From NCBI GenBank assembly GCA_003554965.1, contig PWHR01000063.1, positions 30,134 to 94,133 of the forward strand: 64,000 nt of DNA, given 5' to 3'. The translations under genes and the position numbers were made by a program. Within the stretch, counting starts at the first letter, position 1. Each line of letters starts with the position of its first letter. The notes below the pieces were generated by a model. It did not search any database and was not told the DNA's origin. It saw nothing but the letters and a program-made list of their open reading frames with translations. The DNA comes from Thermoplasmata archaeon. GTDB lineage: Archaea; Thermoplasmatota; Thermoplasmata; Halarchaeoplasmatales; Halarchaeoplasmataceae. Positions 1 through 64,000 of the stretch are shown piece after piece.

Positions 1-153
1 AAGACCCTGGGTCCTTCACGTGAGGACGATGAGCCCTACGACAAGACCAGGGATTTTTACAGAGCTGTCGGATTCGTCCCTCTAGAGGAGTTCGAAAGTC
101 TTTGGGATGAAGAGAATCCATGCCTGTTCATGGTCAAAGCGATAGAAAATTAA
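1..153 (+). CDS. GNAT-family N-acetyltransferase, C-terminal part (runs off window start)
   Basis: Manual translation of frame 1: KTLGPSREDDEPYDKTRDFYRAVGFVPLEEFESLWDEENPCLFMVKAIEN*. Contains the GNAT motif-B-like 'FY..xGF'. Confidence 0.7.
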   Translation, partial: KTLGPSREDDEPYDKTRDFYRAVGFVPLEEFESLWDEENPCLFMVKAIEN

Positions 154-281
154 AATATCTAATATATATTGTTGATTTATTCTGATTTTCATAATAACCA
201 ACTTTTTGATATATGGCAGGGTTAAAAGGATGGAATGTATGTAAATCTGAAAAAAAGACATCCTAGATATATCGATGATGA

Positions 282-3200
282 TCAATCATATAAGAGTTCA
301 CTAGCCTCCTGACACCTTTTTTTCCAAAGATTTATATCATGGGAATCGAAATAATCTAAAGCTGAGTCTAAATAATCTTTTGCCTCTCTTTTTTTATCTG
401 TTTTTATTTTAAAAATCCCTAGCTCATATAACAACTTATAGTATTCAACATTATCTTTTATATCACTGATTATATCTTTGGCTTTTTGTAATTCTTTTTC
501 CGCCTTTTCCACCTCACGCTCTTCCTTGTATATTTTACCTAAAATTTTATGGCTTATACCTTTTTCTTTTTTAGCTCCGATTTTTTCACTCAGCTCAAGA
601 GCCTCTTGGGCGGCTTGTAAAGCCATATCTAGCTTGTTTTTATCCATATACAATTCGGCTAGACTATTTTTTGTGTGGATTATTCCAATCTTGTTGTTGA
701 TCTCTTTTTCCATTTTTAAACTTTTATTGTAATAGCGCTCGGCTTTTTCGCGATCAGACTTAAGATGATAAATCCAACCAATGTTGTGTAGTGAAGTACC
801 GAGACTGGTTTTGTCCTCGATTTCTCTTCTAAGGACGAGTCCTTTTTCGTAGTAGTCTAATGCTTTATCTAATTCTCCCATGTCTTCGTATACACTGCCT
901 ATATTGTTGAATGAGTTGGCTATCCCCGACCTATCACCTATCTTTTTTCTCATGTCTAGACTTTTTTCGTGATATTCTAAAGCTTTATCTATACGTCCAA
1001 TTGAATGGTAGATTAGTGCGATGTTGTTCAGAATACCGTCTAATCCTTTTTTAGCCCCTAATTCTTTCTTTATCTTGAAACTTTTTTTATAATAATTCAA
1101 GGCTTTATCCAATTCGCTTTCGTAATAATATATGCTCCCTAGATTAACCGTCGATTTCCAAAGTCCAGAATAGTCTTCAACCTCCTTCCAAAAATCTATC
1201 GCCTTTTTCATATTTTTCTTGGCTCGCTGATAATTTCCCTTTTTGATATTGAGATTGCCAAGATTATGAAGTGCTTGGGATAATATTCTTTTATCATCTA
1301 TTTTTTTTGCTATCTCCCTCTGTTTCTCAAATATTTTTTTTGCTTCTTCATGATCTCCTTTTCTGAAGAGAACATTACCTTTAGCATCCAATAACTTACA
1401 TTCTAAGTCAGACTCATCGACTCCTAATTTAAGTCCTTCATTGACCACATCTAGTGCATCATCATACCTACCTAATCTAGAGTGAATTTTACTCATCTCA
1501 GCAAAGCTCTTAATTTTGATTTTTTCATCATCAGATTCGTTACAAAGTCTATCGAAGATATCAACTGCTCTACCGAAATTCCCCACAATCTTATTGACTT
1601 CTCCTAACCTATAAAGTATAGATGGTTCGTCCAGTTCATCATCACAAAGAGACAGAGCCTTTTCATAGATCTTTATTGCATTATCGTGGCCGTAGACTTT
1701 CTCGGCTTCTTTACCCGCTTGATAGTAATAATCTACAGCTTTTTCTGTGTTTTCAGCTTTTTCAAATTGATAACCTAGATAATAATAGTTTTCGACATCC
1801 CCTTCCCCGGAGAACTCTTCTATCTTTTTGGCAACCAGGCTGTGGAGTCTTTTTCTTTTGAAATGAGGTATGTCATTATAAACCACCTCATTAACAATGT
1901 TGTGTGTAAAAATAAAACAATCTTTCTCAGGTATCTCTTTCCATATATTTTGATCCAATAGTTCGTGAATGATATCTAAAAGCTCTCTTTCTTTTACCTC
2001 CGATACCTGTTCCAGCAACTCAAAAGGAACCTCAATACCGATCACACATCCTATAGCGCAAATCTTTCTAGCCTTTTCAGAAAGACGGAAATTTAATCTC
2101 CTTTTTATCACTTCCTCAATGACTTCAGGAATATCCAAATCTTTTGGATCAGTCGGATAATCATTTAGGCTTATCGGTAATTTTTTCTCATCATCCAATA
2201 ATTTGATGAACTCTTTTATGAAAAGAGGATTTCCACCAGATAACGAGTATATAGGGGTGATGAAGTCAGAAGGAAGTTCTTGAGAATTCAGAAGAGAAGC
2301 TACTAATTCCTTAGTATGTTCCCACTTAAAGGTATCAAGGACTATTTTTTCGTATTGATGTCTCCTTTTGAGTCCTTTCAACATTTCATCTAGAGGATGA
2401 TTTTGATCGATTTCTTCGGGTCTAAACGCACATAGGAAGAAGACAGGATATTCTGAAACATCATCAATCAAATAATTCAAAAGCGTTATCGAAGCTTTAT
2501 CAGACCACTGAAAATCATCAAAAAAGATAACTAGCGCTTTATTCTCAGCCAAGCTTTTCAGTTCTTTACTAAATTCAAAGAACCGCGAACGCCGTTCAAC
2601 ATCAAAAGATTTTTTTTCCCTGATCAACCTTTCATCACTTATTTTTTCCCTCTCAAATATCCACTGCATTGAGGATTTATCATCCATGTAACCACTGAAC
2701 GCTTTTTTGAAAGGAAGGTAGGGTTCGTAGGTGTCGCGGTATGCTTTTCCTTCTAAAAAAATGAGATCGTGATTTTCTAAACTCTGTTTGAATTCTCTTG
2801 CCAATGTAGTTTTACCTGTTCCCGCCTCTCCTTCTAAAAAAACAGTCATACAATTTCCTTTTTTACAATTATCTAGTCGATCCATTAAAAAATTCAATTC
2901 ATCTTTTCTATCTATAAACCTACTTTTTTCTTTTTTATTTTTTTCAGTCAAATCTAAAACATCATTTTTGACATTTATAAGCGCATATAGCAAGGGGTCT
3001 TGATCATCGATATATTGATCTAACATTTTACCGTTGATTTTCTTTTTGATGTCAGGAGTTTTTATCTTGAATTTATGATCTTGAAGGGTGTCTCGTAATT
3101 CTTTTTCTCTCTTTTTACCTTTAGATGTTAAGAAATAAACCTTTCTTTTTCTACTCTGTGTATTTTCTACATACATCTTTTTTTCTTTGACTAATCCTTC

Positions 3201-3365
3201 ATCCATCATCTTTCTAAGAATTCTACTGATATGACTACGACTACCCTTTACTTTTTCTGCGATCCCTTTTTGAGAAATATCATACTTCGCCTGTCTTCCC
3301 TCATATTGATCTTGTTCATAACTCCCCAGATGAAGGAGAACTCTATGTTCTATCTTTGGTTCCAT
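282..3365 (-). CDS. wHTH - STAND-type P-loop ATPase - TPR repeat protein
   Basis: N-terminal wHTH (SQKGIAEKVKGSRSHISRILRKMMDEGLV...YFLTSKG), Walker A GEAGTGKT, Walker B IFFDDFQW, STAND GGNPLF motif, and more than 10 TPR-like repeats (NNIGSVYEDMGELDKALDYYEKGL). Confidence 0.85.
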   Translation of the reverse strand: MEPKIEHRVLLHLGSYEQDQYEGRQAKYDISQKGIAEKVKGSRSHISRILRKMMDEGLVKEKKMYVENTQSRKRKVYFLTSKGKKREKELRDTLQDHKFKIKTPDIKKKINGKMLDQYIDDQDPLLYALINVKNDVLDLTEKNKKEKSRFIDRKDELNFLMDRLDNCKKGNCMTVFLEGEAGTGKTTLAREFKQSLENHDLIFLEGKAYRDTYEPYLPFKKAFSGYMDDKSSMQWIFEREKISDERLIREKKSFDVERRSRFFEFSKELKSLAENKALVIFFDDFQWSDKASITLLNYLIDDVSEYPVFFLCAFRPEEIDQNHPLDEMLKGLKRRHQYEKIVLDTFKWEHTKELVASLLNSQELPSDFITPIYSLSGGNPLFIKEFIKLLDDEKKLPISLNDYPTDPKDLDIPEVIEEVIKRRLNFRLSEKARKICAIGCVIGIEVPFELLEQVSEVKERELLDIIHELLDQNIWKEIPEKDCFIFTHNIVNEVVYNDIPHFKRKRLHSLVAKKIEEFSGEGDVENYYYLGYQFEKAENTEKAVDYYYQAGKEAEKVYGHDNAIKIYEKALSLCDDELDEPSILYRLGEVNKIVGNFGRAVDIFDRLCNESDDEKIKIKSFAEMSKIHSRLGRYDDALDVVNEGLKLGVDESDLECKLLDAKGNVLFRKGDHEEAKKIFEKQREIAKKIDDKRILSQALHNLGNLNIKKGNYQRAKKNMKKAIDFWKEVEDYSGLWKSTVNLGSIYYYESELDKALNYYKKSFKIKKELGAKKGLDGILNNIALIYHSIGRIDKALEYHEKSLDMRKKIGDRSGIANSFNNIGSVYEDMGELDKALDYYEKGLVLRREIEDKTSLGTSLHNIGWIYHLKSDREKAERYYNKSLKMEKEINNKIGIIHTKNSLAELYMDKNKLDMALQAAQEALELSEKIGAKKEKGISHKILGKIYKEEREVEKAEKELQKAKDIISDIKDNVEYYKLLYELGIFKIKTDKKREAKDYLDSALDYFDSHDINLWKKRCQEASELLYD

Positions 3366-3489
3366 GGGCCTCTTACATGTATATTCAGAAGCTTATTCTT
3401 ATATCTTGCCCACAATACACATTAAAGACCCTAGTACACATGTGTGACCAACATTGATATATCACCGAAATACTTTTTTTGATGAGAAT

Positions 3490-6400
3490 ATGATGAAGAA
3501 AAGCCACTATGTTTTGAGTATGGTGATAGCAACTCTACTAGTGATATCATTATTTTCAGTAGCTGCCGGAGCTATAGTTGATTTAGATACGTCCCAACCT
3601 TCTATCGAGGAAGAACTTGGTATCGATCAGAACGAAATGGATAGTGAGTCTCTGGAAAAAGTAGGTTCTGAGGAATATGAAGAGATCTCTCCAATAAGGA
3701 TAGATGACGACGATGATCTTGAGGATGCTGCCGATGAACACAACTGGCCTGGAGACGGATCTGAGGAAGATCCTTACATAATCGAAAATTATGAACTAGA
3801 CGGTGATGGCTACGGTTACGGTATTTTCATGGGTAATGTAACTGATCATTTTATAATACGTGAGAACTATATTCACAGTGCAAGAGGTGATGACGAACCT
3901 TATTACGAAAACAGTGGTATCTATATTTACAATACTACAAATGGAGAGATAAGAGATAATGATCCGATAACGAATAACGATTTTGGAATCAGGATGGTGA
4001 ATTCACAGGAAAATCTAGTGATAAATAACAATGTTTCAGAGAACGAAGGTGAGGGATGGAATGATGGACACGGCATTTATATAGAAAATTCTGATTCCAA
4101 TAGTTTCGAAAACAACACTATATCAGAAAGTGAAGATATTGGGATGCTTGTAGAAGCCTCCGATTACAACGACTTCTTGAACAACGAGGTATCCTACAAT
4201 GGAGAATTTGGGATCATACTGCGAGACACGATAGGAAACGAGTTCGAAGACAATGAGATGATCGATGACGGCATTTGGTTTGAAGGAGATGAAATGGAGA
4301 ATTGGGACAGCCACACCATTGACGAGTCAAACACAGTCAATGAAGATCCGATATATTATTGGGTCGAAGAGTCAGATGATACAGTTCCAGATGATGCTGG
4401 GCAGATAATTTTGGTCAACAGTACGGGTGTGACAATAGAAGATCAACACATAAGTGAAACTGATGTAGGTATAACTCTTGCCTATTCTAATGAAAACACC
4501 ATCACGGATAATACCGTTTTAGATAATTTTTGGCATGGTATCCATCTAGAGGAATCTCATAGAAACGATCTGGTAGATAATACAGTGGAAGAAAACGAAC
4601 ATGGTATATTCTTTTTGTATTCTTCTGAAAACACTATAATTGATAACGAAGTCCATTACAACGATTGGCATGGCATATCCTTAAGGGATTTCTCGATGTC
4701 TAATACTATATCTGAAAACAACGCTACAAACAACGGTGTTGTTCAAACAGCAGCAAACGCGATATACCTTAGAGATGATTCGAACGAGAATCTTGTTACT
4801 AACAATACCCTTTCAGAAAATCCTAGAGGGATCTTCATTAGAGAGACCAGCGATAATCATATAGAGAATAATACAGTTACAGATAATGAAGATAGCGGAA
4901 TAAGATTGTTCATTGAAAACGAAAACAATAAGGTCATAAATAACTATCTCGAAAACAGCGGAGAAAGACACGGTATAGGAGTTCACCGCTCGGATTCAAA
5001 TGAGATAATTGACAACACGATATTAGACCATGAAGAGTACGCAATTGAGATTGAGGGGGATTCAGAAGATCTTTACATAAGTGGCAATGAGATGGTACAA
5101 GGTGGTTTAGGTCTTTCAGGTACTATACTTGAAGGCTATAATACTCACGAAATACATGAAAACAACACAGTCAACGGTGATCCTGTTTATTACTGGAGAG
5201 ACCAAGACGGAGGGGAGATACCATCTGACGCCGGACAGGTAATCTTGTCTAACAGTACAGACGTGACAGTCGATGGTTTGGAGGTGAGCAACGCATCTAT
5301 GGGAATCAACCTCGGCTTTTCGGAAGATATCACAATTACTAACAACATCGCTAACGATGGAGATTTCGGCATCAGGATGCAGGAGTCACACAACAATTTT
5401 ATCAAGAATAACGAGCTTTCTAGGAACATTTTCTCCGGACTCTATGTGTATGACTCCGATTATAATGAAATCGTTTCTAATACTGTATCTGACACGATTG
5501 ACCTTTACGGTATCTACCTTTTCAATTCAGATGAGAGTGTACTCTATCACAATAATATAGTAGATAATGAATTCCAGGCTTATAGTTTTGGTTCTGAAAC
5601 CAGTGAATGGGACAATGGTTACCCAGATGGAGGTAACTATTGGTCCGACTATGATGGAGTCGATCTCTATCACGGAGAGGATAGGGATCAGCCAGGAAGC
5701 GATGGAATAGGAGATACGGAACACGACGGAGATTTTGTCACCGATGAATATCCTCTTATGGAACCCGCTGAGACCCCTCATGTCAGGATAGACCATCCTA
5801 ACGATCATCCGGAAGAAGATCAGTATATCACCGATGAAGAGGTAACCATTGAATTGAGCGGTATGTACAGATATACAGATACGCTTTATTATGAAATACG
5901 ACTGAATGAAGGCGATTGGATCGACTTAGGAACTGATTCCTCTTATACGTTCGATGATCTCGAAGATGGAGAGTACGGATTAGAAGTGAGGGTAAGCGAT
6001 GGAGAAGGAAATACAGATTACAATAGTGCAGAATTTGTTCTCGACACAGAAACACCGGTTCTAGATATAACTTCTCCTGAAGAGGGGACAATCATCTCTG
6101 TTGATACCTTCACTGTGGCATGGTCAGCCTACGATAACACTAGTGGTTTGGATTACAGTGAAGTCAGATTGAATGATGGGGAATGGACCCAGGTCGGTAG
6201 AGCTACTGCACACACTTTCACTGAACTCGAGGATGAAGAAAATATGATTGAAGTAAGGACATGGGACCAAGCAGGACATAACTCTACAGATGAATTGATG
6301 GTCGAAGTAATGACAGAGCCTTCACTAGATATAATAGCCTTCGAAAATGACGTAGAGACTGATGAAGCGATGATATCTGGAGAGGCAGAGGAAGGAGTAA

Positions 6401-7116
6401 ATGTTTGGATAGATGATGAGGAAGTCGAACTGGACGAAGAGTTCAGCTTCGAGGAAACAGTGATGCTCGAAGGAGGCGAGAACTACATCGAGATAGTCGC
6501 TGAAGACGAAGCTGGTAACCAGAACACGAAAGAGATCACCGCTGCATACATACCACAGATTGATGAACTAAGAGGCGAAATAGACGATCTGAGAGAGGAT
6601 CTAGAAGGCCAGATAGACGAGCTGAGAGGAGACCTAGAAGTCCAGATAGACGATTTGAGAGACGATCTAGAGGATGTAGAGGAAGATCTACAAGGTCAAA
6701 TAGATGATCTCGAAGGCGAGATAGCTGATATAGAAGGCCAGATAGATGCATTGAGCAACGATCTAGAGGATGTAGAGGAAGATCTACAAGGTCAAATAGA
6801 TGACCTAGAAGTAGACATTGATGATATAGAGGCTGACATAACAGAGATCGAAGATGACATAGATGGTATAGAGAACGATATAGCGGCACTAGAAGATGAC
6901 ATAGATGAGGTATGGACCGAGTTGGAAGGATTCCAGGAAGAGCAGGAAGAGATAGACGAAGATCAAGACGACGACATCGACATGGCTAGAAATCTGGGGA
7001 TAGTCGGTATAGTTCTGGCTATACTTGCACTGGTCATTGCGATAGTCGCCATGATGAAGAATAAGGACGAAAGTGAATCAATATCAGCAGAACAGGACGA
7101 AGAAGATATTTTATAA
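3490..7116 (+). CDS. Secreted, membrane-anchored surface protein: NosD/CASH right-handed beta-helix, Ig/FN3-like domains, acidic coiled-coil stalk, C-terminal TM
   Basis: Signal peptide after ATG 3490; many 'N.I..N.I..N..GI.L..S..N' parallel beta-helix repeats; NYWSDY motif; heptad/hendecad acidic repeats; terminal hydrophobic helix. ORF track start 3454 is an upstream in-frame TTG. Confidence 0.8.
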   Translation: MMKKSHYVLSMVIATLLVISLFSVAAGAIVDLDTSQPSIEEELGIDQNEMDSESLEKVGSEEYEEISPIRIDDDDDLEDAADEHNWPGDGSEEDPYIIENYELDGDGYGYGIFMGNVTDHFIIRENYIHSARGDDEPYYENSGIYIYNTTNGEIRDNDPITNNDFGIRMVNSQENLVINNNVSENEGEGWNDGHGIYIENSDSNSFENNTISESEDIGMLVEASDYNDFLNNEVSYNGEFGIILRDTIGNEFEDNEMIDDGIWFEGDEMENWDSHTIDESNTVNEDPIYYWVEESDDTVPDDAGQIILVNSTGVTIEDQHISETDVGITLAYSNENTITDNTVLDNFWHGIHLEESHRNDLVDNTVEENEHGIFFLYSSENTIIDNEVHYNDWHGISLRDFSMSNTISENNATNNGVVQTAANAIYLRDDSNENLVTNNTLSENPRGIFIRETSDNHIENNTVTDNEDSGIRLFIENENNKVINNYLENSGERHGIGVHRSDSNEIIDNTILDHEEYAIEIEGDSEDLYISGNEMVQGGLGLSGTILEGYNTHEIHENNTVNGDPVYYWRDQDGGEIPSDAGQVILSNSTDVTVDGLEVSNASMGINLGFSEDITITNNIANDGDFGIRMQESHNNFIKNNELSRNIFSGLYVYDSDYNEIVSNTVSDTIDLYGIYLFNSDESVLYHNNIVDNEFQAYSFGSETSEWDNGYPDGGNYWSDYDGVDLYHGEDRDQPGSDGIGDTEHDGDFVTDEYPLMEPAETPHVRIDHPNDHPEEDQYITDEEVTIELSGMYRYTDTLYYEIRLNEGDWIDLGTDSSYTFDDLEDGEYGLEVRVSDGEGNTDYNSAEFVLDTETPVLDITSPEEGTIISVDTFTVAWSAYDNTSGLDYSEVRLNDGEWTQVGRATAHTFTELEDEENMIEVRTWDQAGHNSTDELMVEVMTEPSLDIIAFENDVETDEAMISGEAEEGVNVWIDDEEVELDEEFSFEETVMLEGGENYIEIVAEDEAGNQNTKEITAAYIPQIDELRGEIDDLREDLEGQIDELRGDLEVQIDDLRDDLEDVEEDLQGQIDDLEGEIADIEGQIDALSNDLEDVEEDLQGQIDDLEVDIDDIEADITEIEDDIDGIENDIAALEDDIDEVWTELEGFQEEQEEIDEDQDDDIDMARNLGIVGIVLAILALVIAIVAMMKNKDESESISAEQDEEDIL
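6662..6803 (+). repeat. 46-bp exact direct repeat (6662-6707 and 6758-6803, 96-bp period) in the coiled-coil coding region
   Basis: acgatctagaggatgtagaggaagatctacaaggtcaaatagatga occurs twice, encoding DLEDVEEDLQGQID. Confidence 0.9.
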
Positions 7117-7165
7117 ACCCACAAAACCCCTTTTTATTTATTATTTGAAAAGCTTTGGTGGAAAT

Positions 7166-10100
7166 ATGTCAGGCATGAAAAAGAAAACATTAGCTCTGAT
7201 ATGCACGAGCATTATGGTGATTTCATTATTCGCTCTCATTCCAGGAGGTACTGTAACAGGAGAAGAACAATCTAAGGAAGTAATACTAGTAGAGAGTGCA
7301 AATCTAGAAGATGTTAATTCGCTGGAAGGCATGGGCGTAGAAATTTTGGATCAGTACGGACAATATACTTTGATAAATGCAGAAGAAAAGACTATAGATA
7401 ACATACAAGAAAAAGGCTATCAGATCGATACTCTTTCGGAAAGTTCAGAGATACATGTCAAGGGCCATACTTTTGATATTGAGGATAAAGAACCGGATTT
7501 GGATGGCGATATGAGCATCGAAAACCGAGATGATGGTGAAGAAGGCATTCATATAATAAACACAGTTGGTCCGGTCAATCCTGAATGGATCGAGATCCTA
7601 GAAGAAAAAGGGGTGGAGATAATAAATTATGTGCCTAACTATGCTTTTGAAGTGATCATGACCCCTGAGCAAGCAGAACAGGTCGAGGAACTGTTTTTCG
7701 TTGACTGGGTTGGAATTTATCAACCTGAGTTCAAGATGCACAGTCAGATTGAAGAGGCCATGGATAAAGATATGGCACTCAATGTCAGATTAAGACCTGG
7801 TTTTGAACCAGGCATTTTGAATCAGATCAACACCGAACTTGATGTTCTCGCTCAGGAAGATCTTCGAGAAGACGGTTATCGTTTGACTGTAAATGTTGAT
7901 TCTATCGACGAGGTGAAAGATCTTGCAGTAGAAAACGATGTGTACTATATTTCACCATATGTAGAACCGGAACTCCATGGTGAGATAGATGCTCAGATAA
8001 TAGGTGGTGGGGCTTGGATTATGGACGATGAACATGGCACTCCGGATGAACCCTATAGGAAACATGGAAATTATGGTGGTTATATCAATCAGATAGGCTA
8101 TACCGGTCAAGACGTCACAGTAGCTGTCGCCGATACTGGAGTTGGAGATGGAACAACTGGCGATGCCGGACATCCAGATTTCACAGACAGGGTGATTGAT
8201 GGATACGGGTTTAATGATGAGGACGAATGGCAGGATGGCCATGGTCATGGCACGCACGTTTTGGGATCGGCAGCTGGAGATACCCATCACGGTGGCGGTG
8301 AAGAAGTCATTTATGAAGGTGTTTATCCAGGATTTGCCCCATATTATATGGGACAAGGTTTAGCTTCTGAATCTGAAATATTTTCAACTAAAATATTCGA
8401 TGATGGTGGAGCTTTCTTACCTGAGGAGTATTATCCGATAGTTGAAATTCCTGCCCAGGAGAGCGATACTTATGTTCATATGAATTCATGGGGTGCTGGA
8501 ACTAGAGGTGAATATAGCGATTCTGACGAAGCATATGATCAATTAGTAAGAGACGCTGATAGAGACACTGAGAACAACGAAGAAATGGTGATAACAAGTT
8601 CTGCTGGAAACGACGGTCAGGGAGGTGAACAAACAACAGGTAGCCCTGGTCATGCTAAAAACGTCATATCTGTAGGTGCTACAGAAACTTACAAACCAGA
8701 TGGAGGTGAGCACGGAGGTAGTAACACTGATAATCCAGACATGATAGCGGACTTCAGTTCACAAGGTTGGACCGAAGATAATCGGATAAAACCCGATGTG
8801 GTTGCGCCCGGAGATAATATAATTTCAACTGCTAGTCCTGAAGCCCACGGAGAGCCCACTTATTCTTGGATGTCTGGAACATCGATGTCTAATCCAGCCG
8901 TTGCTGGTGCAGCTGCAGTGGTGGTCGAATGGTACGAAGAAAATTTTGATAAAACTCCTAGTCCTGCGATGGTGCGCTCTCTACTCATAAATACCGCCGA
9001 ACCACTTGATGAAGAAAACGGTAATACTGGGTCCGTACCCAATCGAAAAGAAGGTTGGGGTATGGTAGATATATCAAAATTAGAATACCCCTATGATTCT
9101 CCTATACAATTCACACTTGAAGATCAGGATTCTTTGTTAACAACAGGAGAAGTAGATGAACATCTAGTTTCGCCTATGGAAGATGACGAACCTTTAAAGA
9201 TTACGGTTACTTGGACCGATGAAAATGCTTTAGCTGGTGACAGCGAAGGAGGTACACCTACTTTAAAGAACAATCTCGATCTCGAGGTCGAAACCCCTGA
9301 TGGAGAGATAATAAGAGGTAACTCTTTTGATCTCTCAGGGGACGGAGAAAGCGATGACGGTTATACTTACCCAGAAGCAGAAGTCATGGATGACTTCGAT
9401 TATAACGAGGACGGATGGGACGATGTTAACAATGTTCAAAATGTGTTTATACCTCCGGAAGAGCTCGAAGATGGGGCTTACACAGTTAGAGTAAAAGGTA
9501 CTAACGTACCTAGTGATGCTAACAATGATGGACAACCCAATCAGGACTATGCATTATCCGTATTCAATACAGAGCCTCCTTCAGACGGTATTATACGGAT
9601 GGACAGTGATAGATATGCTTTAGAAGATGAAGTAGGTCTTACGGTTTTAGATGGTGAGTTAGGTGAAGAAGAATATATCGATATTGGCATCTATAGTGAT
9701 ACGGATCCAGAAGGTTTGAACTGGACACTTCAGGGATCAGAAGAAACTTTCGAATTCACAGGAGAAGTTCCTATTTCAGAGAGCGAAGGAGAAGATGTAT
9801 TAAAAGTTAGCCATGGTGATTCAATCACTGCTGAATACTGGGATGAAGATATAGGAGACGGAACCGGGTCGTTGAAAACAACAACGGCATATGTGGATGG
9901 TGAGAGTCCATATCCCCCTCTTTTGAGAGAGGTCGACTGGTACGGATTTCAAGAAGTGGATTCCTATCATGACGATGTAGAAGACGGGGATAAAGGTTAT
10001 ACTATTGAAAAATCTCATACAAATGCTAGTGATTGGGGGATTAGATCGAATGACGCATCTGTCGGTAATCATTCTTGGGACTTTGGAGATGGAGAATACA

Positions 10101-12976
10101 ATAAAACTTCAGAATATGGTATGCTTAGCTCGTTGATCTCACCAGAAATCGAACTCGAAGAAAATGCCGATGAAATCAAGTTGACTTTCGACCATTGGAG
10201 ATCTTTTAATTCACTATTCGATGGAGGCAACCTAAAGATCTCAACGAATGGAACAGATGGTCCTTGGGAAATTTTAGAACCGGAAGAAGATTATGATGGA
10301 AGTATAAACGAAGGATTCGGCAATCCTCTCGGTGGAGAACCGGGATGGGGCTCTTCCGAAGATTGGGAAACAGTAACTTTCGATCTAATAAATTATACAG
10401 GAGAGGACGTACATTTCAGATGGGATGCAGGCACTGAAGCCCATGATGATGATACAGAGGAAGGATGGCGAATAGACGATATAACAGTAACTTTTGAGAA
10501 TATGGAAGGAACTCAACACAATAGACTTGAATGGAGCAGTTCTCCAGACGAATATGTTTCTCAATACAACATATATAGGGCAGAGGATGCTGAAGGACCT
10601 TGGGATGATGATAGTAAAATAGATGAAGTTCCGCATAATATCAACCATTACGTAGATGAAGAAGCCGGAGAAGTAAGCGATGAGAGATGGTGGTATGTTG
10701 TCAGAGCAGAAAAAGACGTTGGAAACGAAGATGATAATGAAGTATCTCTTCGTGAGCCAGGAGGTCCTGATTTAGATATTACAGCGCCAGAGAAAAATTC
10801 TATATTTACAGAGAAAGAAGTCACAGTAGAATGGCAGGGCGACGATTCCATCGAAGATTATGAAATCCGTCTGAATGATGAAGAACCTGTAGCAGTAGGA
10901 GATGAGACTGAATATACTTTGGAAGATCTAACCGATTCAATTTACAGTGTATCAGTTTATGGTTATAATGGTGAAGAAGAGATAGGTTTTGATAATACTT
11001 ATTTCATAGTCGATACGGAACCTCCAGATCTGTCTATCAAACAACCTGAGAATGATAGTTATGTGTCCGATCCTGATGTCACTATAGAATGGGATTCTAG
11101 GGATGATCTAAGTGGAATAAACTACTACGAGATTCAATTTGAAGATGAAGATTGGGAGAAAGTAGAAGAAAGTGAATATACATTTTATGATCTTCATCAT
11201 GGAGAGACATATTCCGTTTCTGTTAGGGCTTGGAATAAAGCCGGTTTTAGTACTACAAGAAGTGTTGAATTTACAGTTGACACGGAGTCACCTGAAGTTG
11301 AGATGATCAGTCCTGGTGAGGGAGAAATAGTTACTGAGGAGGATCTCATAGCCGAGTGGACAGGAGCCGACGACGTTAGTGGAGTGAAAGATTATATCCT
11401 ATACCTTGATGACGAGATTATTTATGAAGGTGATGCAGAAGAATTCGAAATATCAGAATTGGATTCGGGAAACCATACTTTGAGCGTAAAAGCTAGAGAT
11501 TATGCAGGAAATACGGCTATGGACTCAATCAGCTTCACTATTGATACCGTGGATCCAACACTTGATATATTGTCACCGGACCATAATGAAATATTCTCAC
11601 AAGACAACGTTGAATTAAATTGGACCGGACATGATAATATAACAGGAATAGATAAGTATCAAGTTGAATTCAATGGGCAATTGATTTATGAAGGAGAGTC
11701 GGAATCTTACGAGTTGGTCGATCTTGAATCTGGACATCATGTCGTTGAGATAACGGCCTTCGACAATGCAGGTAACGAGGCTATGGAGGAAGTCGAATTT
11801 ATCGTGGATATGGTGTCTCCCACTGTAGAGATCACATCTCCTGAGCATGATTCGGTTCACTCGCAAGAAACCGTGATGGTTGAGTGGTCAGGCAGCGACG
11901 ATCTTAGCGGTATAGACAGGTACGAGTTGAAACTGAACGGTGAACTCATCTATGAAGGAGAGGAGGAAGCATACGAACTGCACGATTTAGAAGATGGCGA
12001 ACACTCTGTCCAAGTGAAGGCGATTGACAGAGTTGGTCAGGAAGGATATCAAGAGATAAATTTCATGATCGATACACAGTCTCCCCATCTAGAGATTTCT
12101 TCTCCTGAAGATGGAGAATTTTATATCGATGATGAAGTGATGGTTGAGTGGTCAGGCAGCGACGATCTTAGTGGTATAGACAGGTACGAGTTGAAACTGA
12201 ACGGTGAACTCACATATGAAGGAGAGTCGGAATCTTACGAGTTGGTCGATCTTGAATCTGGACATCATGTCGTTGAGATAACGGCCTTCGATAATGCAGG
12301 TAACGAGGCTGTGGAGGAAGTCGAATTTATCGTGGATATGGTGTCTCCGACTGTAGAGATCACATCTCCTGAACAGGATTCGGTTCACTCGCAAGAAACC
12401 GTGATGGTTGAGTGGTCAGGCAGCGACGATCTTAGCGGTATAGACAGGTACGAGTTGAAACTGAACGGTGAACTCGCCTATGAAGGAGAGTCGGAATCTT
12501 ACGAGTTGGTCGATCTTGACTCTGGACACCATGCCGTTGAGATAACGACCTTCGACAATGCAGGTAACGAAGCTGTGGAGGAAGTCGAATTTATCGTGGA
12601 TATGGAGCCTCCAACAGTAGAGATCACATCTCCTGAGCATGATTCGGTTCACTCGGAAGAAACCGTGATGGTTGAGTGGTCAGGCAGCGACGATCTTAGC
12701 GGTATAGATAGGTACGAGTTGAAACTGAACGGCGACCTTATGTACGAAGGAGATGGAGAGACATATGAACTACAGGAATTAGAGGACGGTGAACACACTC
12801 TTGAAGCCATAGCCTTCGATACCGCGGGAAATAATCAAACAGAAATGATTGATTTTGAAATAGAGACCCCAGAGCCTACGACTGAAGCATTACCCTTGGC
12901 CGTATGGATAATAATATCTATAGTGATTGTTGCGGCTGTGATCCTCGTCGTTTACAAATGGAAGTACGAAAATTAA
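7166..12976 (+). CDS. Large membrane-anchored S8 (subtilisin-like) serine protease with Ig/FN3-like repeats
   Basis: Catalytic triad motifs VAVADTG, HGHGTHV, SGTSMS; oxyanion SAGNDG; signal peptide; about 8 Ig-like units of about 88 aa; C-terminal TM helix. RBS ggtgg precedes ATG 7166. Confidence 0.9.
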   Translation: MSGMKKKTLALICTSIMVISLFALIPGGTVTGEEQSKEVILVESANLEDVNSLEGMGVEILDQYGQYTLINAEEKTIDNIQEKGYQIDTLSESSEIHVKGHTFDIEDKEPDLDGDMSIENRDDGEEGIHIINTVGPVNPEWIEILEEKGVEIINYVPNYAFEVIMTPEQAEQVEELFFVDWVGIYQPEFKMHSQIEEAMDKDMALNVRLRPGFEPGILNQINTELDVLAQEDLREDGYRLTVNVDSIDEVKDLAVENDVYYISPYVEPELHGEIDAQIIGGGAWIMDDEHGTPDEPYRKHGNYGGYINQIGYTGQDVTVAVADTGVGDGTTGDAGHPDFTDRVIDGYGFNDEDEWQDGHGHGTHVLGSAAGDTHHGGGEEVIYEGVYPGFAPYYMGQGLASESEIFSTKIFDDGGAFLPEEYYPIVEIPAQESDTYVHMNSWGAGTRGEYSDSDEAYDQLVRDADRDTENNEEMVITSSAGNDGQGGEQTTGSPGHAKNVISVGATETYKPDGGEHGGSNTDNPDMIADFSSQGWTEDNRIKPDVVAPGDNIISTASPEAHGEPTYSWMSGTSMSNPAVAGAAAVVVEWYEENFDKTPSPAMVRSLLINTAEPLDEENGNTGSVPNRKEGWGMVDISKLEYPYDSPIQFTLEDQDSLLTTGEVDEHLVSPMEDDEPLKITVTWTDENALAGDSEGGTPTLKNNLDLEVETPDGEIIRGNSFDLSGDGESDDGYTYPEAEVMDDFDYNEDGWDDVNNVQNVFIPPEELEDGAYTVRVKGTNVPSDANNDGQPNQDYALSVFNTEPPSDGIIRMDSDRYALEDEVGLTVLDGELGEEEYIDIGIYSDTDPEGLNWTLQGSEETFEFTGEVPISESEGEDVLKVSHGDSITAEYWDEDIGDGTGSLKTTTAYVDGESPYPPLLREVDWYGFQEVDSYHDDVEDGDKGYTIEKSHTNASDWGIRSNDASVGNHSWDFGDGEYNKTSEYGMLSSLISPEIELEENADEIKLTFDHWRSFNSLFDGGNLKISTNGTDGPWEILEPEEDYDGSINEGFGNPLGGEPGWGSSEDWETVTFDLINYTGEDVHFRWDAGTEAHDDDTEEGWRIDDITVTFENMEGTQHNRLEWSSSPDEYVSQYNIYRAEDAEGPWDDDSKIDEVPHNINHYVDEEAGEVSDERWWYVVRAEKDVGNEDDNEVSLREPGGPDLDITAPEKNSIFTEKEVTVEWQGDDSIEDYEIRLNDEEPVAVGDETEYTLEDLTDSIYSVSVYGYNGEEEIGFDNTYFIVDTEPPDLSIKQPENDSYVSDPDVTIEWDSRDDLSGINYYEIQFEDEDWEKVEESEYTFYDLHHGETYSVSVRAWNKAGFSTTRSVEFTVDTESPEVEMISPGEGEIVTEEDLIAEWTGADDVSGVKDYILYLDDEIIYEGDAEEFEISELDSGNHTLSVKARDYAGNTAMDSISFTIDTVDPTLDILSPDHNEIFSQDNVELNWTGHDNITGIDKYQVEFNGQLIYEGESESYELVDLESGHHVVEITAFDNAGNEAMEEVEFIVDMVSPTVEITSPEHDSVHSQETVMVEWSGSDDLSGIDRYELKLNGELIYEGEEEAYELHDLEDGEHSVQVKAIDRVGQEGYQEINFMIDTQSPHLEISSPEDGEFYIDDEVMVEWSGSDDLSGIDRYELKLNGELTYEGESESYELVDLESGHHVVEITAFDNAGNEAVEEVEFIVDMVSPTVEITSPEQDSVHSQETVMVEWSGSDDLSGIDRYELKLNGELAYEGESESYELVDLDSGHHAVEITTFDNAGNEAVEEVEFIVDMEPPTVEITSPEHDSVHSEETVMVEWSGSDDLSGIDRYELKLNGDLMYEGDGETYELQELEDGEHTLEAIAFDTAGNNQTEMIDFEIETPEPTTEALPLAVWIIISIVIVAAVILVVYKWKYEN
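11687..12742 (+). repeat. 264-bp (88-aa) intragenic tandem repeat; near-identical copies at 11687, 12215 and 12479 with a more divergent unit at 11951
   Basis: tatgaaggagagtcggaatcttacgagttggtcgatcttga... recurs at offsets of +528 and +264 bp. Confidence 0.9.
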
Positions 12977-13173
12977 AAACCAACTTAAACCCTTTCTTTT
13001 TATATATTTTTTTAGAATAATTTTTAAATAGGGACCATGATCGATAATATTTTAAAAGATTTCAAGAACGTCTAAATCTCTAGTAAAATCCGTTATGAAT
13101 TTAGTTGGTTAAATACAAAGGATGGACGTAAGTAAGAGGTTGATGAAAAAAGTGATAAATATCTTTTGAAAAT

Positions 13174-14922
13174 TCAGAAGTTCGGGATATCCAACCTTTC
13201 AAGCGTCTCTTTTTTAGGTTCACCATCCTGATCCCAGCCCATGCAGTCGTAATACTGATCCAACATCTTCTCCATGTCGAAGACGTTGTCCGAGGAGGTC
13301 CCTCTTTTCAATGGTTTCTCAAATCTTTCAGGCAGGAGATCATCTTCTCTCTCAAAACCCGCTTTCACATTGAACTGTCTCTCCAGGTTGTAGATCCTTT
13401 CACCTATGCCGTGGAGGTCAGAAATAGTGAAATCAACTCCGGTAACACTTCTCAAAAATCTAGAGTAGAACTCTTCATCTAAAGCAAAAGCGCCGAACTT
13501 ACACATTATCAACGAATCTAGGTATGCGTTCCTCTCCTGAGCTCTTTTCACGAGTTCCGGTTTCCCACTAGTCTTGAACCGGTCGAAGAGTTTAGGAACT
13601 CCAAATATCTCTTCCCCTATCAGATAGCCTCTGAGGTGACATCCTCCCCTATTCGAGGTGGCGAAAGATAATGCCTGACCGGCGGCCCCTCTAGGATCAT
13701 AAGCAGGAAGTTCCATCCCTTTGACCGTCATTGATAATTCACAGTCATACTCTTCACACAGCCTCTTCGAACCCTCCGCCAGTTTTTTTCCAACGCCTTT
13801 CCGGTGAGCTATCTTATACAAAAGACCGGTTACATCACTTCCGAACCCTTCCATGTCATCCCAGATTCCCTCTTCCTTCATCTCCATCGCACATGCGATC
13901 GTTCCTCCTGTAGATATAGTATCAAGACCCATTTCGTTGCAGCGGTAGTTCAACTCTGTAACCTTATCCAGATCGAAAAGCCCGATGTTCGAACCGAGGG
14001 CCCATACGCTTTCATATTCCGGTCCTTTACCCTCTTTTCCATCTATTTTCGTCTTCAGCCCACATCTTATGGGACAGGAATAACAACCCTCGTGATCTTC
14101 CACTATCTCTTCTTTCATCCTCTCTCCAGAGAGTTCGTCGGCTTCCTCTTCATCCGCACACTCCCTGAAATTCTTCTTGGAGAACATACCGAGCCAAGTG
14201 ATGAGATTGACCAATATCGGTGTGCCGAACTTTTTCAAGCCTCTAGATGTGACCGGTGAAGAGTCGATCTTGGAAGAGGCTTTTTTCACGTAATCTTTGA
14301 GTTTCTCCTGATCGTTCACATCGACCTTTTTAGACCCTTCCACCGTTATACCTTTCAGATTTTTACTCCCCATGACCGCTCCCAGTCCTCCCCTTCCGAA
14401 GACCCTGTATCCGTCGGTGACTATCGAAGCGTACCTGATCTCGTTCTCACCTGCGGGACCTATGACGGCGGAACGTTTTTCTATCTCATCGAAACACACG
14501 CCGGTCTTACTGCCCCAAAGATCGGTCTGAAACATCTTTATACCGTCTTCAGAGATATCGATGATGACCGGCTCGTCGGCCTGACCTTTGACTATCATTG
14601 CATCTAGACCCGCTCTCTTGAACTCCTTTCCAAAGGAGCCCCCTACATTGGAATCCGTGATGGTGCCGGTTAGTGGGGATTTAGCCGAGGCGGAAAAACG
14701 CCCTGAGGTTGGTATGGTCGTCCCGGTCAATGGCCCAGCCGAAAAGACCAGTACGTTGTCTTCCAAAGGATCAACTCTAGGATCTATCTCATCGATCAAA
14801 AGCCTTGCTCCTAGACCTCTTCCGCCGAGGTACTTTTTGAGCAGACCTTCACCTACCTCATCATATCTAACCTCAAAGGAGGACAGATCTACCCTCGCGA
14901 GTTCGTTCCACCAACCTTTCAT
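13174..14922 (-). CDS. aor: Aldehyde:ferredoxin oxidoreductase (tungstopterin AOR family)
   Basis: GGRGLGA, GRGGLGAVMGSKNLK, CYSCPIRC Fe-S motif, GPEYES, DPRG, NRGGCHL. Confidence 0.92.
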   Translation of the reverse strand: MKGWWNELARVDLSSFEVRYDEVGEGLLKKYLGGRGLGARLLIDEIDPRVDPLEDNVLVFSAGPLTGTTIPTSGRFSASAKSPLTGTITDSNVGGSFGKEFKRAGLDAMIVKGQADEPVIIDISEDGIKMFQTDLWGSKTGVCFDEIEKRSAVIGPAGENEIRYASIVTDGYRVFGRGGLGAVMGSKNLKGITVEGSKKVDVNDQEKLKDYVKKASSKIDSSPVTSRGLKKFGTPILVNLITWLGMFSKKNFRECADEEEADELSGERMKEEIVEDHEGCYSCPIRCGLKTKIDGKEGKGPEYESVWALGSNIGLFDLDKVTELNYRCNEMGLDTISTGGTIACAMEMKEEGIWDDMEGFGSDVTGLLYKIAHRKGVGKKLAEGSKRLCEEYDCELSMTVKGMELPAYDPRGAAGQALSFATSNRGGCHLRGYLIGEEIFGVPKLFDRFKTSGKPELVKRAQERNAYLDSLIMCKFGAFALDEEFYSRFLRSVTGVDFTISDLHGIGERIYNLERQFNVKAGFEREDDLLPERFEKPLKRGTSSDNVFDMEKMLDQYYDCMGWDQDGEPKKETLERLDIPNF

Positions 14923-15019
14923 GTCTGCTGCAAAGAGTAGGAAAATATAATTGTTTTATGGCTGAAGTTGATGCCTCCCGGCAAAAACTTTTTTATACTA
15001 CAGTGGGAGTAAGCAACTC

Positions 15020-15083
15020 GCACAGCGACCTTTTGAAGGGATGTGGAGTTCTCCCATCAGCCTTTATGGGGTGCTGTGTAACA
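15020..15083 (+). ncRNA. Structured leader hairpin followed by ACA (H/ACA-like or 5'UTR element) upstream of rpl7ae
   Basis: GCACAGC(15020-26)/GCUGUGU(15073-79) basal stem, UGAAGG/CCUUUA and GAUG/CAUC upper stems, ACA at 15081-83, TATA-like tttttata at about 14990. Confidence 0.35.
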
Positions 15084-15122
15084 CCGATGAAATGTGTGGA
15101 CGATTATGTCCGAAATGAGGTG
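15082..15122 (+). promoter_or_regulatory. Kink-turn overlapping the rpl7ae Shine-Dalgarno (probable L7Ae autoregulatory element)
   Basis: CACC-GAU-GA-A ... U-GA-GGUG gives a C-stem, a 3-nt bulge and tandem G.A pairs, capped by a GGAC/GUCC hairpin. The 3' strand is the SD GAGGTGG. Confidence 0.7.
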
Positions 15123-15129
15123 GAAATAC

Positions 15130-15498
15130 ATGCCAGATAAAGTATTTGTGAATTATGAAGTTCCAGACGAGTTAGTGGACAAGACCTACGAAGCAGTAGA
15201 AACTGCTAGAGATACTGGTGAAGTTAGAAAAGGTACGAATGAAGTGACCAAGTATGTTGAAAGGGGCGAGGCCGTTCTCACGGTCATGGCAGAAGATGTC
15301 ACCCCTCCTGAGATCTTGGCTCATCTACCGCTCCTTTGTGAAGAAAAAGACGTTTCTTACTCTTACGTACCTTCACAGAATGAATTGGGAGCGGCATCCG
15401 GTATCGATGCACCATCAGCTTCCGTTGCGATAGTCGATCCAGGTGACGGCGAGCAGATGATCGAGGATCTCAAGAAAAAACTCGAAGACCTTAAATAA
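15130..15498 (+). CDS. rpl7ae: 50S ribosomal protein L7Ae
   Basis: [13 protein letters not shown]...[20 protein letters not shown]. True ATG at 15130 after the SD. Confidence 0.97.
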
Positions 15499-15539
15499 GG
15501 CTCGAGTAAAATATATCTAATTGAAAAGAGGAGTCTAAA

Positions 15540-15752
15540 ATGGCTGCGGATGATAGTATCCCTGGTGAAGTTGTCGAGATCGTCGGCAGGACCGGCATGA
15601 GCGGTGAAGCTACCCAGGTAAAGGTCAGAGTCCTCAAAGGAGGGGACGAGGGTAGGATAATCACCCGCAATGTGATGGGACCTGTTCAAAAAGGAGACGT
15701 ATTGATGCTCAGAGAGACCGCCAGAGAGGCGAAGAAGATAGGAGTGAGATAA
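15540..15752 (+). CDS. rps28e: 30S ribosomal protein S28e
   Basis: [17 protein letters not shown]...[19 protein letters not shown]. Confidence 0.97.
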
Positions 15753-15753
15753 T

Positions 15754-16008
15754 ATGCCGGAGAGTAGAGAATGTACTTTCTGCGGCAATCCGATAGAGCC
15801 CGGCACTGGTACACTTAATATAAAGAACAGCGGTCAAGTCTTCCATTTCTGCAACAGTAAATGCAAGAAGAACATGATGGAATTGGGAAGAAAGGCTAGG
15901 GAGACGAGATGGACCAAGAGACACGCTCAAGATAAAGCGATCAGGACCTACACTAAAGGGGAAGATGAGGAAGAAGGTAAGAAGAAGATCCTCAAGAAGG
16001 AAGATTAA
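15754..16008 (+). CDS. rpl24e: 50S ribosomal protein L24e
   Basis: CTFCG..IEPGTG...FCNSKC zinc motif and a RWT motif; conserved operon position. Confidence 0.95.
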   Translation: MPESRECTFCGNPIEPGTGTLNIKNSGQVFHFCNSKCKKNMMELGRKARETRWTKRHAQDKAIRTYTKGEDEEEGKKKILKKED

Positions 16009-16020
16009 AGGAGGATCAAA

Positions 16021-16470
16021 ATGGAAACGACCTTTTTGATGGTCAAACCCGACGGTGTTCAGAGAGATCTGATCGGAGAAGTCATCTCTCGTGTCGAGGA
16101 GAGAGGTCTTCGGATAGTGGCGATGAAGATGCTTCACCTCGAACGAAATACCGCTGAAGAGCACTACGCGGAACACGAGGGTAAAGATTTCTATGAAACA
16201 CTTCTAGACTACATAACTTCAGGTCCTGTTGTTGCTATGGCGCTGAAAGGAAACAAGGCTATCTCACTGGTCAGGGATATGGTCGGAGATACAGATCCTA
16301 AAGACGCGTCACCGGGAACGATAAGAGGCGATTTCGGTATAGATATCGGAAGGAATATAGTGCATGCGGCAGATTCTGAGGAAAGCGCAGAGCGCGAACT
16401 GGATATATTTTTTGAGGGATCTGATTTCGTGGACTACAGAAAGGTAGAAGAAGACTGGATATACGAATGA
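16021..16470 (+). CDS. ndk: Nucleoside diphosphate kinase
   Basis: MVKPDGVQR, GTIRGDFG, NIVHAADS with the catalytic His. Confidence 0.97.
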   Translation: METTFLMVKPDGVQRDLIGEVISRVEERGLRIVAMKMLHLERNTAEEHYAEHEGKDFYETLLDYITSGPVVAMALKGNKAISLVRDMVGDTDPKDASPGTIRGDFGIDIGRNIVHAADSEESAERELDIFFEGSDFVDYRKVEEDWIYE

Positions 16471-16575
16471 AATTTTTCGAAAAACAACTTTCATCTTTTT
16501 TCTAATATACTTATTTAGAATATCTGTTAGACATCTTCCGAAACCTTTATAAACGAAAAAAGAGTTTATATTATT

Positions 16576-16637
16576 GTCTGACGTAAATTGGTTTAACGTC
16601 GGACTATGAAAATAGAAGGTGGCCTAAAGTGTCGGAC
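16576..16637. promoter_or_regulatory. Phased GTCNGAC palindromes (putative operator of the RHH regulator)
   Basis: GTCTGAC at 16576, GTCGGAC at 16598 (+22) and GTCGGAC at 16631 (+33); degenerate GTTAGAC at 16526; adjacent to TATA-like tttata 16565-70. Confidence 0.55.
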
Positions 16638-16943
16638 ACAAAGCGAATAACCGTCAGAATTCCTATAGAGATGGCTGAAGAGCTGGATGAAATGGTTGAG
16701 AAGGGGGAATATTCATCAACATCAGAAGCCATCAGGACTGCTATAGATGATCTGATAAAGAATAAAAACGCACCAGAACATATTTCTAAAGTCACTGTCG
16801 ATCTCCCTAAGAAGAAAGTTGGTGAGATCGAAAATCTGATCGAAAGAGGCGATTCCGTTAATGTAGACGATGCTATAAGGACTGCGGTAAGGGAATACGT
16901 TAGAGAAAGGATAAAGGAATACAAAAGAGAGTTAGAAGAGTGA
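16629..16943 (+). CDS. Tandem ribbon-helix-helix transcription regulator upstream of ftsZ2 (CdrS-like position)
   Basis: Two RHH units: RITVRIPIEMAEELDEMV...STSEAIRTAI and KVTVDLPKKKVGEIENLI...NVDDAIRTAV. Confidence 0.8.
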   Translation: MSDTKRITVRIPIEMAEELDEMVEKGEYSSTSEAIRTAIDDLIKNKNAPEHISKVTVDLPKKKVGEIENLIERGDSVNVDDAIRTAVREYVRERIKEYKRELEE

Positions 16944-17037
16944 ATGTCGGCATCGATCAGGTTAAACAAGAGAATCACTACTCGTCACCTATTCGTTCCG
17001 CTGTACTTAAGATAGCGGCTTGACCGAGGTCTTTCAT

Positions 17038-18042
17038 ATGAAGAGGAAAAGTAAGAAGAGGAGGAAATCTAACACAGACCTTGATATCTACGTGGTCGGA
17101 GTGGGTGGAGGAGGGAATAATAGTGTTGATAGGTTGAGCAGGATGGGGGTTTATGGAGCTACCACAATAGCAGTCAACACAGATAAAAAGCATCTCCAAA
17201 ACAAGAAAGCGGACAAAAAGATGCTGATAGGGAGCGATCTCAATCGAGGTATGGGTGCAGGGGGAAATCCTTCTTTAGGTAGGGAATGTGCGGAATCTGC
17301 CGCTGCAGGATTCGATAAGCTTTTTTCAGGAGCCGATCTAGTGTTTTTGACCACTGGACTGGGTGGAGGAACTGGTACGGGCGCCTCACCTTTGATAACC
17401 GAGATCGCCAGGAGGAGCGGAGCCATGGTGATCAGTATCGTGACGCTGCCCTTCTCGGTGGAAGGTAACAGGAGAAGGTTGGCGTGGAAAGGCGTACAGA
17501 AGATAGAGAACTACGCGAACACCACTATCACTCTAGACAATGACAAGCTTGTCGAGGTAAGTCCGGATATGCCACTAGATCAAGGTTTTGGTATGATGGA
17601 TTCGGTGATATCGAACCTGGTCAAAGGTATAACTGAAACTGTTACCAAGCAATCACTGATAAATCTAGATTTTAACGACCTTCGCACAGTGTTGGGAGGA
17701 GGTGGATATTCAACTCTTCTCACTGGAGAGGGACACTCTGAGGAGCCTTCACAGGTGGTGAAAAATGCGGAGGGGAATCCGTTTTTGGATGCTGATTACA
17801 AAGGAGCTAGAAGAGGACTCATCCATCTCACAGGATGCTCTAGAAGCCTTTCCGTCAGGAAGACCCATGATATCGTTGGATCTGTGACTTCTAAACTGGA
17901 TTCTAACGCATCGGTCATAGTGGGTGCTAGGATAGATCATAAATTCAAAAACAAGATAAAGATGATGGCCGTCTTGACAGGTTTAGAAAAAAAGAACATC
18001 AGGCCTTCGATAGAGAAGAAAGTTGTTCAAGAAGTTTATTGA
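17038..18042 (+). CDS. ftsZ: Cell division protein FtsZ (FtsZ2-type)
   Basis: GVGGGGNN, GAGGNP, GGGTGTG tubulin signature and SLINLDFND T7 loop; RBS gaggt before ATG 17038. Confidence 0.9.
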   Translation: MKRKSKKRRKSNTDLDIYVVGVGGGGNNSVDRLSRMGVYGATTIAVNTDKKHLQNKKADKKMLIGSDLNRGMGAGGNPSLGRECAESAAAGFDKLFSGADLVFLTTGLGGGTGTGASPLITEIARRSGAMVISIVTLPFSVEGNRRRLAWKGVQKIENYANTTITLDNDKLVEVSPDMPLDQGFGMMDSVISNLVKGITETVTKQSLINLDFNDLRTVLGGGGYSTLLTGEGHSEEPSQVVKNAEGNPFLDADYKGARRGLIHLTGCSRSLSVRKTHDIVGSVTSKLDSNASVIVGARIDHKFKNKIKMMAVLTGLEKKNIRPSIEKKVVQEVY

Positions 18043-18122
18043 ACAGGGTAGCGTTTTTACGGTTTGGGCGATATCCAATTTTAAGAAAAAATGATATATA
18101 ACACCGACATATAGTCTGAAAC

Positions 18123-18893
18123 ATGTTCGAAGAAGCTAGCGAGAGTGATGTGACCCGTGCGATAGTGAGGCAGTTCGGCAAGCAGTTGGAAGAGCACGCT
18201 GATTCAGAAGTGATAGTTATAGGCGGCGGTCCGAGCGGTCTTATGGCCGCTAGAGACCTTGCTATGAAAGGTCGGAAGGTCCTGGTGGTCGAAAGGAACA
18301 ATTATCTTGGAGGAGGATTTTGGCTCGGCGGTTATCTGATGAATACGGTAACCGTTAGACCGCCTGGAGAAGAGATCTTAGATGAGTTGGGCATCCCCTA
18401 TGAGAAGGACGGTGATCTTTACACTACCATGGGACCACATGCGTGTTCTAAACTGATCTCAGAGGCATGCGACGAAGGTATAAAGATACTGAATATGACG
18501 GAATTCGAAGACGTAGTCCTAAGAGAGAACGAGAGAGTAGGAGGCGTGGTGATCAATTGGACCCCGGTTTCTGAGCTACCTAGACAGATCACCTGTGTGG
18601 ATCCGATCTCGTTGGAAGCCGATCTAGTGATAGACTCAACAGGTCATGATGCCTGCGTGGTAAGTAAATTGGAAGAGAGAGGTATGATGGAGACCAGAGG
18701 TTTCGGTGGGATGTGGGTCGACAAATCTGAAGATCTGGTCGTAGAACATACTGGAAAAGTACACGACGGCCTTGTTGTAACGGGCATGGCGGTCTCAACG
18801 ACTTATGGACTTCCCAGGATGGGTCCCACATTCGGTTCGATGCTCCTTTCGGGTAGAAAAGGAGCTGAAGTCGCTCATGAACTCCTGGATTGA
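18123..18893 (+). CDS. thi4: Thi4-family thiazole synthase (Cys-type)
   Basis: [39 protein letters not shown]. Confidence 0.92.
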
Positions 18894-19638
18894 ACTCCCA
18901 TTCGAAAAGATATTCCTCTACATAGAAGAGCAAGACCACATCGATACAAAAGATTTGAAAGGGTTTATAGAAGAGAAAACTGACCGTCCCGTCGAACTCA
19001 AGGGTGGTTTTTTCCAGGAAAAGTACCACGAGGGTTTAGAAGAAAAGATCGCCGGTACAAGAGTTCGGGAAAAAACAGAAAGGGTCTTTCAGGAACCTCT
19101 TCCCAAAGAAGTCGAGATAGAGAGAAGGATCATAAAAGAAGGTAAAGAGATTCTAGGGATCATCTATGATGGATTTAGATTAACCCAGATCATGAGGCAG
19201 CTGTTGACTCAGGAAGAGAAAAGGGAGCATACAGTTGCGGTAACGAAAAGAACTGTCGGCACTCTAGAGAAGAACGAGAACCGTTATCACGTGAGGGTTA
19301 TCTTGGCTTCTATCCCTTCCTTAGTCTCACTTTCTGGCATAGTAGAAGGTCCTGCTAAACCAAGAGATTACTATTTAGCGGAAAGAGGAGAGAAGGAGAA
19401 AACTCTAGATTTTCAGCCCATGCATCACGATGATGAAAGGATGCAGAGCGCAGTAGAATCCTATCTACTTCAAACGATATTTTGGCGCTTGGTGGGTGAT
19501 CCTTTCTGTAGTAGAGAAAAGTGCTGTCTATACAATTCGCACTGGCAGAAAGAGGTGATCGAGAATCAGCTCGACGGTGAGTTATGTGGTGAGCACCGTG
19601 AGACTCTAAATCAGTTCAGAGAGGAAAAGCTTTCTTAA
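18877..19638 (+). CDS. Archaemetzincin-like Cys-cluster protein lacking HEXXH
   Basis: C-terminal [17 protein letters not shown]...LCGEH and central IYDGF motif; start overlaps the thi4 stop. Confidence 0.55.
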
Positions 19639-19645
19639 TGGATCG

Positions 19646-19822
19646 TTATTTACCTTTCACCGAGAGGACACGCCATTCTCCGTCCTCTTCTTTCACCGTG
19701 AGTGTCTGGCCTTTTCTGTTCTCGAAAACATCGTCAAGGTAAAGGCCCATATTTTTGAAAACGGTCGGAGGAGCTGTGTAACCTTCTTCCAAGTTCATCT
19801 TGTTCGGTCTCAGTTTAACCAT
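19646..19822 (-). CDS. Small hypothetical protein (58 aa), below the ORF-track cutoff
   Basis: Manual translation MVKLRPNKMNLEEGYTAPPTVFKNMGLYLDDVFENRKGQTLTVKEEDGEWRVLSVKGK*; fills the gap; purine-rich agtgag upstream. Confidence 0.55.
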   Translation of the reverse strand: MVKLRPNKMNLEEGYTAPPTVFKNMGLYLDDVFENRKGQTLTVKEEDGEWRVLSVKGK

Positions 19823-19979
19823 ATTTTCTTATCTCACTATTTAATCCTCATTACAGTTTTTAATCTTTCCGCTCTGATAACGTCGTTATGTTTATAAGGT
19901 GCGAACAATGTATCATTTCATGTGAAAATTTCAAATATGAAAGGTACATGGTTAGGTACGTTAGGAAACAACGTTAGAA

Positions 19980-21182
19980 GTGATGATCATGAGCAGTGGT
20001 TTAGACGTCGAGAATATAAGAGAAGACTTCCCAGTCGTTGATGAGTATATATACTTCGACAGCGCATGTCTTAGTTTGAAACCTCACAGCGTAAGGAAAG
20101 CTGTGGATAGATATTATTCTGAATTTCCGGTTTGCGAGGGTAAGAGGAGTGCACATACACTCTCCACTAGACTCACGAAGGAGATCAAAAAAGGGAGACG
20201 ATCAGTGAAGGAATTATTGAACGCTTCAGAGGTAGATGAGATCGCATACACCAAGAACACTACCGAAGCCATAAATACGGTTGCGAGAGGGATGGGTCTA
20301 GAGAAAGGGGACAAAGTCCTGACGACGGATAAAGAGCATAATAGTAACTTGGTTCCCTGGTTGAAGATGAAAGAATCAGTTGGGATAGAATATGAGCAGG
20401 TCAGGACAGACGGGGAGGGTTCACTCGATATGGATGACCTGAAAGATAAATTGGGAGAGGATGTAGCAATGGTCTCGATGGTGCACACCTCTAATCTTGA
20501 TGGAACCACTATACCTGCTTCAGATATTGCAGATATGGTCCATGAAAATGATGCCTGTTTCATGTTGGATGGGGCACAGAGCGTACCGCATAAACCTGTA
20601 GATGTGGAAGATATCGATGTCGACTTCCTAGCTTTCTCTCTCCACAAGATGCTTGGACCTACAGGAGTAGGAGTCCTTTATGGCAAGAAGAGGTTTATGG
20701 AGGAACTCGAACCCCTGATCTACGGTGGCGGGGGTGTTAAAAGTACTAAATACGATGAAGTAACACTTCAGGATACACCTTCGAAATTTGAAGCCGGCCT
20801 TCAGAACTTTGCTGGATTGGCCGCAGTAAAACCTGCCGTGGATTATGTACAAGATTTAGGTATTGAGAATATAGAAGAGCATGAGATAAAACTCAACAGG
20901 ATAGCTACAGAGGAATTAGAAGATTTAGTGAGTATAGTAGGACCTCAGGAACCAGAAAAAAGATCTGGTATATTCAATTTCCACCTTGATCAACTCGGTT
21001 GTCATGAGATGACACTTCTGATGGATGAGCGAAACATACTCATGAGAGGAGGTATGCAGTGCGTACATTCCTGGTATTCTTATAGAGGTCTAGAGGGAGG
21101 GAACAGAGTTTCTTTCTATCTTTACAATACTGAAAAAGAGGTAATGCGCTTCGTTGAGGTATTGAAAGACTTATTTCACTAA
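19980..21182 (+). CDS. Cysteine desulfurase / class V aminotransferase (SufS-like)
   Basis: YFDSA, EHNSN, DGAQS, SLHKMLGP (PLP Lys) and RGGMQC (catalytic Cys position). Confidence 0.85.
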   Translation: MMIMSSGLDVENIREDFPVVDEYIYFDSACLSLKPHSVRKAVDRYYSEFPVCEGKRSAHTLSTRLTKEIKKGRRSVKELLNASEVDEIAYTKNTTEAINTVARGMGLEKGDKVLTTDKEHNSNLVPWLKMKESVGIEYEQVRTDGEGSLDMDDLKDKLGEDVAMVSMVHTSNLDGTTIPASDIADMVHENDACFMLDGAQSVPHKPVDVEDIDVDFLAFSLHKMLGPTGVGVLYGKKRFMEELEPLIYGGGGVKSTKYDEVTLQDTPSKFEAGLQNFAGLAAVKPAVDYVQDLGIENIEEHEIKLNRIATEELEDLVSIVGPQEPEKRSGIFNFHLDQLGCHEMTLLMDERNILMRGGMQCVHSWYSYRGLEGGNRVSFYLYNTEKEVMRFVEVLKDLFH

Positions 21183-21466
21183 ACTTCAACATCATCTTCG
21201 ATCATAGATGTGAATCGGTCGAAAAGTTCGTCTACCTTTTTTTTGTCGGTGGTTTTGAAAAGTAGTTTCCCGGAGGGATAGATGCCTATCTCCACATCAA
21301 GATCAACATCTTTCACAAGCAGGATCACATCGGAGGAAAACTCTATCTCGTATCCTTTATCCTTCAAGGGTTTTTCGAAGACCTGAGGATCGAGTTTTAT
21401 CTCATCTTCCGGCTCGGCTCTATAGGCGCCAGAATCCGAACACGGTTCTACCACATCGTACATCAC
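21179..21466 (-). CDS. Conserved-looking hypothetical protein
   Basis: Acidic composition typical of this genome; IYPSGKLLFK motif; convergent overlap with the desulfurase stop. Confidence 0.6.
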   Translation of the reverse strand: MMYDVVEPCSDSGAYRAEPEDEIKLDPQVFEKPLKDKGYEIEFSSDVILLVKDVDLDVEIGIYPSGKLLFKTTDKKKVDELFDRFTSMIEDDVEV

Positions 21467-21566
21467 AATTTAGATAGAAGGAAGTCTTTATACTATTTTC
21501 GGCAGTCTTGATAGATCATTAAGGAAGGGATACGTTAATAACCCCCTTATATTATGAGGATTCACA

Positions 21567-21863
21567 ATGCGATGCGAAGAGTTCGTTAGAGAGTATCTCC
21601 CATCCGTGAAAGCCGAACTTGGAAGGATACTCTGTGAGGAATGTGATTTCACACAGACTGAGGTCTCCGAGATGCTGGATATAACTCAGCCTGCGGTTTC
21701 ACAGTACCTTCAGGAGAAAAGAGGGAAGAACAAAAGGTTCAGTGAACCGATCAAAGAGGAGATCAAAGAGGTAGCCAAAGAGGTTTGTGAACTGAATAGA
21801 TCCGGTGAAATCGATACGGAGAAAGTGGATGAGCTGATGTGCAGGATATGCAAAAAGATCTGA
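21567..21863 (+). CDS. HTH transcriptional regulator with Cys pairs
   Basis: TQTEVSEMLDITQPAVSQYL..KRG helix-turn-helix and terminal CRIC. Confidence 0.8.
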   Translation: MRCEEFVREYLPSVKAELGRILCEECDFTQTEVSEMLDITQPAVSQYLQEKRGKNKRFSEPIKEEIKEVAKEVCELNRSGEIDTEKVDELMCRICKKI

Positions 21864-21977
21864 AGCCTCTTACTTGTATCTCTGTTTTCCGGTCTTTTGT
21901 GTTGAGTCAAGTCAGATTATAAAATCGAACCTCGAAAAGTTTTTTATCACTTGTTGTATTCGAAGAGAGTGATAATC

Positions 21978-22841
21978 ATGAATCAAGATGAATTAGAAGA
22001 CGCTCTTGTAGAAGCTATACAGAAAGCGGTCACGAGTGTCACCGATGAGACGGAGGACGCTCTAAAAAGCGCTAAAAATACCGAGAAGGATGAAGGTCCG
22101 AAGGTACAGTTGGATGCGATACTGGAAAATATAGAAGTAGGTAAGAATGAAAAAAGACCGATCTGTCAGGATACTGGGACCCAGACTTTTTTCATACAGG
22201 TGGGTGAAGATTTCCCCTCCATCGGCCAGCTAAAAGAAGCTGTGACCGACGCCGTGAAAGAGGCTACCGCTTCGGTTCCTTTGAGACCTAATGCCATAGA
22301 TCCAATAAGTGATGTCAACAGTGATGACAACACGGGCAGATTCATACCTGCATTACACTGGGAGGTGGTTGAAGGCGACGAAGCCTTGATACACGTCATC
22401 CCGAAAGGAGGAGGCAGTGAGAACATGAGCGAACTGGTGATGATGACTCCTGGAAAGGGTTTGAAGGGAGTGAAGGAGATAGTTCTAGATAGGATAGCTG
22501 AGATGGCTGGAAAACCCTGTCCTCCGACGGTCGTAGGAGTCGGCATAGGTGGAGGAGCTGACCTAGCCATGGAGTTGGCAAAGAAAGCTCTTCTCCGGCC
22601 TGTAGGCGAAAAACATCCAGAAGAGAGAGTTGCTGAGCTAGAAAGAGAGCTTGAAGAAAAGGCTAATGAGTTGGGAGTGGGTCCGATGGGAGTCGGTGGA
22701 AAGACCACCGTACTGGATGTGAAGATCGAGTACGCACACAGGCATCCTGCTTCTTTCCCTGTAGCTGTTCTACCCCAGTGCTGGGCGAATCGGCAGGCTA
22801 AAGTCAAGATAGATTCTGATGGAAAAGTAGAGGTGATATGA
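21978..22841 (+). CDS. Class I fumarate hydratase / tartrate dehydratase, alpha subunit
   Basis: PICQDTG, KGGGSEN, PCPP..VGVGIGG, HPAS.PVA, CWA.R. Confidence 0.92.
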   Translation: MNQDELEDALVEAIQKAVTSVTDETEDALKSAKNTEKDEGPKVQLDAILENIEVGKNEKRPICQDTGTQTFFIQVGEDFPSIGQLKEAVTDAVKEATASVPLRPNAIDPISDVNSDDNTGRFIPALHWEVVEGDEALIHVIPKGGGSENMSELVMMTPGKGLKGVKEIVLDRIAEMAGKPCPPTVVGVGIGGGADLAMELAKKALLRPVGEKHPEERVAELERELEEKANELGVGPMGVGGKTTVLDVKIEYAHRHPASFPVAVLPQCWANRQAKVKIDSDGKVEVI

Positions 22842-23425
22842 TGAAGCTCATAGAGACCCCTATAGATCCTGAAGAGATCGAAAAATTAGAAGTCGGCGAC
22901 GCATTTTACATCACCGGTACTATATTCACAGCTAGGGATGCGGCTCATGAAAAATTGCTAGAGATAGACGATGATGAGGTGCCTATTGATCCTTCAAAGT
23001 ACGCGATGTTCCACTGCGGTCCCGCGATAACTAAAGAGGAAGGTGAATGGAAAGTGGTCTCTGCTGGACCTACTACAAGCATAAGGATGGAGATTTTTGA
23101 AGATGACTTCATCGAAAGGTTCGGGACCAAGATAATCATAGGTAAAGGTGGCATGGCCGAAAGAACTCTGAAAGCTCTCGGTGAAAATGGTGCCGTATAC
23201 TGTCAATACACTGGAGGTGCAGGAGCTCTGATGGCAAACGCCATAAAGGAAGTTGAAGACGTTCATTTCTTGGAAGAACTCGGAGTGCCTGAAGCCATAT
23301 GGATGTTCAGAGTAGAGGAGGCCGGACCTTTCCTAGTGACCATGGATTCCCACGGTAACAGTATACATGATGACGTGGATCAAGAGGTAAGCAAGAACCT
23401 TGAGAAGGTTAAAGCGGACCTTTAA
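22838..23425 (+). CDS. Class I fumarate hydratase, beta subunit
   Basis: ARDAAH, HCGP, AGPTTS.RM, IGKGG; ATGA overlap with the alpha subunit. Confidence 0.92.
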   Translation: MMKLIETPIDPEEIEKLEVGDAFYITGTIFTARDAAHEKLLEIDDDEVPIDPSKYAMFHCGPAITKEEGEWKVVSAGPTTSIRMEIFEDDFIERFGTKIIIGKGGMAERTLKALGENGAVYCQYTGGAGALMANAIKEVEDVHFLEELGVPEAIWMFRVEEAGPFLVTMDSHGNSIHDDVDQEVSKNLEKVKADL

Positions 23426-23437
23426 AGCTTACTTACG

Positions 23438-24169
23438 ATGAAGAGCGCAGTTGAAGAACTCAGACGAGCCGATCATATAGTGGTCCTGACAGGGGCCGGT
23501 ATGTCAGTGGAGAGCGGCATCGCTCCTTTCCGAGGAGAAGATGGGCTTTGGAGTGAATTCGACCCGCAGGAGATGGCCAGCGTTACAGGGTTCAGCAAGC
23601 ACCCGGAGAGGTGCTGGCAATTGTTCAGATTACAGATCGAAGAATGTTTTGGAGCAAAACCTCACGAGGGTTATGAAGCCCTGGTAGAGATGGAAGATCA
23701 CGGCCTTGAAGCGGTGATAACTCAGAACGTCGATGGGCTTCATCAGAAAGCTGGAAGTAAAAAAGTATTGGAACTTCACGGCACCTTGAACGAGCTGGTG
23801 TGTGATTCCTGTGGGAACAGAAAAGATACTGAGGAGATGGTCGGGGAGATATTGGATGGAGAGATACCGTACTGTGAGTGTGAAGCGGTGATGAGACCCG
23901 ATGTGGTGCTCTTCGGCGAACCACTCCCTCAAAATACGCTCAACGAGGCTTGGTCGGCGGTGGAAGACACTTCTCTTATAATTAGCATAGGTACTTCCTC
24001 GGTAGTACAACCAGCCGCTTCTTTACCCTTAACGGCGAAGCGGAGCGGATCTACTATCATGGAAGTGAACGTTGAACCTACTCAGTTGACTCCTAGAGCT
24101 GATCATTTCCTTGAAGGGAAAGCTGGTGAGATATTACCTGAGCTGGTAGAAAGATTGAAAGATTTTTAA
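23438..24169 (+). CDS. cobB: NAD-dependent protein deacylase (Sir2/CobB)
   Basis: GAGMSVESGI..FRG, TQNVDGLH, HG, CxxC...CxC, RPDVVLFGE, GTS. Confidence 0.95.
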   Translation: MKSAVEELRRADHIVVLTGAGMSVESGIAPFRGEDGLWSEFDPQEMASVTGFSKHPERCWQLFRLQIEECFGAKPHEGYEALVEMEDHGLEAVITQNVDGLHQKAGSKKVLELHGTLNELVCDSCGNRKDTEEMVGEILDGEIPYCECEAVMRPDVVLFGEPLPQNTLNEAWSAVEDTSLIISIGTSSVVQPAASLPLTAKRSGSTIMEVNVEPTQLTPRADHFLEGKAGEILPELVERLKDF

Positions 24170-24171
24170 TT

Positions 24172-25041
24172 TTACAGCTTTTCTTCTAAGATCTCGCCGA
24201 TCTCAGTGGGCATCCTTGCTACAGAAACTCCAGCTCCTTCCAGAGCTTCGATCTTCGATTCAGCGGTTCCGGTACCGCCTTCCGAGACGATAGCTCCTGC
24301 ATGTCCCATCCTTTTACCTTTCGGTGCGGTCCTTCCCGCGATGTAAGCTACAACGGGCTTGCTGTAACCTTCTTCGATGAATTTTGCCGCTTTTTCTTCT
24401 GCGCTTCCACCTATCTCTCCTATCATGATCACCGCATCGGTCTGATCGTCTTTTTCGTAATGTTTCAATGCATCGATGAAGTCCATGCCCACGATTGGAT
24501 CTCCACCTAAACCGAATGCCGTTGACTGCCCGAATCCTTTCTTAGTGATGGTGTTCACTATCTCATAGGTAAGGGTACCGCTCCTTGATACTAGGCCTAC
24601 ATTTCCCTCTTCAAATATATGATTGGGCATTATCCCTACCTTGCTCTTTCCGGGAGATATTATGCCAGGAGTGTTCGGCCCAATGATAGTGGTACCCGAA
24701 TTTTCGGCCATGCGCATGAATTTCGCTGTGTCCTGGACCGGTATGCTTTCCGTTATGATTACCACGGGATCCATACCTGCATCGATAGCTTCCATGGCTG
24801 CATCCTTTGAAAACGGTGCGGGAACGAAGATGATGGATGCGTTGGCTCCAGTTTCTTCTTTAGCCCTCTCAACGGTATTGAATACAGGAACGCCATTGAT
24901 TTTCTTCCCGCCTTTGCCCGGAGTGACACCTGCAACGACTTCAGTGCCGTATTCCATCATGTAATCGCTGTGGAACTTACCCTGCTGACCCGTGATACCT
25001 TGCACCACAACTTTCGTATCTTCATCTATTATTATGCCCAT
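24172..25041 (-). CDS. sucD: Succinyl-CoA synthetase alpha subunit
   Basis: [35 protein letters not shown] with the phospho-His. Confidence 0.96.
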
Positions 25042-25119
25042 GTATGGAGGATATAGATGAAATAATTAAACCCTTCGATTCCTTCGTTAAAGATAACTTC
25101 ATACTTTAAACCTGACACC

Positions 25120-25743
25120 TCAAACACCTTTCTCATCGCCCCAGATGACCTTATGAAGCTGAGGAAGCACACGAACGTTGAGCCCATCTTCCATCACCCA
25201 TCCTGCTAGATCTTTGAGATTTTCGTTGTCCACTGCCTGAAAAATTATCTCACAGTTTAGGTCATAGTTCTCTAAGATGCTACGACTGAATTCGAAATCT
25301 TCTTTATCAAGTATCACGAACTTGAGTTGGTCTTTTTCCCTTAAAAAATCTAGATTTCTGTCAAGCATCTCATCGTACATGTTCGAGGAGAGCACCTTAT
25401 AATCCATCGATACCCTCACGTCTCTGCCCACCAACTTTTCCACATCTATAGAGCCGTTGGTCTCAACGCTCACCTTGTACCTATCCTCTATTAAATCTAT
25501 CAGCTCGTAGACGTCATCTTGAAGCAGAGGTTCTCCTCCCGTGATACAGATGCGCTGGCAACCTATCTCCTCCAACTTCTTTTTTATCCTTTCCACTTTG
25601 ATTTCTTTCCCACCCTCCCAGGCGTATTTCGTGTCACACCATTCACAGCGCAGATTACAGCCGCTGGTCCTGACGAAGGTGGTGGGAAGGCCTATATCTT
25701 TACCTTCACCCTGGATCGAATGAAATATCTCTGAGACCTTCAT
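25120..25743 (-). CDS. queE: 7-carboxy-7-deazaguanine synthase (radical SAM)
   Basis: SIQGEG, FVRTSGCNLRCEWCDT, TGGEPL, ETNG, PQLHK. Confidence 0.92.
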   Translation of the reverse strand: MKVSEIFHSIQGEGKDIGLPTTFVRTSGCNLRCEWCDTKYAWEGGKEIKVERIKKKLEEIGCQRICITGGEPLLQDDVYELIDLIEDRYKVSVETNGSIDVEKLVGRDVRVSMDYKVLSSNMYDEMLDRNLDFLREKDQLKFVILDKEDFEFSRSILENYDLNCEIIFQAVDNENLKDLAGWVMEDGLNVRVLPQLHKVIWGDEKGV

Positions 25744-25848
25744 AGGATGAGATTGTTTTGGAGGTATAAAAATGGAATGGTCAGCTTGTACCTACTCGCT
25801 TTATGCAAAGGGAACCAAAGATTTATTTCCCGAACATCATTTCGGGTG

Positions 25849-26973
25849 ATGATGAAAGTAGGATTCATCATAAATCCCATAGCGGGAATGGGAGGAAGAG
25901 TCGGTTTGAAAGGGACCGACGGCGTCTACGAAAAGGCGTTGGAACTCGGGGCTGAACCTGTGGCAAAAGAAAGAGCGGAGAAAGCACTCCAGAGGATGGA
26001 AAAAGAACACGTCTGGTACACAGCCGGTAATATCTTAGGCGAAGAACTGCTGGAACAGATCTTTCCTGAAGACGAGATCAAAGTAGTCTATGAATGTGAA
26101 AAAGAAACTATAGGTAAAACAACCCCAGAAGACACTCACCAGGCGGTCAGAGCTTTTTTGGAAGAGGATGTTGACCTGATAATCTTCTGTGGAGGAGACG
26201 GTACCGCGAGAGATGTTTTCGAAGAAGTCGATAAGAAGGTACCTATACTTGGAATACCCGCCGGAGTCAAGATGCACAGCGGCTGTTTCGGCGTGAATCC
26301 GGAAGCGAGTGCGGAACTCTTCAACCAGTTCGTTTCCGGCGAAGCGGACGTTTCCGAAGTGGAGATAATGGATCTAGACGAGGAGAGGTACAGGCAGGGT
26401 GAATGGGAGATAAAACTCCACGGTGAAGCTTTGAGCATCTACGAGCCGCATTATATCCAGCTCGGAAAGCAGAGCTTCAGATCTGTTGACCAGGAGGAAC
26501 AGAAGAGGAATATAGCGGATTTCCTGATAGAGGAGATGGAGAACAATCCCGATGACCTTTTCGTCCTCGGACCAGGTTCGACGACCGCGAAGATAAACGA
26601 ACTTTTAGATCTAGATCATACCATACTAGGAGTAGATCTTTTGAAGAACTGTCAGCTGATCGAATTGGACGTGGCTGAGAAAGAGATACTGGAACATGCT
26701 GAGGATGCAGAGGGAGTGAGGATAGCGGTATCCATGATAGGAAATCAGGGCTTCTTCCTGGGGAGAGGTAACCAGCAGATAAGTCCAGAAGTTGTGAAGA
26801 GAGCAGGTTTGGACAACATCTACATACTCTCCACACCCACAAAGCTCAAGAAGACTTCCAAGCTCAGAGCCGACACTGGAAACGAAGAACTGGATGAGAA
26901 AATAAAGGATAAGAAGTACATGAAAGTGGTTCAGGGTTACAGAGAATATAAACTCGTAGAAATACAGGTTTGA
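25849..26973 (+). CDS. ATP-NAD/AcoX kinase family protein
   Basis: NPIAGMGG.VGLKGTDG, GGDGTARD, GVKMHSG, GFFLGRGNQQ; RBS gggtg before ATG 25849. Confidence 0.85.
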   Translation: MMKVGFIINPIAGMGGRVGLKGTDGVYEKALELGAEPVAKERAEKALQRMEKEHVWYTAGNILGEELLEQIFPEDEIKVVYECEKETIGKTTPEDTHQAVRAFLEEDVDLIIFCGGDGTARDVFEEVDKKVPILGIPAGVKMHSGCFGVNPEASAELFNQFVSGEADVSEVEIMDLDEERYRQGEWEIKLHGEALSIYEPHYIQLGKQSFRSVDQEEQKRNIADFLIEEMENNPDDLFVLGPGSTTAKINELLDLDHTILGVDLLKNCQLIELDVAEKEILEHAEDAEGVRIAVSMIGNQGFFLGRGNQQISPEVVKRAGLDNIYILSTPTKLKKTSKLRADTGNEELDEKIKDKKYMKVVQGYREYKLVEIQV

Positions 26974-26996
26974 AGCTCTTCTGTTTTTAAAAAAAT

Positions 26997-29900
26997 TTAG
27001 TATTTTCCTATCTCTAACAAGATATCAGCGAATGGTGTGTCTCTTTCTAGAGAACACCACTCTTCATGGCCGCACTCCTTGAACAGCTCGACAGCCTCTT
27101 CCAATTTCTGCATAGCTTCTTCCTTCTCACCGATCCGCTTCAACATCCTACTCCAATCAAAAAGGACTTTCGCTTTTTCTTTTTTGTTACCCATCTCATC
27201 GAATATCTCAAAGGCTTTACGATACCCTTCGCTAGCCTGGTACCAGTGATCCTGATCGTAATATATGTTGCCTCTAAGATGGGTTGATTTTCCGTTTTCG
27301 ATCTCCGCTCCCATCTCACGAGCGTGTTTTAGGGACTCTTTTATGAGTTCATGGGCCTCCTGTACTTTCCCATCCGCCATATATATCTCGGCCATAAGGC
27401 GATGGTTGATTATCTCAAATTTTTTGTCCATAAAGTTCTTACCTATAGTCTTGCTATGATCTATGTATAATCTGGATTTTTCGATATCTTTCTTGAGCTT
27501 ATGGAGTTTTCCAAGATAACTCAAAGTTATACCCATCCCATATTCATTGTCGATCTTTCTGAAGATATCTAGAGCTTCGTTGAAAAGTGATTCAGCTCTG
27601 TCCAGTTCACCGATCTCCATGTGGACAGTCCCTTTCTCAACTGAAGTTTCTGCGATACCCTGGGTGAAATCCTTTTTCTTCCTTATATCAAGGCTCTTTC
27701 TGAAGTGATCTAATGCTTTGTTCAGATCCCCTTTTTCTCTGTAGACTTTTCCCAGATTGTAATGAACCAGTCCTACACCGTGTTTTTCGCCCTGCTTTGT
27801 CTTGAGTTTTAAAGTAGCTTTGAATAGTTTCAGGGCTCTATCCAATTTTCCCTTGTCGTATTCGATAACACCTATATTCTGGAAGGTTGATGCCATGCCT
27901 TTTTTATCTTCCATGCTCTTCTCGATATCGAGGCACTTTTCATGGTACTCTAGGGCTTTATCCAGCTCACCCATATCGTTGTAGATTATACCCATGTTTG
28001 ACAGGGCATCTGGGTCTCCTTTTTTCAAACCGGACTTCCTTGTCAACCTATCAGCTTCTTTGAACTCTTCCAGCGCGGTATCATAACGCTGGTCATGCCT
28101 GTAGATGACCCCTAGATTGTTCCTTGATTTCGCTATCATCTCGATATCATCTACCATCTCGCTGATCTCGATCGCTCTCTGCAGATATATCTCCGCCGTA
28201 TCATAATCTGACCGATAATATCCTATAGAACCCAAGTAATGATACACTTCTGCTTCGACTCTAGGTATATTGAGGTTCATGCTTCTATCTTCGAGATCCT
28301 TTAAGATCTCTTCAGCCCTGTCGAATTCGTTCTTCCTCATGTATGTGATAGCTTTCTCTTTGAGACATCTACATCTTTCTTCTTCTAGCAGTTCTTTCTC
28401 CCCTTCTATCTGATCGATTGTTTCTAGAGATCTTTGGACAGATTCGAGTGCTTTATCGAAATCACCTCTCCTTCGGAGTGAGCTTGAAAGTTTCCTCTCC
28501 AACCTCTGTTCGTCGAAGAGATCTTCTGATAGATCTTTAGCCTTCTTTAAATACTTCTCTCCCTTTTTCAATGAACCCCTTTTGATCTCTATCTCGCCCA
28601 ATTTTTCAAATAATTTACGGCGGTAATGTCTCTTTTCTGGAACGCTCTTTTGGATCCTCATGGCTCTCTTATACATGACGATAGCGTTTTCGATTTCATA
28701 TTCTTTTTCAGCTCTTTCTCCCGCTTTGATATAGTGTTTCAACGCTTCTTCATGATTTTCAGACCTAGCATGATGCCTAGCAAGACGAGAAAAATATTCT
28801 TCTTCATCACGGTCATAGTAATCAACAAATAATTCCGCTATCTCCGCATGCTTTTTTCTCCTATAATCCTCGTCAAGATCGCGATATAGTGAGAGCCTGA
28901 TGAGTTCGGTTGGAAACGTGATCATACCACTGATCGGTGTCTCTATAAGATTTGAACTTTTGACCTTTTCAACCGCTGATCCGATCTCTTCCTTTTTTCC
29001 ATCTATCAACTCTGAAAGGATATCTGTCAGTACCTCTCTTTCAAAGAAACTAGATAGGTAAACTACATCTTTCTCTATTTCATCAAAATCTTCTAATCTT
29101 TCTATATAAAATCTCTTGATCCTTTCGGGTATCACCATCTCTTTATTGAGATCAGGATAACGTCCCTCTACAGGGTCTAGCGTACCTCTTTCCAATAACT
29201 CGTCTAGGTATGCCTCGATGAAGAGAGGGAGACCATCGGTTATATTTTGTAAAGAGTTGACAAAACTGTCCGGTATGTTCCTCCTTCCGATCCTTTCAAC
29301 TATCATCTCCCTTATCCCTTTCCACCCGAGAGTTTTTACTTCGAGCACTCTAGACACATCCAAACTTTCCAGCTTCTTTATACTATCCTTCACATCACCT
29401 TTCAGATCATCTTCACGATAGGTACCAAGAAACTGAACTGGATGCTTCTTCAATTCTTCGGAGAGGTATTGGTAGAGTTCTATCAAAGGACCGGTCGCTC
29501 GATGCAAGTCATCAAAAGAAAGGATCAGAGGGTTTTTTTCGGCTCGACTTTTTAACCGACCCGATAGGTCTTCTCGCTGTATATCTTCTTCCAAGACTCT
29601 ATATCCTTCCTCGACTTCAGAGGAGATCAGATCGGTAAAAATTTTTTTAGAACCCTCGTCCACAACTATTGATCCTCCGTTGCATTTCCAATCAAAGAAG
29701 TCGATGTCTAGATCACATACATACTTCTCGCTCTCTTCGATGAGTCTAGATTTACCAGCGCCCAAGGGACCCTTAAAAAGGATCATCCCTTCATCTTCGT
29801 ATCCTTCCTCTAGAAGGCCATCGATCCTTTCTTTCAGAAGATCCATCTCCTCCTCGCGGTCTACGAAAGCATGCTTCTTTCCGATATTATCAAGATTGAT

Positions 29901-30326
29901 CTCGTTGTTTTGGTCGAGGTTTTTGATAACGAAGAGTAGATTTCCTATCCCTTTTATATGCTCGTCGACATCTTTTAATTTTATCTTGTGTGTTTCTTCG
30001 TTTTTGCGCAAAGATATTTTTTCTTCTTCCACCTGTTTTTTGATCTCCTCAGCCTTTTCCTTCCCCTTATCGGTTAGGTTGTAGATGTATCTTTTCTGGA
30101 ATCCACCTGAAACTTTTTGGTATTCGCTTTCAACAATTTTTTCCTCTTCGAGTTCCCTCAATATATCGCCGGCTCTATTTCGCGAAAATTCGACTATATC
30201 CGCTACACCTTCCTGGCAGAGAGCGAACGGAGATTTAGAAAATGATGATCTCCCTTCCTGATATTTTTCCTCCATGCTAAGCAGATGAATCAATATCTTT
30301 TCCTTCCCCAACAGCCTAACTGGCAT
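26997..30326 (-). CDS. Second wHTH - STAND ATPase - TPR protein
   Basis: wHTH (CQEGVADIVEFSRNRAGDILRELEEE...YNLTDKG), Walker A GPLGAGKS, Walker B LSFDDLH, GLPLF motif and TPR array; likely start ATG 30326. Confidence 0.85.
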   Translation of the reverse strand: MPVRLLGKEKILIHLLSMEEKYQEGRSSFSKSPFALCQEGVADIVEFSRNRAGDILRELEEEKIVESEYQKVSGGFQKRYIYNLTDKGKEKAEEIKKQVEEEKISLRKNEETHKIKLKDVDEHIKGIGNLLFVIKNLDQNNEINLDNIGKKHAFVDREEEMDLLKERIDGLLEEGYEDEGMILFKGPLGAGKSRLIEESEKYVCDLDIDFFDWKCNGGSIVVDEGSKKIFTDLISSEVEEGYRVLEEDIQREDLSGRLKSRAEKNPLILSFDDLHRATGPLIELYQYLSEELKKHPVQFLGTYREDDLKGDVKDSIKKLESLDVSRVLEVKTLGWKGIREMIVERIGRRNIPDSFVNSLQNITDGLPLFIEAYLDELLERGTLDPVEGRYPDLNKEMVIPERIKRFYIERLEDFDEIEKDVVYLSSFFEREVLTDILSELIDGKKEEIGSAVEKVKSSNLIETPISGMITFPTELIRLSLYRDLDEDYRRKKHAEIAELFVDYYDRDEEEYFSRLARHHARSENHEEALKHYIKAGERAEKEYEIENAIVMYKRAMRIQKSVPEKRHYRRKLFEKLGEIEIKRGSLKKGEKYLKKAKDLSEDLFDEQRLERKLSSSLRRRGDFDKALESVQRSLETIDQIEGEKELLEEERCRCLKEKAITYMRKNEFDRAEEILKDLEDRSMNLNIPRVEAEVYHYLGSIGYYRSDYDTAEIYLQRAIEISEMVDDIEMIAKSRNNLGVIYRHDQRYDTALEEFKEADRLTRKSGLKKGDPDALSNMGIIYNDMGELDKALEYHEKCLDIEKSMEDKKGMASTFQNIGVIEYDKGKLDRALKLFKATLKLKTKQGEKHGVGLVHYNLGKVYREKGDLNKALDHFRKSLDIRKKKDFTQGIAETSVEKGTVHMEIGELDRAESLFNEALDIFRKIDNEYGMGITLSYLGKLHKLKKDIEKSRLYIDHSKTIGKNFMDKKFEIINHRLMAEIYMADGKVQEAHELIKESLKHAREMGAEIENGKSTHLRGNIYYDQDHWYQASEGYRKAFEIFDEMGNKKEKAKVLFDWSRMLKRIGEKEEAMQKLEEAVELFKECGHEEWCSLERDTPFADILLEIGKY

Positions 30327-30464
30327 TTGTATTGCAATACATCTTCCGATATAAAATATTATCGAAGTCGGTTTAGTATATACTAAAGAAATGACCAAAA
30401 AGATAAGTACATCGGAATCCTTTCATGGTTTAAATCATATAGAGATGAAGTCAGTGGTGGAATT

Positions 30465-31565
30465 ATGGTCGAATCTGAAATAATCCCGATTATCGAAGAA
30501 AACGAAAAGTGTAGAGAAGAAGGATTGAATCTGATCGCATCTGAAAATATCCTTTCAACTGAAGCAAGAAGGGCCCTATCCTCCGACCTTTCCGGCAGAT
30601 ATCATTCTGACTACTACGGAGGTACGGAGCACATAAGGGATATAATCAAGAAGACTGAAGAACTCGCTGAGAGACTTTTCGACGTGGAACATGCTTTTAT
30701 CAAACCCATATCCGGAAATTTATGCGATCTTAACATGCTTTTCTCATTCTCCGAACCCGGTGATGAAGTTGCAATGATACCATTTTCAGATGGAGGTTAT
30801 CCTTTAGGACTGGAAAAGTTCGATAGAGGAAGAATCGATATACCCGTAAAAAAAGACTCTTATGAGGTTGATGTCAAAGAATTGGAAGCATTATACAGTG
30901 AAAAGAGCCCGGATTTAACGATCTTGGGTGCTTCCTACATACCCTTCCCTCATCCCGTTAAAACTTTATCAGATCTATTGGATGTGAACGACCGGCCGTT
31001 GGTATACGATGGTTCCCATGTTTTAGGTCTGATAGCTACAGGTGAATTTCAAAGTCCTCTCGAAGAAGGAGCGGACGTCCTGATAGGAAGCACACATAAG
31101 TCATTCTACGGACCTCAGGGTGGTCTCATCCTTACCGATAAGGAAGAGTATGCCGAAACGATAAGGCGGTATCAGGATATAGATCTAGAAACGGGGATAG
31201 GTCTGATCGATAACCCCCACGTGAACAGGATAGCCGCGCTGGGCATCACCCTGGAGGAGATGCTAGAAGATCATGATTACGGGAAAAAGGTTATCGAGAA
31301 CGCAAGAGCTCTTGCCTCCTCTCTAGAAGATCAGGGTGTTCCGGTCAGATTTAGTGAGAAAGGTTATACAGAATCACATCAGATATTTTTAGATCTAGAT
31401 GAAAAAAGATCGAAAGAATTGTGCAGAGAACTGGAAAAAGAAAAGGTATTCATAGATATAACGGGCAGGATAGGCGTTGCAGAAGTCACCCGAAGAGGCA
31501 TGAAAGAAAACGATATGGTCGAGATAGCAGAAAAGATTAGTCCGGTATATAAAAATATAATTTAA
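30465..31565 (+). CDS. SHMT-fold PLP enzyme (atypical; possibly folate-independent aldolase)
   Basis: LNLIASEN, YDGSHVLGL and STHKSFYGPQGG are present; the YAEG.P motif and the NKN.IP.D loop are absent. Confidence 0.75.
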   Translation: MVESEIIPIIEENEKCREEGLNLIASENILSTEARRALSSDLSGRYHSDYYGGTEHIRDIIKKTEELAERLFDVEHAFIKPISGNLCDLNMLFSFSEPGDEVAMIPFSDGGYPLGLEKFDRGRIDIPVKKDSYEVDVKELEALYSEKSPDLTILGASYIPFPHPVKTLSDLLDVNDRPLVYDGSHVLGLIATGEFQSPLEEGADVLIGSTHKSFYGPQGGLILTDKEEYAETIRRYQDIDLETGIGLIDNPHVNRIAALGITLEEMLEDHDYGKKVIENARALASSLEDQGVPVRFSEKGYTESHQIFLDLDEKRSKELCRELEKEKVFIDITGRIGVAEVTRRGMKENDMVEIAEKISPVYKNII

Positions 31566-31597
31566 AAAAAGAAAGGTGTTGGTTTGACTCAACCCGT

Positions 31598-32791
31598 TCA
31601 GATCAGGTCCAGTTCTTTGCCCAGTTTTTCGTAGATCCTCAGGACTTCGTTGATGTCGTCCTTTGTAAGACCGGCGTTTACCTGATTCCTGATCCTAGCT
31701 TCTCCCTTCGCAACCATCGGGTAGACTATAGCCAATCCGAAGATACCTTCTTCGTATAGGCGGTCAGCCAGCTTCTGGCACTTCTTACTGTCGCCGACCA
31801 TAGCCGGCACGATCGGAGTTTCACTGAAACCGGTGTCGAAACCCATACTCTCCATCTCGCTCTTGAAGTAATCCGTGAGGTCCCACAACTTCTTGACCCT
31901 GTCTTCCTCTTCCTCGACTATATCCAGAGCTTCGATGTTTATCGCAGCTACATGAGGTGGGAACGCTGCACTCAACAACCAGGAGCGGGAGGTGTTGTAG
32001 GCGAATTTGATCAGCCCATCAGTTCCGGCTAACATACCGCCGAAACCGCCGAAAGCTTTGGAGAACGTACCCATCTGTACATCTATATCGTCTTCAACGT
32101 CGAATTCTTTCGCTATGCCGTGTCCTCCTCCTAGTACACCTTCTCCGTGGGCATCATCTACATAGGTCATCGCGCCGTATTCATCGGCGAGTTCCTGTAT
32201 TTCATCCATCTTGGCGATATCCCCGTCCATGCTGAAGACCCCGTCGGTCAAGACCACTTTTTTATCATAACCTTCTTCCTCCGCCTTTCTGAGACATTCT
32301 TCCAGTTCTCCCATATCTGAATGGCTGTAGACCATCTTATCGGCCTTGTACATCCTCTGGGCGATCATTATACCGTCTATGATACTGCCGTGGTTGAGTT
32401 CGTCCGAGATCAAGACGTCCCCTTTTCCGACCAGCTGAGGAACTAGTCCCGCGTTGACCGCAAAACCGGTCTGATATGTCATGCCCTCTTCCGTGCCTTT
32501 GAACTCAGCGATCCTATCCCAGAGTTCTTCATGGATGTCCATCGTTCCGGCTATAGACCAGTCTGAACCCGCCCCGGCGCCGTACTTTTCTATGGCTTTC
32601 TTCCCTGCTTCTCGCAGCCTTGGGTGGTTAGCCAGATCAAGATAATTGTTAGATGCGAGCATTATACATTCTTTTCCGTCCACCGTCACATGGGGTTTGG
32701 AGGGACCCTCCAATTTCCTTATAGTCCAGGTCAGTCCCTGTTCCTTCATCTCCTCATATTTTTCCATCAAATATTCTGTTTTATCCGCCAT
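31598..32791 (-). CDS. Glycine C-acetyltransferase (2-amino-3-ketobutyrate CoA ligase) / AONS family
   Basis: SNNYL.LA, SDELNHGSIIDG, DGVFSMDGD, DDAHG.G, GTFSKAFG, EARIR. Confidence 0.85.
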   Translation of the reverse strand: MADKTEYLMEKYEEMKEQGLTWTIRKLEGPSKPHVTVDGKECIMLASNNYLDLANHPRLREAGKKAIEKYGAGAGSDWSIAGTMDIHEELWDRIAEFKGTEEGMTYQTGFAVNAGLVPQLVGKGDVLISDELNHGSIIDGIMIAQRMYKADKMVYSHSDMGELEECLRKAEEEGYDKKVVLTDGVFSMDGDIAKMDEIQELADEYGAMTYVDDAHGEGVLGGGHGIAKEFDVEDDIDVQMGTFSKAFGGFGGMLAGTDGLIKFAYNTSRSWLLSAAFPPHVAAINIEALDIVEEEEDRVKKLWDLTDYFKSEMESMGFDTGFSETPIVPAMVGDSKKCQKLADRLYEEGIFGLAIVYPMVAKGEARIRNQVNAGLTKDDINEVLRIYEKLGKELDLI

Positions 32792-32852
32792 AATATCACT
32801 CCTTTTCAAATACCATCTATTGTACTCTTATCGTAGCTTTGTAATAGTTAAC

Positions 32853-34412
32853 CTAACTTAAATTTTTCTGAGAACCCCATCCTCCTCCACCGGGGGTTTC
32901 GATCCTTATCTTCTCTCCTTTTTTCATCTGAACAGTTATCTTACTGTTCAGTTCTTCTGATTTATCCTGCTTAGACATCCTTAAGTTCTTTCCTGGTTCT
33001 CCCCTGCCTCCACCGTTCACTCCTTTTGGACCCTCCTCTCGCCTTTCAGACTGTATCGAGGTTTCCGCATCTTCGAGCAGTTCTATCTCTCTTATGATGC
33101 CTTCCCCTCCTTCATGCTTCCCCCTACCGCCAGAACCTTTTCTCAGTTTATAGCTACTGACCCTGAGCGGATAGTCGTTTTCCAGCGCTTCGATAGGTGT
33201 GTTTTTCGTGTTGGTCATGTGCACGTGAACTCCACTTTCACCGCTCCCTTTAAATGAAGCACCGGCACCTCCTCCGATGGTTTCATAATAGGTGAAATCA
33301 TCGTTCCCTATGGTAAGATTGTTCATGGTGCCTTGACTCTCAGCCGGAATCTTTTCTGGGAAAACAGGATACAGCGCTCTCAAAAGTAGTTCTACAACCC
33401 TCTGTGAGGTCTCGACGTTTCCGGCTGAGACCGCGGCGGGTGGTTCAGGATCTAGTACAGTCCCGCGCGGTATCTCTATACTGAGCGGTTGATAACACCC
33501 TTCGTTTATGGGTACATCCTTGGAAAGAAGACATCTTATAACGTAATAGACAGCAGAGCGAGTCACTGGTTCAGGTGCGTTGATGTTCCCTTCAACTTGC
33601 TTTGAGGTACCGGAAAAATCAAAATCGATCTCTTCCTCCTTGACTTCGACACGGACCTTCAGCTCAACGTCCTCTTTCCATTCCATGATGTCTTTGGATG
33701 AGTATACGCCATTGGGCATATCCTTGATCATCTTCTTCGTTCTCTTTTCCGAATAATCCATGATCTGCTCTTTGAAGGTTAAGAAATCTTCGACTCCAAA
33801 CTTATCTACGGTAGCTTTGAATTCTTTCGCACCTTTTTGGTTAGCTCCCACTTGCGCTCTCAGATCACCCGATCTCTCCTTAGGTACACGGGCTTTTTCG
33901 AAGAGCTCTAGAACATCTTTTAAAAGATAGTTGTCCTTGATCAGGCGGCGGGGCGGTATCACGATACCTTCCTCATGCAGTGATCTGCTGTCTCCAGGCA
34001 TCGACCCAGGAGTTTCTCCACCTACATCGGAATGATGGGCCCTGTTCACCACGTAACCTATGAGTTCTTCTTTCTGAAAGACGGGTTTCACCACGGTGAT
34101 ATCGGGAAGGTGAGTTCCTCCGGAATAAGGATCGTTCAGTATGTATTGGACACCTTCCTCCATATCGTACGAGGAAACGACGCTCTCTATGGCGCTCGGC
34201 ATCGCCCCTAGATGTACAGGGATGTGTTCCGCCTGGGCGATCATGTCTCCTTCAGAAGTGAACAGAGCGCAGGACTCGTCCTTCCTCTCCTTTATGTTGG
34301 GTGAGTAGGCGCTCCTCTGGAGTGCGGCCCCCATCTGTTCAGGGATGGCGGTGAATGCGTGCTTCATGACTTCCAGTTTAGTCGGGCTAAGATCTTTTTC
34401 TTTCCGATTCAT
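32853..34412 (-). CDS. Hydantoinase B / 5-oxoprolinase subunit
   Basis: YSPNIKERKD.SC, HIPVHLG, NDPYSGGTHLPD, HHSDVGG, TPGGGGWG; ATGA overlap with subunit A. Confidence 0.9.
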   Translation of the reverse strand: MNRKEKDLSPTKLEVMKHAFTAIPEQMGAALQRSAYSPNIKERKDESCALFTSEGDMIAQAEHIPVHLGAMPSAIESVVSSYDMEEGVQYILNDPYSGGTHLPDITVVKPVFQKEELIGYVVNRAHHSDVGGETPGSMPGDSRSLHEEGIVIPPRRLIKDNYLLKDVLELFEKARVPKERSGDLRAQVGANQKGAKEFKATVDKFGVEDFLTFKEQIMDYSEKRTKKMIKDMPNGVYSSKDIMEWKEDVELKVRVEVKEEEIDFDFSGTSKQVEGNINAPEPVTRSAVYYVIRCLLSKDVPINEGCYQPLSIEIPRGTVLDPEPPAAVSAGNVETSQRVVELLLRALYPVFPEKIPAESQGTMNNLTIGNDDFTYYETIGGGAGASFKGSGESGVHVHMTNTKNTPIEALENDYPLRVSSYKLRKGSGGRGKHEGGEGIIREIELLEDAETSIQSERREEGPKGVNGGGRGEPGKNLRMSKQDKSEELNSKITVQMKKGEKIRIETPGGGGWGSQKNLS

Positions 34413-36328
34413 CCTGATCTCTCCATCTCGATTATACCTGAATCCGTACTCTTCCAATCCCAGTTTGGTGGGACAAGCACCGTAGAATTTTCGTCCTCGA
34501 TCACCGCTGGGCCTTCTCCTTCTTCTCCCGTTTGTAAATACTTCCTATAATAGATCTCTGTTTTCATCCATCCTTCAGGGAAGAGGCACTTCCTGTTCAT
34601 CGGATGAGGTCCTTTTTCTGTTCTATGTGGTATATCTTCCAACTGCCTCTCTCTCCTGATCTCTAAATGTATCCTCACGACCTCTATCTCCTCCTCCGGT
34701 TCCGAGTAGCCGTACTTTTTCTCATGTTCTTGGTGGAACCTTTCCTCGGTTTCGTTCAACGTTGTGTATGGAACATTGATGTGATAGCTCTGCCCTTTAT
34801 AGCGTAGACCGAGGAGTAACCTTTCTTTTCCATCCTCTTCACTCCCCGTTTTCAGTTCTGATATGGTATTTTCGATCTCAGAAAAGTTCTGTAGTGAGGT
34901 CAGGACAGTTCTGCTGTAGTCATGCACCACGTCACTTGTGACCATGCCGAGTGCGGAGAACACTCCCGCTAGAGGAGGAACTATGACTTCTTCCATCCCC
35001 AGTTCTTCCGCCAAAGAAGCCGCGTGGAGAGGTCCCGCACCTCCGAAAGCGAGTATCGAAAAACTTTCAGGATCAAGACCTCTCTCGACAGTGATACGCT
35101 TCATCGTTCTCGCCATCTTGGAATTCGCAACTCTAAAAATACCTTTCAGCGTTTCCTCATATCCCATATCTAGTTTTTTAGAGAGTTTTTTGATAGCTCT
35201 TTCTGTCTTCTTGTATTCCAGATCTATCTTCCCTCCAAGAAAATAATCTTGATCGATATAACCCATCAAGAGTAAGGCGTCGGTGACAGTGGGCTTTTCA
35301 CCACCTCTACCATAACAGACCGGGCCGGGATCGGCACCGGCGCTTTCAGGACCTATCCTTAAAGCTCCACCCTCATCTCGCCAAGCTATACTGCCGCCTC
35401 CAGAACCAACGGTCACTATATCCACCATCTTGCTCTGGATCGGAAAGCCTCCTATTTCCCCCTGGTCTTTCCAGGCCGCATCTCCTTCCACTATAGCGGC
35501 CATGTCGGCACTGGTCCCACCCATATCGAAGGTTATGATGTTATCTATATCTAGAAGTTCAGCTATATGAGCGCCTCCTGACGCTCCTCCAGCAGGTCCG
35601 GAGTAAAGGCAGTCCACGGCCCTCACTTTCGAGGCTCTCTCAAGACCTCCGCCGGACTTCATGATGTAGGGTTCTTTTCCCAAGATCGTAGTGACAGAAG
35701 AGAAGTAATCTTCTATAAGCGGATTGAGGTAGGCATCTAAAAGAGTGGTGAGACCCCTTTCGTACTCTCTAAACTCTCCCGTGACTTCGCTGGAGAGCGA
35801 GTGAGGAACCTCCTTTTCCTTCAAGATTTCGCCTATCTTATCCTCCTGTTCCGCATCCTTGTAGGAATGGAGCAAGCATACCGCGGCGGACAACCCTTTC
35901 TCATCGAGCTTCTCCGCCAAGCGCTCCAATTCATCCTTATCTATCTCCTTCATGATCTCTCCGGAGCGGTCCATCCTGCAGGATACACCGAAGCAGTTCT
36001 CTCTTTTAAGCGGAGGTTTCGGTTTTTCGACATTCAGTTCATACAATTCCGGCCTATCCTGCCTTCCTATGAAAAGTAGGTCTTCGAAACCTTCGTTGGT
36101 GATGAAAGCGGTATCTACTCCTTCCTTCTCCAAGAAGGCGTTCGTCGCTACTGTAGTTCCATGGAACACCTCCGCTCCATCGGCTACTTTTATACTCTCT
36201 TTATCAAGACCATCGGCTATGGCTCTCTCTGGAGCTGAGGGTGTGGAAGGTATCTTGAAATGGTTGAGCCCTTCATCTAGAACTACGAAATCGGTGAAAG
36301 TTCCTCCGATATCTATCGATATCAACAT
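34409..36328 (-). CDS. Hydantoinase A / 5-oxoprolinase ATP-binding subunit
   Basis: DIGGTFTD, HGTTVATNA, SGPAGG, DMGGTS, GSGGGS, SAGADPGPVCY, FGGAGPLH. Confidence 0.92.
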   Translation of the reverse strand: MLISIDIGGTFTDFVVLDEGLNHFKIPSTPSAPERAIADGLDKESIKVADGAEVFHGTTVATNAFLEKEGVDTAFITNEGFEDLLFIGRQDRPELYELNVEKPKPPLKRENCFGVSCRMDRSGEIMKEIDKDELERLAEKLDEKGLSAAVCLLHSYKDAEQEDKIGEILKEKEVPHSLSSEVTGEFREYERGLTTLLDAYLNPLIEDYFSSVTTILGKEPYIMKSGGGLERASKVRAVDCLYSGPAGGASGGAHIAELLDIDNIITFDMGGTSADMAAIVEGDAAWKDQGEIGGFPIQSKMVDIVTVGSGGGSIAWRDEGGALRIGPESAGADPGPVCYGRGGEKPTVTDALLLMGYIDQDYFLGGKIDLEYKKTERAIKKLSKKLDMGYEETLKGIFRVANSKMARTMKRITVERGLDPESFSILAFGGAGPLHAASLAEELGMEEVIVPPLAGVFSALGMVTSDVVHDYSRTVLTSLQNFSEIENTISELKTGSEEDGKERLLLGLRYKGQSYHINVPYTTLNETEERFHQEHEKKYGYSEPEEEIEVVRIHLEIRRERQLEDIPHRTEKGPHPMNRKCLFPEGWMKTEIYYRKYLQTGEEGEGPAVIEDENSTVLVPPNWDWKSTDSGIIEMERSG

Positions 36329-36432
36329 ACGGATAGTTTACTTCGAACAGGTAAATAATACTTGTCTTGCGATCCTTATCTCAAGAAACACCAATCCAAA
36401 AACCCATATATCATCTTTGAATTGCTACATAC

Positions 36433-38094
36433 ATGGCCGATGAAAGAGAAGAATTAATCAGGAAATACGCGCTGCGGAACGCCGTTAAATTTGAAGGAGA
36501 AGCTTCTGTTGGACCGGTGATGGGGAAAGTCATGGGAGAATCTGACGAATGCAGAGAAGATCCAGAAGGTACGAAGGAACTTGTCGCCTCGATCATAGCA
36601 GATGTCAACGAACTCACTCTTGAGGAACAGAATGAAGAACTCGAAGAGCTTATGCCAGAGTTCTTTGAAGAAGATGAAGAAAAGGAGGAGAAAGCACTTC
36701 CCGAGCTGGATGCGGATGAAGTCGTCATGAGGATGGCGCCCTATCCATCCGGACCGCTTCACATAGGAAACGCCAGGATGATACTGCTCAACGACGAATA
36801 CGTCAAGAATTACGATGGTAAGCTGATCCTTTTTTATGACGATACTATCGGTTCCGAAGAGAAGAGATTGCTACCGGAAGCCTTTGACATGATAAAAGAA
36901 GGTCTAGATTGGTTAGGGGTGGACTGGCACGAGACCTATTACAAGTCGGATAGGATGGACACCTATTACGAGTACGCTGAGAAGATAATCGAGAAAGAAG
37001 AAGCTTACGTCTGTGAATGCAGCGCTGAGAGATTAAGAGATAATAGAGAAAAAGGCATAGAATGCGAACACAGGGAGAAAAGTGTTGAAGAGAACCTCGA
37101 AGATTGGGAAAAGATGCTTGAAGGAGTGTACGAAGAAGGCGAAGCCGTCCTTAGGATAAAAACCGACATGGAACACCCCGATCCCGCTTTCAGAGACAGG
37201 GTACTTTTCCGCATAAGTGAAAGGAGGCATCCTAGAGTGGGGAATGAGTACAGAGTATGGCCTCTTTTGGAGTTCTCTTGGGCTATAGACGATCACCTCC
37301 TGGGGATGACCCACATCTTAAGAGGTAAGGACTTGGTCATCGAGGACAGGATGGAAGAATATATCTGGGATATATTCGGTTGGGACCATCCCGAATTTCT
37401 ACATTACGGAATGCTCCGTTTGAAAGAACTCAGTCTAAGCAAGAGTAAGTTCCAGAGGATGATATCAGAAGGCGATATTGAGGGTTGGAATGATCCGAGG
37501 ACATGGTCATTACAGGCGCTCAGAAGGAGAGGTATAAAGCCTGAAGCCTTGAGAGATTTTATACTCGATTTTGGACTCTCCAGCACTGACGTCGAAGTTC
37601 CCGCTTCAAAGCTTTACGCAAAGAACAGAGAAGTGATCGACGAGGAATCCAACCGCTACTTTTTCGTACCCGATCCAGTGGAGATAGAACTCGAAGGCGA
37701 AATAGAGATGGAAGAGGCTAGAGTGCCCAGACATCCCGACGATCCTGATAGAGGAGATAGGATCCTGAAAACTGGAGAAAATGTATTCATACCTAGGGAA
37801 GAGTACGAGGAGTTCCAGGATGAAGAGATACGGTTGAAGAACTTCTGCAATATCAGATTGAAAGATGGAAAAGGCGTCATAACAGGCGTGGAGAACAAGG
37901 ATATCCTCAAGATACAGTGGCTGAGTGAAGGAATCGATGTGAAGGTCGAGAGACCAGATGCATCGGTGGAAAAGGGACTCGGTGAAAGAAATCTAGAGGA
38001 AACTAGCACAGGAGACATCATCCAGTTCGAGAGGTACGGTTTCGCGAGGATAGAGGAAAAAGACCCGTACTACGCTGTATTCGGTCACAGGTAA
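36433..38094 (+). CDS. gltX: Glutamate--tRNA ligase (archaeal)
   Basis: RMAPYPSGPLHIGN, THILRGKD, LSKS, QFERYGF. Confidence 0.95.
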   Translation: MADEREELIRKYALRNAVKFEGEASVGPVMGKVMGESDECREDPEGTKELVASIIADVNELTLEEQNEELEELMPEFFEEDEEKEEKALPELDADEVVMRMAPYPSGPLHIGNARMILLNDEYVKNYDGKLILFYDDTIGSEEKRLLPEAFDMIKEGLDWLGVDWHETYYKSDRMDTYYEYAEKIIEKEEAYVCECSAERLRDNREKGIECEHREKSVEENLEDWEKMLEGVYEEGEAVLRIKTDMEHPDPAFRDRVLFRISERRHPRVGNEYRVWPLLEFSWAIDDHLLGMTHILRGKDLVIEDRMEEYIWDIFGWDHPEFLHYGMLRLKELSLSKSKFQRMISEGDIEGWNDPRTWSLQALRRRGIKPEALRDFILDFGLSSTDVEVPASKLYAKNREVIDEESNRYFFVPDPVEIELEGEIEMEEARVPRHPDDPDRGDRILKTGENVFIPREEYEEFQDEEIRLKNFCNIRLKDGKGVITGVENKDILKIQWLSEGIDVKVERPDASVEKGLGERNLEETSTGDIIQFERYGFARIEEKDPYYAVFGHR

Positions 38095-38135
38095 AAAACC
38101 AAAAATGATTTATCTTCACTTTTCATGTTGTCCCC

Positions 38136-38318
38136 ATGGAGCAGCACAAACACTGCAAGATCTGTAACAAGCCTGTTCCTCTAGATAGGGACTTCTGTTC
38201 GGAGAAGTGCAGAGAGGAATATCAGGAGTTCATGGATAAGAGAAGGAAAAGGCAGTACATATTCTACATTCTTTTGGTAGTTCTGATCGTGGTGGCGTTC
38301 CTGACCTTTACGATGTGA
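38136..38318 (+). CDS. DUF2116-like Zn-ribbon membrane protein
   Basis: HKHCKICNKPVP.DRDFCSEKC followed by a C-terminal TM helix. Confidence 0.8.
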   Translation: MEQHKHCKICNKPVPLDRDFCSEKCREEYQEFMDKRRKRQYIFYILLVVLIVVAFLTFTM

Positions 38319-38335
38319 TAGATCGGTGATGATAT

Positions 38336-39289
38336 ATGAGTAAAGACGTCGTCGTCGGTGGGACCTTCGATCACCTACACTTGGGTCATGAAAAGCTGTT
38401 GAATAAAGCCTTAGAGATGAGCGAAGGAGGAAAAGTCACTATCGGACTGGTTTCCGACGAGATGCTCAAAGAGTGGAAACCTGAAGTCGATCACAGCTTT
38501 GAGGAGAGGAAACGAAGCTTGGAAGAATTTTTACCTCCTGACAAAGATTATTCTATAGAGGAGATAAACGATCCCTACAGGAAAGCGGTAGAAGAGGATT
38601 TTGATACTTTAGTCGTTTCGTATGAGACCAGGAAAAGAGGTGAAGAGATCAACCAAATGAGACTAGAAAATGGTAAAGAACCTTTGGAACTGATAGAGGT
38701 GAAGCCGGTATTGGCCGAAGATCTTTTACCTTTGAACTCGAGCAGGATCAGAGCTGGTGAAGTGAACAGTCACGGCGATCTTATCAAACCTGTGAAGATA
38801 AGACTGGGTTCAACGAACGAGGTCAAAAAAGAAGCTGTTTCAGAGGCTTTTAAAGATTATTTTGAATTTGAACTTCACCCTGAAGGTATCGAAGGGCTGA
38901 AAGATCAACCCTTCAACGATGAGATCGTTAAGGGTGCGGAAAAAAGGGCGGAGGTACCAGAGAGTTTCGATTACGGGATCGGTGTAGAAAGCGGTATGGT
39001 AGAGACTAAAAGCGGGATCTTCTCCGTTGAGTACGTGGTGATAAAAGACAAACTCGGTTTCAGCTCAACGGGTCACGGTCCCGGGTTTCCCATTCCAGAA
39101 GATTGGAGCCCCACTCTCAAAGAGGACTCGACTTTAGGCGATAAATTGCGTGTGGTCTTCGGCGAGGATGTAGAAGGAATGGGTGCCGTCGGCTTCTTAA
39201 CCCAGGGCAGAGTGAAGAGAAAGGACTGTATAAAAATGGCCTGTCACACGGCCATGGTACCTAGGTTGAACGCTGAACTTTACTATTAG
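38336..39289 (+). CDS. coaD: Phosphopantetheine adenylyltransferase fused to YjjX-type inosine/xanthosine triphosphatase
   Basis: N-terminal GGTFDHLHLGH...VSYET...SSRIR; C-terminal GSTNEVK...QPF...GIGVESG...GAVGFLT. Confidence 0.85.
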   Translation: MSKDVVVGGTFDHLHLGHEKLLNKALEMSEGGKVTIGLVSDEMLKEWKPEVDHSFEERKRSLEEFLPPDKDYSIEEINDPYRKAVEEDFDTLVVSYETRKRGEEINQMRLENGKEPLELIEVKPVLAEDLLPLNSSRIRAGEVNSHGDLIKPVKIRLGSTNEVKKEAVSEAFKDYFEFELHPEGIEGLKDQPFNDEIVKGAEKRAEVPESFDYGIGVESGMVETKSGIFSVEYVVIKDKLGFSSTGHGPGFPIPEDWSPTLKEDSTLGDKLRVVFGEDVEGMGAVGFLTQGRVKRKDCIKMACHTAMVPRLNAELYY

Positions 39290-39378
39290 GTAAGACTCTC
39301 TTCGGGGGAAATATTTAATAACAAGTCCTGAGTATGCAGAGAACACTCTGCAATAACTTATCTGGAGCGTAATACAAT

Positions 39379-39831
39379 ATGGTAACAGTATATGATGTCC
39401 CTCCTGGAAAACTGATCGAGAAGCTGAGCGAAGAGCTGAGAGAGAAGGACGGAATCGAAGAACCAGAATGGTCTAGATTCGTGAAAACAGGCGTCCATAA
39501 GGAGAAGGGCCCTGAACAACCAGATTGGTGGTTCGATAGACTTTCAGCCGTGTTGAGGAGCGTTTACATCGAAGGACCTATAGGTGTAGCTAGACTCCGT
39601 GGTAAATACGGTGGGAAAAAAAGAAGAGGATCGAAGCCGAACCAGGTTGCGAAAGGTTCCGGTTCCATAATCAGAGAGTCTTTACAGCAGCTCGAAGAAG
39701 CCGGCCTGATCGAGAAGGAGGAAGAAGGTAGAGTCGTGACTTCAGAAGGTCAATCTTTACTCGATGATCTTGCTCATGAGATAATGAAAGACATGGCTAA
39801 GGATGATCCTGAGTTGTCAAAATACCTTTAA
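39379..39831 (+). CDS. rps19e: 30S ribosomal protein S19e
   Basis: VKTGVHKE..P..PDWW, YGG.KRRG, GSGSIIR..LQQLE. Confidence 0.97.
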   Translation: MVTVYDVPPGKLIEKLSEELREKDGIEEPEWSRFVKTGVHKEKGPEQPDWWFDRLSAVLRSVYIEGPIGVARLRGKYGGKKRRGSKPNQVAKGSGSIIRESLQQLEEAGLIEKEEEGRVVTSEGQSLLDDLAHEIMKDMAKDDPELSKYL

Positions 39832-39854
39832 AGGATAGTATCATAGGTGGGAAC

Positions 39855-40187
39855 ATGGCCGATGAAGAAGAATTAGAGAAGATAAAAGAAAAGAAGATGC
39901 AAGAGATAAAAGAGAGCAAACAGTCTGAAGAGGCCATGAAGGAAAGGGAAGAGCAGATGGAAGCCCAGAAGAAAGCGCTGCTCAGACAGATCATGACACC
40001 GGATGCAAGGGAGAGGTTGGGACGAGTGAGAGTGGCTCGACCACAGCTAGCTGAGAAGATAGAATCTCAGATAATAGCGCTGGCCCAGCGAGGGGCTACG
40101 CAAGAAAAGATTGATGATAAAACTTTAAAAGAGCTGTTGAAAAAAATCAGCGGCGAGAAAAAAGAGATCAACATCAAAAGGAGGTAA
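39855..40187 (+). CDS. PDCD5/TFAR19-family DNA-binding protein
   Basis: [21 protein letters not shown] motif; conserved position after rps19e. Confidence 0.92.
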
Positions 40188-40192
40188 TAAAA

Positions 40193-40348
40193 ATGTCAAG
40201 CAACAAGCCCGGTCCAAAGAAACGCAGACTGCTGAAAAAATCCAAAAACAACAAAAGAGTACCAGCTTGGGTTATGCAGCGAACCAATCGTAGATTCACC
40301 AGCAACCCCAAGAGAAGGCACTGGCGAAGGGACGATACCGACGAGTGA
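40193..40348 (+). CDS. rpl39e: 50S ribosomal protein L39e (missed by ORF track)
   Basis: Manual translation [51 protein letters not shown]; RBS gaggt. Confidence 0.96.
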
Positions 40349-40372
40349 TCTTAACGGATAAGGTGATTTATA

Positions 40373-40639
40373 ATGGTGGATATGGAAGAGAGGATAATCA
40401 ATATCCCTTTAAGGAAGGCTAAGAAGAGTCCAACCAGCAAAAGGGCTGCAAGAGCCATGAAGCTCGTAAGAGAGCACGTGGCCAACAATATGGATGTTCC
40501 AAAAGAAGATGTGTGGATCGATTCCAGCACGAACGAGGAGATCTGGTCGAGAGGGATCAAGAAACCCCCCTTGAAGATAAAGGTCAAAGCTATCAAGTTC
40601 GAAGATGGGATAGTAGAGGTCTCCATACCGAGAGAGTGA
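40373..40639 (+). CDS. rpl31e: 50S ribosomal protein L31e
   Basis: ERIINIPLR, RAARAMK, IWSRGIKKPP. Confidence 0.96.
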   Translation: MVDMEERIINIPLRKAKKSPTSKRAARAMKLVREHVANNMDVPKEDVWIDSSTNEEIWSRGIKKPPLKIKVKAIKFEDGIVEVSIPRE

Positions 40640-40642
40640 GCT

Positions 40643-41296
40643 ATGCTGAAGAAACACGCTGTAGAGTCACATCCATACATCGGTGTATTTTCAGCCGTTT
40701 CTGAAAAAGTCGTAGTGATACCACCTATTGAAGGTAACGTTTTTGAAGAGGCTTTGGAGGTCCCGGTAGTAAAGACAACCATTGGAGGAACCCGTGTAAA
40801 CGGTGCATTGATGGATATAAATTCTCAGGGGGCGGTGGTTTCGGACATCATAGAGGAGAGGGAGATAGACGAACTTCTAGATCAACTTGACGTCACAGTC
40901 ATACCCGATCCTCAGAACGCTCTTGGGAACAACGTACTGCTCAATGACAACGGTGCGATGATTCATCCGGAGATAAGCGAAGAAGCTGAAGAAACTATAG
41001 CTTCACAATTGGATGTAAATGTTAAAAGAGGCACTATAGCAGGAGTGAGGATGGTCGGTTCTGTCGCTGTAGCGACGAACAAAGGTGTTCTCGTTCACCC
41101 AAGAGTCACCGATGAAGAGATCGAAGTGCTGGAGGATCTATTTCAGGTGCCGGTTAGCAAAGGCACAGCGAATCACGGATCTGGTTGGGTCGGCACGTGT
41201 TTGGTGGCTAATACAATGGGGGCTGTGATCGGGAATGATACCACCCCTATCGAGATGGGAAGGATAGAAGAGGGTCTAGGTTACCTTGAAGATTGA
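40643..41296 (+). CDS. eif6: Translation initiation factor 6
   Basis: IGVF, GNNVLLND.GA..HP, GTANHGS..VG, TT..EMGRIE. Confidence 0.95.
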   Translation: MLKKHAVESHPYIGVFSAVSEKVVVIPPIEGNVFEEALEVPVVKTTIGGTRVNGALMDINSQGAVVSDIIEEREIDELLDQLDVTVIPDPQNALGNNVLLNDNGAMIHPEISEEAEETIASQLDVNVKRGTIAGVRMVGSVAVATNKGVLVHPRVTDEEIEVLEDLFQVPVSKGTANHGSGWVGTCLVANTMGAVIGNDTTPIEMGRIEEGLGYLED

Positions 41297-41935
41297 TCAC
41301 AGGGAAAAGGCCCATACCTCGGTTTCATCGGGCAGGTCTTCCTGTATAAAATCCAGTTCGATCCCCAATTTGTGTGTCTTTTTTTCCGGATACTGTGAGA
41401 AGAAAGGTTCTAGTGTCTTGATATCCAGTGAAAGTCCGCTAGTCTTGTAATGCATGGGGACCGCTATCTTCGGTTCGATCATATCTATCAATTCTTTCGC
41501 CTGATCGGGTTCGATGGTGAAGTTGCCGCCAACGGGTATGAATAAGAAGTCGACTTCTCCTATCTCTTCAAGGATCTCTTCATCAGGGATATGACCTAGA
41601 TCACCTAGATGACAGAAATTGACCCCTTCATTCTCAAACATGTAGATTATGTTCTCCCCTCTTATATCCCCTCCTGATTCGTCGTGATATGTTGCGATGC
41701 CTTTTATCTTCACACCGTTGATCTCCTTTTCTGATGCCTCATCTATAATCTTGCTGTCTTCTTTTTCTACCTCTCTCACCGCATTATGATCGTAGTGGTC
41801 GTGAGAGACCAAGATGATATCTCCTTCCACTTGGGGAGGAGTTATGCCTATACTTTTTCCGTCGTGGGGATCAGTGACTATTATATTTTCCTTTCCGATC
41901 TCAAAACAAGCATGACCATGCCATCTTATCCTCAT
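41297..41935 (-). CDS. Metallo-beta-lactamase fold hydrolase
   Basis: WHGHACF, TDP, SHDHYDH, HLGDLG, PMHY. Confidence 0.9.
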   Translation of the reverse strand: MRIRWHGHACFEIGKENIIVTDPHDGKSIGITPPQVEGDIILVSHDHYDHNAVREVEKEDSKIIDEASEKEINGVKIKGIATYHDESGGDIRGENIIYMFENEGVNFCHLGDLGHIPDEEILEEIGEVDFLFIPVGGNFTIEPDQAKELIDMIEPKIAVPMHYKTSGLSLDIKTLEPFFSQYPEKKTHKLGIELDFIQEDLPDETEVWAFSL

Positions 41936-42047
41936 CTTTTGCCACCTAGGAAAATAGGATTGAATCTGAAGATTTAAGATTTTTGCCCGGTCGCGACGAC
42001 TTTTCAAGGGTAAAAATAATAAATGATAGGGTCGGATTGAGGTAGCG

Positions 42048-43976
42048 ATGAAAGACGAGATGGATTCTCTAGAGGTAAGAGCAGCGGTAAGAGAATTGAA
42101 AGATCTGGAAGGAGGTCATGTGAAGAAGATCTATCAACCGAATGAAGATGAGATATTATTGCGGATCTACGTGCAGGGGAAATCAAACAAGATGCTGCTT
42201 TTTAGAGTAGGGAAAGGACTGTTCCTGACCGAGGAGGACAAAGACAACCCGATGAAGCCGGGCGACTATGTCATGCTGATGAGGAAGTACACCGGCAACG
42301 CAAGGATCGAATCTGTGGAGCAGCATGGATTCGATAGGGTGTTAACTTTTCAGCTTCAGAGGAATAAGAGGAGCAGACTGATATTCGAGATATTCGGTAA
42401 AGGCAACCTCATACTGGAAGGAGAGAAACATATCTTGGTACCTTACCGATCCGAGAGCTGGAGCCATAGGGAATTGAAGGAAGGTCGAAAATACAAATTT
42501 CCTCCAGAAAGAGTAGAGCCTTTCAAATTGGACTTAGAGAGTTTCGAAGAGATATTGGAAGGATCAAAAAAGGACCTTGTAAGAACACTAGCGGTAGATC
42601 TTAATCTCGGAGGCAAGTATGCAGAGGAGGTCTGCTACAGGTTGGGAGTGGATAAAAATCTCGATCGACCTGAAAAGTTATCCGAAGAACTTTACTCGGA
42701 ACTGAAAACTTTGAGAAAGCAGACGGAAGTCGACGATCTAGAGCCCATGATAGTGAGAGACTCTGAAGGAGAGATAATAGATGCGGTCCCGTTCCCACTG
42801 GCGCAGTACGAGGATCATGATACTGAAAGCATGGATAGTTTTAATCGTGCACTTGATCTCTCATTTAGTATAGAAGAAGAGGAAGAAGAGAAACAGGAAG
42901 AAGCGGGTAGATTGGAGAGAAAGCTTGAGAGCCAAAAACGCGCCGTTGAAAATCTAAAAGAAAAAGAGATAGAGAATAAGGTCAAGGCCGAGCTGATCTA
43001 CCAGAATTATAAGAGATGTGAGAACCTCCTGAAAGAGATAAAGAGAGCGAGAGCCGAAGGTTCGAAGGAGAAAATTTACTCTAGATTAAGGAAAGAAGAG
43101 GATGTTAAGCAGATAAACGATCACGATCAGTACATGGTAGTTGAGTTAAAAGGTGAAGTGGACGACGAAGATATATCTGAGAACGTAAAACTCGATTTCA
43201 GGAAAGATGTGAATGAGAACGCCCAACACCACTATGATAAAAGCAAAAAGTCCAAAGAAAAGATAAAAGGAGCTGAAAAAGCTATAGAGGAAACGAAAAA
43301 GGAGATCGCAGCCGGGGAAGAGGAAAAAGAGAGAGAGGAAAAGGAGCCGACGGTGAAGTTTTGGTTCGACAGGTACAAATGGTTCATCTCCAGCGAGGGT
43401 CATATAGTAGTCGCTGGAAAGGATACGAAGACTAACGAAGAAGTGGTGAAGAAGTATCTGGAGAAGGGTGATAGGTACGCCCATGCCGATGCTGGCGGGG
43501 CACCTAGTGTCGTTATAAAGAAAGGCGAGAAAGACGAGATAGGGAAGAAGACTCTAGAAGAAGCCTGTCAGTACGCAGTCGTACATTCAAAGGAATGGAA
43601 AAGAGGGGTCGCAGCGGGAAGGGCTTACTGGGTCAAACCGTGGCAGGTCAGCAAGACTGCAGAGGCAGGAGAGTCCCTACCTACTGGAGCCTTCGTTATA
43701 AGGGGAAAAAGGAACTATATGGACGATCTTCCGATGGAAGCAGTTCTGGCCGAGACAGAATATAGAGACAAGAAAAAGGTGATGTGTGCCCCTTCTTCAG
43801 CATTAAAAGATAGGCAGAACGAAAAAGGATCGAGTAAAAAAGTAATGTTCATACCTGGAAAGAAAGATATCAACGAATTCGCTAACGAGATGTCAGATTA
43901 TTTCAGGGTCCCTATAGACGAGATCCAGAAGGTGATTCCTCCAGGAGATGTGAATATAGTAAAAAAAGAGGGTTGA
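42048..43976 (+). CDS. rqcH: Ribosome quality-control protein RqcH/Rqc2 (NFACT)
   Basis: FDRVL, GNLIL, NAQHHYD, WFDRYKWF.SS, GKD..TNE, HAD..GAPS, GAFVIRGKRN. Confidence 0.92.
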   Translation: MKDEMDSLEVRAAVRELKDLEGGHVKKIYQPNEDEILLRIYVQGKSNKMLLFRVGKGLFLTEEDKDNPMKPGDYVMLMRKYTGNARIESVEQHGFDRVLTFQLQRNKRSRLIFEIFGKGNLILEGEKHILVPYRSESWSHRELKEGRKYKFPPERVEPFKLDLESFEEILEGSKKDLVRTLAVDLNLGGKYAEEVCYRLGVDKNLDRPEKLSEELYSELKTLRKQTEVDDLEPMIVRDSEGEIIDAVPFPLAQYEDHDTESMDSFNRALDLSFSIEEEEEEKQEEAGRLERKLESQKRAVENLKEKEIENKVKAELIYQNYKRCENLLKEIKRARAEGSKEKIYSRLRKEEDVKQINDHDQYMVVELKGEVDDEDISENVKLDFRKDVNENAQHHYDKSKKSKEKIKGAEKAIEETKKEIAAGEEEKEREEKEPTVKFWFDRYKWFISSEGHIVVAGKDTKTNEEVVKKYLEKGDRYAHADAGGAPSVVIKKGEKDEIGKKTLEEACQYAVVHSKEWKRGVAAGRAYWVKPWQVSKTAEAGESLPTGAFVIRGKRNYMDDLPMEAVLAETEYRDKKKVMCAPSSALKDRQNEKGSSKKVMFIPGKKDINEFANEMSDYFRVPIDEIQKVIPPGDVNIVKKEG

Positions 43977-43984
43977 ATGATTTT

Positions 43985-45406
43985 TTACTCGGCTTTTAAG
44001 AAATTTCTATAACCTTCACAGAGGTAGTAGAGGTCAGCTTTTGATATCACTTCGAAGGGTGAGTGCATACCGAGCAGGGGTATACCTATATCGACCACGT
44101 CTATATTGAGGTTTGCTAAGAATTTAGCGACAGTACCTCCGCCTCCTTCGTCAACCTTCCCCAATTCAGCAGTCTGCCATGGGATGTCGTTCTCGTTGAA
44201 TATCCTCCTGATCAATGCTACGTATTCGGCGTGGGCGTCGTTGCCAGAGAATTTTCCTCCTGAACCGGTGAATTTCGTGATAACCAGACCTTTTCCAAGG
44301 GAGGATGCGTTCTGTACATCATGAACGTCCTTGAATGAAGGATTCAAGCCCGGACTCACGTCTCCAGAGATCGCTTTCGAATTATCCAGCATGATCCTGT
44401 GTTCCTGCATGTTGTAAGTACCTTTGTATTTATTCAGAAGTTTTGAATAGACTGTCAATAGGAAATCAGAGTTCGCTCCAGTGTTGCCTTCACTACCGAT
44501 CTCTTCCTTGTCAAAAAATAGGACGAGTGCGGTCTTTTCAGGAGCGTCTATTTCTGTTAGAGCTCTAAGTGACGAATAAGCGCATACACGATCGTCATGG
44601 GCATAACCACCTACCATGCTCTTGTCCAATCCCACATCTCTACACTTCCCGGCAGGAACTATCTCAAGCTCAGCGCTCGTAAGATCTTCTTCGGTTATGC
44701 CGTACTCGTCGTTTAAAAGCTTCAAGACATTTGTTTTTACTTTATTTTCGACATCTTCGTCATCTATCGGGGTGCCAGCTATCAAGATATTGAGCTCTTC
44801 GCCTTTGATGACTTTAGGCATCTTCCTTTCTCCCTGTTTTTTTCTAGAGAGATGAGGTAAAAGATCGCTGATCACGAAGACGGGATCCTCTGGATCTTCT
44901 CCGATGGTTATATCGACCGGAGTTCCGTTCTCCTTGACCACTCTTCCGTGAACGGCTAAAGGTGTGTTGACCCACTGGTACTTTTTGATGCCTCCATAAT
45001 AGTGGGTCTGAAGAAGAGCCACTGATGCTTCTTTGTCTTCATAGAGAGGTCTAGCTTTTAGGTCCAGCCTCGGAGCGTCGATATGGCTCGCTACTATATT
45101 GCAGCCTTTTGTCAACTCTTCTTCCCCTATCACAGCAGCGGCCAAGCTCTTGTGCCTGTTGATCATGTAAACTTTATCTCCTGCTTTCAGCTCATCGTAT
45201 TCTGAGATGTCTTTGAAACTGTTCTCCCTCAATATCTTTTCAGACTCCTCAACAGATTTCCTTTCGGTTTTAGATGAACTCAAGAAATCGATATAATCTT
45301 TCGCAAAAGTGAAGATCTCTTCTTGTTTTTCATCTTCGATCTCTTCCCAGATATTTTCAGGAGAAAAACCGAGTTCGCTTTCAAGGTCCGAATCGTTTTC
45401 GCTCAT
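43985..45406 (-). CDS. M18-family aminopeptidase
   Basis: SHIDAPRLDLK, HDDRVC, DKEEIGS, GGGTVA, LLGMHSPFE. Confidence 0.93.
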   Translation of the reverse strand: MSENDSDLESELGFSPENIWEEIEDEKQEEIFTFAKDYIDFLSSSKTERKSVEESEKILRENSFKDISEYDELKAGDKVYMINRHKSLAAAVIGEEELTKGCNIVASHIDAPRLDLKARPLYEDKEASVALLQTHYYGGIKKYQWVNTPLAVHGRVVKENGTPVDITIGEDPEDPVFVISDLLPHLSRKKQGERKMPKVIKGEELNILIAGTPIDDEDVENKVKTNVLKLLNDEYGITEEDLTSAELEIVPAGKCRDVGLDKSMVGGYAHDDRVCAYSSLRALTEIDAPEKTALVLFFDKEEIGSEGNTGANSDFLLTVYSKLLNKYKGTYNMQEHRIMLDNSKAISGDVSPGLNPSFKDVHDVQNASSLGKGLVITKFTGSGGKFSGNDAHAEYVALIRRIFNENDIPWQTAELGKVDEGGGGTVAKFLANLNIDVVDIGIPLLGMHSPFEVISKADLYYLCEGYRNFLKAE

Positions 45407-45494
45407 GATATCAGCGAGATTTCAGGATGGCGGTGTTATATATTTTTTCCCGAGATATGTCGAAGATTTGACCTGCAATTGTCATCAGTATTAA

Positions 45495-45752
45495 AAGGAG
45501 AAAGAGAACTATACAGGAGAGTTCGATTAGCTGATCGAAGAAGGCAGTGGTGATCATAGGCTACGGATAGAAAGTCTTGACAATGAGACCGAGGTTTCTT
45601 TGGCGGTCGAGTCTTAGGAAACTTTCTTCAGTCAATATTGGTATATACCTCTAATCGCCGCGATAGTAGTTTTAACCATCGTTCTGTTCGTCCTAAAAAA
45701 GAGAAAAGAAGAGGGGGAAGAAGAGGGAGAGGAAGACGAAGAAGAAGATTAG
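45495..45752 (+). pseudogene. Remnant 3' end of a membrane-anchored surface protein
   Basis: One frame reads KEKENYTGEFD*LIEEGSGDHRLRIESLDNETEVSLAVES*ETFFSQYWYIPLIAAIVVLTIVLFVLKKRKEEGEEE...D*, with TAG at 45528 and 45615 and no start codon. Confidence 0.7.
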
Positions 45753-45770
45753 GGATCAAAAAAATCAGGG

Positions 45771-46280
45771 CTAGGATATACCGTTTTCTTCCACAAAGAT
45801 CAGTATCATGAGGAGAACCCCTATACCAAGACCAATGGCTCCAAACACCAGGATAACTAGATACTTTAACAAATCGAATACACCTGAAAGAGGACTAGTC
45901 AAATGGATCTTCATATCTTCTTCAACTCTAAAGGTATATTCAACTTCTTCTTCTATATCTACTTCTCCTAGTCTCTCATAGGTCCTACTAAACACAGATA
46001 TAGTTTCCTTTTGACTCGCCTCTTCGAAAATGTCTTCTCCTTCCTCGTTTTTGATTCTAAGCTCTGTTTCGATATCTTCTCCTTTGATCCATATCTGATA
46101 AGTTCCTTCCTTTAACTCGATGGTTTTTTCCCGCTCATCTTCAAAATTCAGCGTTGTAATCGCTTCCTTTCTAGGGTCGTCAAAGGAATCAAATACGCCC
46201 TGGGTGGCTACAATAGACGTAAATATCCCTACGACGATCAATATGATACCGGCAATTATCAATAATTTTTTCTTTTCCAT
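45771..46280 (-). CDS. Hypothetical protein with N- and C-terminal TM helices
   Basis: Hydrophobic ends around an acidic beta-rich central region. Confidence 0.7.
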   Translation of the reverse strand: MEKKKLLIIAGIILIVVGIFTSIVATQGVFDSFDDPRKEAITTLNFEDEREKTIELKEGTYQIWIKGEDIETELRIKNEEGEDIFEEASQKETISVFSRTYERLGEVDIEEEVEYTFRVEEDMKIHLTSPLSGVFDLLKYLVILVFGAIGLGIGVLLMILIFVEENGIS

Positions 46281-46543
46281 TCTCCCTCTGTAGATACCTC
46301 ACTAATTACATATAATTTTTGTAGAAGATACTTTGATTCTAAAGCCGTTACAGTCTTATCCACCGTTCGAGTAACAGCAAAAGAATGGTAAGATTGGAAA
46401 AATCTTTGATTAAAAATGTATAGATATTCCAGTGGTTAATATTAGCCGTGATTCTAGAATGAGTGTAGTTTAGATGTCAATCAAATCACCACAGTTTACA
46501 AATATAGCTGGGCATTTAACCTCACCGTAAATCAGGGTTTAGC

Positions 46544-47440
46544 ATGGACCAGATAAGAAGTTTCCTAGAGATCAGCAGGTGGCGTATCCAGCTTGTTTCT
46601 TTAGCCACCATACTTTTGGGACCGCTTTATGCGGCTGGTTCATTAGGAGATCTACTGACTTGGGACCTCTTTTTGTTCGCTGTACTGTTTATCTTTTCTA
46701 TAACCTTCGCCTGCAATATCAACTGCTATCACGATCTCAAAGTGGACTCCTTGAGAAAAAAAAATCTTGCCCACGCAGTTTTGAATCTTGGTAGGAAAAA
46801 ACTGAGGAAGATAATGCTTATTGAAAGCATTGTAGTTTTTCTGTTGGTCTTTATATTATTTCTCAGAGGTTATATTGCGGTTACAGTCATAACTCTTTTC
46901 GGTTGGATTCTATCTTATACCTACTCCTCACCCCCGATCAGACTTAAAACTAGAGGAGTGTTAAGTCCGATCCCTGTGAATATCGGGGTCTATGTACTGC
47001 CTATTCTAGCTGGTCACTTGATAATCTCTTCCGATGTGAGTCTGATATTCCTTCTTTTCATCTTAGGTTACGCGCTTCTGAATCTCGGGATAAACCTAGT
47101 AAACGTCGCAGAAGATCATCGGGAAGACAAGAAATGTGGTATAAAGACGATCTCTCATGTTGTTGGTATCAAAAACACCATGGTGCTTTCTTCCCTGACC
47201 ATTATCCTTGGTTCGATCATAATCCTATTCAGTCTATACAGTATGGTCAATAATCTAACTTCAGGATTTGTTTATACGGTTATGCTGATATGTTTATTGA
47301 CTGCTTTTCTTGACATAACTTCCGTTTTGAAGCACAAAAATATAGAAAGAAAGACAAAGGAAAAAGGGGCTAGACTGCCTTTGTATTTTGTAAGCACTCG
47401 CTATCCCATGGTTGTGCTCCTATTGATTAATCTTCTCTGA
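46544..47440 (+). CDS. UbiA-superfamily prenyltransferase
   Basis: Multi-TM; Asp-rich motifs NCYHDLKVD and NVAEDHREDKKCGIKT; YSSPPIRLK (MenA-like loop). Confidence 0.85.
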   Translation: MDQIRSFLEISRWRIQLVSLATILLGPLYAAGSLGDLLTWDLFLFAVLFIFSITFACNINCYHDLKVDSLRKKNLAHAVLNLGRKKLRKIMLIESIVVFLLVFILFLRGYIAVTVITLFGWILSYTYSSPPIRLKTRGVLSPIPVNIGVYVLPILAGHLIISSDVSLIFLLFILGYALLNLGINLVNVAEDHREDKKCGIKTISHVVGIKNTMVLSSLTIILGSIIILFSLYSMVNNLTSGFVYTVMLICLLTAFLDITSVLKHKNIERKTKEKGARLPLYFVSTRYPMVVLLLINLL

Positions 47441-47449
47441 GAGATCAAC

Positions 47450-48535
47450 TCACTTCTCTGGATCTTTGATAAGCTTGTTAAAATACGCCGGCAGTTTTTC
47501 TTCAGTATTATCCAATGCGAGACATCCACAGATGGGTTCTGAATATTCTTGATTCATCTCGCTCCAAATTTTTTCTATATCCTGTTCGTATATATTCCCC
47601 CAGGTTTCCCTCAACATATCACAGGGATAGACGTCTCCTTGAGCACTGATATGCATGCGATTGTAACCTGCGGTGCATCCCATAAATCTCGAACTATCCA
47701 TGAAAGGGCCTGAGATGATCCTAGGGTAATCTGGATTCTTTTCCTTCTGAACATTCATCAAGTATTCTCTCTCATAAGGTTCTAAAATTTCATCTCTAGG
47801 ACCTATAATCGGCTCAAATATAGCTACATCAGTCACTCCTTTGGATCGAACGAATTTCAGGTAATCGTCTAGTTCCTCGATCATATCAGAAGTGACCACC
47901 ACCCACGTGGAAGTCAACATCCCTGCTTTTTTCACATTCCTTATCGTTTTCAAACTTCGTTCATATGCACCATCAAATCCCATCAGTTCATCGTTCTTCT
48001 TCTTTTCATGATGTTCTAGACCAACGAAAACACCTTGGCAACCAGCTTTTTTCAAAGATTTAGCCCTTTCATCAGATATGAAACCCGGGGAGGATATCAG
48101 AGAAATCGAAGAACCCGAAGCAGCTCTTACTAGTTCTTCAAGATCGTCTCTGAGTAAGGGGTTGCCTCCGGTAAATAAGAACTGAAATGTGCCGAGTTCT
48201 TTCAATCTCTTTATTGTGGAAAGCAGAACTTCCTTTTCGAGTACGCCTTCTTCGTTCCGAGTTACGCAGTGCCAGCAGTCATTTTTGCACTCAGTTGTTA
48301 ACGAGATGTTGACTATCTCGGGTACGGGCTCACCTTCAGAAGCTTTAAGTTGAGCTTTAAGAAAAGTATCGAAAGCTTCTGAAGGATAAGGAGGGAGATG
48401 TATAGAGAGGACCTTTTTTCCGTCCAATCTATCTGGTACTTTGGAATTATGGGTGCTTAGAGCATATCTTAATACGAATATCTTAAAACGCAGCGGAAGT
48501 TTTCTAAGCTTTCGATCAAAGAGAAGTTTCAACAT
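47450..48535 (-). CDS. Radical SAM / SPASM(twitch)-domain protein
   Basis: CKNDCWHC (CX3CX2C), TGGNPLLR, and C-terminal GCTAG...ISAQGDVYPC...CGC. Confidence 0.9.
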   Translation of the reverse strand: MLKLLFDRKLRKLPLRFKIFVLRYALSTHNSKVPDRLDGKKVLSIHLPPYPSEAFDTFLKAQLKASEGEPVPEIVNISLTTECKNDCWHCVTRNEEGVLEKEVLLSTIKRLKELGTFQFLFTGGNPLLRDDLEELVRAASGSSISLISSPGFISDERAKSLKKAGCQGVFVGLEHHEKKKNDELMGFDGAYERSLKTIRNVKKAGMLTSTWVVVTSDMIEELDDYLKFVRSKGVTDVAIFEPIIGPRDEILEPYEREYLMNVQKEKNPDYPRIISGPFMDSSRFMGCTAGYNRMHISAQGDVYPCDMLRETWGNIYEQDIEKIWSEMNQEYSEPICGCLALDNTEEKLPAYFNKLIKDPEK

Positions 48536-48538
48536 ATT

Positions 48539-49729
48539 TTATACCTCTAGAGTTAAGTCCTTAGCATCTATGAGTTCCTCGATGACCTTCTCTATATCTT
48601 CTTCCGGTTTTTCGCATGATTCTTTTATTTCCCCTAAAGTGTGCTCTCCATCCAGCAGCTTCAAAAGTTGGAGTATGTCTTTTTCAAACTCCATTTCACA
48701 TTCTCGGAAAACGATCTTTTCTCCGCTCTGCTCGTATGAGCCAAGTAGCTTAGGTCTGTAGCTCTCTTTCAAATCCGGTATCTCAAAATAGGTGGGCTCT
48801 CCATCCTTGTGGATAGGATAGAACGCGAAAACCGGAGCCTCTGCTCCGAATTTTTTCTTAAAAACGTACCGGTAGCTCTCTAATCCTGTAGTGGTCCCCT
48901 CACCTACAGCTTTCGCGAGAGAAAAAGGCGTGCCTGTAACGTCACCAGCTGCATAAAGACCCTTATCTATCTTTCCTCTTCTATCGGTCTTTATGAAACC
49001 GTTCTCATCCTTTTCGCAGTCGATGATATCGGTGGTCGAAGCTGAGAGTTGATATGATTCGAAATCTATATTGATATGATCCCCTACGATCTCATCATTT
49101 TTAGTTATAACTTTGATCTTTTCTTTTCCATCTTCTTCAAAGGTCTCATACTTTCTGATATTTTTCCCTTCATCTAACACTCTTTTCACATCCATCCTGC
49201 CCTGATTTATATCTTCAAAGAACTCCAAAGTTTTCTTTATTTCATGAGTTCCTACGAATATGATAGTCTTGCCTTTCTCCTCTTCACACAGTTTTTCGAA
49301 ATGATCTTCCATGAACCTGTAGCCTTTCAACGTACCGAAGAGCTTATCTCCGAAATGTTCTCTTTCGTTCCAAGTCATCCTCATGCCCGTTGCTATTATC
49401 ACCGACAGAGACCAATATTCTTCCTTATCCGTAGTAACTTTGAATAGGTCGTCTTTTTTTTCTACGCTGAGGACCTTCTCATTTTTAAGAGGGATAGAAT
49501 AGTCCTTCATATCTTTCATCAGGCTATCTCTCACTTTTCCTTTTTCAAACATCCAACCGTCTCCGGTCATCCTGACGTCGGTCCAATCGGATATACCACC
49601 AGGAGAGTAATTGGAGATGACCATCACGCTAGCCGGGATCAAGTTATAGGTTCTAATCCTTCTAGCTCTTGCAGCCGCTGAAAGACCGGCAGGCCCTGCT
49701 CCGACTATTATTATGTCGCTATCATACAT
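48539..49729 (-). CDS. Thioredoxin-reductase-fold flavoprotein lacking CxxC, with C-terminal PqqD/RRE-like wHTH
   Basis: GAGPAG, IIATG and GLYAAGDV FAD motifs; no CxxC; FVGTHE in place of GxGxxA; tail LLKLLDGEHTLGEI...EDIEKVIEELID. Confidence 0.75.
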   Translation of the reverse strand: MYDSDIIIVGAGPAGLSAAARARRIRTYNLIPASVMVISNYSPGGISDWTDVRMTGDGWMFEKGKVRDSLMKDMKDYSIPLKNEKVLSVEKKDDLFKVTTDKEEYWSLSVIIATGMRMTWNEREHFGDKLFGTLKGYRFMEDHFEKLCEEEKGKTIIFVGTHEIKKTLEFFEDINQGRMDVKRVLDEGKNIRKYETFEEDGKEKIKVITKNDEIVGDHINIDFESYQLSASTTDIIDCEKDENGFIKTDRRGKIDKGLYAAGDVTGTPFSLAKAVGEGTTTGLESYRYVFKKKFGAEAPVFAFYPIHKDGEPTYFEIPDLKESYRPKLLGSYEQSGEKIVFRECEMEFEKDILQLLKLLDGEHTLGEIKESCEKPEEDIEKVIEELIDAKDLTLEV

Positions 49730-49757
49730 CTTATCACTCTTATAAGCTTTCTATCAA

Positions 49758-50219
49758 TCATATACCTGTAACTTCATTGGATCTTATCATGTCAAAAACC
49801 CAATCGGGGAAGGTTTCAAATTCGAGTTCCTTTCCAGTTTCAAGTATGATCTGACCTTTTTCAGGCTGTACTTCTATCTTGTCGCCTTCATCGACTTGAT
49901 CTAAGATACCTTCTATTTTGATCGGCCAGATGCCATTGTTGATGCAGTTCCTGAACATATATCGAGAAAAACTTTCCGCGATCACACACTTTATCCCTGA
50001 CAATTTTATCGCCCAAGCTCCGCTCTCTCTTCCAGATCCCATACCGAAATACCTTCCGGCAACGATGATGTCGCCTTCTTCAACTGAACGATAGAATCCA
50101 GGTTCAACTCCTTCCATCAACCCTTTTAAGAGTTTCTCCTTATCTAAAGAGAAATATTCGCTTGGATGGATCTCGTCCAGGGTCACATCGTGGCCAAAAA
50201 CTCTTGCTCTACCTTTCAT
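49758..50219 (-). CDS. 3-isopropylmalate/homoaconitate dehydratase-family small subunit (LeuD/HacB-like)
   Basis: GDIIVAGRYFGMGSGRE, VIAESFSR..FRNCINNG. Confidence 0.88.
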   Translation of the reverse strand: MKGRARVFGHDVTLDEIHPSEYFSLDKEKLLKGLMEGVEPGFYRSVEEGDIIVAGRYFGMGSGRESGAWAIKLSGIKCVIAESFSRYMFRNCINNGIWPIKIEGILDQVDEGDKIEVQPEKGQIILETGKELEFETFPDWVFDMIRSNEVTGI

Positions 50220-51402
50220 CTTTTGCACCTCCGGTCGTTATGAAACCGTTGAGAGCTGAACGAGCGCAGACCTCAGCGTTCGCTATAAATATATCTCCTC
50301 CACCCATCCTTCCAGGATAGTTTCGGTTCTGGGTGGTGAGACATCTCTCTCCTTTCGCCATGAGTCCCTTATCTATCCCCGGACAAGGGCCACAGCTCGG
50401 GTTCAAGATCACGGCTCCCGCATCGACCAGTTTTTGGATAAAACCCTTTTCCAAAGCTTGGGTCATCACAAGTTTTGATGCCGGTGTAACCAAAAATCTG
50501 ACGTCTTCATGGACCTTCTTTCCTTCTAGTACCTCTACAGCCGTTTTCAGATCTGATAATCTTCCACTAGCACACGAACCAAGAAATACCTGATCTATGG
50601 TTTTACCTTCCTCTGAATACACCTTATCCACATTATATGGTCGGTGAGGTTTGGCTAAAAGGGGTTCTTCGATCGAAATATTGATATTTTCTGAGTGATC
50701 ATCCTCATCATATCCTGGAAAAGAGAAAGAACTGCTCATATCGAACCTCCTTAAATACTCTCTAGTGAGCTCGTCGGGAGGAAATACTGCCGATTTAGCT
50801 CCAGTTTCTGCTGCCATATTGCATATAGTCATCCTTCCGTCCATCTTTATTCCCGTTTTATCGACGAATTCTAAAAAGCGGTAATTGCCCTCATATTTCA
50901 GTTCATCTAAAATCGCAAGTGCGATATCAGTATGATCTTCTCCATCTTCTATCTCCACCTTGATAGTCTCTGGTACCTTGAGCCATATCTCTCCTTTCTT
51001 CAATATCTCCACTGTGTCACTAGCTCCGAAACCAACACCGAAAGCTCCCAGGGCGCCGTACATAGTAGAGTGACTGTCTATCCCCGCCACGATCTCACCC
51101 GGCTTCACTCTGCCTTCACACATCACCTGGTGACAGATACCTTCAGACTCTGCATGATCCTTTATCCCTTTTTCCTTGACGAAATCTCTAAACCTTTTTA
51201 CGAAGTCTGCTCTCTCCTCTGTACTCGGAGGGCAGAAATGATCTACTACTGTAGTAACTTTTTCTGGATCCCATATCTTCTCGTCCTCCATATCATCGAA
51301 TATCAGCGGAGCGTTTCCATCATGGATCATGACTCTATCGACTGATCGGGTTACGTATTCCCCTTCCTCTCCTTCAAGCATCTTTTCGGGGATGGTCGTC
51401 AT
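50209..51402 (-). CDS. 3-isopropylmalate/homoaconitate dehydratase-family large subunit (LeuC/HacA-like)
   Basis: DH, GICHQV, DSH, CNM..E.GAK, Fe-S ligands GSCASGR and SCGPC, NRNYPGRMG. Confidence 0.9.
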   Translation of the reverse strand: MTTIPEKMLEGEEGEYVTRSVDRVMIHDGNAPLIFDDMEDEKIWDPEKVTTVVDHFCPPSTEERADFVKRFRDFVKEKGIKDHAESEGICHQVMCEGRVKPGEIVAGIDSHSTMYGALGAFGVGFGASDTVEILKKGEIWLKVPETIKVEIEDGEDHTDIALAILDELKYEGNYRFLEFVDKTGIKMDGRMTICNMAAETGAKSAVFPPDELTREYLRRFDMSSSFSFPGYDEDDHSENINISIEEPLLAKPHRPYNVDKVYSEEGKTIDQVFLGSCASGRLSDLKTAVEVLEGKKVHEDVRFLVTPASKLVMTQALEKGFIQKLVDAGAVILNPSCGPCPGIDKGLMAKGERCLTTQNRNYPGRMGGGDIFIANAEVCARSALNGFITTGGAKDER

Positions 51403-52637
51403 CGATCTTCCCTCAATTCGTCGACGATACTCCAGAACCTATCTTCGGAGAAACCGAGCATTTCTTCGTCGTAATCGGTCTTGGTCTCTAAGAACTCTTC
51501 TATCTTCCATTTTCTATCAATAGTTTTTTCCTTTTCGATACGTCTAAGAATATCCTCTATCTTTTCATCAGAAAGTGAGATGTCTTTAGATTCTAACAGA
51601 TTTTTTACATAAGTCGGTCCAGAATGCTTTCCAAGCACGAACTCCCTCTCTCGCCCCACCTCTTCAGGACTTATCGGTTCGTAAGAATCTGTATGGGATA
51701 GTATTCCTGAAACGTGAACATCACTTTCATGCCTGTAAGAATTGAAACCGGAGATAGGTTTTTGAGGTGATAGATACAATCCCGACTTCTTTTCCACCAT
51801 CTTACAGAGTTCGTATAGATAAGTAGTATCTACTCCTGTGTCCACGTTCAACAGTTTTTCGGCGATCATGATGACCTCTTCCATAGCTGGATTGCCTGAA
51901 CTGTCTCCGAGCGAGTTCACAGTCAAGGTCGGATAATTCACTCCCGCTCTGATAGCAGCTACGGTGTTAGCCACTGCAAGACCGAAATCGTTGTGGCAGT
52001 GCACACCCCACTCCTCTCCACCTACCGATCCCACCACTTCTCGGGTGAAATTATACATCGAATCAGGTGTTATCGAGCTCGCAGTATCGCATATGATTAT
52101 GCGCCTGGTACCTCTTTCTCTGACGTCTGATAGGAGTTCTTTTACGAATTTTATATTTGATCTAGTTGTATCTTCGCTTATAAAGTCGTAATTCAACCCC
52201 AGCTCCTCTGCGTACTCTATAGTCTCTAGGACGTTATCTCTACATTCTTTTTCGGTCATATCGTTCTTATAGTGAAGATGGAATTTACTCGTAGTCGAAA
52301 ATATATATAGATCTTCAACTCCAAGTTCCACCGCAGTATCTATATCTTCTTTATTGCATCTGACAGTTGCTCCTACTTCAGCATCTAGATCCAATCCGAT
52401 CAGTTCGCGGATCGCCTCTCTTTCCCCTTCGGACATCATCGGAAACCCCGCGTCGATAACCGCGACTCCCATCTCATCCATCAATTTGGCTAGTTCTACT
52501 TTGTCTTCAGCATCGAAAACTACTCCGGGACTCTGTTCACCGCCTCTGAGAGTTTCGTCCCAGATGTGTATTTTTTCTGGAAGATGGTCTGCATCCATAA
52601 AATTCATATTATTATCTTCGATCAAAGGATCCATCAT
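51399..52637 (-). CDS. DRE-TIM homocitrate/isopropylmalate/citramalate-synthase-like enzyme with atypical motifs and no regulatory domain
   Basis: DETLRGGEQSPG, HCHNDFGLAVAN, GDSSGN, HESDVH, VLGKHSG. Confidence 0.85.
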   Translation of the reverse strand: MMDPLIEDNNMNFMDADHLPEKIHIWDETLRGGEQSPGVVFDAEDKVELAKLMDEMGVAVIDAGFPMMSEGEREAIRELIGLDLDAEVGATVRCNKEDIDTAVELGVEDLYIFSTTSKFHLHYKNDMTEKECRDNVLETIEYAEELGLNYDFISEDTTRSNIKFVKELLSDVRERGTRRIIICDTASSITPDSMYNFTREVVGSVGGEEWGVHCHNDFGLAVANTVAAIRAGVNYPTLTVNSLGDSSGNPAMEEVIMIAEKLLNVDTGVDTTYLYELCKMVEKKSGLYLSPQKPISGFNSYRHESDVHVSGILSHTDSYEPISPEEVGREREFVLGKHSGPTYVKNLLESKDISLSDEKIEDILRRIEKEKTIDRKWKIEEFLETKTDYDEEMLGFSEDRFWSIVDELREDR

Positions 52638-52663
52638 TACACCGATGGAATCATGATATATGG

Positions 52664-52671
52664 TTTATAAA
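52664..52671 (-). promoter_or_regulatory. TATA box of the synthase-dehydratase-flavoprotein-rSAM operon
   Basis: TTTATAAA 27 nt upstream of ATG 52637, the expected spacing for a leaderless or short-leader archaeal transcript. Confidence 0.5.
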
Positions 52672-52675
52672 TAGC

Positions 52676-53282
52676 TTACTGAATATCTTTGATGTTATAA
52701 AATTCTTGGTTGATCTTCTCGAAATTCGTTTTTTTTTGAGATATCCTGTTCACCTTAAATATGGTTGAAACATCCATTATCTTTTCAGTCTCCACTAGGC
52801 CGTCAGCTTTAAGAGTATTACCAGTCTCTACGATATCAACGATAGCGTCGGCGATGCCGATCTTTGGAGCAAGTCCTATTGATCCGTTCAGCTTGAACAC
52901 ATCCATTTTTACTCCCATCTGTTCCAGATACTTTTCCATTATATTGACATATTCAGTAGATATACTGTATCAATCGAGTTCCTCGATATCTAATATCCTG
53001 CACATTGGCATTGCAAAACTCAATCTACAAATTCTAAAAGACAGCTCTAAAGGAACGAATACGTCGTTATCTATTTCCTCTTAAACATCCTTCCCAGAAA
53101 TACCGATATCTATACCGTGTTCAACGTACACCGGCACGTCTAAAGCCTTCACCACAGAAACAGAACACGCTCCGTTCTTATATGGTATTTTTTGTCTTCT
53201 AGATAGGCTATATTCTACCGGCCTTTTCTAACATCTCAACGCTTTAGTCGAACAATCTTACTTTAAGCAGTACTATTTTCAT
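52676..53282 (-). pseudogene. hisG: ATP phosphoribosyltransferase (short-form HisG) pseudogene
   Basis: MKIVLLKVRLFD*SVEMLEKAG, frameshift, then [25 protein letters not shown]...CRL...[16 protein letters not shown]...[30 protein letters not shown]; several stops plus a frameshift. Confidence 0.88.
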
Positions 53283-53284
53283 GA

Positions 53285-54583
53285 TTAGAGGTCTTCATGA
53301 TCTTCTTTTTTCATGGACCTCTGTTTTATCGCCGGTAGTTCCTTGAGGTAGTCTTGCATCTCTTTCATAGCTATCGCCCTTTCTTCTCCTGTTTCCATAT
53401 CCTTAAAACTGACTTCTTCGTTCTCTATCTCCCTAGGTCCTATTATCAGGGCGTAAGGTATGTCCTTGGAATCTATGTACTTCAACTGTTTGGAAATACC
53501 TCTCTTTTTAAGATCCGTATCCACTCTAAATCCATCAGATCTCAACTCTTGTGTCAATCTTAGAGCCTCATCTCTTACTTCATCGTTCACGGGACAAACG
53601 TATATATCCGCTGGTCTGTACCGCTTTTCTTTCTTCTTTTTCTCCGTTATCTCCAGCAGTCTGTCGATACCTAATCCAAATCCAGTCGCTGGAACTTCCT
53701 GGTTTCCGTAGAGGCCTATCAAGGAATCGTATCTACCCCCGGAACATACAGAGCCCTTGTCTTCTTTACCTTTCAAAAAGGTTTCAAAGACAAAACCGGT
53801 GTAATAATCGAGTCCTCTAGCGATCGAAAGATCGATCTCGATATCCTCTTCAGATACACCTAATTCCTTCGCTTTATCGATGATCTTTTCTAGATTTTCA
53901 TCGGCATCTTTCGGAACATTTTCACTTTCGATCTGATCCATCATATCATCAAATTTATTCACGCTGACATCTTTCTCCATCAGTTCATCTCTGACTTCTC
54001 TTCTTGACTTTTTATCCAACTTGTCTATCGCCCTGAAAAGCTCCATCCTCTCCTCTTCATCAGTAGCTCCCGCCTCTTCCGCTATAGCCTCTGATATATC
54101 CCTAGAGTTCACTTTCATCGTGAATCTTTCTCCAGTCACGCTCTCGAGCAGGCCGTTAGCTATCTTGAGTATCTCCGCATCGGCTTCAGGTTCGTCTGTC
54201 CCTATGAGCTCGCATCCCGCCTGCCAAAATTCTCTCATCCTTCCAGCCTGCGGTTGATCGTACCTCCACATCCTGGTGATGTAATAGTACTTTATCGGCT
54301 TTGGTTTCGAGGGATCAGATGCCACTATTCTAGCTATCGGAACAGTCGGATCGAATCTCAAACCTAGTTTACGCCCGCCTTTGTCTTCGAAAGCGTATAT
54401 CTCTTCCTCTATCTGCGGACCAGATTTCTCTGCAAGGAGTTCGAAGTGCTCGAAAGCTGGAGTCTTAACTTCTCCATATCCATAGGTCTCGAATAGGTCT
54501 CTCATCTCTTTGTATATTTCCTGTCTTTCTTCGTTCTCCTCTGGTAGCAGATCTTTTGTACCTTTCGGTGGTTGCAGTTTCAT
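53285..54583 (-). CDS. hisS: Histidine--tRNA ligase
   Basis: PKGTKD, LRFDPT, WRYDQPQAGRMREFWQ, RGLDYYTG, GGRYD, GFGLGIDRL and a C-terminal anticodon-binding domain. Confidence 0.93.
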   Translation of the reverse strand: MKLQPPKGTKDLLPEENEERQEIYKEMRDLFETYGYGEVKTPAFEHFELLAEKSGPQIEEEIYAFEDKGGRKLGLRFDPTVPIARIVASDPSKPKPIKYYYITRMWRYDQPQAGRMREFWQAGCELIGTDEPEADAEILKIANGLLESVTGERFTMKVNSRDISEAIAEEAGATDEEERMELFRAIDKLDKKSRREVRDELMEKDVSVNKFDDMMDQIESENVPKDADENLEKIIDKAKELGVSEEDIEIDLSIARGLDYYTGFVFETFLKGKEDKGSVCSGGRYDSLIGLYGNQEVPATGFGLGIDRLLEITEKKKKEKRYRPADIYVCPVNDEVRDEALRLTQELRSDGFRVDTDLKKRGISKQLKYIDSKDIPYALIIGPREIENEEVSFKDMETGEERAIAMKEMQDYLKELPAIKQRSMKKEDHEDL

Positions 54584-54644
54584 ATATTATTCCTCCTTAT
54601 AAAAAATTTAGTGATTACTGGGAAAACAGTTTTGTTTAAATTGC

Positions 54645-54809
54645 GGAGAAAAGTAAAGCTTGAACTAAGGATGAACATAGTGCCCCGAGTTATCTTCTGA
54701 AACCGGGGCTGCCAAGTACTCCTTAGGATATTTCATCTTAACGTGAGGCGGATATCTCTTCTCAATATATATAATTTTCCATCTCTTTAAGGCGAGCTTA
54801 GTTTTCTCC
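54645..54809. repeat. 165-bp element with imperfect terminal inverted repeats and nested internal stems
   Basis: GGAGAAAAGTAAAGCTTG at 54645 vs the reverse complement of cgagcttagttttctcc (54793-809); CTAAGGA/TCCTTAG (54665/54720); GCCCCG/CGGGGC (54682/54704). Confidence 0.5.
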
Positions 54810-54836
54810 TGACGAGCGTAGCGAAAAATGGTGAAT

Positions 54837-55550
54837 TTAAACGAACGCGAAATAGGCAGGTAAAAGTAAGATAACATTATATATAGCATGCACTAAAATA
54901 GGCACTATCAGGTTCTCAGTTTTTTCATATAGTCCTCCCAATATAAGGCTTGCGACGGTCACCACCATTGCTCCCATTATTATAGGAAGAATCTCTCCAG
55001 CGTAATTGCCTAGATGTAAAGCACCGAAAAGTATACTAGCGATGATGATCGAAAACAGTGGTCCAAAATTCTGTCGTAATCTCCCCTGAATAGCTCCTCT
55101 AAAGAAGAGTTCCTCCGCTGGAGCAACAAGGATCACGGAGAGTATAGCCAAAGCTAACAAAAATCTTGGATCCTGCTCAGCGATGTCTTCAATAACTGAT
55201 TCGGGCATGAGATCTAAGGCGTGTATTATCTGAGATAAAGCTACCGCAGCAAGCAGCGTTATGACAGTTCCGCCGCCGATATAGCCAAGATCAGATCTTG
55301 AAGGTATTTCAATGGGGACTTTCACTTCCCTATAACGCACATAGAATACGGCTAAAATCAAAAATGCTATTTGCCCCAGAATAGTTACACCAAGCAGCAG
55401 GGATGTAGAATCTAAAGAGATGTCGTATCCAAGTGCCAATAAGAAGACTCCAAATATAACACCCAAAAATAAGGATAAAATCAGAGCGAATACAGTGAGA
55501 CCGATGACTTCGATAACTGGCCAAGCCCTAGAGTCTTCTAATCCTGACAT
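54837..55550 (-). CDS. CPBP (CAAX protease/Abi) family intramembrane metalloprotease
   Basis: EELFFRG, FGALH and HAIYN motifs; multi-TM. Confidence 0.92.
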   Translation of the reverse strand: MSGLEDSRAWPVIEVIGLTVFALILSLFLGVIFGVFLLALGYDISLDSTSLLLGVTILGQIAFLILAVFYVRYREVKVPIEIPSRSDLGYIGGGTVITLLAAVALSQIIHALDLMPESVIEDIAEQDPRFLLALAILSVILVAPAEELFFRGAIQGRLRQNFGPLFSIIIASILFGALHLGNYAGEILPIIMGAMVVTVASLILGGLYEKTENLIVPILVHAIYNVILLLPAYFAFV

Positions 55551-55622
55551 ATAGGTATCTCATGTATGTTGGTAATTGATATAATTTTTGATATCCGATT
55601 GAGTAAAGATCAAAAGACCTGT

Positions 55623-55979
55623 TTATCCCAATTCTTTCTTTATCTTTTCTGGTAACATCGGACCTATTCCTTTCACGTCTAGTGATTCTTCTTCACTAGC
55701 TTGTTCTATATCTTCTATTGAGATAAAACCATTATCGGCTCTGATTCTTCAGATTTTTAAGATTGTTCTTCAAACTCTTCTTTCCTGTATAGAAGTCTGG
55801 TCAAAGTTGGAGGTGTCAGAGTCAGTCTAAGAAGAAGCGGTTAATCTGATTTCTGCTTTTTCACCTACCTCAACGGATTCGGATATCAAGACCTTTACTA
55901 GAACTCTCACTATTTCCTCTTTTTCGACTTCCGCTTCGCTAGGACTTTCGGCATGTCAATCTTCAGAGGTGGACTCAAC
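55623..55979 (-). pseudogene. Decayed gene remnant: Ig/CARDB-like segment plus helix-hairpin-helix
   Basis: A single frame with 4 internal stops: ...D*HAESPSEAEVEKEEIVRVLVKVLISESVEVGEKAEIRLTASS*TD...ADNGFISIEDIEQASEEESLDVKGIGPMLPEKIKKELG*. Confidence 0.65.
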
Positions 55980-56043
55980 TTCGAGTGTATAAAATCACCG
56001 TTGAATATAAATACTTGTTTTCTTTATACATTCGTAGAATATA

Positions 56044-56619
56044 ATGCCTGCCGATGAAAAAGGCTCGGATGAAAGAGAGGAACCCATCGTGAGAAGTTTC
56101 GAGCTGAACTTCCATGGATGGAACATCGGAGGCAAACTTATATTCGTCGCTACCATCATAGCGATATTATCATTGTTACTTCCATGGATAGGTGAGAACG
56201 CTGAAACTGAGATGGGGTTCAGACAGGGTATGTCCGTTTTCCTTGCCTTCTACATCTATCCTTTCTTCATATTGGTGCAGGATAAAACGATGAGTAAGAT
56301 AGCCGGAGGCCTCTCTTCTATCTTGGCGGTTATCGCACCCGGATTCCTGCTTTATTACCTATCTAGAGATATGGCCTTAAGGATACCTGAGATAATGGAT
56401 TGGGGTATAATACTCTACATAATAACGGGCATACTTTTGATCATTGGAGTCTTCAAATACGAGAGATATTACAGGCACGGAAAACCAGAAGAAAAAGAGC
56501 CGCAGGTCCTAGAAAAGAAGAAAAAGAGAGGCAAACCATGCCCCGAATGCGACAGTCCCATGGAATATGAAGAGGAATGGGAAAGATGGTACTGCGAGGA
56601 ATGCGATAAGTACCAGTAA
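56044..56619 (+). CDS. Membrane protein with C-terminal zinc ribbon
   Basis: About 4 TM helices then CPECDSPMEYEEEWERWYCEECDKYQ. Confidence 0.75.
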   Translation: MPADEKGSDEREEPIVRSFELNFHGWNIGGKLIFVATIIAILSLLLPWIGENAETEMGFRQGMSVFLAFYIYPFFILVQDKTMSKIAGGLSSILAVIAPGFLLYYLSRDMALRIPEIMDWGIILYIITGILLIIGVFKYERYYRHGKPEEKEPQVLEKKKKRGKPCPECDSPMEYEEEWERWYCEECDKYQ

Positions 56620-56652
56620 ATCGTTTTAAAAAATAGCTCTATATGATTAACT

Positions 56653-58623
56653 TCAGGTATTGCTTCCAATATTTTGAGCATCCAACTGAGATTCGATATC
56701 TAGTTCTAAAAGGATGGGATAACCATCGTCAGCTGGTGTAATATCGTTTATCCCTTCATCCTCTTCAACATAATGCCAGGTTTCACCGAAATCAAAGTCT
56801 TCCATTTCATCTTTCGCACTTTCACCCTGCATATCGTCAGTCTCAAGACCTTCTCCACCTGCAGAGTCCTCCAGTTCACTCACTTCTTCATCCCAGTATG
56901 AGTCCTCCACTATACCATCATTACCTACACCACGGGTCTGCAGATTACCGACTAAGCCTCCAACAAGATCGCTTCCTTCGATCTCATCTGCAGCAGAGTA
57001 TGAAGTACGTATCTCACCTCTTCTCTCGGCACATCCCGCAAGCCCACCTACTCGCTCAGCATCCCCTGCTTCAACATCCCCTAAAGAATAGGAGTCGATG
57101 ATTTCACCTTTCTGAGTACATCCGATCAAACCTCCGAATTTATCACTTCCTTCATCTTGCCTTTCCGATACATGTACATCTGCGAAGGATTCTCTCAAGA
57201 TCGGATTGTCTCTACCACCTGGCGTCTCTCTCCAGCTGTTGTGCGAACCTATCAATCCACCTACCGCTCCCGTTCCTTCTACTTCGCTGTCTCTAGCACA
57301 GCTTTTTTCGATCAGAGTTTCTTCGTTTCCAGTCACTCTACCTATCAATGTGCCCACGCCTCTGTTCCCAGTGATTTCGGCGTCCCTGATACACAGGTGC
57401 TTCACCACAGTTTCATCTTCCACATCGCCAACGTGGCCAAAGAGACCGATATTATTTTCCTCAGGTCTGTCAATTTCTAGATCGCTGATATTATATCCTT
57501 GTCCGTCGAACGTTCCGGTGAACGGATGTTCTTGGTCGCCTATCGGTGTCCAACCTTCATCAGGTTCAGCAACCATATCATCGTAACCATCATCTTCTTT
57601 ATCAAGATCATTCTGAAGTTCGTAATGTGCATCTAAGTCATTCCACATGGCCTGAAGGTGATACCAGTCTTCTATCTCATATGGATCCTCCTCACTTCCA
57701 TCTCCTGTCATCTCCTCATCTATGTCTAATGTTGTAAAATTGAACATGGATCCATAATACACATCATCATCTATTTCAGCGACTGCTCTGTATTCATGAA
57801 CTGTCTCTTCGCTCAGACCGGTTATAGTCTCTTCAAAATAATCATTGTCAAGATCAGAATCTTTTTTCTCCCAAGATCCATCTCCTTCTTCCTTCCATTC
57901 AAAGTAGACATCTGCTTCCTCTTCCTCATACCCTCTCCAGTATGTCACCTCCCCTTTCAAAGTCGCGGAATCACTATCTACGTCTTCTGCCTCTTTCGTC
58001 TCCACTATAAGAAAATCATCTTCATACACGATCGGATGATCAGCTTCACCTATCCATACATCTCCTTCTTCGAACTCCCACTCAACTTCGTAACCATCCG
58101 AATCCGGCGCATCCTCTCCCAAATAATACACCACAGTGAACTGCGCCACGCCGTCCTCCTCATACTCCACTTCATACTCAACGGAACCGTCTCCCTCTTC
58201 AACTACCGATTCTTCATCCCATTCCACACCCGGCTCGACGAACCCTTTCAACACTTCGAAACTCATCTCATCATCCCATCCTGAAGGTTCATTCACCTCT
58301 ACACTCAGATCGCTTTCTGAAGGATCGCTTATATCGACATAAGTATGATACTGATCCTTAGGTTCAGAAGCAGAGAAATCCGCTTCTTCCAACTCTGTAG
58401 AAGATTTAAAACTCAGCGTTTCCCACGCCTCTTCCCCCTCATCAGGATACCTTTCTTCGTCGCTCATCCTGATAGTATAAGGCTGTTCATAACTTATAGG
58501 TACGTCAACCTCGGACAGCCAAATAACAGCTCCAGCTGCAGTAGAGACTATCAAAATCCCTCCGATGACCCAAGTTAATATTCTTTTCAGATTGACTATA
58601 GAACCTGATTTTCTCACTTTCAT
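56653..58623 (-). CDS. Secreted acidic surface protein with FN3-like and GLUG-motif domains
   Basis: N-terminal signal/TM; GDGSEEDPYEI; FTGTFDGQGY.I; repeated VGGLIG/VGGLAG/VGGLVG; SYWDEEVS. Confidence 0.8.
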   Translation of the reverse strand: MKVRKSGSIVNLKRILTWVIGGILIVSTAAGAVIWLSEVDVPISYEQPYTIRMSDEERYPDEGEEAWETLSFKSSTELEEADFSASEPKDQYHTYVDISDPSESDLSVEVNEPSGWDDEMSFEVLKGFVEPGVEWDEESVVEEGDGSVEYEVEYEEDGVAQFTVVYYLGEDAPDSDGYEVEWEFEEGDVWIGEADHPIVYEDDFLIVETKEAEDVDSDSATLKGEVTYWRGYEEEEADVYFEWKEEGDGSWEKKDSDLDNDYFEETITGLSEETVHEYRAVAEIDDDVYYGSMFNFTTLDIDEEMTGDGSEEDPYEIEDWYHLQAMWNDLDAHYELQNDLDKEDDGYDDMVAEPDEGWTPIGDQEHPFTGTFDGQGYNISDLEIDRPEENNIGLFGHVGDVEDETVVKHLCIRDAEITGNRGVGTLIGRVTGNEETLIEKSCARDSEVEGTGAVGGLIGSHNSWRETPGGRDNPILRESFADVHVSERQDEGSDKFGGLIGCTQKGEIIDSYSLGDVEAGDAERVGGLAGCAERRGEIRTSYSAADEIEGSDLVGGLVGNLQTRGVGNDGIVEDSYWDEEVSELEDSAGGEGLETDDMQGESAKDEMEDFDFGETWHYVEEDEGINDITPADDGYPILLELDIESQLDAQNIGSNT

Positions 58624-58705
58624 TTTCCTCCGATTAGTCTTTGTTCCTCCTTGCGCTCTTATCAAAAACATATTATAAATAAATTAGGGTCAGATTATAG
58701 ATCAT

Positions 58706-59635
58706 TTACCAGAGGTTCTTTTTCTTCACTTCAAACAACCGATCCGCTAACTCTTCGATGTACTCCCTCCTCTCTATCCTTTCCAGGAAAACATCCGGTA
58801 TGCCACTTTCTCCAATAAAGGCACCGACCATACCTACGCACATCGCCCCGATAGTATCCCTATCTCCTCTAACTGTAACAGCGTTCATCAAGGCCTCTAT
58901 AAAATCTTCAGGATTTTTGAGAAAGCTGAAAACTGCATAGGGAACAGAGCGGTGGATGAAAACGTCTATACCAAGCTCACCAGCTGCTTCCTTACAACCG
59001 GCATCTTCTCCTAACAGCTCTCTAACCGCAAAAAATGCCTCTGAAAAGACTTCGGTTTCAGATTCTGCTGCAAGCATCTGAGAGAAATCCGCTTCATTTA
59101 TACGTCCTGCCTTGAACGCCTCACTGATCCCTAAGGCCATAACTGCTGCCCCGTCCTTTCCTAAAGGGTGAACATGGGTCACTTAGGCGGAAAGCTTCGC
59201 CTTTTCTTTCACCTCTTCTTTCTCCCCTGAATAAAACAAGCTTACCGGAGCGACCCGCATAGCCGACCCGTTTCCTTTCGAGCCTTCCCCTCCAAACGAG
59301 GTTTCGGCCGCTTCCACGTAACCTTCCTTCTCTCCGTTTCCGACCATCTCAAAGATCTTTAGAGGACCCTGACCATAGCCGCGCCACGGTTCCTCGAGAT
59401 AGTTCTCCCGGAAAGTATCACCCAAGTGACGGTGATCCAGCTCTCCTTCTTTTTCCACAAGTGATTCCACGATACCCAACACCATGGCGGTATCGTCTGT
59501 ATAGCCGATCGTCTCCCTTTTCTCGACTTCTTTCATCAATTCCTCTTCATCTTTATACTTAAAAGCGAGTTGACCAACTGCATCCCCTACAGCGGTTCCC
59601 AGTAAACCTCCTCTTATCCCTTCTTCACTCTCCAT
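58706..59635 (-). pseudogene. ADP-ribosylglycohydrolase (ARH/DraG family) interrupted by one in-frame TAA
   Basis: GTAVGDAVG, YTDDTAM, SKGNGSAMRVAP, then LSA*VTH (TAA at 59183-85), GDRDTIGAM. Both halves are in the same frame. Confidence 0.85.
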
Positions 59636-59842
59636 CTAATCCACATTTTCTGTATTCTCCATTTCCAATATAAATCTTATCATTTTCAACTTTCACTCCC
59701 CTCCCCAGTTTTCGGATACAAATACCTTGAACTCACTAAGCATACATATGATCGAAAGAAAAAAGCACGATAGAAATAAAGCCTTCAAAAGAGAGGATGA
59801 TATGGACGAAAGAAGACCTACAGCTCCCTGGATGGTGATAAT

Positions 59843-59932
59843 TTGAAAGAACAGACGAGATGCCCTAGATGCGGCTCAAAAAAGGACTCCTGCAAGTGCA
59901 GCAATTGTGGATTCAAACACTGCGGGCACTAA
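59843..59932 (+). CDS. CPxCG-type zinc-finger micro-protein (29 aa)
   Basis: TTG start after ggtga RBS: MKEQTRCPRCGSKKDSCKCSNCGFKHCGH*. Confidence 0.65.
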   Translation: MKEQTRCPRCGSKKDSCKCSNCGFKHCGH

Positions 59933-59935
59933 AAC

Positions 59936-61048
59936 TCACATATCTATATTCCATATCACATAGAGAGGTTCATCATCCACCCCTATTATCGCTGACAGTC
60001 TACCCACCAACTCTATCTTACCTCCCTCTTTGGTCGTACATTCCACCGATAAACTTTCTTCCTTCAACTCTCCTTCGAACATCTCATCAAGGGTCTCGAA
60101 CATCTTAGTTCCGTCGGCATCAGTAATAAATTTCTCCAGATCCTTTTCCAAAATCTCACTATCAGAATAACCGAGCAGTTCACAGAAATTTTCGTCAGCT
60201 TCTTTTACTTTTCCATCACTACCTAAAATAACTACTGCGTCGAAACTCCTCTCGAACAATTTTCTAAAAGCCTCCTGGCCCTCCCGCATCGACTCGAACC
60301 TCTTTCGCTCTTCTGTAACATCGATCAGTGAAACGATGCTCTTATCGGTCCCTGGGATCATTCCCACCTGGATCAAGATATCCTTTACATCGCCAAATCT
60401 ATTGATAAAAGTAAAACTGTACTGGCCGGGAATACTATCTGGATCTTCTCTTCTTCTGTAATGATACTCTTCCATCTTTTCCAAATCTTCATCACTCACA
60501 AAATCGGTCCAGATCTTTTTTCCTTCCAACTTTTCTTTACTGTAACCGGTCAGTTTTTCCATCTCTTCGTTGACCATCTCTGCGACTTTGTCCTTTTCCA
60601 GTATCGCCATGGCTGTTCCGCTGTTTTCAAAAATAGCCCTGTACTTTTCTTCACTTTCCTTCAATTTTCTCTCCATCTCGTGCTTGTAAAAGGCCATCTC
60701 TATGTTGCAGTGGAGTTCTCTTTTACGGTAAGGTTTTACGATATAGCCGTAGGGTTCAGTCATTCTAGCTCTCTCCAATCTTTTATCGTCAGCATAAGCG
60801 GTAAGGTATATCACGGGGATATTCAATTCTGATTTTATCTCATCTGCGGCCTCTATACCGTCCATATCTCCCTTCAAAACTATATCCATCAAAACTAGGT
60901 CCGGGTCTTTTTCAGCTGCTTTTTCGATAGCTTTCTCCCCCTCATCGATTATCCCTATGACTTCATACCCCATCTCTTCCAACGCATCTTTAAGATCTTC
61001 AGCTACAAGCCTTTCATCTTCCACTATGAGTATCTCTTTTTCAGTCAT
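59936..61048 (-). CDS. Response regulator: REC plus two PAS domains
   Basis: ILIVEDE, DLVLMDI, YLTA, YIVKP, followed by PAS-like segments. Confidence 0.92.
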   Translation of the reverse strand: MTEKEILIVEDERLVAEDLKDALEEMGYEVIGIIDEGEKAIEKAAEKDPDLVLMDIVLKGDMDGIEAADEIKSELNIPVIYLTAYADDKRLERARMTEPYGYIVKPYRKRELHCNIEMAFYKHEMERKLKESEEKYRAIFENSGTAMAILEKDKVAEMVNEEMEKLTGYSKEKLEGKKIWTDFVSDEDLEKMEEYHYRRREDPDSIPGQYSFTFINRFGDVKDILIQVGMIPGTDKSIVSLIDVTEERKRFESMREGQEAFRKLFERSFDAVVILGSDGKVKEADENFCELLGYSDSEILEKDLEKFITDADGTKMFETLDEMFEGELKEESLSVECTTKEGGKIELVGRLSAIIGVDDEPLYVIWNIDM

Positions 61049-63269
61049 CTTCTAGCTCCTCCATTTCAAAGCCCATCCTGAAAGTTGTACCTTCTCCCTT
61101 TTGAGTCTGCATCTCAACCCATCCGTCTAGTTGATCCTCCACCAGCATCCTGATCAGGCGTAATCCAAAGGTTTCTGGATCTTCTAGATCTACCTCCTCT
61201 GGTATACCTACTCCATTATCACTCACTTCTATTTCAATCCTTGCACCTTCCTTATCGGTCTTCACTTCCAATCTGCCCTGACCTTCATAACCCTTTGGAA
61301 ATGCGTGGCGGAGAGAATTGGAGACCATCTCATTAACGACCTGAACGCATGGAGTCGCCCGATCTATACCCAGTTGGATAGTTTCAAAATCGGTATCCAA
61401 CTGGACCTCATCATATCCCACGTCATAGGTCTGATATATTGATCTGATCAGTTCATCTAGATATCCCGACAGATCGATACTCGCTACGTCCTCCGAGCGG
61501 TGAAGCATCTCATGGATAAGTGCCATGGACCTGATGCGGTTCTGTGCATCATCTAAAATAGCGGATGGATCTCCTTCCCCTTTCTCAGAAGCCTGGAGTT
61601 TCAACATGCTGGAAATCACCTGGAGATTGTTCTTCACTCTGTGGTGTATCTCATCTAATAGGACTTCCTTCTCTTCCAAAGATTTTCTCAATCTAGCTTC
61701 AACTTTTATCTTGTTTTTCGCCAAGCCAAGGTCCCCAGCTATCTCTTCCAAAAGACCGATCTCTTCGTCGTCGATGTCCTCTGATATCTTCACCACTAGA
61801 AATCCCCCAAATATCTTATCTACTATCGGGACCAACCAAAAGGTGTGTTCACCTTCGGTGTATGAAATCGTTTTATTTTTCTTTTTTAATTTTGCGATCC
61901 TGTCCTCTAAACCATCGATCTTCGGATATTCCCCGAACTTCTTTTTTATCTCGTTGTTTTCCGTCAGGAAGATAGAAACGTCAGAGTAACCTCTAGTCTT
62001 CATCAACAACTTTCTCGACTTTTCCATCAACTCCTCTAGATCATCTTCTTTGGTTATGAGCTGATTTATATATCGGATGGATCGAAGCAAATCGTTGAGG
62101 TGATCCACTTTTTCTTTTGCCTTTTTCCGCTCAGTTATATCGCTGATAAAACCCTCTAAAAATTTTAATTCGCCTTCCTCAGAAAAGATCCCTCTGCCCT
62201 GTTCCCAAACCCACCTTATCTTTCCTTCTTTGGTCTTTATTTTGTATGTCTTCCTGAAAGGTTCCTCGATCTCCACTCCTTCCTGTATTTCATCCCATAC
62301 CTGCTCTCCGTGTTCGGGAACTATAAGGTGCCCATAAGCGACTTCACGATCATCGATGAGCTCTTCGGGCTCGTATCCGGTCAACTCTTCACAGCCCTCG
62401 CTGACGAATTTCATAGTATAGTTCCTATTGTTCAAGCACCGGTAAGCCGTCCCGGGCAGATTACTCAGTAACGTTTTCAATTCCCTTTCTTTTTCCTTCC
62501 GCTTTGAAATATCTCTGAACACTACTTGGATCATGGGTTCTTCATCGACTTCTACCGGGGCTGCTGCCACCTCTACATCTATCGGTTCACCATCATCCAA
62601 CCTGACAAATTTTTCTTCTATCGATGGAACTTTTTCTCCCTTCTCGAGCATCTTCTGTATGCGCTGTTTCACCGTATCCCTAGAATCCGGATGGACCACT
62701 TTCAATATCGACTCCCCTATATGTTTCTCTCGATCTTCCATACCGAGCATTTTCGCTCCAGCTGAGTTAATATATTCCAACCTACCTTTACGGTGAACCG
62801 CTATACCGTCTGGGCAAAGTTCTAAAAAGCTTCTGTATTTTTTCCTGTTCATCTCTAGAGCGTCACTTACTTTTTTTATCTCCGTGATATCTCTTGCTAT
62901 AGCAAGATTCAAAGATCTACCCTTTTCGTCCTCGATAAAAGATGATTTTAAACTGATCCACTTCCTTTTTCCCTCTTTGGACTCTATCTGCATCTCTATA
63001 GCTTTCTCAGATTTTCCCTCCAAAGTTTTTTCCTCGAAGATCTTTAATGCCCTGTCGAGATGATCTTTCATTATCAATTCTTTTGCCAACTCTCTACTGT
63101 CTTTCCCCAAGACATCCTCTTCCTCATAACCGGTCATGCCTTCAAATGCTTTATTAGCTTTGAGTATTATACCATCCATATCTGTCAAAAGCACCCCCTC
63201 ATCCATCGATTCTATCAACTGAAGGCCTCTCTTTCCGATCAGATGTTCAAGATCGATATATTCTTCCAT
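61041..63269 (-). CDS. Multi-PAS/GAF sensor histidine kinase (HisKA_2/HWE-like)
   Basis: EIHHRVKNNLQ H-box, NEMVSNSLRHAF, VSDNGVG, FGLRL, GEGT; RBS ggaggg before ATG 63269. Confidence 0.92.
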   Translation of the reverse strand: MEEYIDLEHLIGKRGLQLIESMDEGVLLTDMDGIILKANKAFEGMTGYEEEDVLGKDSRELAKELIMKDHLDRALKIFEEKTLEGKSEKAIEMQIESKEGKRKWISLKSSFIEDEKGRSLNLAIARDITEIKKVSDALEMNRKKYRSFLELCPDGIAVHRKGRLEYINSAGAKMLGMEDREKHIGESILKVVHPDSRDTVKQRIQKMLEKGEKVPSIEEKFVRLDDGEPIDVEVAAAPVEVDEEPMIQVVFRDISKRKEKERELKTLLSNLPGTAYRCLNNRNYTMKFVSEGCEELTGYEPEELIDDREVAYGHLIVPEHGEQVWDEIQEGVEIEEPFRKTYKIKTKEGKIRWVWEQGRGIFSEEGELKFLEGFISDITERKKAKEKVDHLNDLLRSIRYINQLITKEDDLEELMEKSRKLLMKTRGYSDVSIFLTENNEIKKKFGEYPKIDGLEDRIAKLKKKNKTISYTEGEHTFWLVPIVDKIFGGFLVVKISEDIDDEEIGLLEEIAGDLGLAKNKIKVEARLRKSLEEKEVLLDEIHHRVKNNLQVISSMLKLQASEKGEGDPSAILDDAQNRIRSMALIHEMLHRSEDVASIDLSGYLDELIRSIYQTYDVGYDEVQLDTDFETIQLGIDRATPCVQVVNEMVSNSLRHAFPKGYEGQGRLEVKTDKEGARIEIEVSDNGVGIPEEVDLEDPETFGLRLIRMLVEDQLDGWVEMQTQKGEGTTFRMGFEMEELEDD

Positions 63270-63285
63270 ATTATCCCTCCTTTCT

Positions 63286-63885
63286 TTATTCATTCCTAAC
63301 CTCTTCAAATCTTGACGCTAATTCCTCTAATTGCTCTTTTAAAGATTCGTCTTTACATATCTTCAATATATCAGCTAAAAATTTAGCCTGCAAGATTGAA
63401 AAAAAACTAGCATCCTCTAACTCAGCAACATATCTATCAATATTAACGCTGACTTCTTCATCGACCTTGCTGAAAAGGTCTGCTAGATCACTCACCACTT
63501 CTTCCTTATTATCACAAACAAATCCAATCTTGTCGAGTATAGAAGTACATATTTTAATCCTGTCTTCTTTCCACTTCAGTGCTAAAGCTGATGCTTTATC
63601 ATCCTCCATAGGTTCAGGGGCAAGAATAAAAACTTCTGCCGTCCTACCATATATCTTCTCAGGGATATGATGCTTTTTCTTTTCATCTTTCACCTCGATG
63701 AAACCTGCATCTTCCAATTTTTTTATGTGTCTGTAGATTGTAGACTGGTCTTTATCCAATGCTTCGGCGATCTGAGAGATGGTCATACCTTTTACTTTCA
63801 AAAGATCAAGGATGTTTTTACGAGTCCTTTCCAATCCGATCTTCAGATCTTCAGGATCTTCAAACATCAACACATCTTTTTTCAT
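63286..63885 (-). CDS. ArsR-like winged-helix transcriptional regulator
   Basis: RKNILDLL...MTISQIAEALDKDQSTIYRHIKKLEDAGFI...YGRTA. Confidence 0.85.
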   Translation of the reverse strand: MKKDVLMFEDPEDLKIGLERTRKNILDLLKVKGMTISQIAEALDKDQSTIYRHIKKLEDAGFIEVKDEKKKHHIPEKIYGRTAEVFILAPEPMEDDKASALALKWKEDRIKICTSILDKIGFVCDNKEEVVSDLADLFSKVDEEVSVNIDRYVAELEDASFFSILQAKFLADILKICKDESLKEQLEELASRFEEVRNE

Positions 63886-64000
63886 TCATCTCCCCCATAT
63901 AATCATATCTCTACGAAAGATCACCTTTGATTAACAAAATGACCTTTAAGTTATTTATATGTTTTCTTGGCATTCAATCTAGTTACGATCAAAAAAGATC

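Follow-up and report, generated by a model that had tools for sequence, protein, structure and literature searches.

Relation to Described Pathways and Protein Families

With regard to gene content and order, the canonical LeuA/CimA-LeuCD-LeuB operon is an obvious point of reference for the gene cassette described here. In sister Thermoplasmata (loci L051 and L052) this operon has the order synthase-LeuC-LeuD-Iso_dh, and its first three genes are homologous to and arranged in the same way as those of the cassette (38, 36, and 35% identity for synthase, LeuC, and LeuD, respectively). The cassette differs in that its fourth gene encodes a flavoprotein of the thioredoxin reductase (TrxR) fold and not an Iso_dh-family dehydrogenase, that its synthase lacks an Asp metal ligand, that the loop of its LeuD reads YFSL instead of YLTI or YLVY, and that genes for a radical SAM enzyme and then a UbiA prenyltransferase are added. 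As Iso_dh takes the fourth position in L051 and L052, the cassette flavoprotein occupies the LeuB slot. A claim made in an earlier note on this DNA, that a LeuB/AksF-type dehydrogenase is missing, was borne out: homologues were detected neither in the window, i.e., the complete stretch of 64 kb that was analyzed (tblastn at E ≤ 1; Pfam on large ORFs), nor, by tblastn, in 15 fetched cassette loci.

The coenzyme B pathway (AksA, AksD/AksE = HacAB, AksF) and the AAA-lysine pathway likewise use a short synthase without regulatory domain and an archaeal-type LeuCD-like hydro-lyase. However, the cassette proteins do not reach the equivalog cut-offs for HacA/HacB and NifV/LysS, the cassette LeuD is devoid of the Arg-Thr of the HacB loop YLRT, AksF is absent, and, as claimed before, LysW/LysX-type domains (ATP-grasp or amino-acid kinase) do not occur in the Pfam-scanned ORFs of the window. 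In phosphonate "TCA-mimic" modules (FrbC/FrbA/FrbB; Pms/Pmi with the B12-radical SAM enzyme PhpK), a homologue of LeuA or homocitrate synthase and an aconitase-family isomerase are part of a specialized-metabolite cluster in which a B12-radical SAM enzyme can be present, and the cassette is similar in this respect. These modules still use an isocitrate dehydrogenase-type enzyme, and, in contrast to them, none of the loci features PEP mutase in its Pfam domain list.

The two-domain FAD fold of the flavoprotein is shared with Thermoplasma acidophilum TrxR (3cty), FFTR (6gna), and TrxR-type FNR (3lzw), in the first two of which the NAD(P)H motif is likewise degenerate or missing. In contrast to these relatives, with which it is only 16-24% identical, the cassette protein has no redox-active CxxC, carries an additional tail of 72 aa and is encoded in a LeuCD operon. 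A winged-helix PqqD-like domain encoded beside a SPASM-class enzyme, presumably its partner, is typical of the PqqD/RRE and radical SAM-SPASM pairs of PQQ, mycofactocin, and many RiPP pathways. The cassette follows this pattern, but its domain is fused to the flavoprotein, and a search for a precursor peptide was negative. The UbiA protein, finally, shares the fold (TM ~0.65-0.7), membership in PF01040 and DxxxD as second Asp-rich motif with the UbiA superfamily, exemplified by AfUbiA (4tq3), DGGGP synthase (6m31/7bpu), and chlorophyll synthases, whereas its first motif is N-C-x-x-D-x-x-x-D and not NDxxDxxxD, and its nearest relatives outside its own subfamily are 27% identical. Named NCBIfam subfamilies (DGGGPS, MenA, UbiA, CtaB, ChlG/BchG, MqnP) gave 16-80 bits as opposed to cut-offs of 180-494.

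Organization of the Gene Cluster

Direct reading of the sequence confirmed six intact genes, five of them lying behind a TATA box of their own and ending close to a convergent UbiA gene, as had been described in the earlier note (Table 1). The genes for synthase and LeuC share an ATGA overlap at 51399-51402, those for LeuC and LeuD overlap by 11 nt (50209-50219), and gaps of 28 nt (49730-49757) and 3 nt (48536-48538) separate the LeuD from the flavoprotein gene and the latter from the radical SAM gene, respectively. The stop codons of the radical SAM and UbiA genes are 9 nt apart. All six genes are regarded as intact because they align colinearly with their orthologues. The box TTTATAAA, which presumably serves the five-gene operon as promoter, directly follows the stop codon of a hisG remnant.

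Table 1. Features of the cassette; positions refer to the window.
Feature	Position	Strand	Remarks
UbiA-superfamily prenyltransferase	46544-47440	+	PF01040; 298 aa
Radical SAM/SPASM enzyme	47450-48535	-	PF04055 + PF13186; 361 aa
Flavoprotein	48539-49729	-	Pyr_redox_2/3; 396 aa
Flavoprotein C-terminal tail, residues 325-396 (~72 aa)	48542-48757	-	winged-helix, RRE/PqqD-like
LeuD/HacB-type small subunit	49758-50219 (ATG start) or to 50228 (GTG start)	-	153 aa from ATG
LeuC/HacA-type dehydratase large subunit	50209-51402	-	397 aa
LeuA/homocitrate-synthase-family condensing enzyme	51399-52637	-	HMGL-like + HCS_D2; 412 aa
TATA-like box TTTATAAA	52664-52671	-	read from sequence; ~27 nt upstream of synthase ATG

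Occurrence of the Cassette in Archaea and Bacteria

In addition to the window, the order synthase-LeuC-LeuD-flavoprotein was found in 13 fetched loci (nine archaeal, three bacterial, and one short contig, L049), while L046 retains only LeuD, flavoprotein and radical SAM genes. The radical SAM gene completes the series in the window, L003, L005, L038, L042-L044, L047, and the truncated L045. Bacterial loci L006, L040, and L041 combine the first four genes with those for B12-radical SAM enzymes, LuxE and LuxC, and in L049 genes for an AMP-ligase, an aldehyde dehydrogenase and an aminotransferase are found alongside them. With this order found repeatedly in independent contigs whose proteins are as little as ~30-40% identical, the arrangement is far beyond chance. 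The genes form one conserved unit, in line with the cluster proposed in the earlier note; related archaea also carry the set of six genes, and bacteria have a modified version of it. The cassette may not always be complete: P0182, a synthase with the RGGEQ motif described below, resides on a 2.5-Mb contig, and a flavoprotein from a contig of matching length was not among the hits. A literature search yielded no description of this gene combination, which the earlier note had not recognized either.

Proposed Pathway

We tentatively favor the reading that the locus encodes a self-contained specialized small-molecule pathway assembled from the first half of 2-oxoacid elongation, a flavoprotein redox step and a radical SAM reaction and leading to a prenylated end product. 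Its first two steps are based on family membership, the remaining three on gene position and family. The LeuA-family synthase, the metal site of which is altered by replacement of an Asp ligand by Gly, would condense an acyl-CoA, probably acetyl-CoA, with a 2-oxoacid that is probably not 2-oxoglutarate-like, yielding a 2-substituted malate, which would then be dehydrated or isomerized by the LeuCD-type Fe-S dehydratase. At the LeuB position, an NAD(P)H-independent flavoprotein would perform a redox step on the LeuCD product, i.e., either oxidation of a 3-substituted malate to the elongated 2-oxoacid or reduction of an ene-intermediate. Its winged-helix tail may couple it, by docking and/or electron delivery, to the radical SAM enzyme, for which decarboxylation, dehydrogenation or C-C bond formation are conceivable reactions. 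Archaea would then employ the lineage-specific UbiA to add a polyprenyl chain, and the resulting membrane-bound product could serve as a lipid head-group or quinone-like carrier. In bacteria, B12-radical SAM enzymes and the carboxylate-activating/-reducing pair LuxE/LuxC would replace the fourth and fifth steps.

The Flavoprotein and the Radical SAM Enzyme

The flavoprotein has the fold of low-Mr thioredoxin reductases with FAD (AF2 model, pLDDT 89.5), and Foldseek matched the model to TrxR, FFTR, and TrxR-type FNR at E ~1e-17, the closest folds including the NAD(P)H-independent TrxR-like proteins 3cty and 6gna. The family is rare (102 representatives at E ≤ 1e-30 among 1.84 billion). In the family alignment, FAD motifs are conserved and cysteines are not, TLKGY is located at the position of CxxC, and the NAD(P)H site is degenerate with FVGT replacing GxGxxG. 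Residues E122, Y137, D222, S225, and K293 are family-specific conserved polar residues. To our knowledge, neither oxidation of 2-hydroxyacids nor reduction of enoates is known for flavoproteins of the TrxR fold. The C-terminal tail, which is kept in the bacterial flavoproteins, had originally been addressed as an RRE. A winged-helix domain is indeed predicted (in the AF2 model, three helices flanked by three to four strands on the N-terminal and one strand on the C-terminal side), but similarity to PqqD is only marginal: the best PDB profile match is PqqD 5sxy at a non-significant E = 0.23, and against Pfam one homologue matches PqqD at 9e-8 while the others match generic wHTH families.

The radical SAM enzyme (PF04055, 74 bits; PF13186, 35 bits) stays far below the cut-offs of its nearest NCBIfam models GeoRSP, AhbD, and NirJ2. 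It possesses a conserved basic N-terminal extension of 70 aa, the conserved motifs CxxxCxxC, CX12GX4C and a single CGC, and a truncated, twitch-like SPASM domain at the C-terminus with about one auxiliary cluster.

A radical SAM gene adjoins that for the flavoprotein in the window and, among 14 fetched loci with the flavoprotein, in 13 (exception: L049), even where synthase and LeuCD are lacking, as in L004 and L050 and also in L039, the contig of which starts at the flavoprotein gene. This adjacency also agrees with another, rather unlikely reading, according to which the flavoprotein is a dedicated electron-transfer partner in the manner of a ferredoxin-type reductase, docks via its tail and activates the radical SAM enzyme reductively, the latter itself transforming the alkylmalate or alkylmaleate supplied by synthase and LeuCD. 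RRE/PqqD domains bind radical SAM partners, and the closeness of the fold to TrxR-type FNR and ferredoxin-dependent FFTR as well as the lack of CxxC or an obvious substrate-type motif would fit such a role. On the other hand, the degenerate NAD(P)H site offers no obvious source of electrons and a mediator would seem unnecessary with ferredoxin as donor, the gene sits exactly at the LeuB position, the conserved polar residues listed above suggest a substrate site, and in L049 the flavoprotein occurs without a visible radical SAM gene, though this contig comprises only 9 kb.

The UbiA Prenyltransferase

The UbiA protein matches PF01040 with 90 bits, reaches no NCBIfam equivalog and was modeled with a pLDDT of 92.9, Foldseek pointing to AfUbiA/DGGGPS at TM ~0.68. 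Its orthologues are convergent to the cassette in seven of nine informative archaeal loci (the window, L004, L005, L038, L042, L043, and L044), which supports the claim of a conserved neighborhood. They are absent beside the cassette in L003, L047, and all bacterial versions. As it is located on the opposite strand and missing from these loci, UbiA might be an addition specific to the lineage or simply a neighbor. In the latter case, the product of the five-gene operon would be soluble, e.g., an unusual 2-oxoacid, an amino acid or a cofactor precursor. Convergence implies a separate transcript, and LuxE/LuxC in bacteria as well as aldehyde dehydrogenase and aminotransferase in L049 point to aldehyde or amino-acid products. 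Nevertheless, we consider this improbable: seven loci retain the adjacency, with UbiA identities of 41-59% and despite differing outer flanks (SMC, PGK, M18 peptidase, DUF116, a second UbiA), and the subfamily matches the cassette in its small size and lineage restriction, comprising only 36 clusters at ≥ 38% identity before identity drops to 27%, compared to 38 clusters in the synthase clade, with ten contigs apparently common to both lists. Furthermore, the flavoprotein-radical SAM pair has additional isoprenoid genes next to it, namely a GGR-like gene in L047 and GGR-like, CruF-like and UbiE-like genes plus another UbiA in L039; in L004, UbiB is found at this place.

The Condensing Enzyme and the LeuCD-Type Dehydratase

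The synthase (PF00682, 211 bits; PF22617, 62 bits) is related to structurally characterized HCS (6ktq) and IPMS (3rmj), has no C-terminal regulatory domain and remains below the cut-offs of its best NCBIfam models, no equivalog being reached. HxH and HES..H motifs are retained, while R-G-G-E-Q is present instead of R-D/E-G-E-Q. In MtIPMS, Asp81, which lies beside Arg80, is a metal ligand (PMC5498780). Gly replaces this Asp in 39 of 39 members of the archaeal synthase clade and in none of 82 other sequences. The RGGEQ clade is monophyletic (54-98% identity within the clade). Its monophyly and the distinct LeuD loop indicate that the synthase is not an ordinary paralogue, and its earlier designation as atypical proved justified. 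Without the Asp ligand, condensing activity could be altered or even lost. The conserved Fe-S cysteine ligands, HxH, and CxxxCxxC make the enzymes of the cassette look active.

The LeuC-like protein (PF00330, 238 bits) has retained the conserved DSH motif as well as all three Fe-S cysteines and passes the subfamily models NF001614 and TIGR01343 but no equivalog. The LeuD-like protein scores 143 bits with TIGR02087 (cut-off 109 bits) and has GSGRES in place of GSSRE. When aligned with MJ1277 (3vba, YLVY) and MJ1271 (2pkp, YLRT), its specificity loop YFSL differs from both the isopropylmalate and the homoaconitate type. The "citrate-like" intermediate suggested originally is not supported, as the Arg characteristic of tricarboxylate (homoaconitase) enzymes is missing from the loop.

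Passing of generic subfamily cut-offs by both subunits, together with the isopropylmalate/citramalate isomerase of Methanocaldococcus jannaschii as top PDB match for LeuD, would also be expected for ordinary elongation genes of Leu/Ile, AAA-lysine or coenzyme B biosynthesis with a dehydrogenase encoded elsewhere and flavoprotein, radical SAM enzyme and UbiA being unrelated. This is very unlikely given the deviating synthase and LeuD loop, a flavoprotein gene that is translationally coupled to the others and conserved with them in two domains of life, and the assignment of the canonical Iso_dh operon to a separate, more distant clade in Thermoplasmata; a decaying hisG likewise argues against selection for amino-acid prototrophy. 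Slightly less probable still is a peptide-scaffold (RiPP-like or LysW-like) pathway in which the tail, RRE-like in its modeled topology and in its PqqD matches, binds a precursor or carrier peptide that is modified by the SPASM-class enzyme, since no small ORF is conserved within or near the cassette across 14 loci, the bacterial tails are paired with B12-radical SAM and not SPASM enzymes, the SPASM domain is truncated, and the core partners are small-molecule enzymes.

Genomic Surroundings

In agreement with the earlier observation of decay, hisG beside the cassette is a pseudogene: at least two more in-frame stops precede an HisG-like ORF of 87 aa in its frame, and the N-terminal part is unrecognizable. 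An ADP-ribosylglycohydrolase gene is also a pseudogene, while the cassette is intact. The source organism is a halophilic sediment archaeon. The cluster had been described as apparently AT-richer than the core genes, but its GC content (42.4%) is close to that of the window (43.2%), lower values being confined to UbiA (39.6%) and a neighboring membrane ORF (38.2%).

Gene Organization of the Cassette

An earlier note, drawn up from the DNA alone, had delimited six genes for a synthase, LeuC, LeuD, a flavoprotein, a radical SAM protein and a convergent UbiA prenyltransferase, and ORF and family searches recovered all six at these positions and in the named families. The junctions are exact as described: synthase and LeuC genes share an ATGA overlap, LeuC and LeuD genes overlap by 11 nt, gaps of 28 and 3 nt precede the flavoprotein and radical SAM genes, respectively, and 9 nt separate the convergent stop codons of the radical SAM and UbiA genes. 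Read from the sequence, TTTATAAA is located at 52664-52671, about 27 nt ahead of the synthase ATG. Directly upstream of the synthase gene, the claimed decay of hisG is evident: the pseudogene (52676-53284, minus strand) consists of an 87-aa ORF corresponding to the C-terminal half of HisG, preceded in the same frame by sequence that is HisG-like but contains at least two in-frame stops, while the N-terminus is lost. The adjoining hisS is intact. The proposal that the cluster is AT-richer did not hold (GC 42.4% in the cluster vs. 43.2% in the window).

Genes of the cassette, with positions within the window
Gene product	Position	Strand	Assignment
UbiA prenyltransferase	46544-47440	+	PF01040
Radical SAM protein, SPASM-type C-terminus	47450-48535	-	PF04055
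Pyr_redox flavoprotein	48539-49729	-	Family match
LeuD-like small subunit	49758-50219	-	Family match
LeuC-like large subunit	50209-51402	-	Family match
Synthase, HMGL-like/HCS_D2	51399-52637	-	Family match

Occurrence of the Cassette in Archaea and Bacteria

A survey of the genomic contexts of flavoprotein homologues (27-94% identity) yielded four context groups; seven loci were obtained from a metagenome search with an archaeal-only alignment fragment. A scan of genome contigs with the complete flavoprotein alignment picked up the generic FAD motif and led to ordinary thioredoxin reductases only (L007-L037). The archaeal order synthase-LeuC-LeuD-flavoprotein-radical SAM is present in loci L003 (a Thermoplasmata MAG), L005 (the same place as L048), L038, L042, L043, L044, L047 and, as a truncated cassette, L045, while the shorter L046 retains only LeuD-flavoprotein-radical SAM. 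In L045, tblastn matches the radical SAM gene (3154-4069) in two segments that overlap each other (query residues 1-236 and 9-74), which suggests a frameshift, duplication or assembly artefact at the contig end.

Loci L004, L039 and L050 contain the flavoprotein-radical SAM pair without synthase and LeuCD alongside. In L004 the pair adjoins UbiB, an MBL-fold gene, UbiA and DUF116, in L050 the radical SAM gene stands ahead of the flavoprotein gene, and in L039 the contig starts at the flavoprotein, so that further genes are possible upstream. L039 also features a carotenoid/quinone-like set (2812-6999) of a GGR-like FAD protein, a CruF-like Caroten_synth protein, a UbiE-like methyltransferase and a UbiA that belongs to another subfamily. 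The bacterial version (L006, L040 and L041), found in MAGs of Thermodesulfobacteriota and Pseudomonadota, combines a B12-radical SAM protein, synthase, LeuC, LeuD, flavoprotein, LuxE and LuxC with or without a peptidase U32, and has an additional second B12-radical SAM gene in L041. On the 9-kb contig L049, a PaaK-like AMP-ligase, synthase, LeuC, LeuD and flavoprotein are accompanied by an aldehyde dehydrogenase and a class I/II aminotransferase.

Comparison of the four context groups gives synthase-LeuC-LeuD-flavoprotein as the invariant core. The operon is thus conserved across both archaea and bacteria. The hub of the cassette is the flavoprotein, which almost always adjoins some radical SAM enzyme and belongs to a rare family (102 representatives with E<=1e-30 among 1.84 billion). 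The gene combination had been put forward as undescribed, and the searchable literature yielded no account of it; the cassette is nevertheless not categorically new, since its parts all stem from known superfamilies and its logic extends a known pathway type.

The Flavoprotein in the Position of LeuB

In canonical 2-oxoacid elongation operons the fourth position is held by an Iso_dh-family dehydrogenase. The next-closest synthase group (38-46% identity) includes such an operon from Thermoplasmata (L051/L052) with the order synthase-LeuC-LeuD-Iso_dh, followed by thiolase and DUF35, and a LeuD loop (YLTI) of the isopropylmalate isomerase type. Neither the window nor any of 15 cassette loci gave a tblastn match at E<=1 to the Iso_dh protein of this operon, and the reported absence of a LeuB/AksF-type dehydrogenase was borne out for the 64-kb window, which contains no Iso_dh-family gene. 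In gene order, LeuB is replaced by the flavoprotein; the evidence that the flavoprotein displaced the LeuB-type dehydrogenase is positional rather than biochemical. The canonical operon (10001-15903) belongs to a Thermoplasmata MAG, its thiolase and DUF35/OB-fold proteins constitute the archaeal acetoacetyl-CoA thiolase pair, and it has hisS about 7 kb ahead of it, as in the window.

The structural model of the flavoprotein has the low-Mr thioredoxin reductase fold (pLDDT 89.5), and among its best matches are the NAD(P)H-independent thioredoxin reductase of T. acidophilum, ferredoxin-dependent FFTR and TrxR-type FNRs. FAD motifs are present. In contrast to low-Mr thioredoxin reductases, the family has no conserved Cys, with TLKGY in place of CxxC and FVGT in place of the GxGxxG motif of the NADPH site, and the score against TIGR01292 is 62 bits vs. 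a cut-off of 343. In a rival reading, the flavoprotein would act solely as electron donor of the radical SAM enzyme, a restricted role that we judge to be unlikely.

The UbiA Prenyltransferase

UbiA scores 90 bits against PF01040 and resembles 4tq3 (AfUbiA) and 6m31 (DGGGP synthase) in fold (TM about 0.68). Invariant residues are D64, D68, D191 and D195; the first Asp-rich motif is without its first Asp. The NCBIfam cut-offs for DGGGPS, MenA, UbiA/Coq2, CtaB, ChlG/BchG and MqnP (180-494) were not reached (16-80 bits), and an identification as DGGGP synthase was rejected (at most 36 bits vs. cut-offs of 278-353). The subfamily comprises 36 clusters with at least 38% identity, after which identity drops to 27% (annotated chlorophyll synthase). 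UbiA and the synthase each form lineage-specific clades, and ten contigs are apparently common to the UbiA list and the synthase/flavoprotein lists.

As in the window, where the convergence of UbiA on the operon had been pointed out, UbiA orthologues (41-59% identity) are convergent and directly follow the radical SAM gene in L005, L038, L042, L043 and L044. In L004 the two are separated by an MBL-fold (Lactamase_B_3) gene, and in L003 and L047 UbiA is absent from this position. As the outer flanks vary from locus to locus, the adjacency itself is conserved. UbiA as a mere neighbour, a reading that concerns one step and is compatible with the others, is given a low probability.

Genes for a Cys-rich DUF116 protein and for a Drg-type GTPase are found in several loci in the vicinity of the cassette or of UbiA (L004, 9283-11380; L043, 3738-5437; L038, around 13176-13381), and a Lactamase_B_3 (MBL-fold) gene is also present in the window (41297-42007). 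Upstream of UbiA in L042 (around 6650-6730), a tRNA-like sequence was seen by eye between UbiA and a phosphoglycerate kinase gene.

Synthase and Isomerase

The synthase belongs to the LeuA/homocitrate synthase family (PF00682, 211 bits; PF22617, 62 bits; each exceeding its gathering score) and contains the HMGL-like TIM barrel as well as the post-barrel HCS_D2 subdomain. It passed none of the NCBIfam equivalog and subfamily cut-offs for LeuA, CimA, AksA, NifV and LysS, the best scores being 374 vs. 517, 370 vs. 485 and 319 vs. 463 (nifV). In M. tuberculosis isopropylmalate synthase the metal is bound by Asp81, His285 and His287, while Arg80 binds substrate (PMC5498780). The window protein has R31-G32 at this site, and Gly occupies the metal-ligand position, thus standing in for the ligand Asp81, in 39 of 39 clade members. 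R-G-G-(E/D)-Q is found in the window protein and in all 38 database clusters with at least 54% identity, vs. RDGEQ or REGEQ in all 82 more distant matches; HxH (H213, H215) and the HES..H motif are retained. Asp or Glu is kept in the synthases of the bacterial cassettes, so the change to Gly is specific to the archaeal clade, which is monophyletic in a neighbour-joining tree and has a sister group that includes the L049-type synthase and Asgard sequences. An RGGEQ-type synthase (P0182, 58% identity) is also encoded on a 2.5-Mb Thermoplasmata contig from which apparently no flavoprotein stems among the flavoprotein matches listed; in this genome, the cassette may lack members or be divided.

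LeuC and LeuD match PF00330 and PF00694 and pass the cut-offs of NF001614, TIGR01343 and TIGR02087. LeuC keeps the three Cys ligands and the DSH motif, with GSCxxGR and CGPC conserved, while LeuD has GSGRES where GSSRE is expected. A loop in the small subunit sets the substrate specificity of LeuD/HacB proteins. In an alignment with 2pkp and 3vba, the window protein and every archaeal homologue have YFSL as this loop, as opposed to YLRT in M. jannaschii homoaconitase (2pkp) and YLVY in isopropylmalate isomerase from the same organism (3vba), so that this LeuD is without the Arg associated with tricarboxylate substrates. That the genes are ordinary leucine, lysine or coenzyme B genes would suit the LeuCD scores; considering the synthase scores and the lost Asp ligand as well, we regard it as very unlikely. 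A phosphonate pathway was rejected as no locus contains a PEP mutase, and so was an assignment to the nitrogenase cofactor genes (NifV cut-off unmet, no NifB-type match).

The Radical SAM Protein and the Tail of the Flavoprotein

The radical SAM protein contains CxxxCxxC and CX12GX4C but only CGC where CX2CX5CX3C is expected, an arrangement that resembles a truncated, twitch-like SPASM domain (PF13186, 35 bits), and it has a conserved, basic N-terminal extension of 70 residues. No NCBIfam equivalog was met, and a haem/sirohaem function of the Ahb/NirJ type was rejected (at most 97 bits vs. a cut-off of 500). Judging from their motifs, the cassette members look catalytically competent.

For the C-terminal tail of the flavoprotein (residues 325-396), described earlier as an RRE, the predicted structure is a strand-rich winged-helix domain of a topology compatible with RRE/PqqD. 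The match to PqqD is marginal: PqqD came first when the tail profile was compared with the PDB, with an E value of only 0.23, and Pfam PqqD (PF05402) does not match the window tail and matches one of 18 homologues at 9e-8, the remainder matching generic wHTH families. "RRE-like" is thus a plausible but weak description of the tail. When ORFs of 25 aa or more from 14 loci were compared with one another and the stretches upstream of UbiA were inspected, no conserved small ORF suited as a peptide substrate emerged, only shadow ORFs of the known genes. A pathway on a peptide scaffold, to which an RRE-like tail and a SPASM-type protein could belong, is the least probable of the alternatives and hardly to be expected.

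Proposed Pathway

We tentatively propose, at a little under an even chance, that synthase and LeuCD provide an acid, the flavoprotein, coupled to the radical SAM protein, carries out a redox step and UbiA performs a prenylation, with lineage-specific finishing. Starting from a 2-oxoacid unlike 2-oxoglutarate, synthase and LeuCD would form a malate substituted at position 2 or 3, or the corresponding ene compound. This would be oxidized or reduced by the flavoprotein, which would work without NAD(P)H and be coupled to the radical SAM protein by its tail, and in the archaeal version UbiA would prenylate the product. Bacterial versions would activate a carboxylate and reduce it to an aldehyde, to which L049 would add an aminotransferase. 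These different finishing enzymes point to a carboxylic or 2-oxo acid as the product of the four-gene core, finished lineage by lineage.

A more specific reading, which we consider improbable as a whole, envisages a new prenylated molecule (membrane redox carrier or lipid head-group) of halophilic Thermoplasmata (Ca. Halarchaeoplasmatales), for which a flavin enzyme in place of the LeuB dehydrogenase would pass electrons of an alkylmalate directly to a docked radical SAM protein. The metal site of the synthase would be completed by substrate because the Asp ligand is lost, and the four-gene core would be an ancient portable "alkylmalate-flavoprotein" module common with Thermodesulfobacteriota.

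If the proposed pathway is correct, a TrxR-fold flavoprotein provides another way to take the third step in the textbook logic of synthase, isomerase and NAD-dependent decarboxylating dehydrogenase, flavoprotein and radical SAM enzyme form a new partnership via an RRE-like domain outside peptide chemistry, and the cassette points to an unknown prenylated metabolite in poorly known anaerobic halophilic archaea. The natural Asp-to-Gly exchange in the metal site of a DRE-TIM synthase offers enzymologists a ready test case. The names that databases give to the proteins are unspecific or incorrect ("thioredoxin reductase," "homoaconitate hydratase," "LeuA family protein"). Many of the synthases carry the label "homoaconitate hydratase" or "2-isopropylmalate synthase" at NCBI, and metabolic reconstructions that take them as leucine or lysine genes would then probably be wrong. 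Short LeuA-family synthases are often named "homoaconitate hydratase" in NCBI records (P0182, P0194, P0197, P0245, P0257, P0259 and others), an apparently systematic misannotation.

Origin and Further Gene Content of the Window

The contig stems from a soda-lake sediment metagenome (JGI 3300000557, SL_8KL_010_SED), and "Candidatus Natronoplasma sp." (Thermoplasmata, Ca. Halarchaeoplasmatales) is represented in a cluster of flavoproteins with 68% identity to that of the window, an affinity that agrees with the very acidic window proteins. Outside the cassette, the genes of the window serve housekeeping and an anaerobic heterotrophic life, and include those for aldehyde:ferredoxin oxidoreductase, class I fumarase, hydantoinases, aminotransferases, FtsZ, Thi4 and ribosomal proteins; scans for tRNAs and Rfam families gave no matches. 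A single in-frame TAA at 59183-59185, not a Sec or Pyl codon, divides the ADP-ribosylglycohydrolase gene (58706-59635, minus strand) into two ORFs of one frame that cover Pfam profile positions 1-151 and 153-286; the gene is probably a second pseudogene in the window. Two large STAND/MalT-like AAA_16 ATPase and TPR proteins of 1027 and 1133 aa are encoded at 282-3365 and 26997-30398 (both minus strand), and a protein resembling this pair occurs in L038. Two giant proteins of the secreted type are encoded between 3454 and 12976 (plus strand), one a NosD/beta-helix protein of 1220 aa and the other a 1967-aa subtilase rich in Ig/Fn3 domains; their predicted ORFs overlap by 44 nt.

Follow-up and report, generated by a model that had tools for sequence, protein, structure and literature searches.

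A FAD-binding TrxR-fold flavoprotein with a PqqD/RRE-type C-terminal domain in a LeuA/LeuCD-like gene cassette of archaea and bacteria

Low-Mr thioredoxin reductases (TrxR), the ferredoxin-flavin thioredoxin reductase (FFTR; 6gna-6gnd) and the TrxR-type ferredoxin-NADP reductases (FNR; 3lzw and 3ab1) share the two-domain fold and FAD motifs of the flavoprotein described here and are its best matches. It lacks, however, the CxxC of TrxR and FFTR and the NAD(P)H motif of TrxR and FNR, and it adds to all of them a conserved linker and an RRE domain. PqqD/RRE domains (PF05402; 5sxy/3g2b, 8t19, 6jx3, and MftB) have the same winged-helix fold of three successive strands and three helices as the C-terminal domain of the flavoprotein, with detectable homology, and like it they neighbor radical SAM enzymes (rSAM) with a SPASM-type domain. 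Unlike them, the domain studied here is fused C-terminally to a TrxR-fold flavoprotein and has 2-oxoacid-elongation genes as neighbors, with no precursor gene found in six loci. An RRE-type domain and a flavin oxidoreductase in one chain also occur in ThcOx (5lq4) and the BmdC/McbC-type azoline oxidases (7ly4 and 6gos). Those enzymes have an FMN nitroreductase fold and an N-terminal RRE, and act on peptide- or NRPS-bound azolines, whereas the present enzyme is predicted to bind FAD in a TrxR fold, carries its RRE at the C terminus, and lies in a context that is not RiPP-like.

The gene order recalls a further group of systems. In leuA-leuC-leuD-leuB and homocitrate synthase-homoaconitase-homoisocitrate dehydrogenase operons, the first three families and their order are those of our cassette, but the fourth cassette gene encodes an unrelated flavoprotein, and the archaeal cassette synthase has a Gly at the metal-ligand Asp/Glu position. 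The PQQ (PqqD and PqqE) and mycofactocin (MftB, MftC, and MftD) pathways also combine an RRE with a SPASM-family rSAM, in mycofactocin together with a flavoenzyme, and make a redox cofactor. The cassette differs from both: its rSAM matches the PqqE and MftC models of NCBIfam weakly (67.9 and 46.1 bits), far under the family cut-offs, the precursor peptide is again missing from the six loci, and neither pathway has an equivalent of the LeuA/LeuCD and UbiA partners. At the level of titles and abstracts, no published account of the cassette or of an RRE-TrxR fusion was found.

The window, by which we mean the whole stretch of 64,000 nucleotides of Thermoplasmata archaeon DNA that was analyzed, contains the features listed in Table 1.

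Table 1. Coordinates of the flavoprotein, its parts, and its neighboring genes in the window
Feature	Position	Strand	Evidence
LeuA-like synthase (DRE-TIM, homocitrate/isopropylmalate synthase family), 412 aa	51399..52637	-	Pfam HMGL-like E 2.6e-62 and HCS_D2
Aconitase-family isomerase/dehydratase large subunit (LeuC/HacA-like), 397 aa	50209..51402	-	Pfam Aconitase E 1.9e-70
Aconitase-family small subunit (LeuD/HacB-like), 156 aa	49758..50228	-	NCBIfam LEUD_arch 143.4 bits, above cut-off of 108.95
Flavoprotein ORF, 396 aa	48539..49729	-	
Flavoprotein residues 1-295, FAD-binding TrxR-fold core	48845..49729	-	Pfam Pyr_redox_2 E 1e-12
Flavoprotein residues 296-320, linker (KFG.EAPVFAFYP...)	48770..48844	-	Conserved in alignment A1
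Flavoprotein residues 321-396, PqqD/RRE-type winged-helix domain	48542..48769	-	AF2 models, PqqD match of homolog P0026, hhalign, VIA-align
Radical SAM enzyme, 361 aa	47450..48535	-	Pfam Radical_SAM E 1.5e-20 and SPASM E 1.7e-8
UbiA-family membrane prenyltransferase, 298 aa	46544..47440	+	Pfam UbiA E 1.6e-25

The FAD-binding core

The flavoprotein gene is real and conserved. Homologs reach 94% identity (E 1.6e-248), the matches listed include some 50 relatives that are full-length at about 400 aa, and an exhaustive search returned 102 representatives at E<=1e-10. The first-pass annotation had described a TrxB-type fold with intact FAD motifs, and both descriptions hold. The profile of alignment A1 searched against the PDB (TrxR/FFTR 6gnd, E 1.3e-29) and a Foldseek search with the AF2 model (3cty, 6gna, and others, E ~1e-16) each returned TrxR; the model itself has a pLDDT of 91.2 and a pTM of 0.90. 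The FAD motifs, GAGPAG at residues 10-15, ATG at 113-115 and AAGD at 260-263, are all present and invariant in alignment A1, where the invariant residues include G10, G12, P13, A14, G44, G45, G115, and A260-D263, and 23 columns are invariant over 42 aligned sequences with identity as low as 26%. The flavoprotein therefore has both the two-domain TrxR fold and the FAD motifs of TrxB; its score against the TrxB model TIGR01292 is 62.5 bits, below the cut-off of 343.45.

The absence of a redox CxxC and the degeneration of the second Rossmann motif, both noted in the first pass, extend to the whole alignment. The window flavoprotein contains four Cys residues with no CxxC among them. In the 42 aligned family members the TrxR position never holds a CxxC, and the motif occurs incidentally elsewhere in two of them. 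Likewise, the second Rossmann position reads GxGxx[GA] in 0 of 42, and IIFVGTHE in the window protein. From these motifs, the protein is predicted to be a FAD-binding TrxR-fold oxidoreductase without a redox disulfide and without an NAD(P)H site; it is neither a thioredoxin reductase nor a stand-alone enzyme. The linker region that follows the core has four invariant residues in alignment A1 (K293, F294, A302, and P318), and its model confidence is low, with a pLDDT of 59-68 at residues 301-320.

The C-terminal PqqD/RRE-type domain

In the AF2 model, the C-terminal part of the flavoprotein has strands at residues 325-328, 333-335, 338-340, and 345-347, helices at 350-358, 365-371, and 376-388, and a terminal strand at 392-395, so that an N-terminal three-stranded sheet is followed by three helices in the manner of a winged helix. 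The C-terminal string quoted in the first-pass annotation is present at residues 352-388, and the invariant tail KDLTLEV comes after it and closes the protein.

Homology to PqqD was detected through relatives and profiles. Pfam PqqD (PF05402) matches the homolog P0026, which is 45% identical to the window protein with the domain aligned, at 29.2 bits against a cut-off of 23.4; P0154 (21.1 bits) and P0028 (16.7 bits) score below the cut-off. PqqD matches were obtained for 3 of the 17 relatives scanned and for 2 of the 42 sequences of A1. For the window flavoprotein Pfam gave no PqqD match, and a search of the isolated C terminus with the limit set at E<=10 gave none either, its best match being a weak one to HTH_47 (E 0.0025). 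A PF05402 search of the window's genome (G000) found nothing at E<=0.1, and the bacterial flavoprotein versions are also missed by this model: in the bacterial genome G076 it found four PqqD matches, the cassette not among them. When profile A2 was compared with 177,635 PDB sequences, the PqqCD proteins 5vrd and 5sxy took ranks 1 and 2 (E 0.3-0.4). Profile-profile alignment by hhalign against 24 PqqD proteins gave probabilities of 85-92% (P 7e-7 to 6e-6), and in a control with 30 column shuffles the probability was at most 0.3%, with a top score of 11.5 versus ~37 for the real profile.

Structural comparison with VIA-align placed the PbtF RRE (8t19) at Z 9.1, with an rmsd of 2.5 A over 75 of 86 residues, the lasso B1 protein (6jx3) at Z 7.2, and PqqD (5sxy) at Z 6.3 with 79 residues aligned; the RRE parts of 5lq4, 7ly4, and 6gos aligned to the window model at Z 7.5, 7.5, and 5.3. 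RRE domains ranged from Z 9.1 to 5.1 over 70-79 residues, versus at most 5.7 over 50-62 residues for DNA-binding wHTH domains, although these Z values fall in the middling range of the tool and two unrelated GATOR1/SEA winged helices reach Z 9.4 and 9.1. Foldseek returned no PDB match for the C-terminal model at E<=0.001. In a protein atlas the PqqD and MftB clusters were nearest to the domain and serve as leads only. As a separate observation, an RRE domain has no obvious part to play in free-acid chemistry.

Taken with the models, the P0026 match, profile A2, hhalign and VIA-align argue that the C-terminal ~80 aa are a genuine PqqD/RRE-type winged helix, as first proposed, and not merely a generic DNA-binding wHTH. 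Its role may be that of a docking module. In the G033 lineage (P0029-P0033, 368-370 aa) the beta-strand part of the domain is absent although the cassette is kept, which suggests that the RRE function may be dispensable.

The cassette, its inheritance and the missing dehydrogenase

The LeuA-like synthase is encoded by the first cassette gene. All of its NCBIfam matches are under their cut-offs (e.g., LEU1_arch at 370 bits versus 484.75), its top PDB sequence match is the homocitrate synthase 6ktq (E 1.2e-63), and it has the motif LRGGEQ in place of LRD/EGEQ. The LeuC-like gene shares 4 nt with the end of the LeuA-like gene and is the only one of its kind in G000; its product scores 406.2 bits against the IPMI_arch cut-off of 410.15. 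In the LeuD-like subunit the specificity loop reads YFSL, aligned with YLVY in 3vba and YLRT in 2pkp. Across nine archaeal and bacterial cassette copies the loop is [YFHA][FY][ST][LTP], which differs from both the isopropylmalate type and the homoaconitate type.

The first-pass annotation had placed an rSAM downstream of the flavoprotein. The gene is there, translationally coupled and starting 3 nt past the flavoprotein stop, and its product has a partial SPASM domain. The rSAM has the CxxxCxxC motif (C83, C87, and C90) and a conserved N-terminal extension of 70 aa. After the rSAM core only Cys 287, 305, 336, and 338 are conserved (alignment A3), and the Pfam SPASM match spans profile positions 1-46 of 67, indicating a truncated, twitch-like SPASM. 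The enzyme has neither the full set of seven SPASM Cys nor a family-level model match, its nearest NCBIfam models being GeoRSP rSAM, AhbD, and NirJ2, all with scores far under cut-off. The UbiA gene is convergent with the rSAM gene, their stops lying 9 nt apart, and the nearest NCBIfam models of its product are PRK12875 and the (bacterio)chlorophyll synthases, below cut-off. In the window the cassette genes follow one another closely, either overlapping or separated by 3-28 nt.

The core module consists of LeuA-like, LeuC-like, and LeuD-like genes in that order, with the flavoprotein as fixed fourth member. The cassette is present in all nine related archaeal loci, one of them cut by a contig end and another with LeuA-Acn on a separate contig. 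In all nine a SPASM-type rSAM adjoins the flavoprotein, and in eight UbiA adjoins the rSAM, the exception being L082. The three LeuA-/LeuC-/LeuD-like genes lie directly upstream of the flavoprotein in 4/4 long metagenome loci and in 7 of 8 Thermodesulfobacteriota genomes. Thermodesulfobacteriota cassettes have one or more B12-rSAMs in place of the SPASM rSAM, and LuxE and LuxC follow. An rSAM of some class occurs in every cassette examined (twitch/SPASM in archaea, B12 type in bacteria), and the tightest and most widely conserved partners of the flavoprotein are the upstream LeuA-/LeuC-/LeuD-like genes, not the SPASM rSAM. One bacterial homolog (L117) is without the module and has glycosyltransferase surroundings. 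A LeuC-like gene occurs within the archaeal family in G000, eight other flavoprotein-bearing genomes, and G016, and in no further member. Genes for DUF116, an Obg-like GTPase, an MBL-fold hydrolase, and an ABC1/UbiB kinase adjoin the cassette in some relatives, and were rejected as cassette members as G000 carries them on contigs separate from it. With its 5-7 genes the cassette forms a compact accessory module, patchily inherited, in archaea and bacteria: 9 genomes of the archaeal family are positive for it and 16 negative, and for Thermodesulfobacteriota the corresponding numbers are 8 and 293.

The beta-decarboxylating dehydrogenase Iso_dh (PF00180) was found neither in G000 nor in the eight archaeal relatives that also carry the cassette, which are metagenome-assembled genomes 80-99% complete. 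It occurs in 1 of 24 genomes of the archaeal family, G016, where it directly follows a canonical homocitrate synthase/homoaconitase set inside a LysX/Y/Z/J lysine cluster. The slot it occupies there is the slot of the flavoprotein in the cassette. The flavoprotein has no Iso_dh (PF00180) match, and gene position suggests that it might be a functional analog of LeuB or homoisocitrate dehydrogenase. Neither IlvC nor IlvD was found in G000, which argues that the module does not serve branched-chain amino-acid synthesis. Leucine, isoleucine, and lysine synthesis were rejected as roles of the cassette, given that G000 is without Iso_dh, IlvC, and IlvD and the cassette is without LysX/Y/Z/J.

The gap scan agreed with the earlier statement that no precursor peptide is visible in the window, where gaps of 3-28 nt leave the operon no room for a peptide gene. 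A scan of the intergenic gaps at six cassette loci (the window, L088, L092, L094, L096, and L100) detected no conserved small ORF, either inside the cassettes or next to them. These loci offer no candidate gene for a cluster-encoded precursor whose leader the RRE-type domain would bind, and the suggestion of a peptide- or carrier-bound substrate gained no support from them.

Proposed role of the flavoprotein and competing explanations

We tentatively favor an explanation in which the flavoprotein is a redox enzyme of a small-molecule cassette, with the RRE-type domain as a docking module and a product other than leucine or lysine. The synthase and isomerase would form a 2- or 3-alkylmalate, or an alkylmaleate, whose side chain is not a carboxylate. 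Acting jointly with the radical SAM enzyme, the flavoprotein would take over the redox step assigned to an Iso_dh-type dehydrogenase in canonical 2-oxoacid elongation, or would reduce the enoate. We know of no TrxR-fold flavoprotein that oxidizes 3-alkylmalates or reduces alkylmaleates. The RRE domain would dock a partner protein, a carrier, or a peptide. The pathway is probably a lipid-linked small-molecule one: a lipid-linked product is likely given UbiA in archaea and, in bacteria, LuxE/LuxC together with partners resembling 'lipid biosynthesis' B12-rSAMs. In archaea the product would probably be prenylated by the adjacent UbiA enzyme, and in Thermodesulfobacteriota its carboxylate would probably be activated and reduced by LuxE/LuxC.

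Less likely is the classical RiPP reading, in which the RRE would bind a precursor or a carrier peptide whose gene lies elsewhere. The flavoprotein and rSAM would modify this peptide, or else a small molecule for which it serves as scaffold, on the model of PQQ, mycofactocin, and PEARL-type pathways, with LeuA/LeuCD supplying or tailoring a building block. The RRE-type fold and homology agree with such a scheme, as do the SPASM-type auxiliary domain of the adjacent rSAM, the peptide maturases among the nearest NCBIfam models of that rSAM (GeoRSP, PqqE, StsB, WgkB, and the mycofactocin maturase), and the structural match to the RRE-bearing flavoenzymes ThcOx and BmdC (both Z 7.5). We nevertheless consider it unlikely, since the constant partners are LeuA/LeuCD and no peptide maturase set, the six scanned loci and the narrow gaps of the window operon yielded no conserved small ORF, B12-type enzymes stand in for the SPASM rSAM in bacteria, the window rSAM has four auxiliary Cys rather than seven, and the G033 lineage is without the beta-sheet part, which is the leader-peptide binder in RREs.

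The presence of an rSAM of some class in every cassette, 3 nt from the flavoprotein gene in the window, would also fit a flavoprotein that passes electrons from a donor other than a pyridine nucleotide (e.g., ferredoxin) to the cassette rSAM(s), docked on them by its RRE-type domain as PqqD is on PqqE. An electron feed to the rSAM was also an alternative in the first-pass annotation, and it may apply. Among the closest solved relatives of the flavoprotein are TrxR-type ferredoxin-NADP reductases and, at E ~1e-29, the ferredoxin-flavin thioredoxin reductase (6gna-6gnd), an NADPH-independent enzyme that draws its electrons from ferredoxin. However, radical SAM enzymes are normally fed by a general ferredoxin or flavodoxin, a single RRE domain would have to recognize unrelated rSAM families, no donor site can be named, and the association with LeuA/LeuCD is steadier than that with any single rSAM class, so that we doubt a dedicated electron-transfer role. 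A phosphonate-type pathway was considered as well; the phosphinothricin and FR-900098 clusters combine homocitrate-synthase-like and aconitase-like enzymes with a B12-rSAM. That the flavoprotein is a decayed TrxR paralog without catalytic role, left next to unrelated genes by accident or serving as a structural subunit, is highly improbable: both canonical TrxR functional motifs are lost, but all FAD-binding motifs are invariant, 23 columns are invariant in 42 sequences, archaea and bacteria share the synteny, and the model is confident (pTM 0.90).

The favored explanation, a redox enzyme of a small-molecule cassette, has a bolder form that we put forward only as a long shot. The Thermoplasmata-class family and some Thermodesulfobacteriota would have a new pathway in which the place of the NAD-dependent beta-decarboxylating dehydrogenase of 2-oxoacid elongation is taken by a TrxR-fold flavoprotein, its RRE docks the rSAM without a RiPP peptide, and the product is lipid-anchored. 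The flavoprotein could pass the substrate's own electrons to the rSAM, and the resulting metabolite or cofactor would be prenylated in archaea and taken on via an aldehyde in bacteria.

RRE/PqqD domains serve as a flag for peptide natural-product clusters. The fusion of a conserved RRE to a TrxR-fold flavoprotein in a 2-oxoacid-elongation cassette without a visible peptide would broaden what these domains signify, and an RRE-bearing cassette of this kind could mislead RiPP genome mining. If the flavoprotein replaces the Iso_dh step, it would represent a non-homologous substitution within a module that ranks among the most conserved in metabolism.

The flavoprotein core and its C-terminal domain

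The 396-aa flavoprotein matches only Pyr_redox_2 and related FAD families in Pfam (E 1e-12), and scores 62.5 bits against the NCBIfam thioredoxin reductase model, for which the cut-off is 343. When 42 members of the family were aligned, the FAD motif residues G10, G12, P13, A14, G44, G45, G115 and A260-D263 proved invariant, and none of the 42 proteins has a CxxC at the thioredoxin reductase (TrxR) position or a GxGxx[GA] at the second Rossmann position, which in the window reads IIFVGTHE. An AF2 model built from this alignment (pLDDT 91.2, pTM 0.90) was matched by Foldseek to thioredoxin reductases, to TrxR-type ferredoxin-NADP reductases and to 6gna, a ferredoxin-dependent flavin thioredoxin reductase (E about 1e-16), and a profile search of PDB sequences with the family reached E 1.3e-29. 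The first-pass annotation, a TrxB-fold protein with intact FAD motifs, no CxxC and a degenerate second Rossmann motif, is therefore borne out. The flavoprotein fails three of the four tests that define TrxB; judged by its motifs, it binds FAD, cannot act as a disulfide reductase and lacks the pyridine-nucleotide motif.

The window protein by itself gave no PqqD match in Pfam, its isolated C-terminus gave a weak winged-helix match (HTH_47, E 0.0025), and PF05402 matched nothing at E ≤0.1 in the whole genome that carries the window (G000). Homology to PqqD becomes visible with relatives of the protein. A homologue with 45% identity (P0026) scores 29.2 bits against PqqD over residues 364-410, above the cut-off of 23.4, and two others fall below it (P0154, 21.1 bits; P0028, 16.7 bits). 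PqqD matches were found in 3 of 17 scanned relatives and in 2 of the 42 aligned proteins. With a profile of nine archaeal C-termini, the PqqCD chains 5vrd and 5sxy ranked first and second among 177,635 PDB sequences, but at E 0.3-0.4 only. When 24 proteins retrieved by PF05402 from Thermodesulfobacteriota genomes were aligned and compared by hhalign with the C-terminal columns of the family alignment, the probability was 91.9% (P 7e-7, score about 37), or 85% with another column rule; the maximum among 30 column-shuffled controls and one reversed control was a score of 11.5 and a probability of 0.3%. The nearest named clusters in the protein atlas are PqqD and MftB, at a score of 0.82 that provides leads only.

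In the model of the domain (pLDDT 80), four short strands and three helices precede a terminal strand. Foldseek returned no match at E ≤0.001, and its top ranks, all above that value, are the RRE-bearing enzymes TruD, LynD, PbtF, TbtB, MibB and MccB. VIA-align against 48,161 chains gave Z 9.1 for the PbtF RRE (8t19; rmsd 2.5 Å, 75 of 86 residues). It also gave scores below 8, which by the tool's own warning may reflect just a common arrangement, for MibB (5ehk, 7.8), ThcOx (5lq4, 7.5), BmdC (7ly4, 7.5), MccB (3h5a, 7.3), LynD (4v1t, 7.3), TigE (8vpo, 7.3), lasso B1 (6jx3, 7.2), TbiB1 (5v1u, 6.6) and PqqD (5sxy, 6.3, 79 residues aligned; 3g2b, 5.1). Two GATOR1/SEA winged helices reached Z 9.4 and 9.1, with rmsd values of 4.4-5.6 Å. 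The DNA-binding winged helices Fur, PerR and ArsR aligned over fewer residues (50-62) with Z of at most 5.7. On the combined evidence of sequence and predicted structure, the C-terminal domain is of the PqqD/RRE type, as had been proposed from the sequence, and is more than a generic DNA-binding winged helix.

A gene cassette shared by archaea and bacteria

The flavoprotein gene is the fourth of a minus-strand operon encoding a LeuA-like synthase, the large and small subunits of an aconitase-family enzyme (LeuC- and LeuD-like), the flavoprotein and a radical SAM enzyme (rSAM), with gaps or overlaps of at most 28 nt.

Features of the window and of compared loci
Feature	Sequence	Coordinates	Strand	Remarks
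UbiA prenyltransferase	window	46544-47440	plus	convergent with operon, stops 9 nt apart
Radical SAM enzyme	window	47450-48535	minus	
Flavoprotein	window	48539-49729	minus	396 aa
Aconitase-family small subunit	window	49758-50228	minus	
Aconitase-family large subunit	window	50209-51402	minus	
LeuA-like synthase	window	51399-52637	minus	
hisG remnant	window	52640-53285	minus	between cassette and hisS
ORF within hisG remnant	window	52676-52939		87 aa
Asp/Glu-rich protein	window	56653-58671		672 aa
rSAM-SPASM-TusA fusion	L089 (G039)	1968-3467		499 aa
rSAM-SPASM-TusA fusion	L090 (G040)	2759-4258		499 aa
Second UbiA-family gene and 466-aa protein	L088 (G033)	5928-8173		
Second LeuA-family gene with its cupin and Prismane neighbours	L119 (G000, contig C62)	7456-11009		LeuA-family protein of 375 aa
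Lysine cluster	L120 (G016)	1111-8765		

Among 41 related genomes, ten encode the flavoprotein: G000, 8 of 24 others of its family and one of another family. In a phylum sample of 351 genomes, matches at E ≤1e-30 were limited to G000 and G022. The rSAM gene adjoins the flavoprotein gene in all nine loci examined, UbiA in eight, and the LeuA-, LeuC- and LeuD-like genes in seven; of the remaining two loci, one reaches its contig end inside the small subunit gene, and in G022 the three genes lie on another contig. Genes beyond these six vary from genome to genome, which indicates that the cassette moves as a unit. One genome, G012, has two copies (L082 and L084, contigs C149 and C40), with flavoproteins 67% and 65% identical to that of the window, and one of the two lacks UbiA in the adjoining 6 kb. 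In G033, which has the only cassette of another archaeal family, UbiA is followed by a second UbiA-family gene and by a gene for a protein without Pfam or NCBIfam matches.

The cassette rSAM has a CxxxCxxC motif, in addition to which only four cysteines (287, 305, 336 and 338) are conserved; it is thus a twitch-like SPASM remnant with one cluster. Among NCBIfam models, the GeoRSP rSAM, AhbD and NirJ2 are nearest; it scores 90-100 bits with them, where the cut-offs are 400-500. Outside the cassette, the closest relatives of the enzyme are TusA fusions encoded in G039 and G040, with 35% identity. Each fusion adjoins a class-V aminotransferase of the cysteine desulfurase type, and G039 also has a TusA-DsrE protein; these loci look like a sulfur-inserting radical SAM system. 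They hint at sulfur chemistry in the rSAM-TusA branch but prove nothing for the cassette enzyme.

In bacteria, the phylum to which a Desulfatiglandales MAG belongs was represented by 301 genomes, of which 8 have homologues. In seven of the eight the order is LeuA-LeuC-LeuD-flavoprotein; a B12-binding rSAM precedes LeuA, and some cassettes have a second one ahead of the flavoprotein. The conserved B12-binding rSAM is nearest to TIGR04190, the Ta0216 family, with which it scores about 240 bits where 500 is the cut-off. The extra one is nearest to TIGR04072 ("lipid biosynthesis B12-binding/radical SAM protein"), with 314 bits for a cut-off of 360. LuxE- and LuxC-like genes, scoring far under NCBIfam cut-offs, lie downstream in six of the eight genomes, and one contig stops right after the flavoprotein gene. 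Some loci continue with a U32-family protein and a VTT/DedA-type membrane protein; one homologue (L117) lies among glycosyltransferases. A metagenome scan with P0044 (31% identical) found nine loci, and in all four of at least 6 kb (L094, L095, L096 and L100; the five of at most 3.1 kb were left out) the LeuA-, LeuC- and LeuD-like genes are directly upstream of the homologue. Comparison of archaeal and bacterial loci thus gives an invariant core of LeuA-like, LeuC-like and LeuD-like proteins, the flavoprotein and some rSAM. Another 31%-identical family member, P0131 (537 aa), is about 120 aa longer, with a weak polyprenyl synthetase match at residues 487-532 (Pfam, E 0.0076); the extension could be a fusion to, or read-through into, a neighbouring prenyl-diphosphate synthase gene.

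Beside the cassette in the window lies a decayed hisG. Its 87-aa ORF covers only positions 76-151 of the 158 of the Pfam HisG model, and the HisG-like pieces upstream contain in-frame stops and a shift of frame. The remnant is therefore probably a pseudogene. Proteins encoded in the window at 40000-58000 are strikingly rich in Asp and Glu, for example the 672-aa protein, which suggests a salt-adapted organism.

Relation to 2-oxoacid elongation and proposed function

In the archaeal family, LeuC-like genes are confined to eight flavoprotein-bearing genomes, G000 and G016. G000 (93% complete) has a single LeuC/LeuD-like pair, that of the cassette, and genes for IlvC, IlvD and the Iso_dh family were absent from it in searches that each matched all 14 control genomes. 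No Iso_dh-family dehydrogenase was found in the cassette carriers of the family; the only one among 24 genomes is in G016, where genes for a divergent homocitrate synthase, homoaconitase and Iso_dh are followed by LysX-, LysY-, LysZ- and LysJ-like genes. This gene set is a canonical lysine cluster; it looks complete, and a 240-nt gap could house a LysW gene. Whereas Iso_dh follows the synthase and homoaconitase in this operon, the cassette has the flavoprotein in that position; the flavoprotein thus holds the slot of the dehydrogenase.

In the window, the specificity loop of the small subunit is YFSL, and nine archaeal and bacterial cassette copies follow a similar pattern. The corresponding loops are YLVY in 3vba and YLRT in 2pkp, which we take to be isopropylmalate and homoaconitate determinants, respectively. 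The lack of an Arg in the cassette loop points to a side chain that has no distal carboxylate. The LeuA-like proteins of all five archaeal cassettes compared (window, L085, L086, L088 and L092) have the motif LRGGEQ. In canonical relatives and in the bacterial cassettes this motif is LRDGEQ or LREGEQ, the Asp/Glu of which is the metal ligand. The same five have NSLGDSSGN where other copies have NGIGERAGN, and metal binding or chemistry may be altered in them. The second LeuA-family gene of G000 (product 40% identical to that of the cassette) has no aconitase partner; its neighbours encode a cupin and a protein of the hybrid-cluster/CO-dehydrogenase family (Prismane).

The flavoprotein is co-inherited with an rSAM and a trio resembling 2-oxoacid elongation. 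We propose that it would carry out a redox step in which the substrate is an intermediate, alkylmalate or alkylmaleate, or what the rSAM makes of that intermediate. Because the last enzyme of the archaeal cassette is a membrane prenyltransferase, and the bacterial cassette finishes with LuxE/LuxC-like enzymes that activate and reduce carboxylates, the product would be hydrophobic or lipid-linked. The RRE domain could dock to the rSAM, bind a peptide or carrier, or serve as a lid. The flavoprotein works like tailoring proteins that combine an RRE with a flavoenzyme (ThcOx, BmdC, and MftD with MftB) and belongs to none of them. A classical RiPP pathway, in line with the peptide-bound substrate considered in the first-pass annotation, is less likely: a scan of the gaps in six cassette loci revealed no small ORF that is conserved, the rSAM class is not the same in archaea and bacteria, and the G033 lineage retains the cassette although the C-terminal domain of its flavoprotein (368 aa in L088) is without the strand region. 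Literature searches that covered papers other than subscription-only ones turned up neither this cassette nor an RRE-TrxR fusion. The kinds of component are already known; what appears new is an RRE domain on a TrxR-fold flavoprotein, within a cassette that spans archaea and bacteria.
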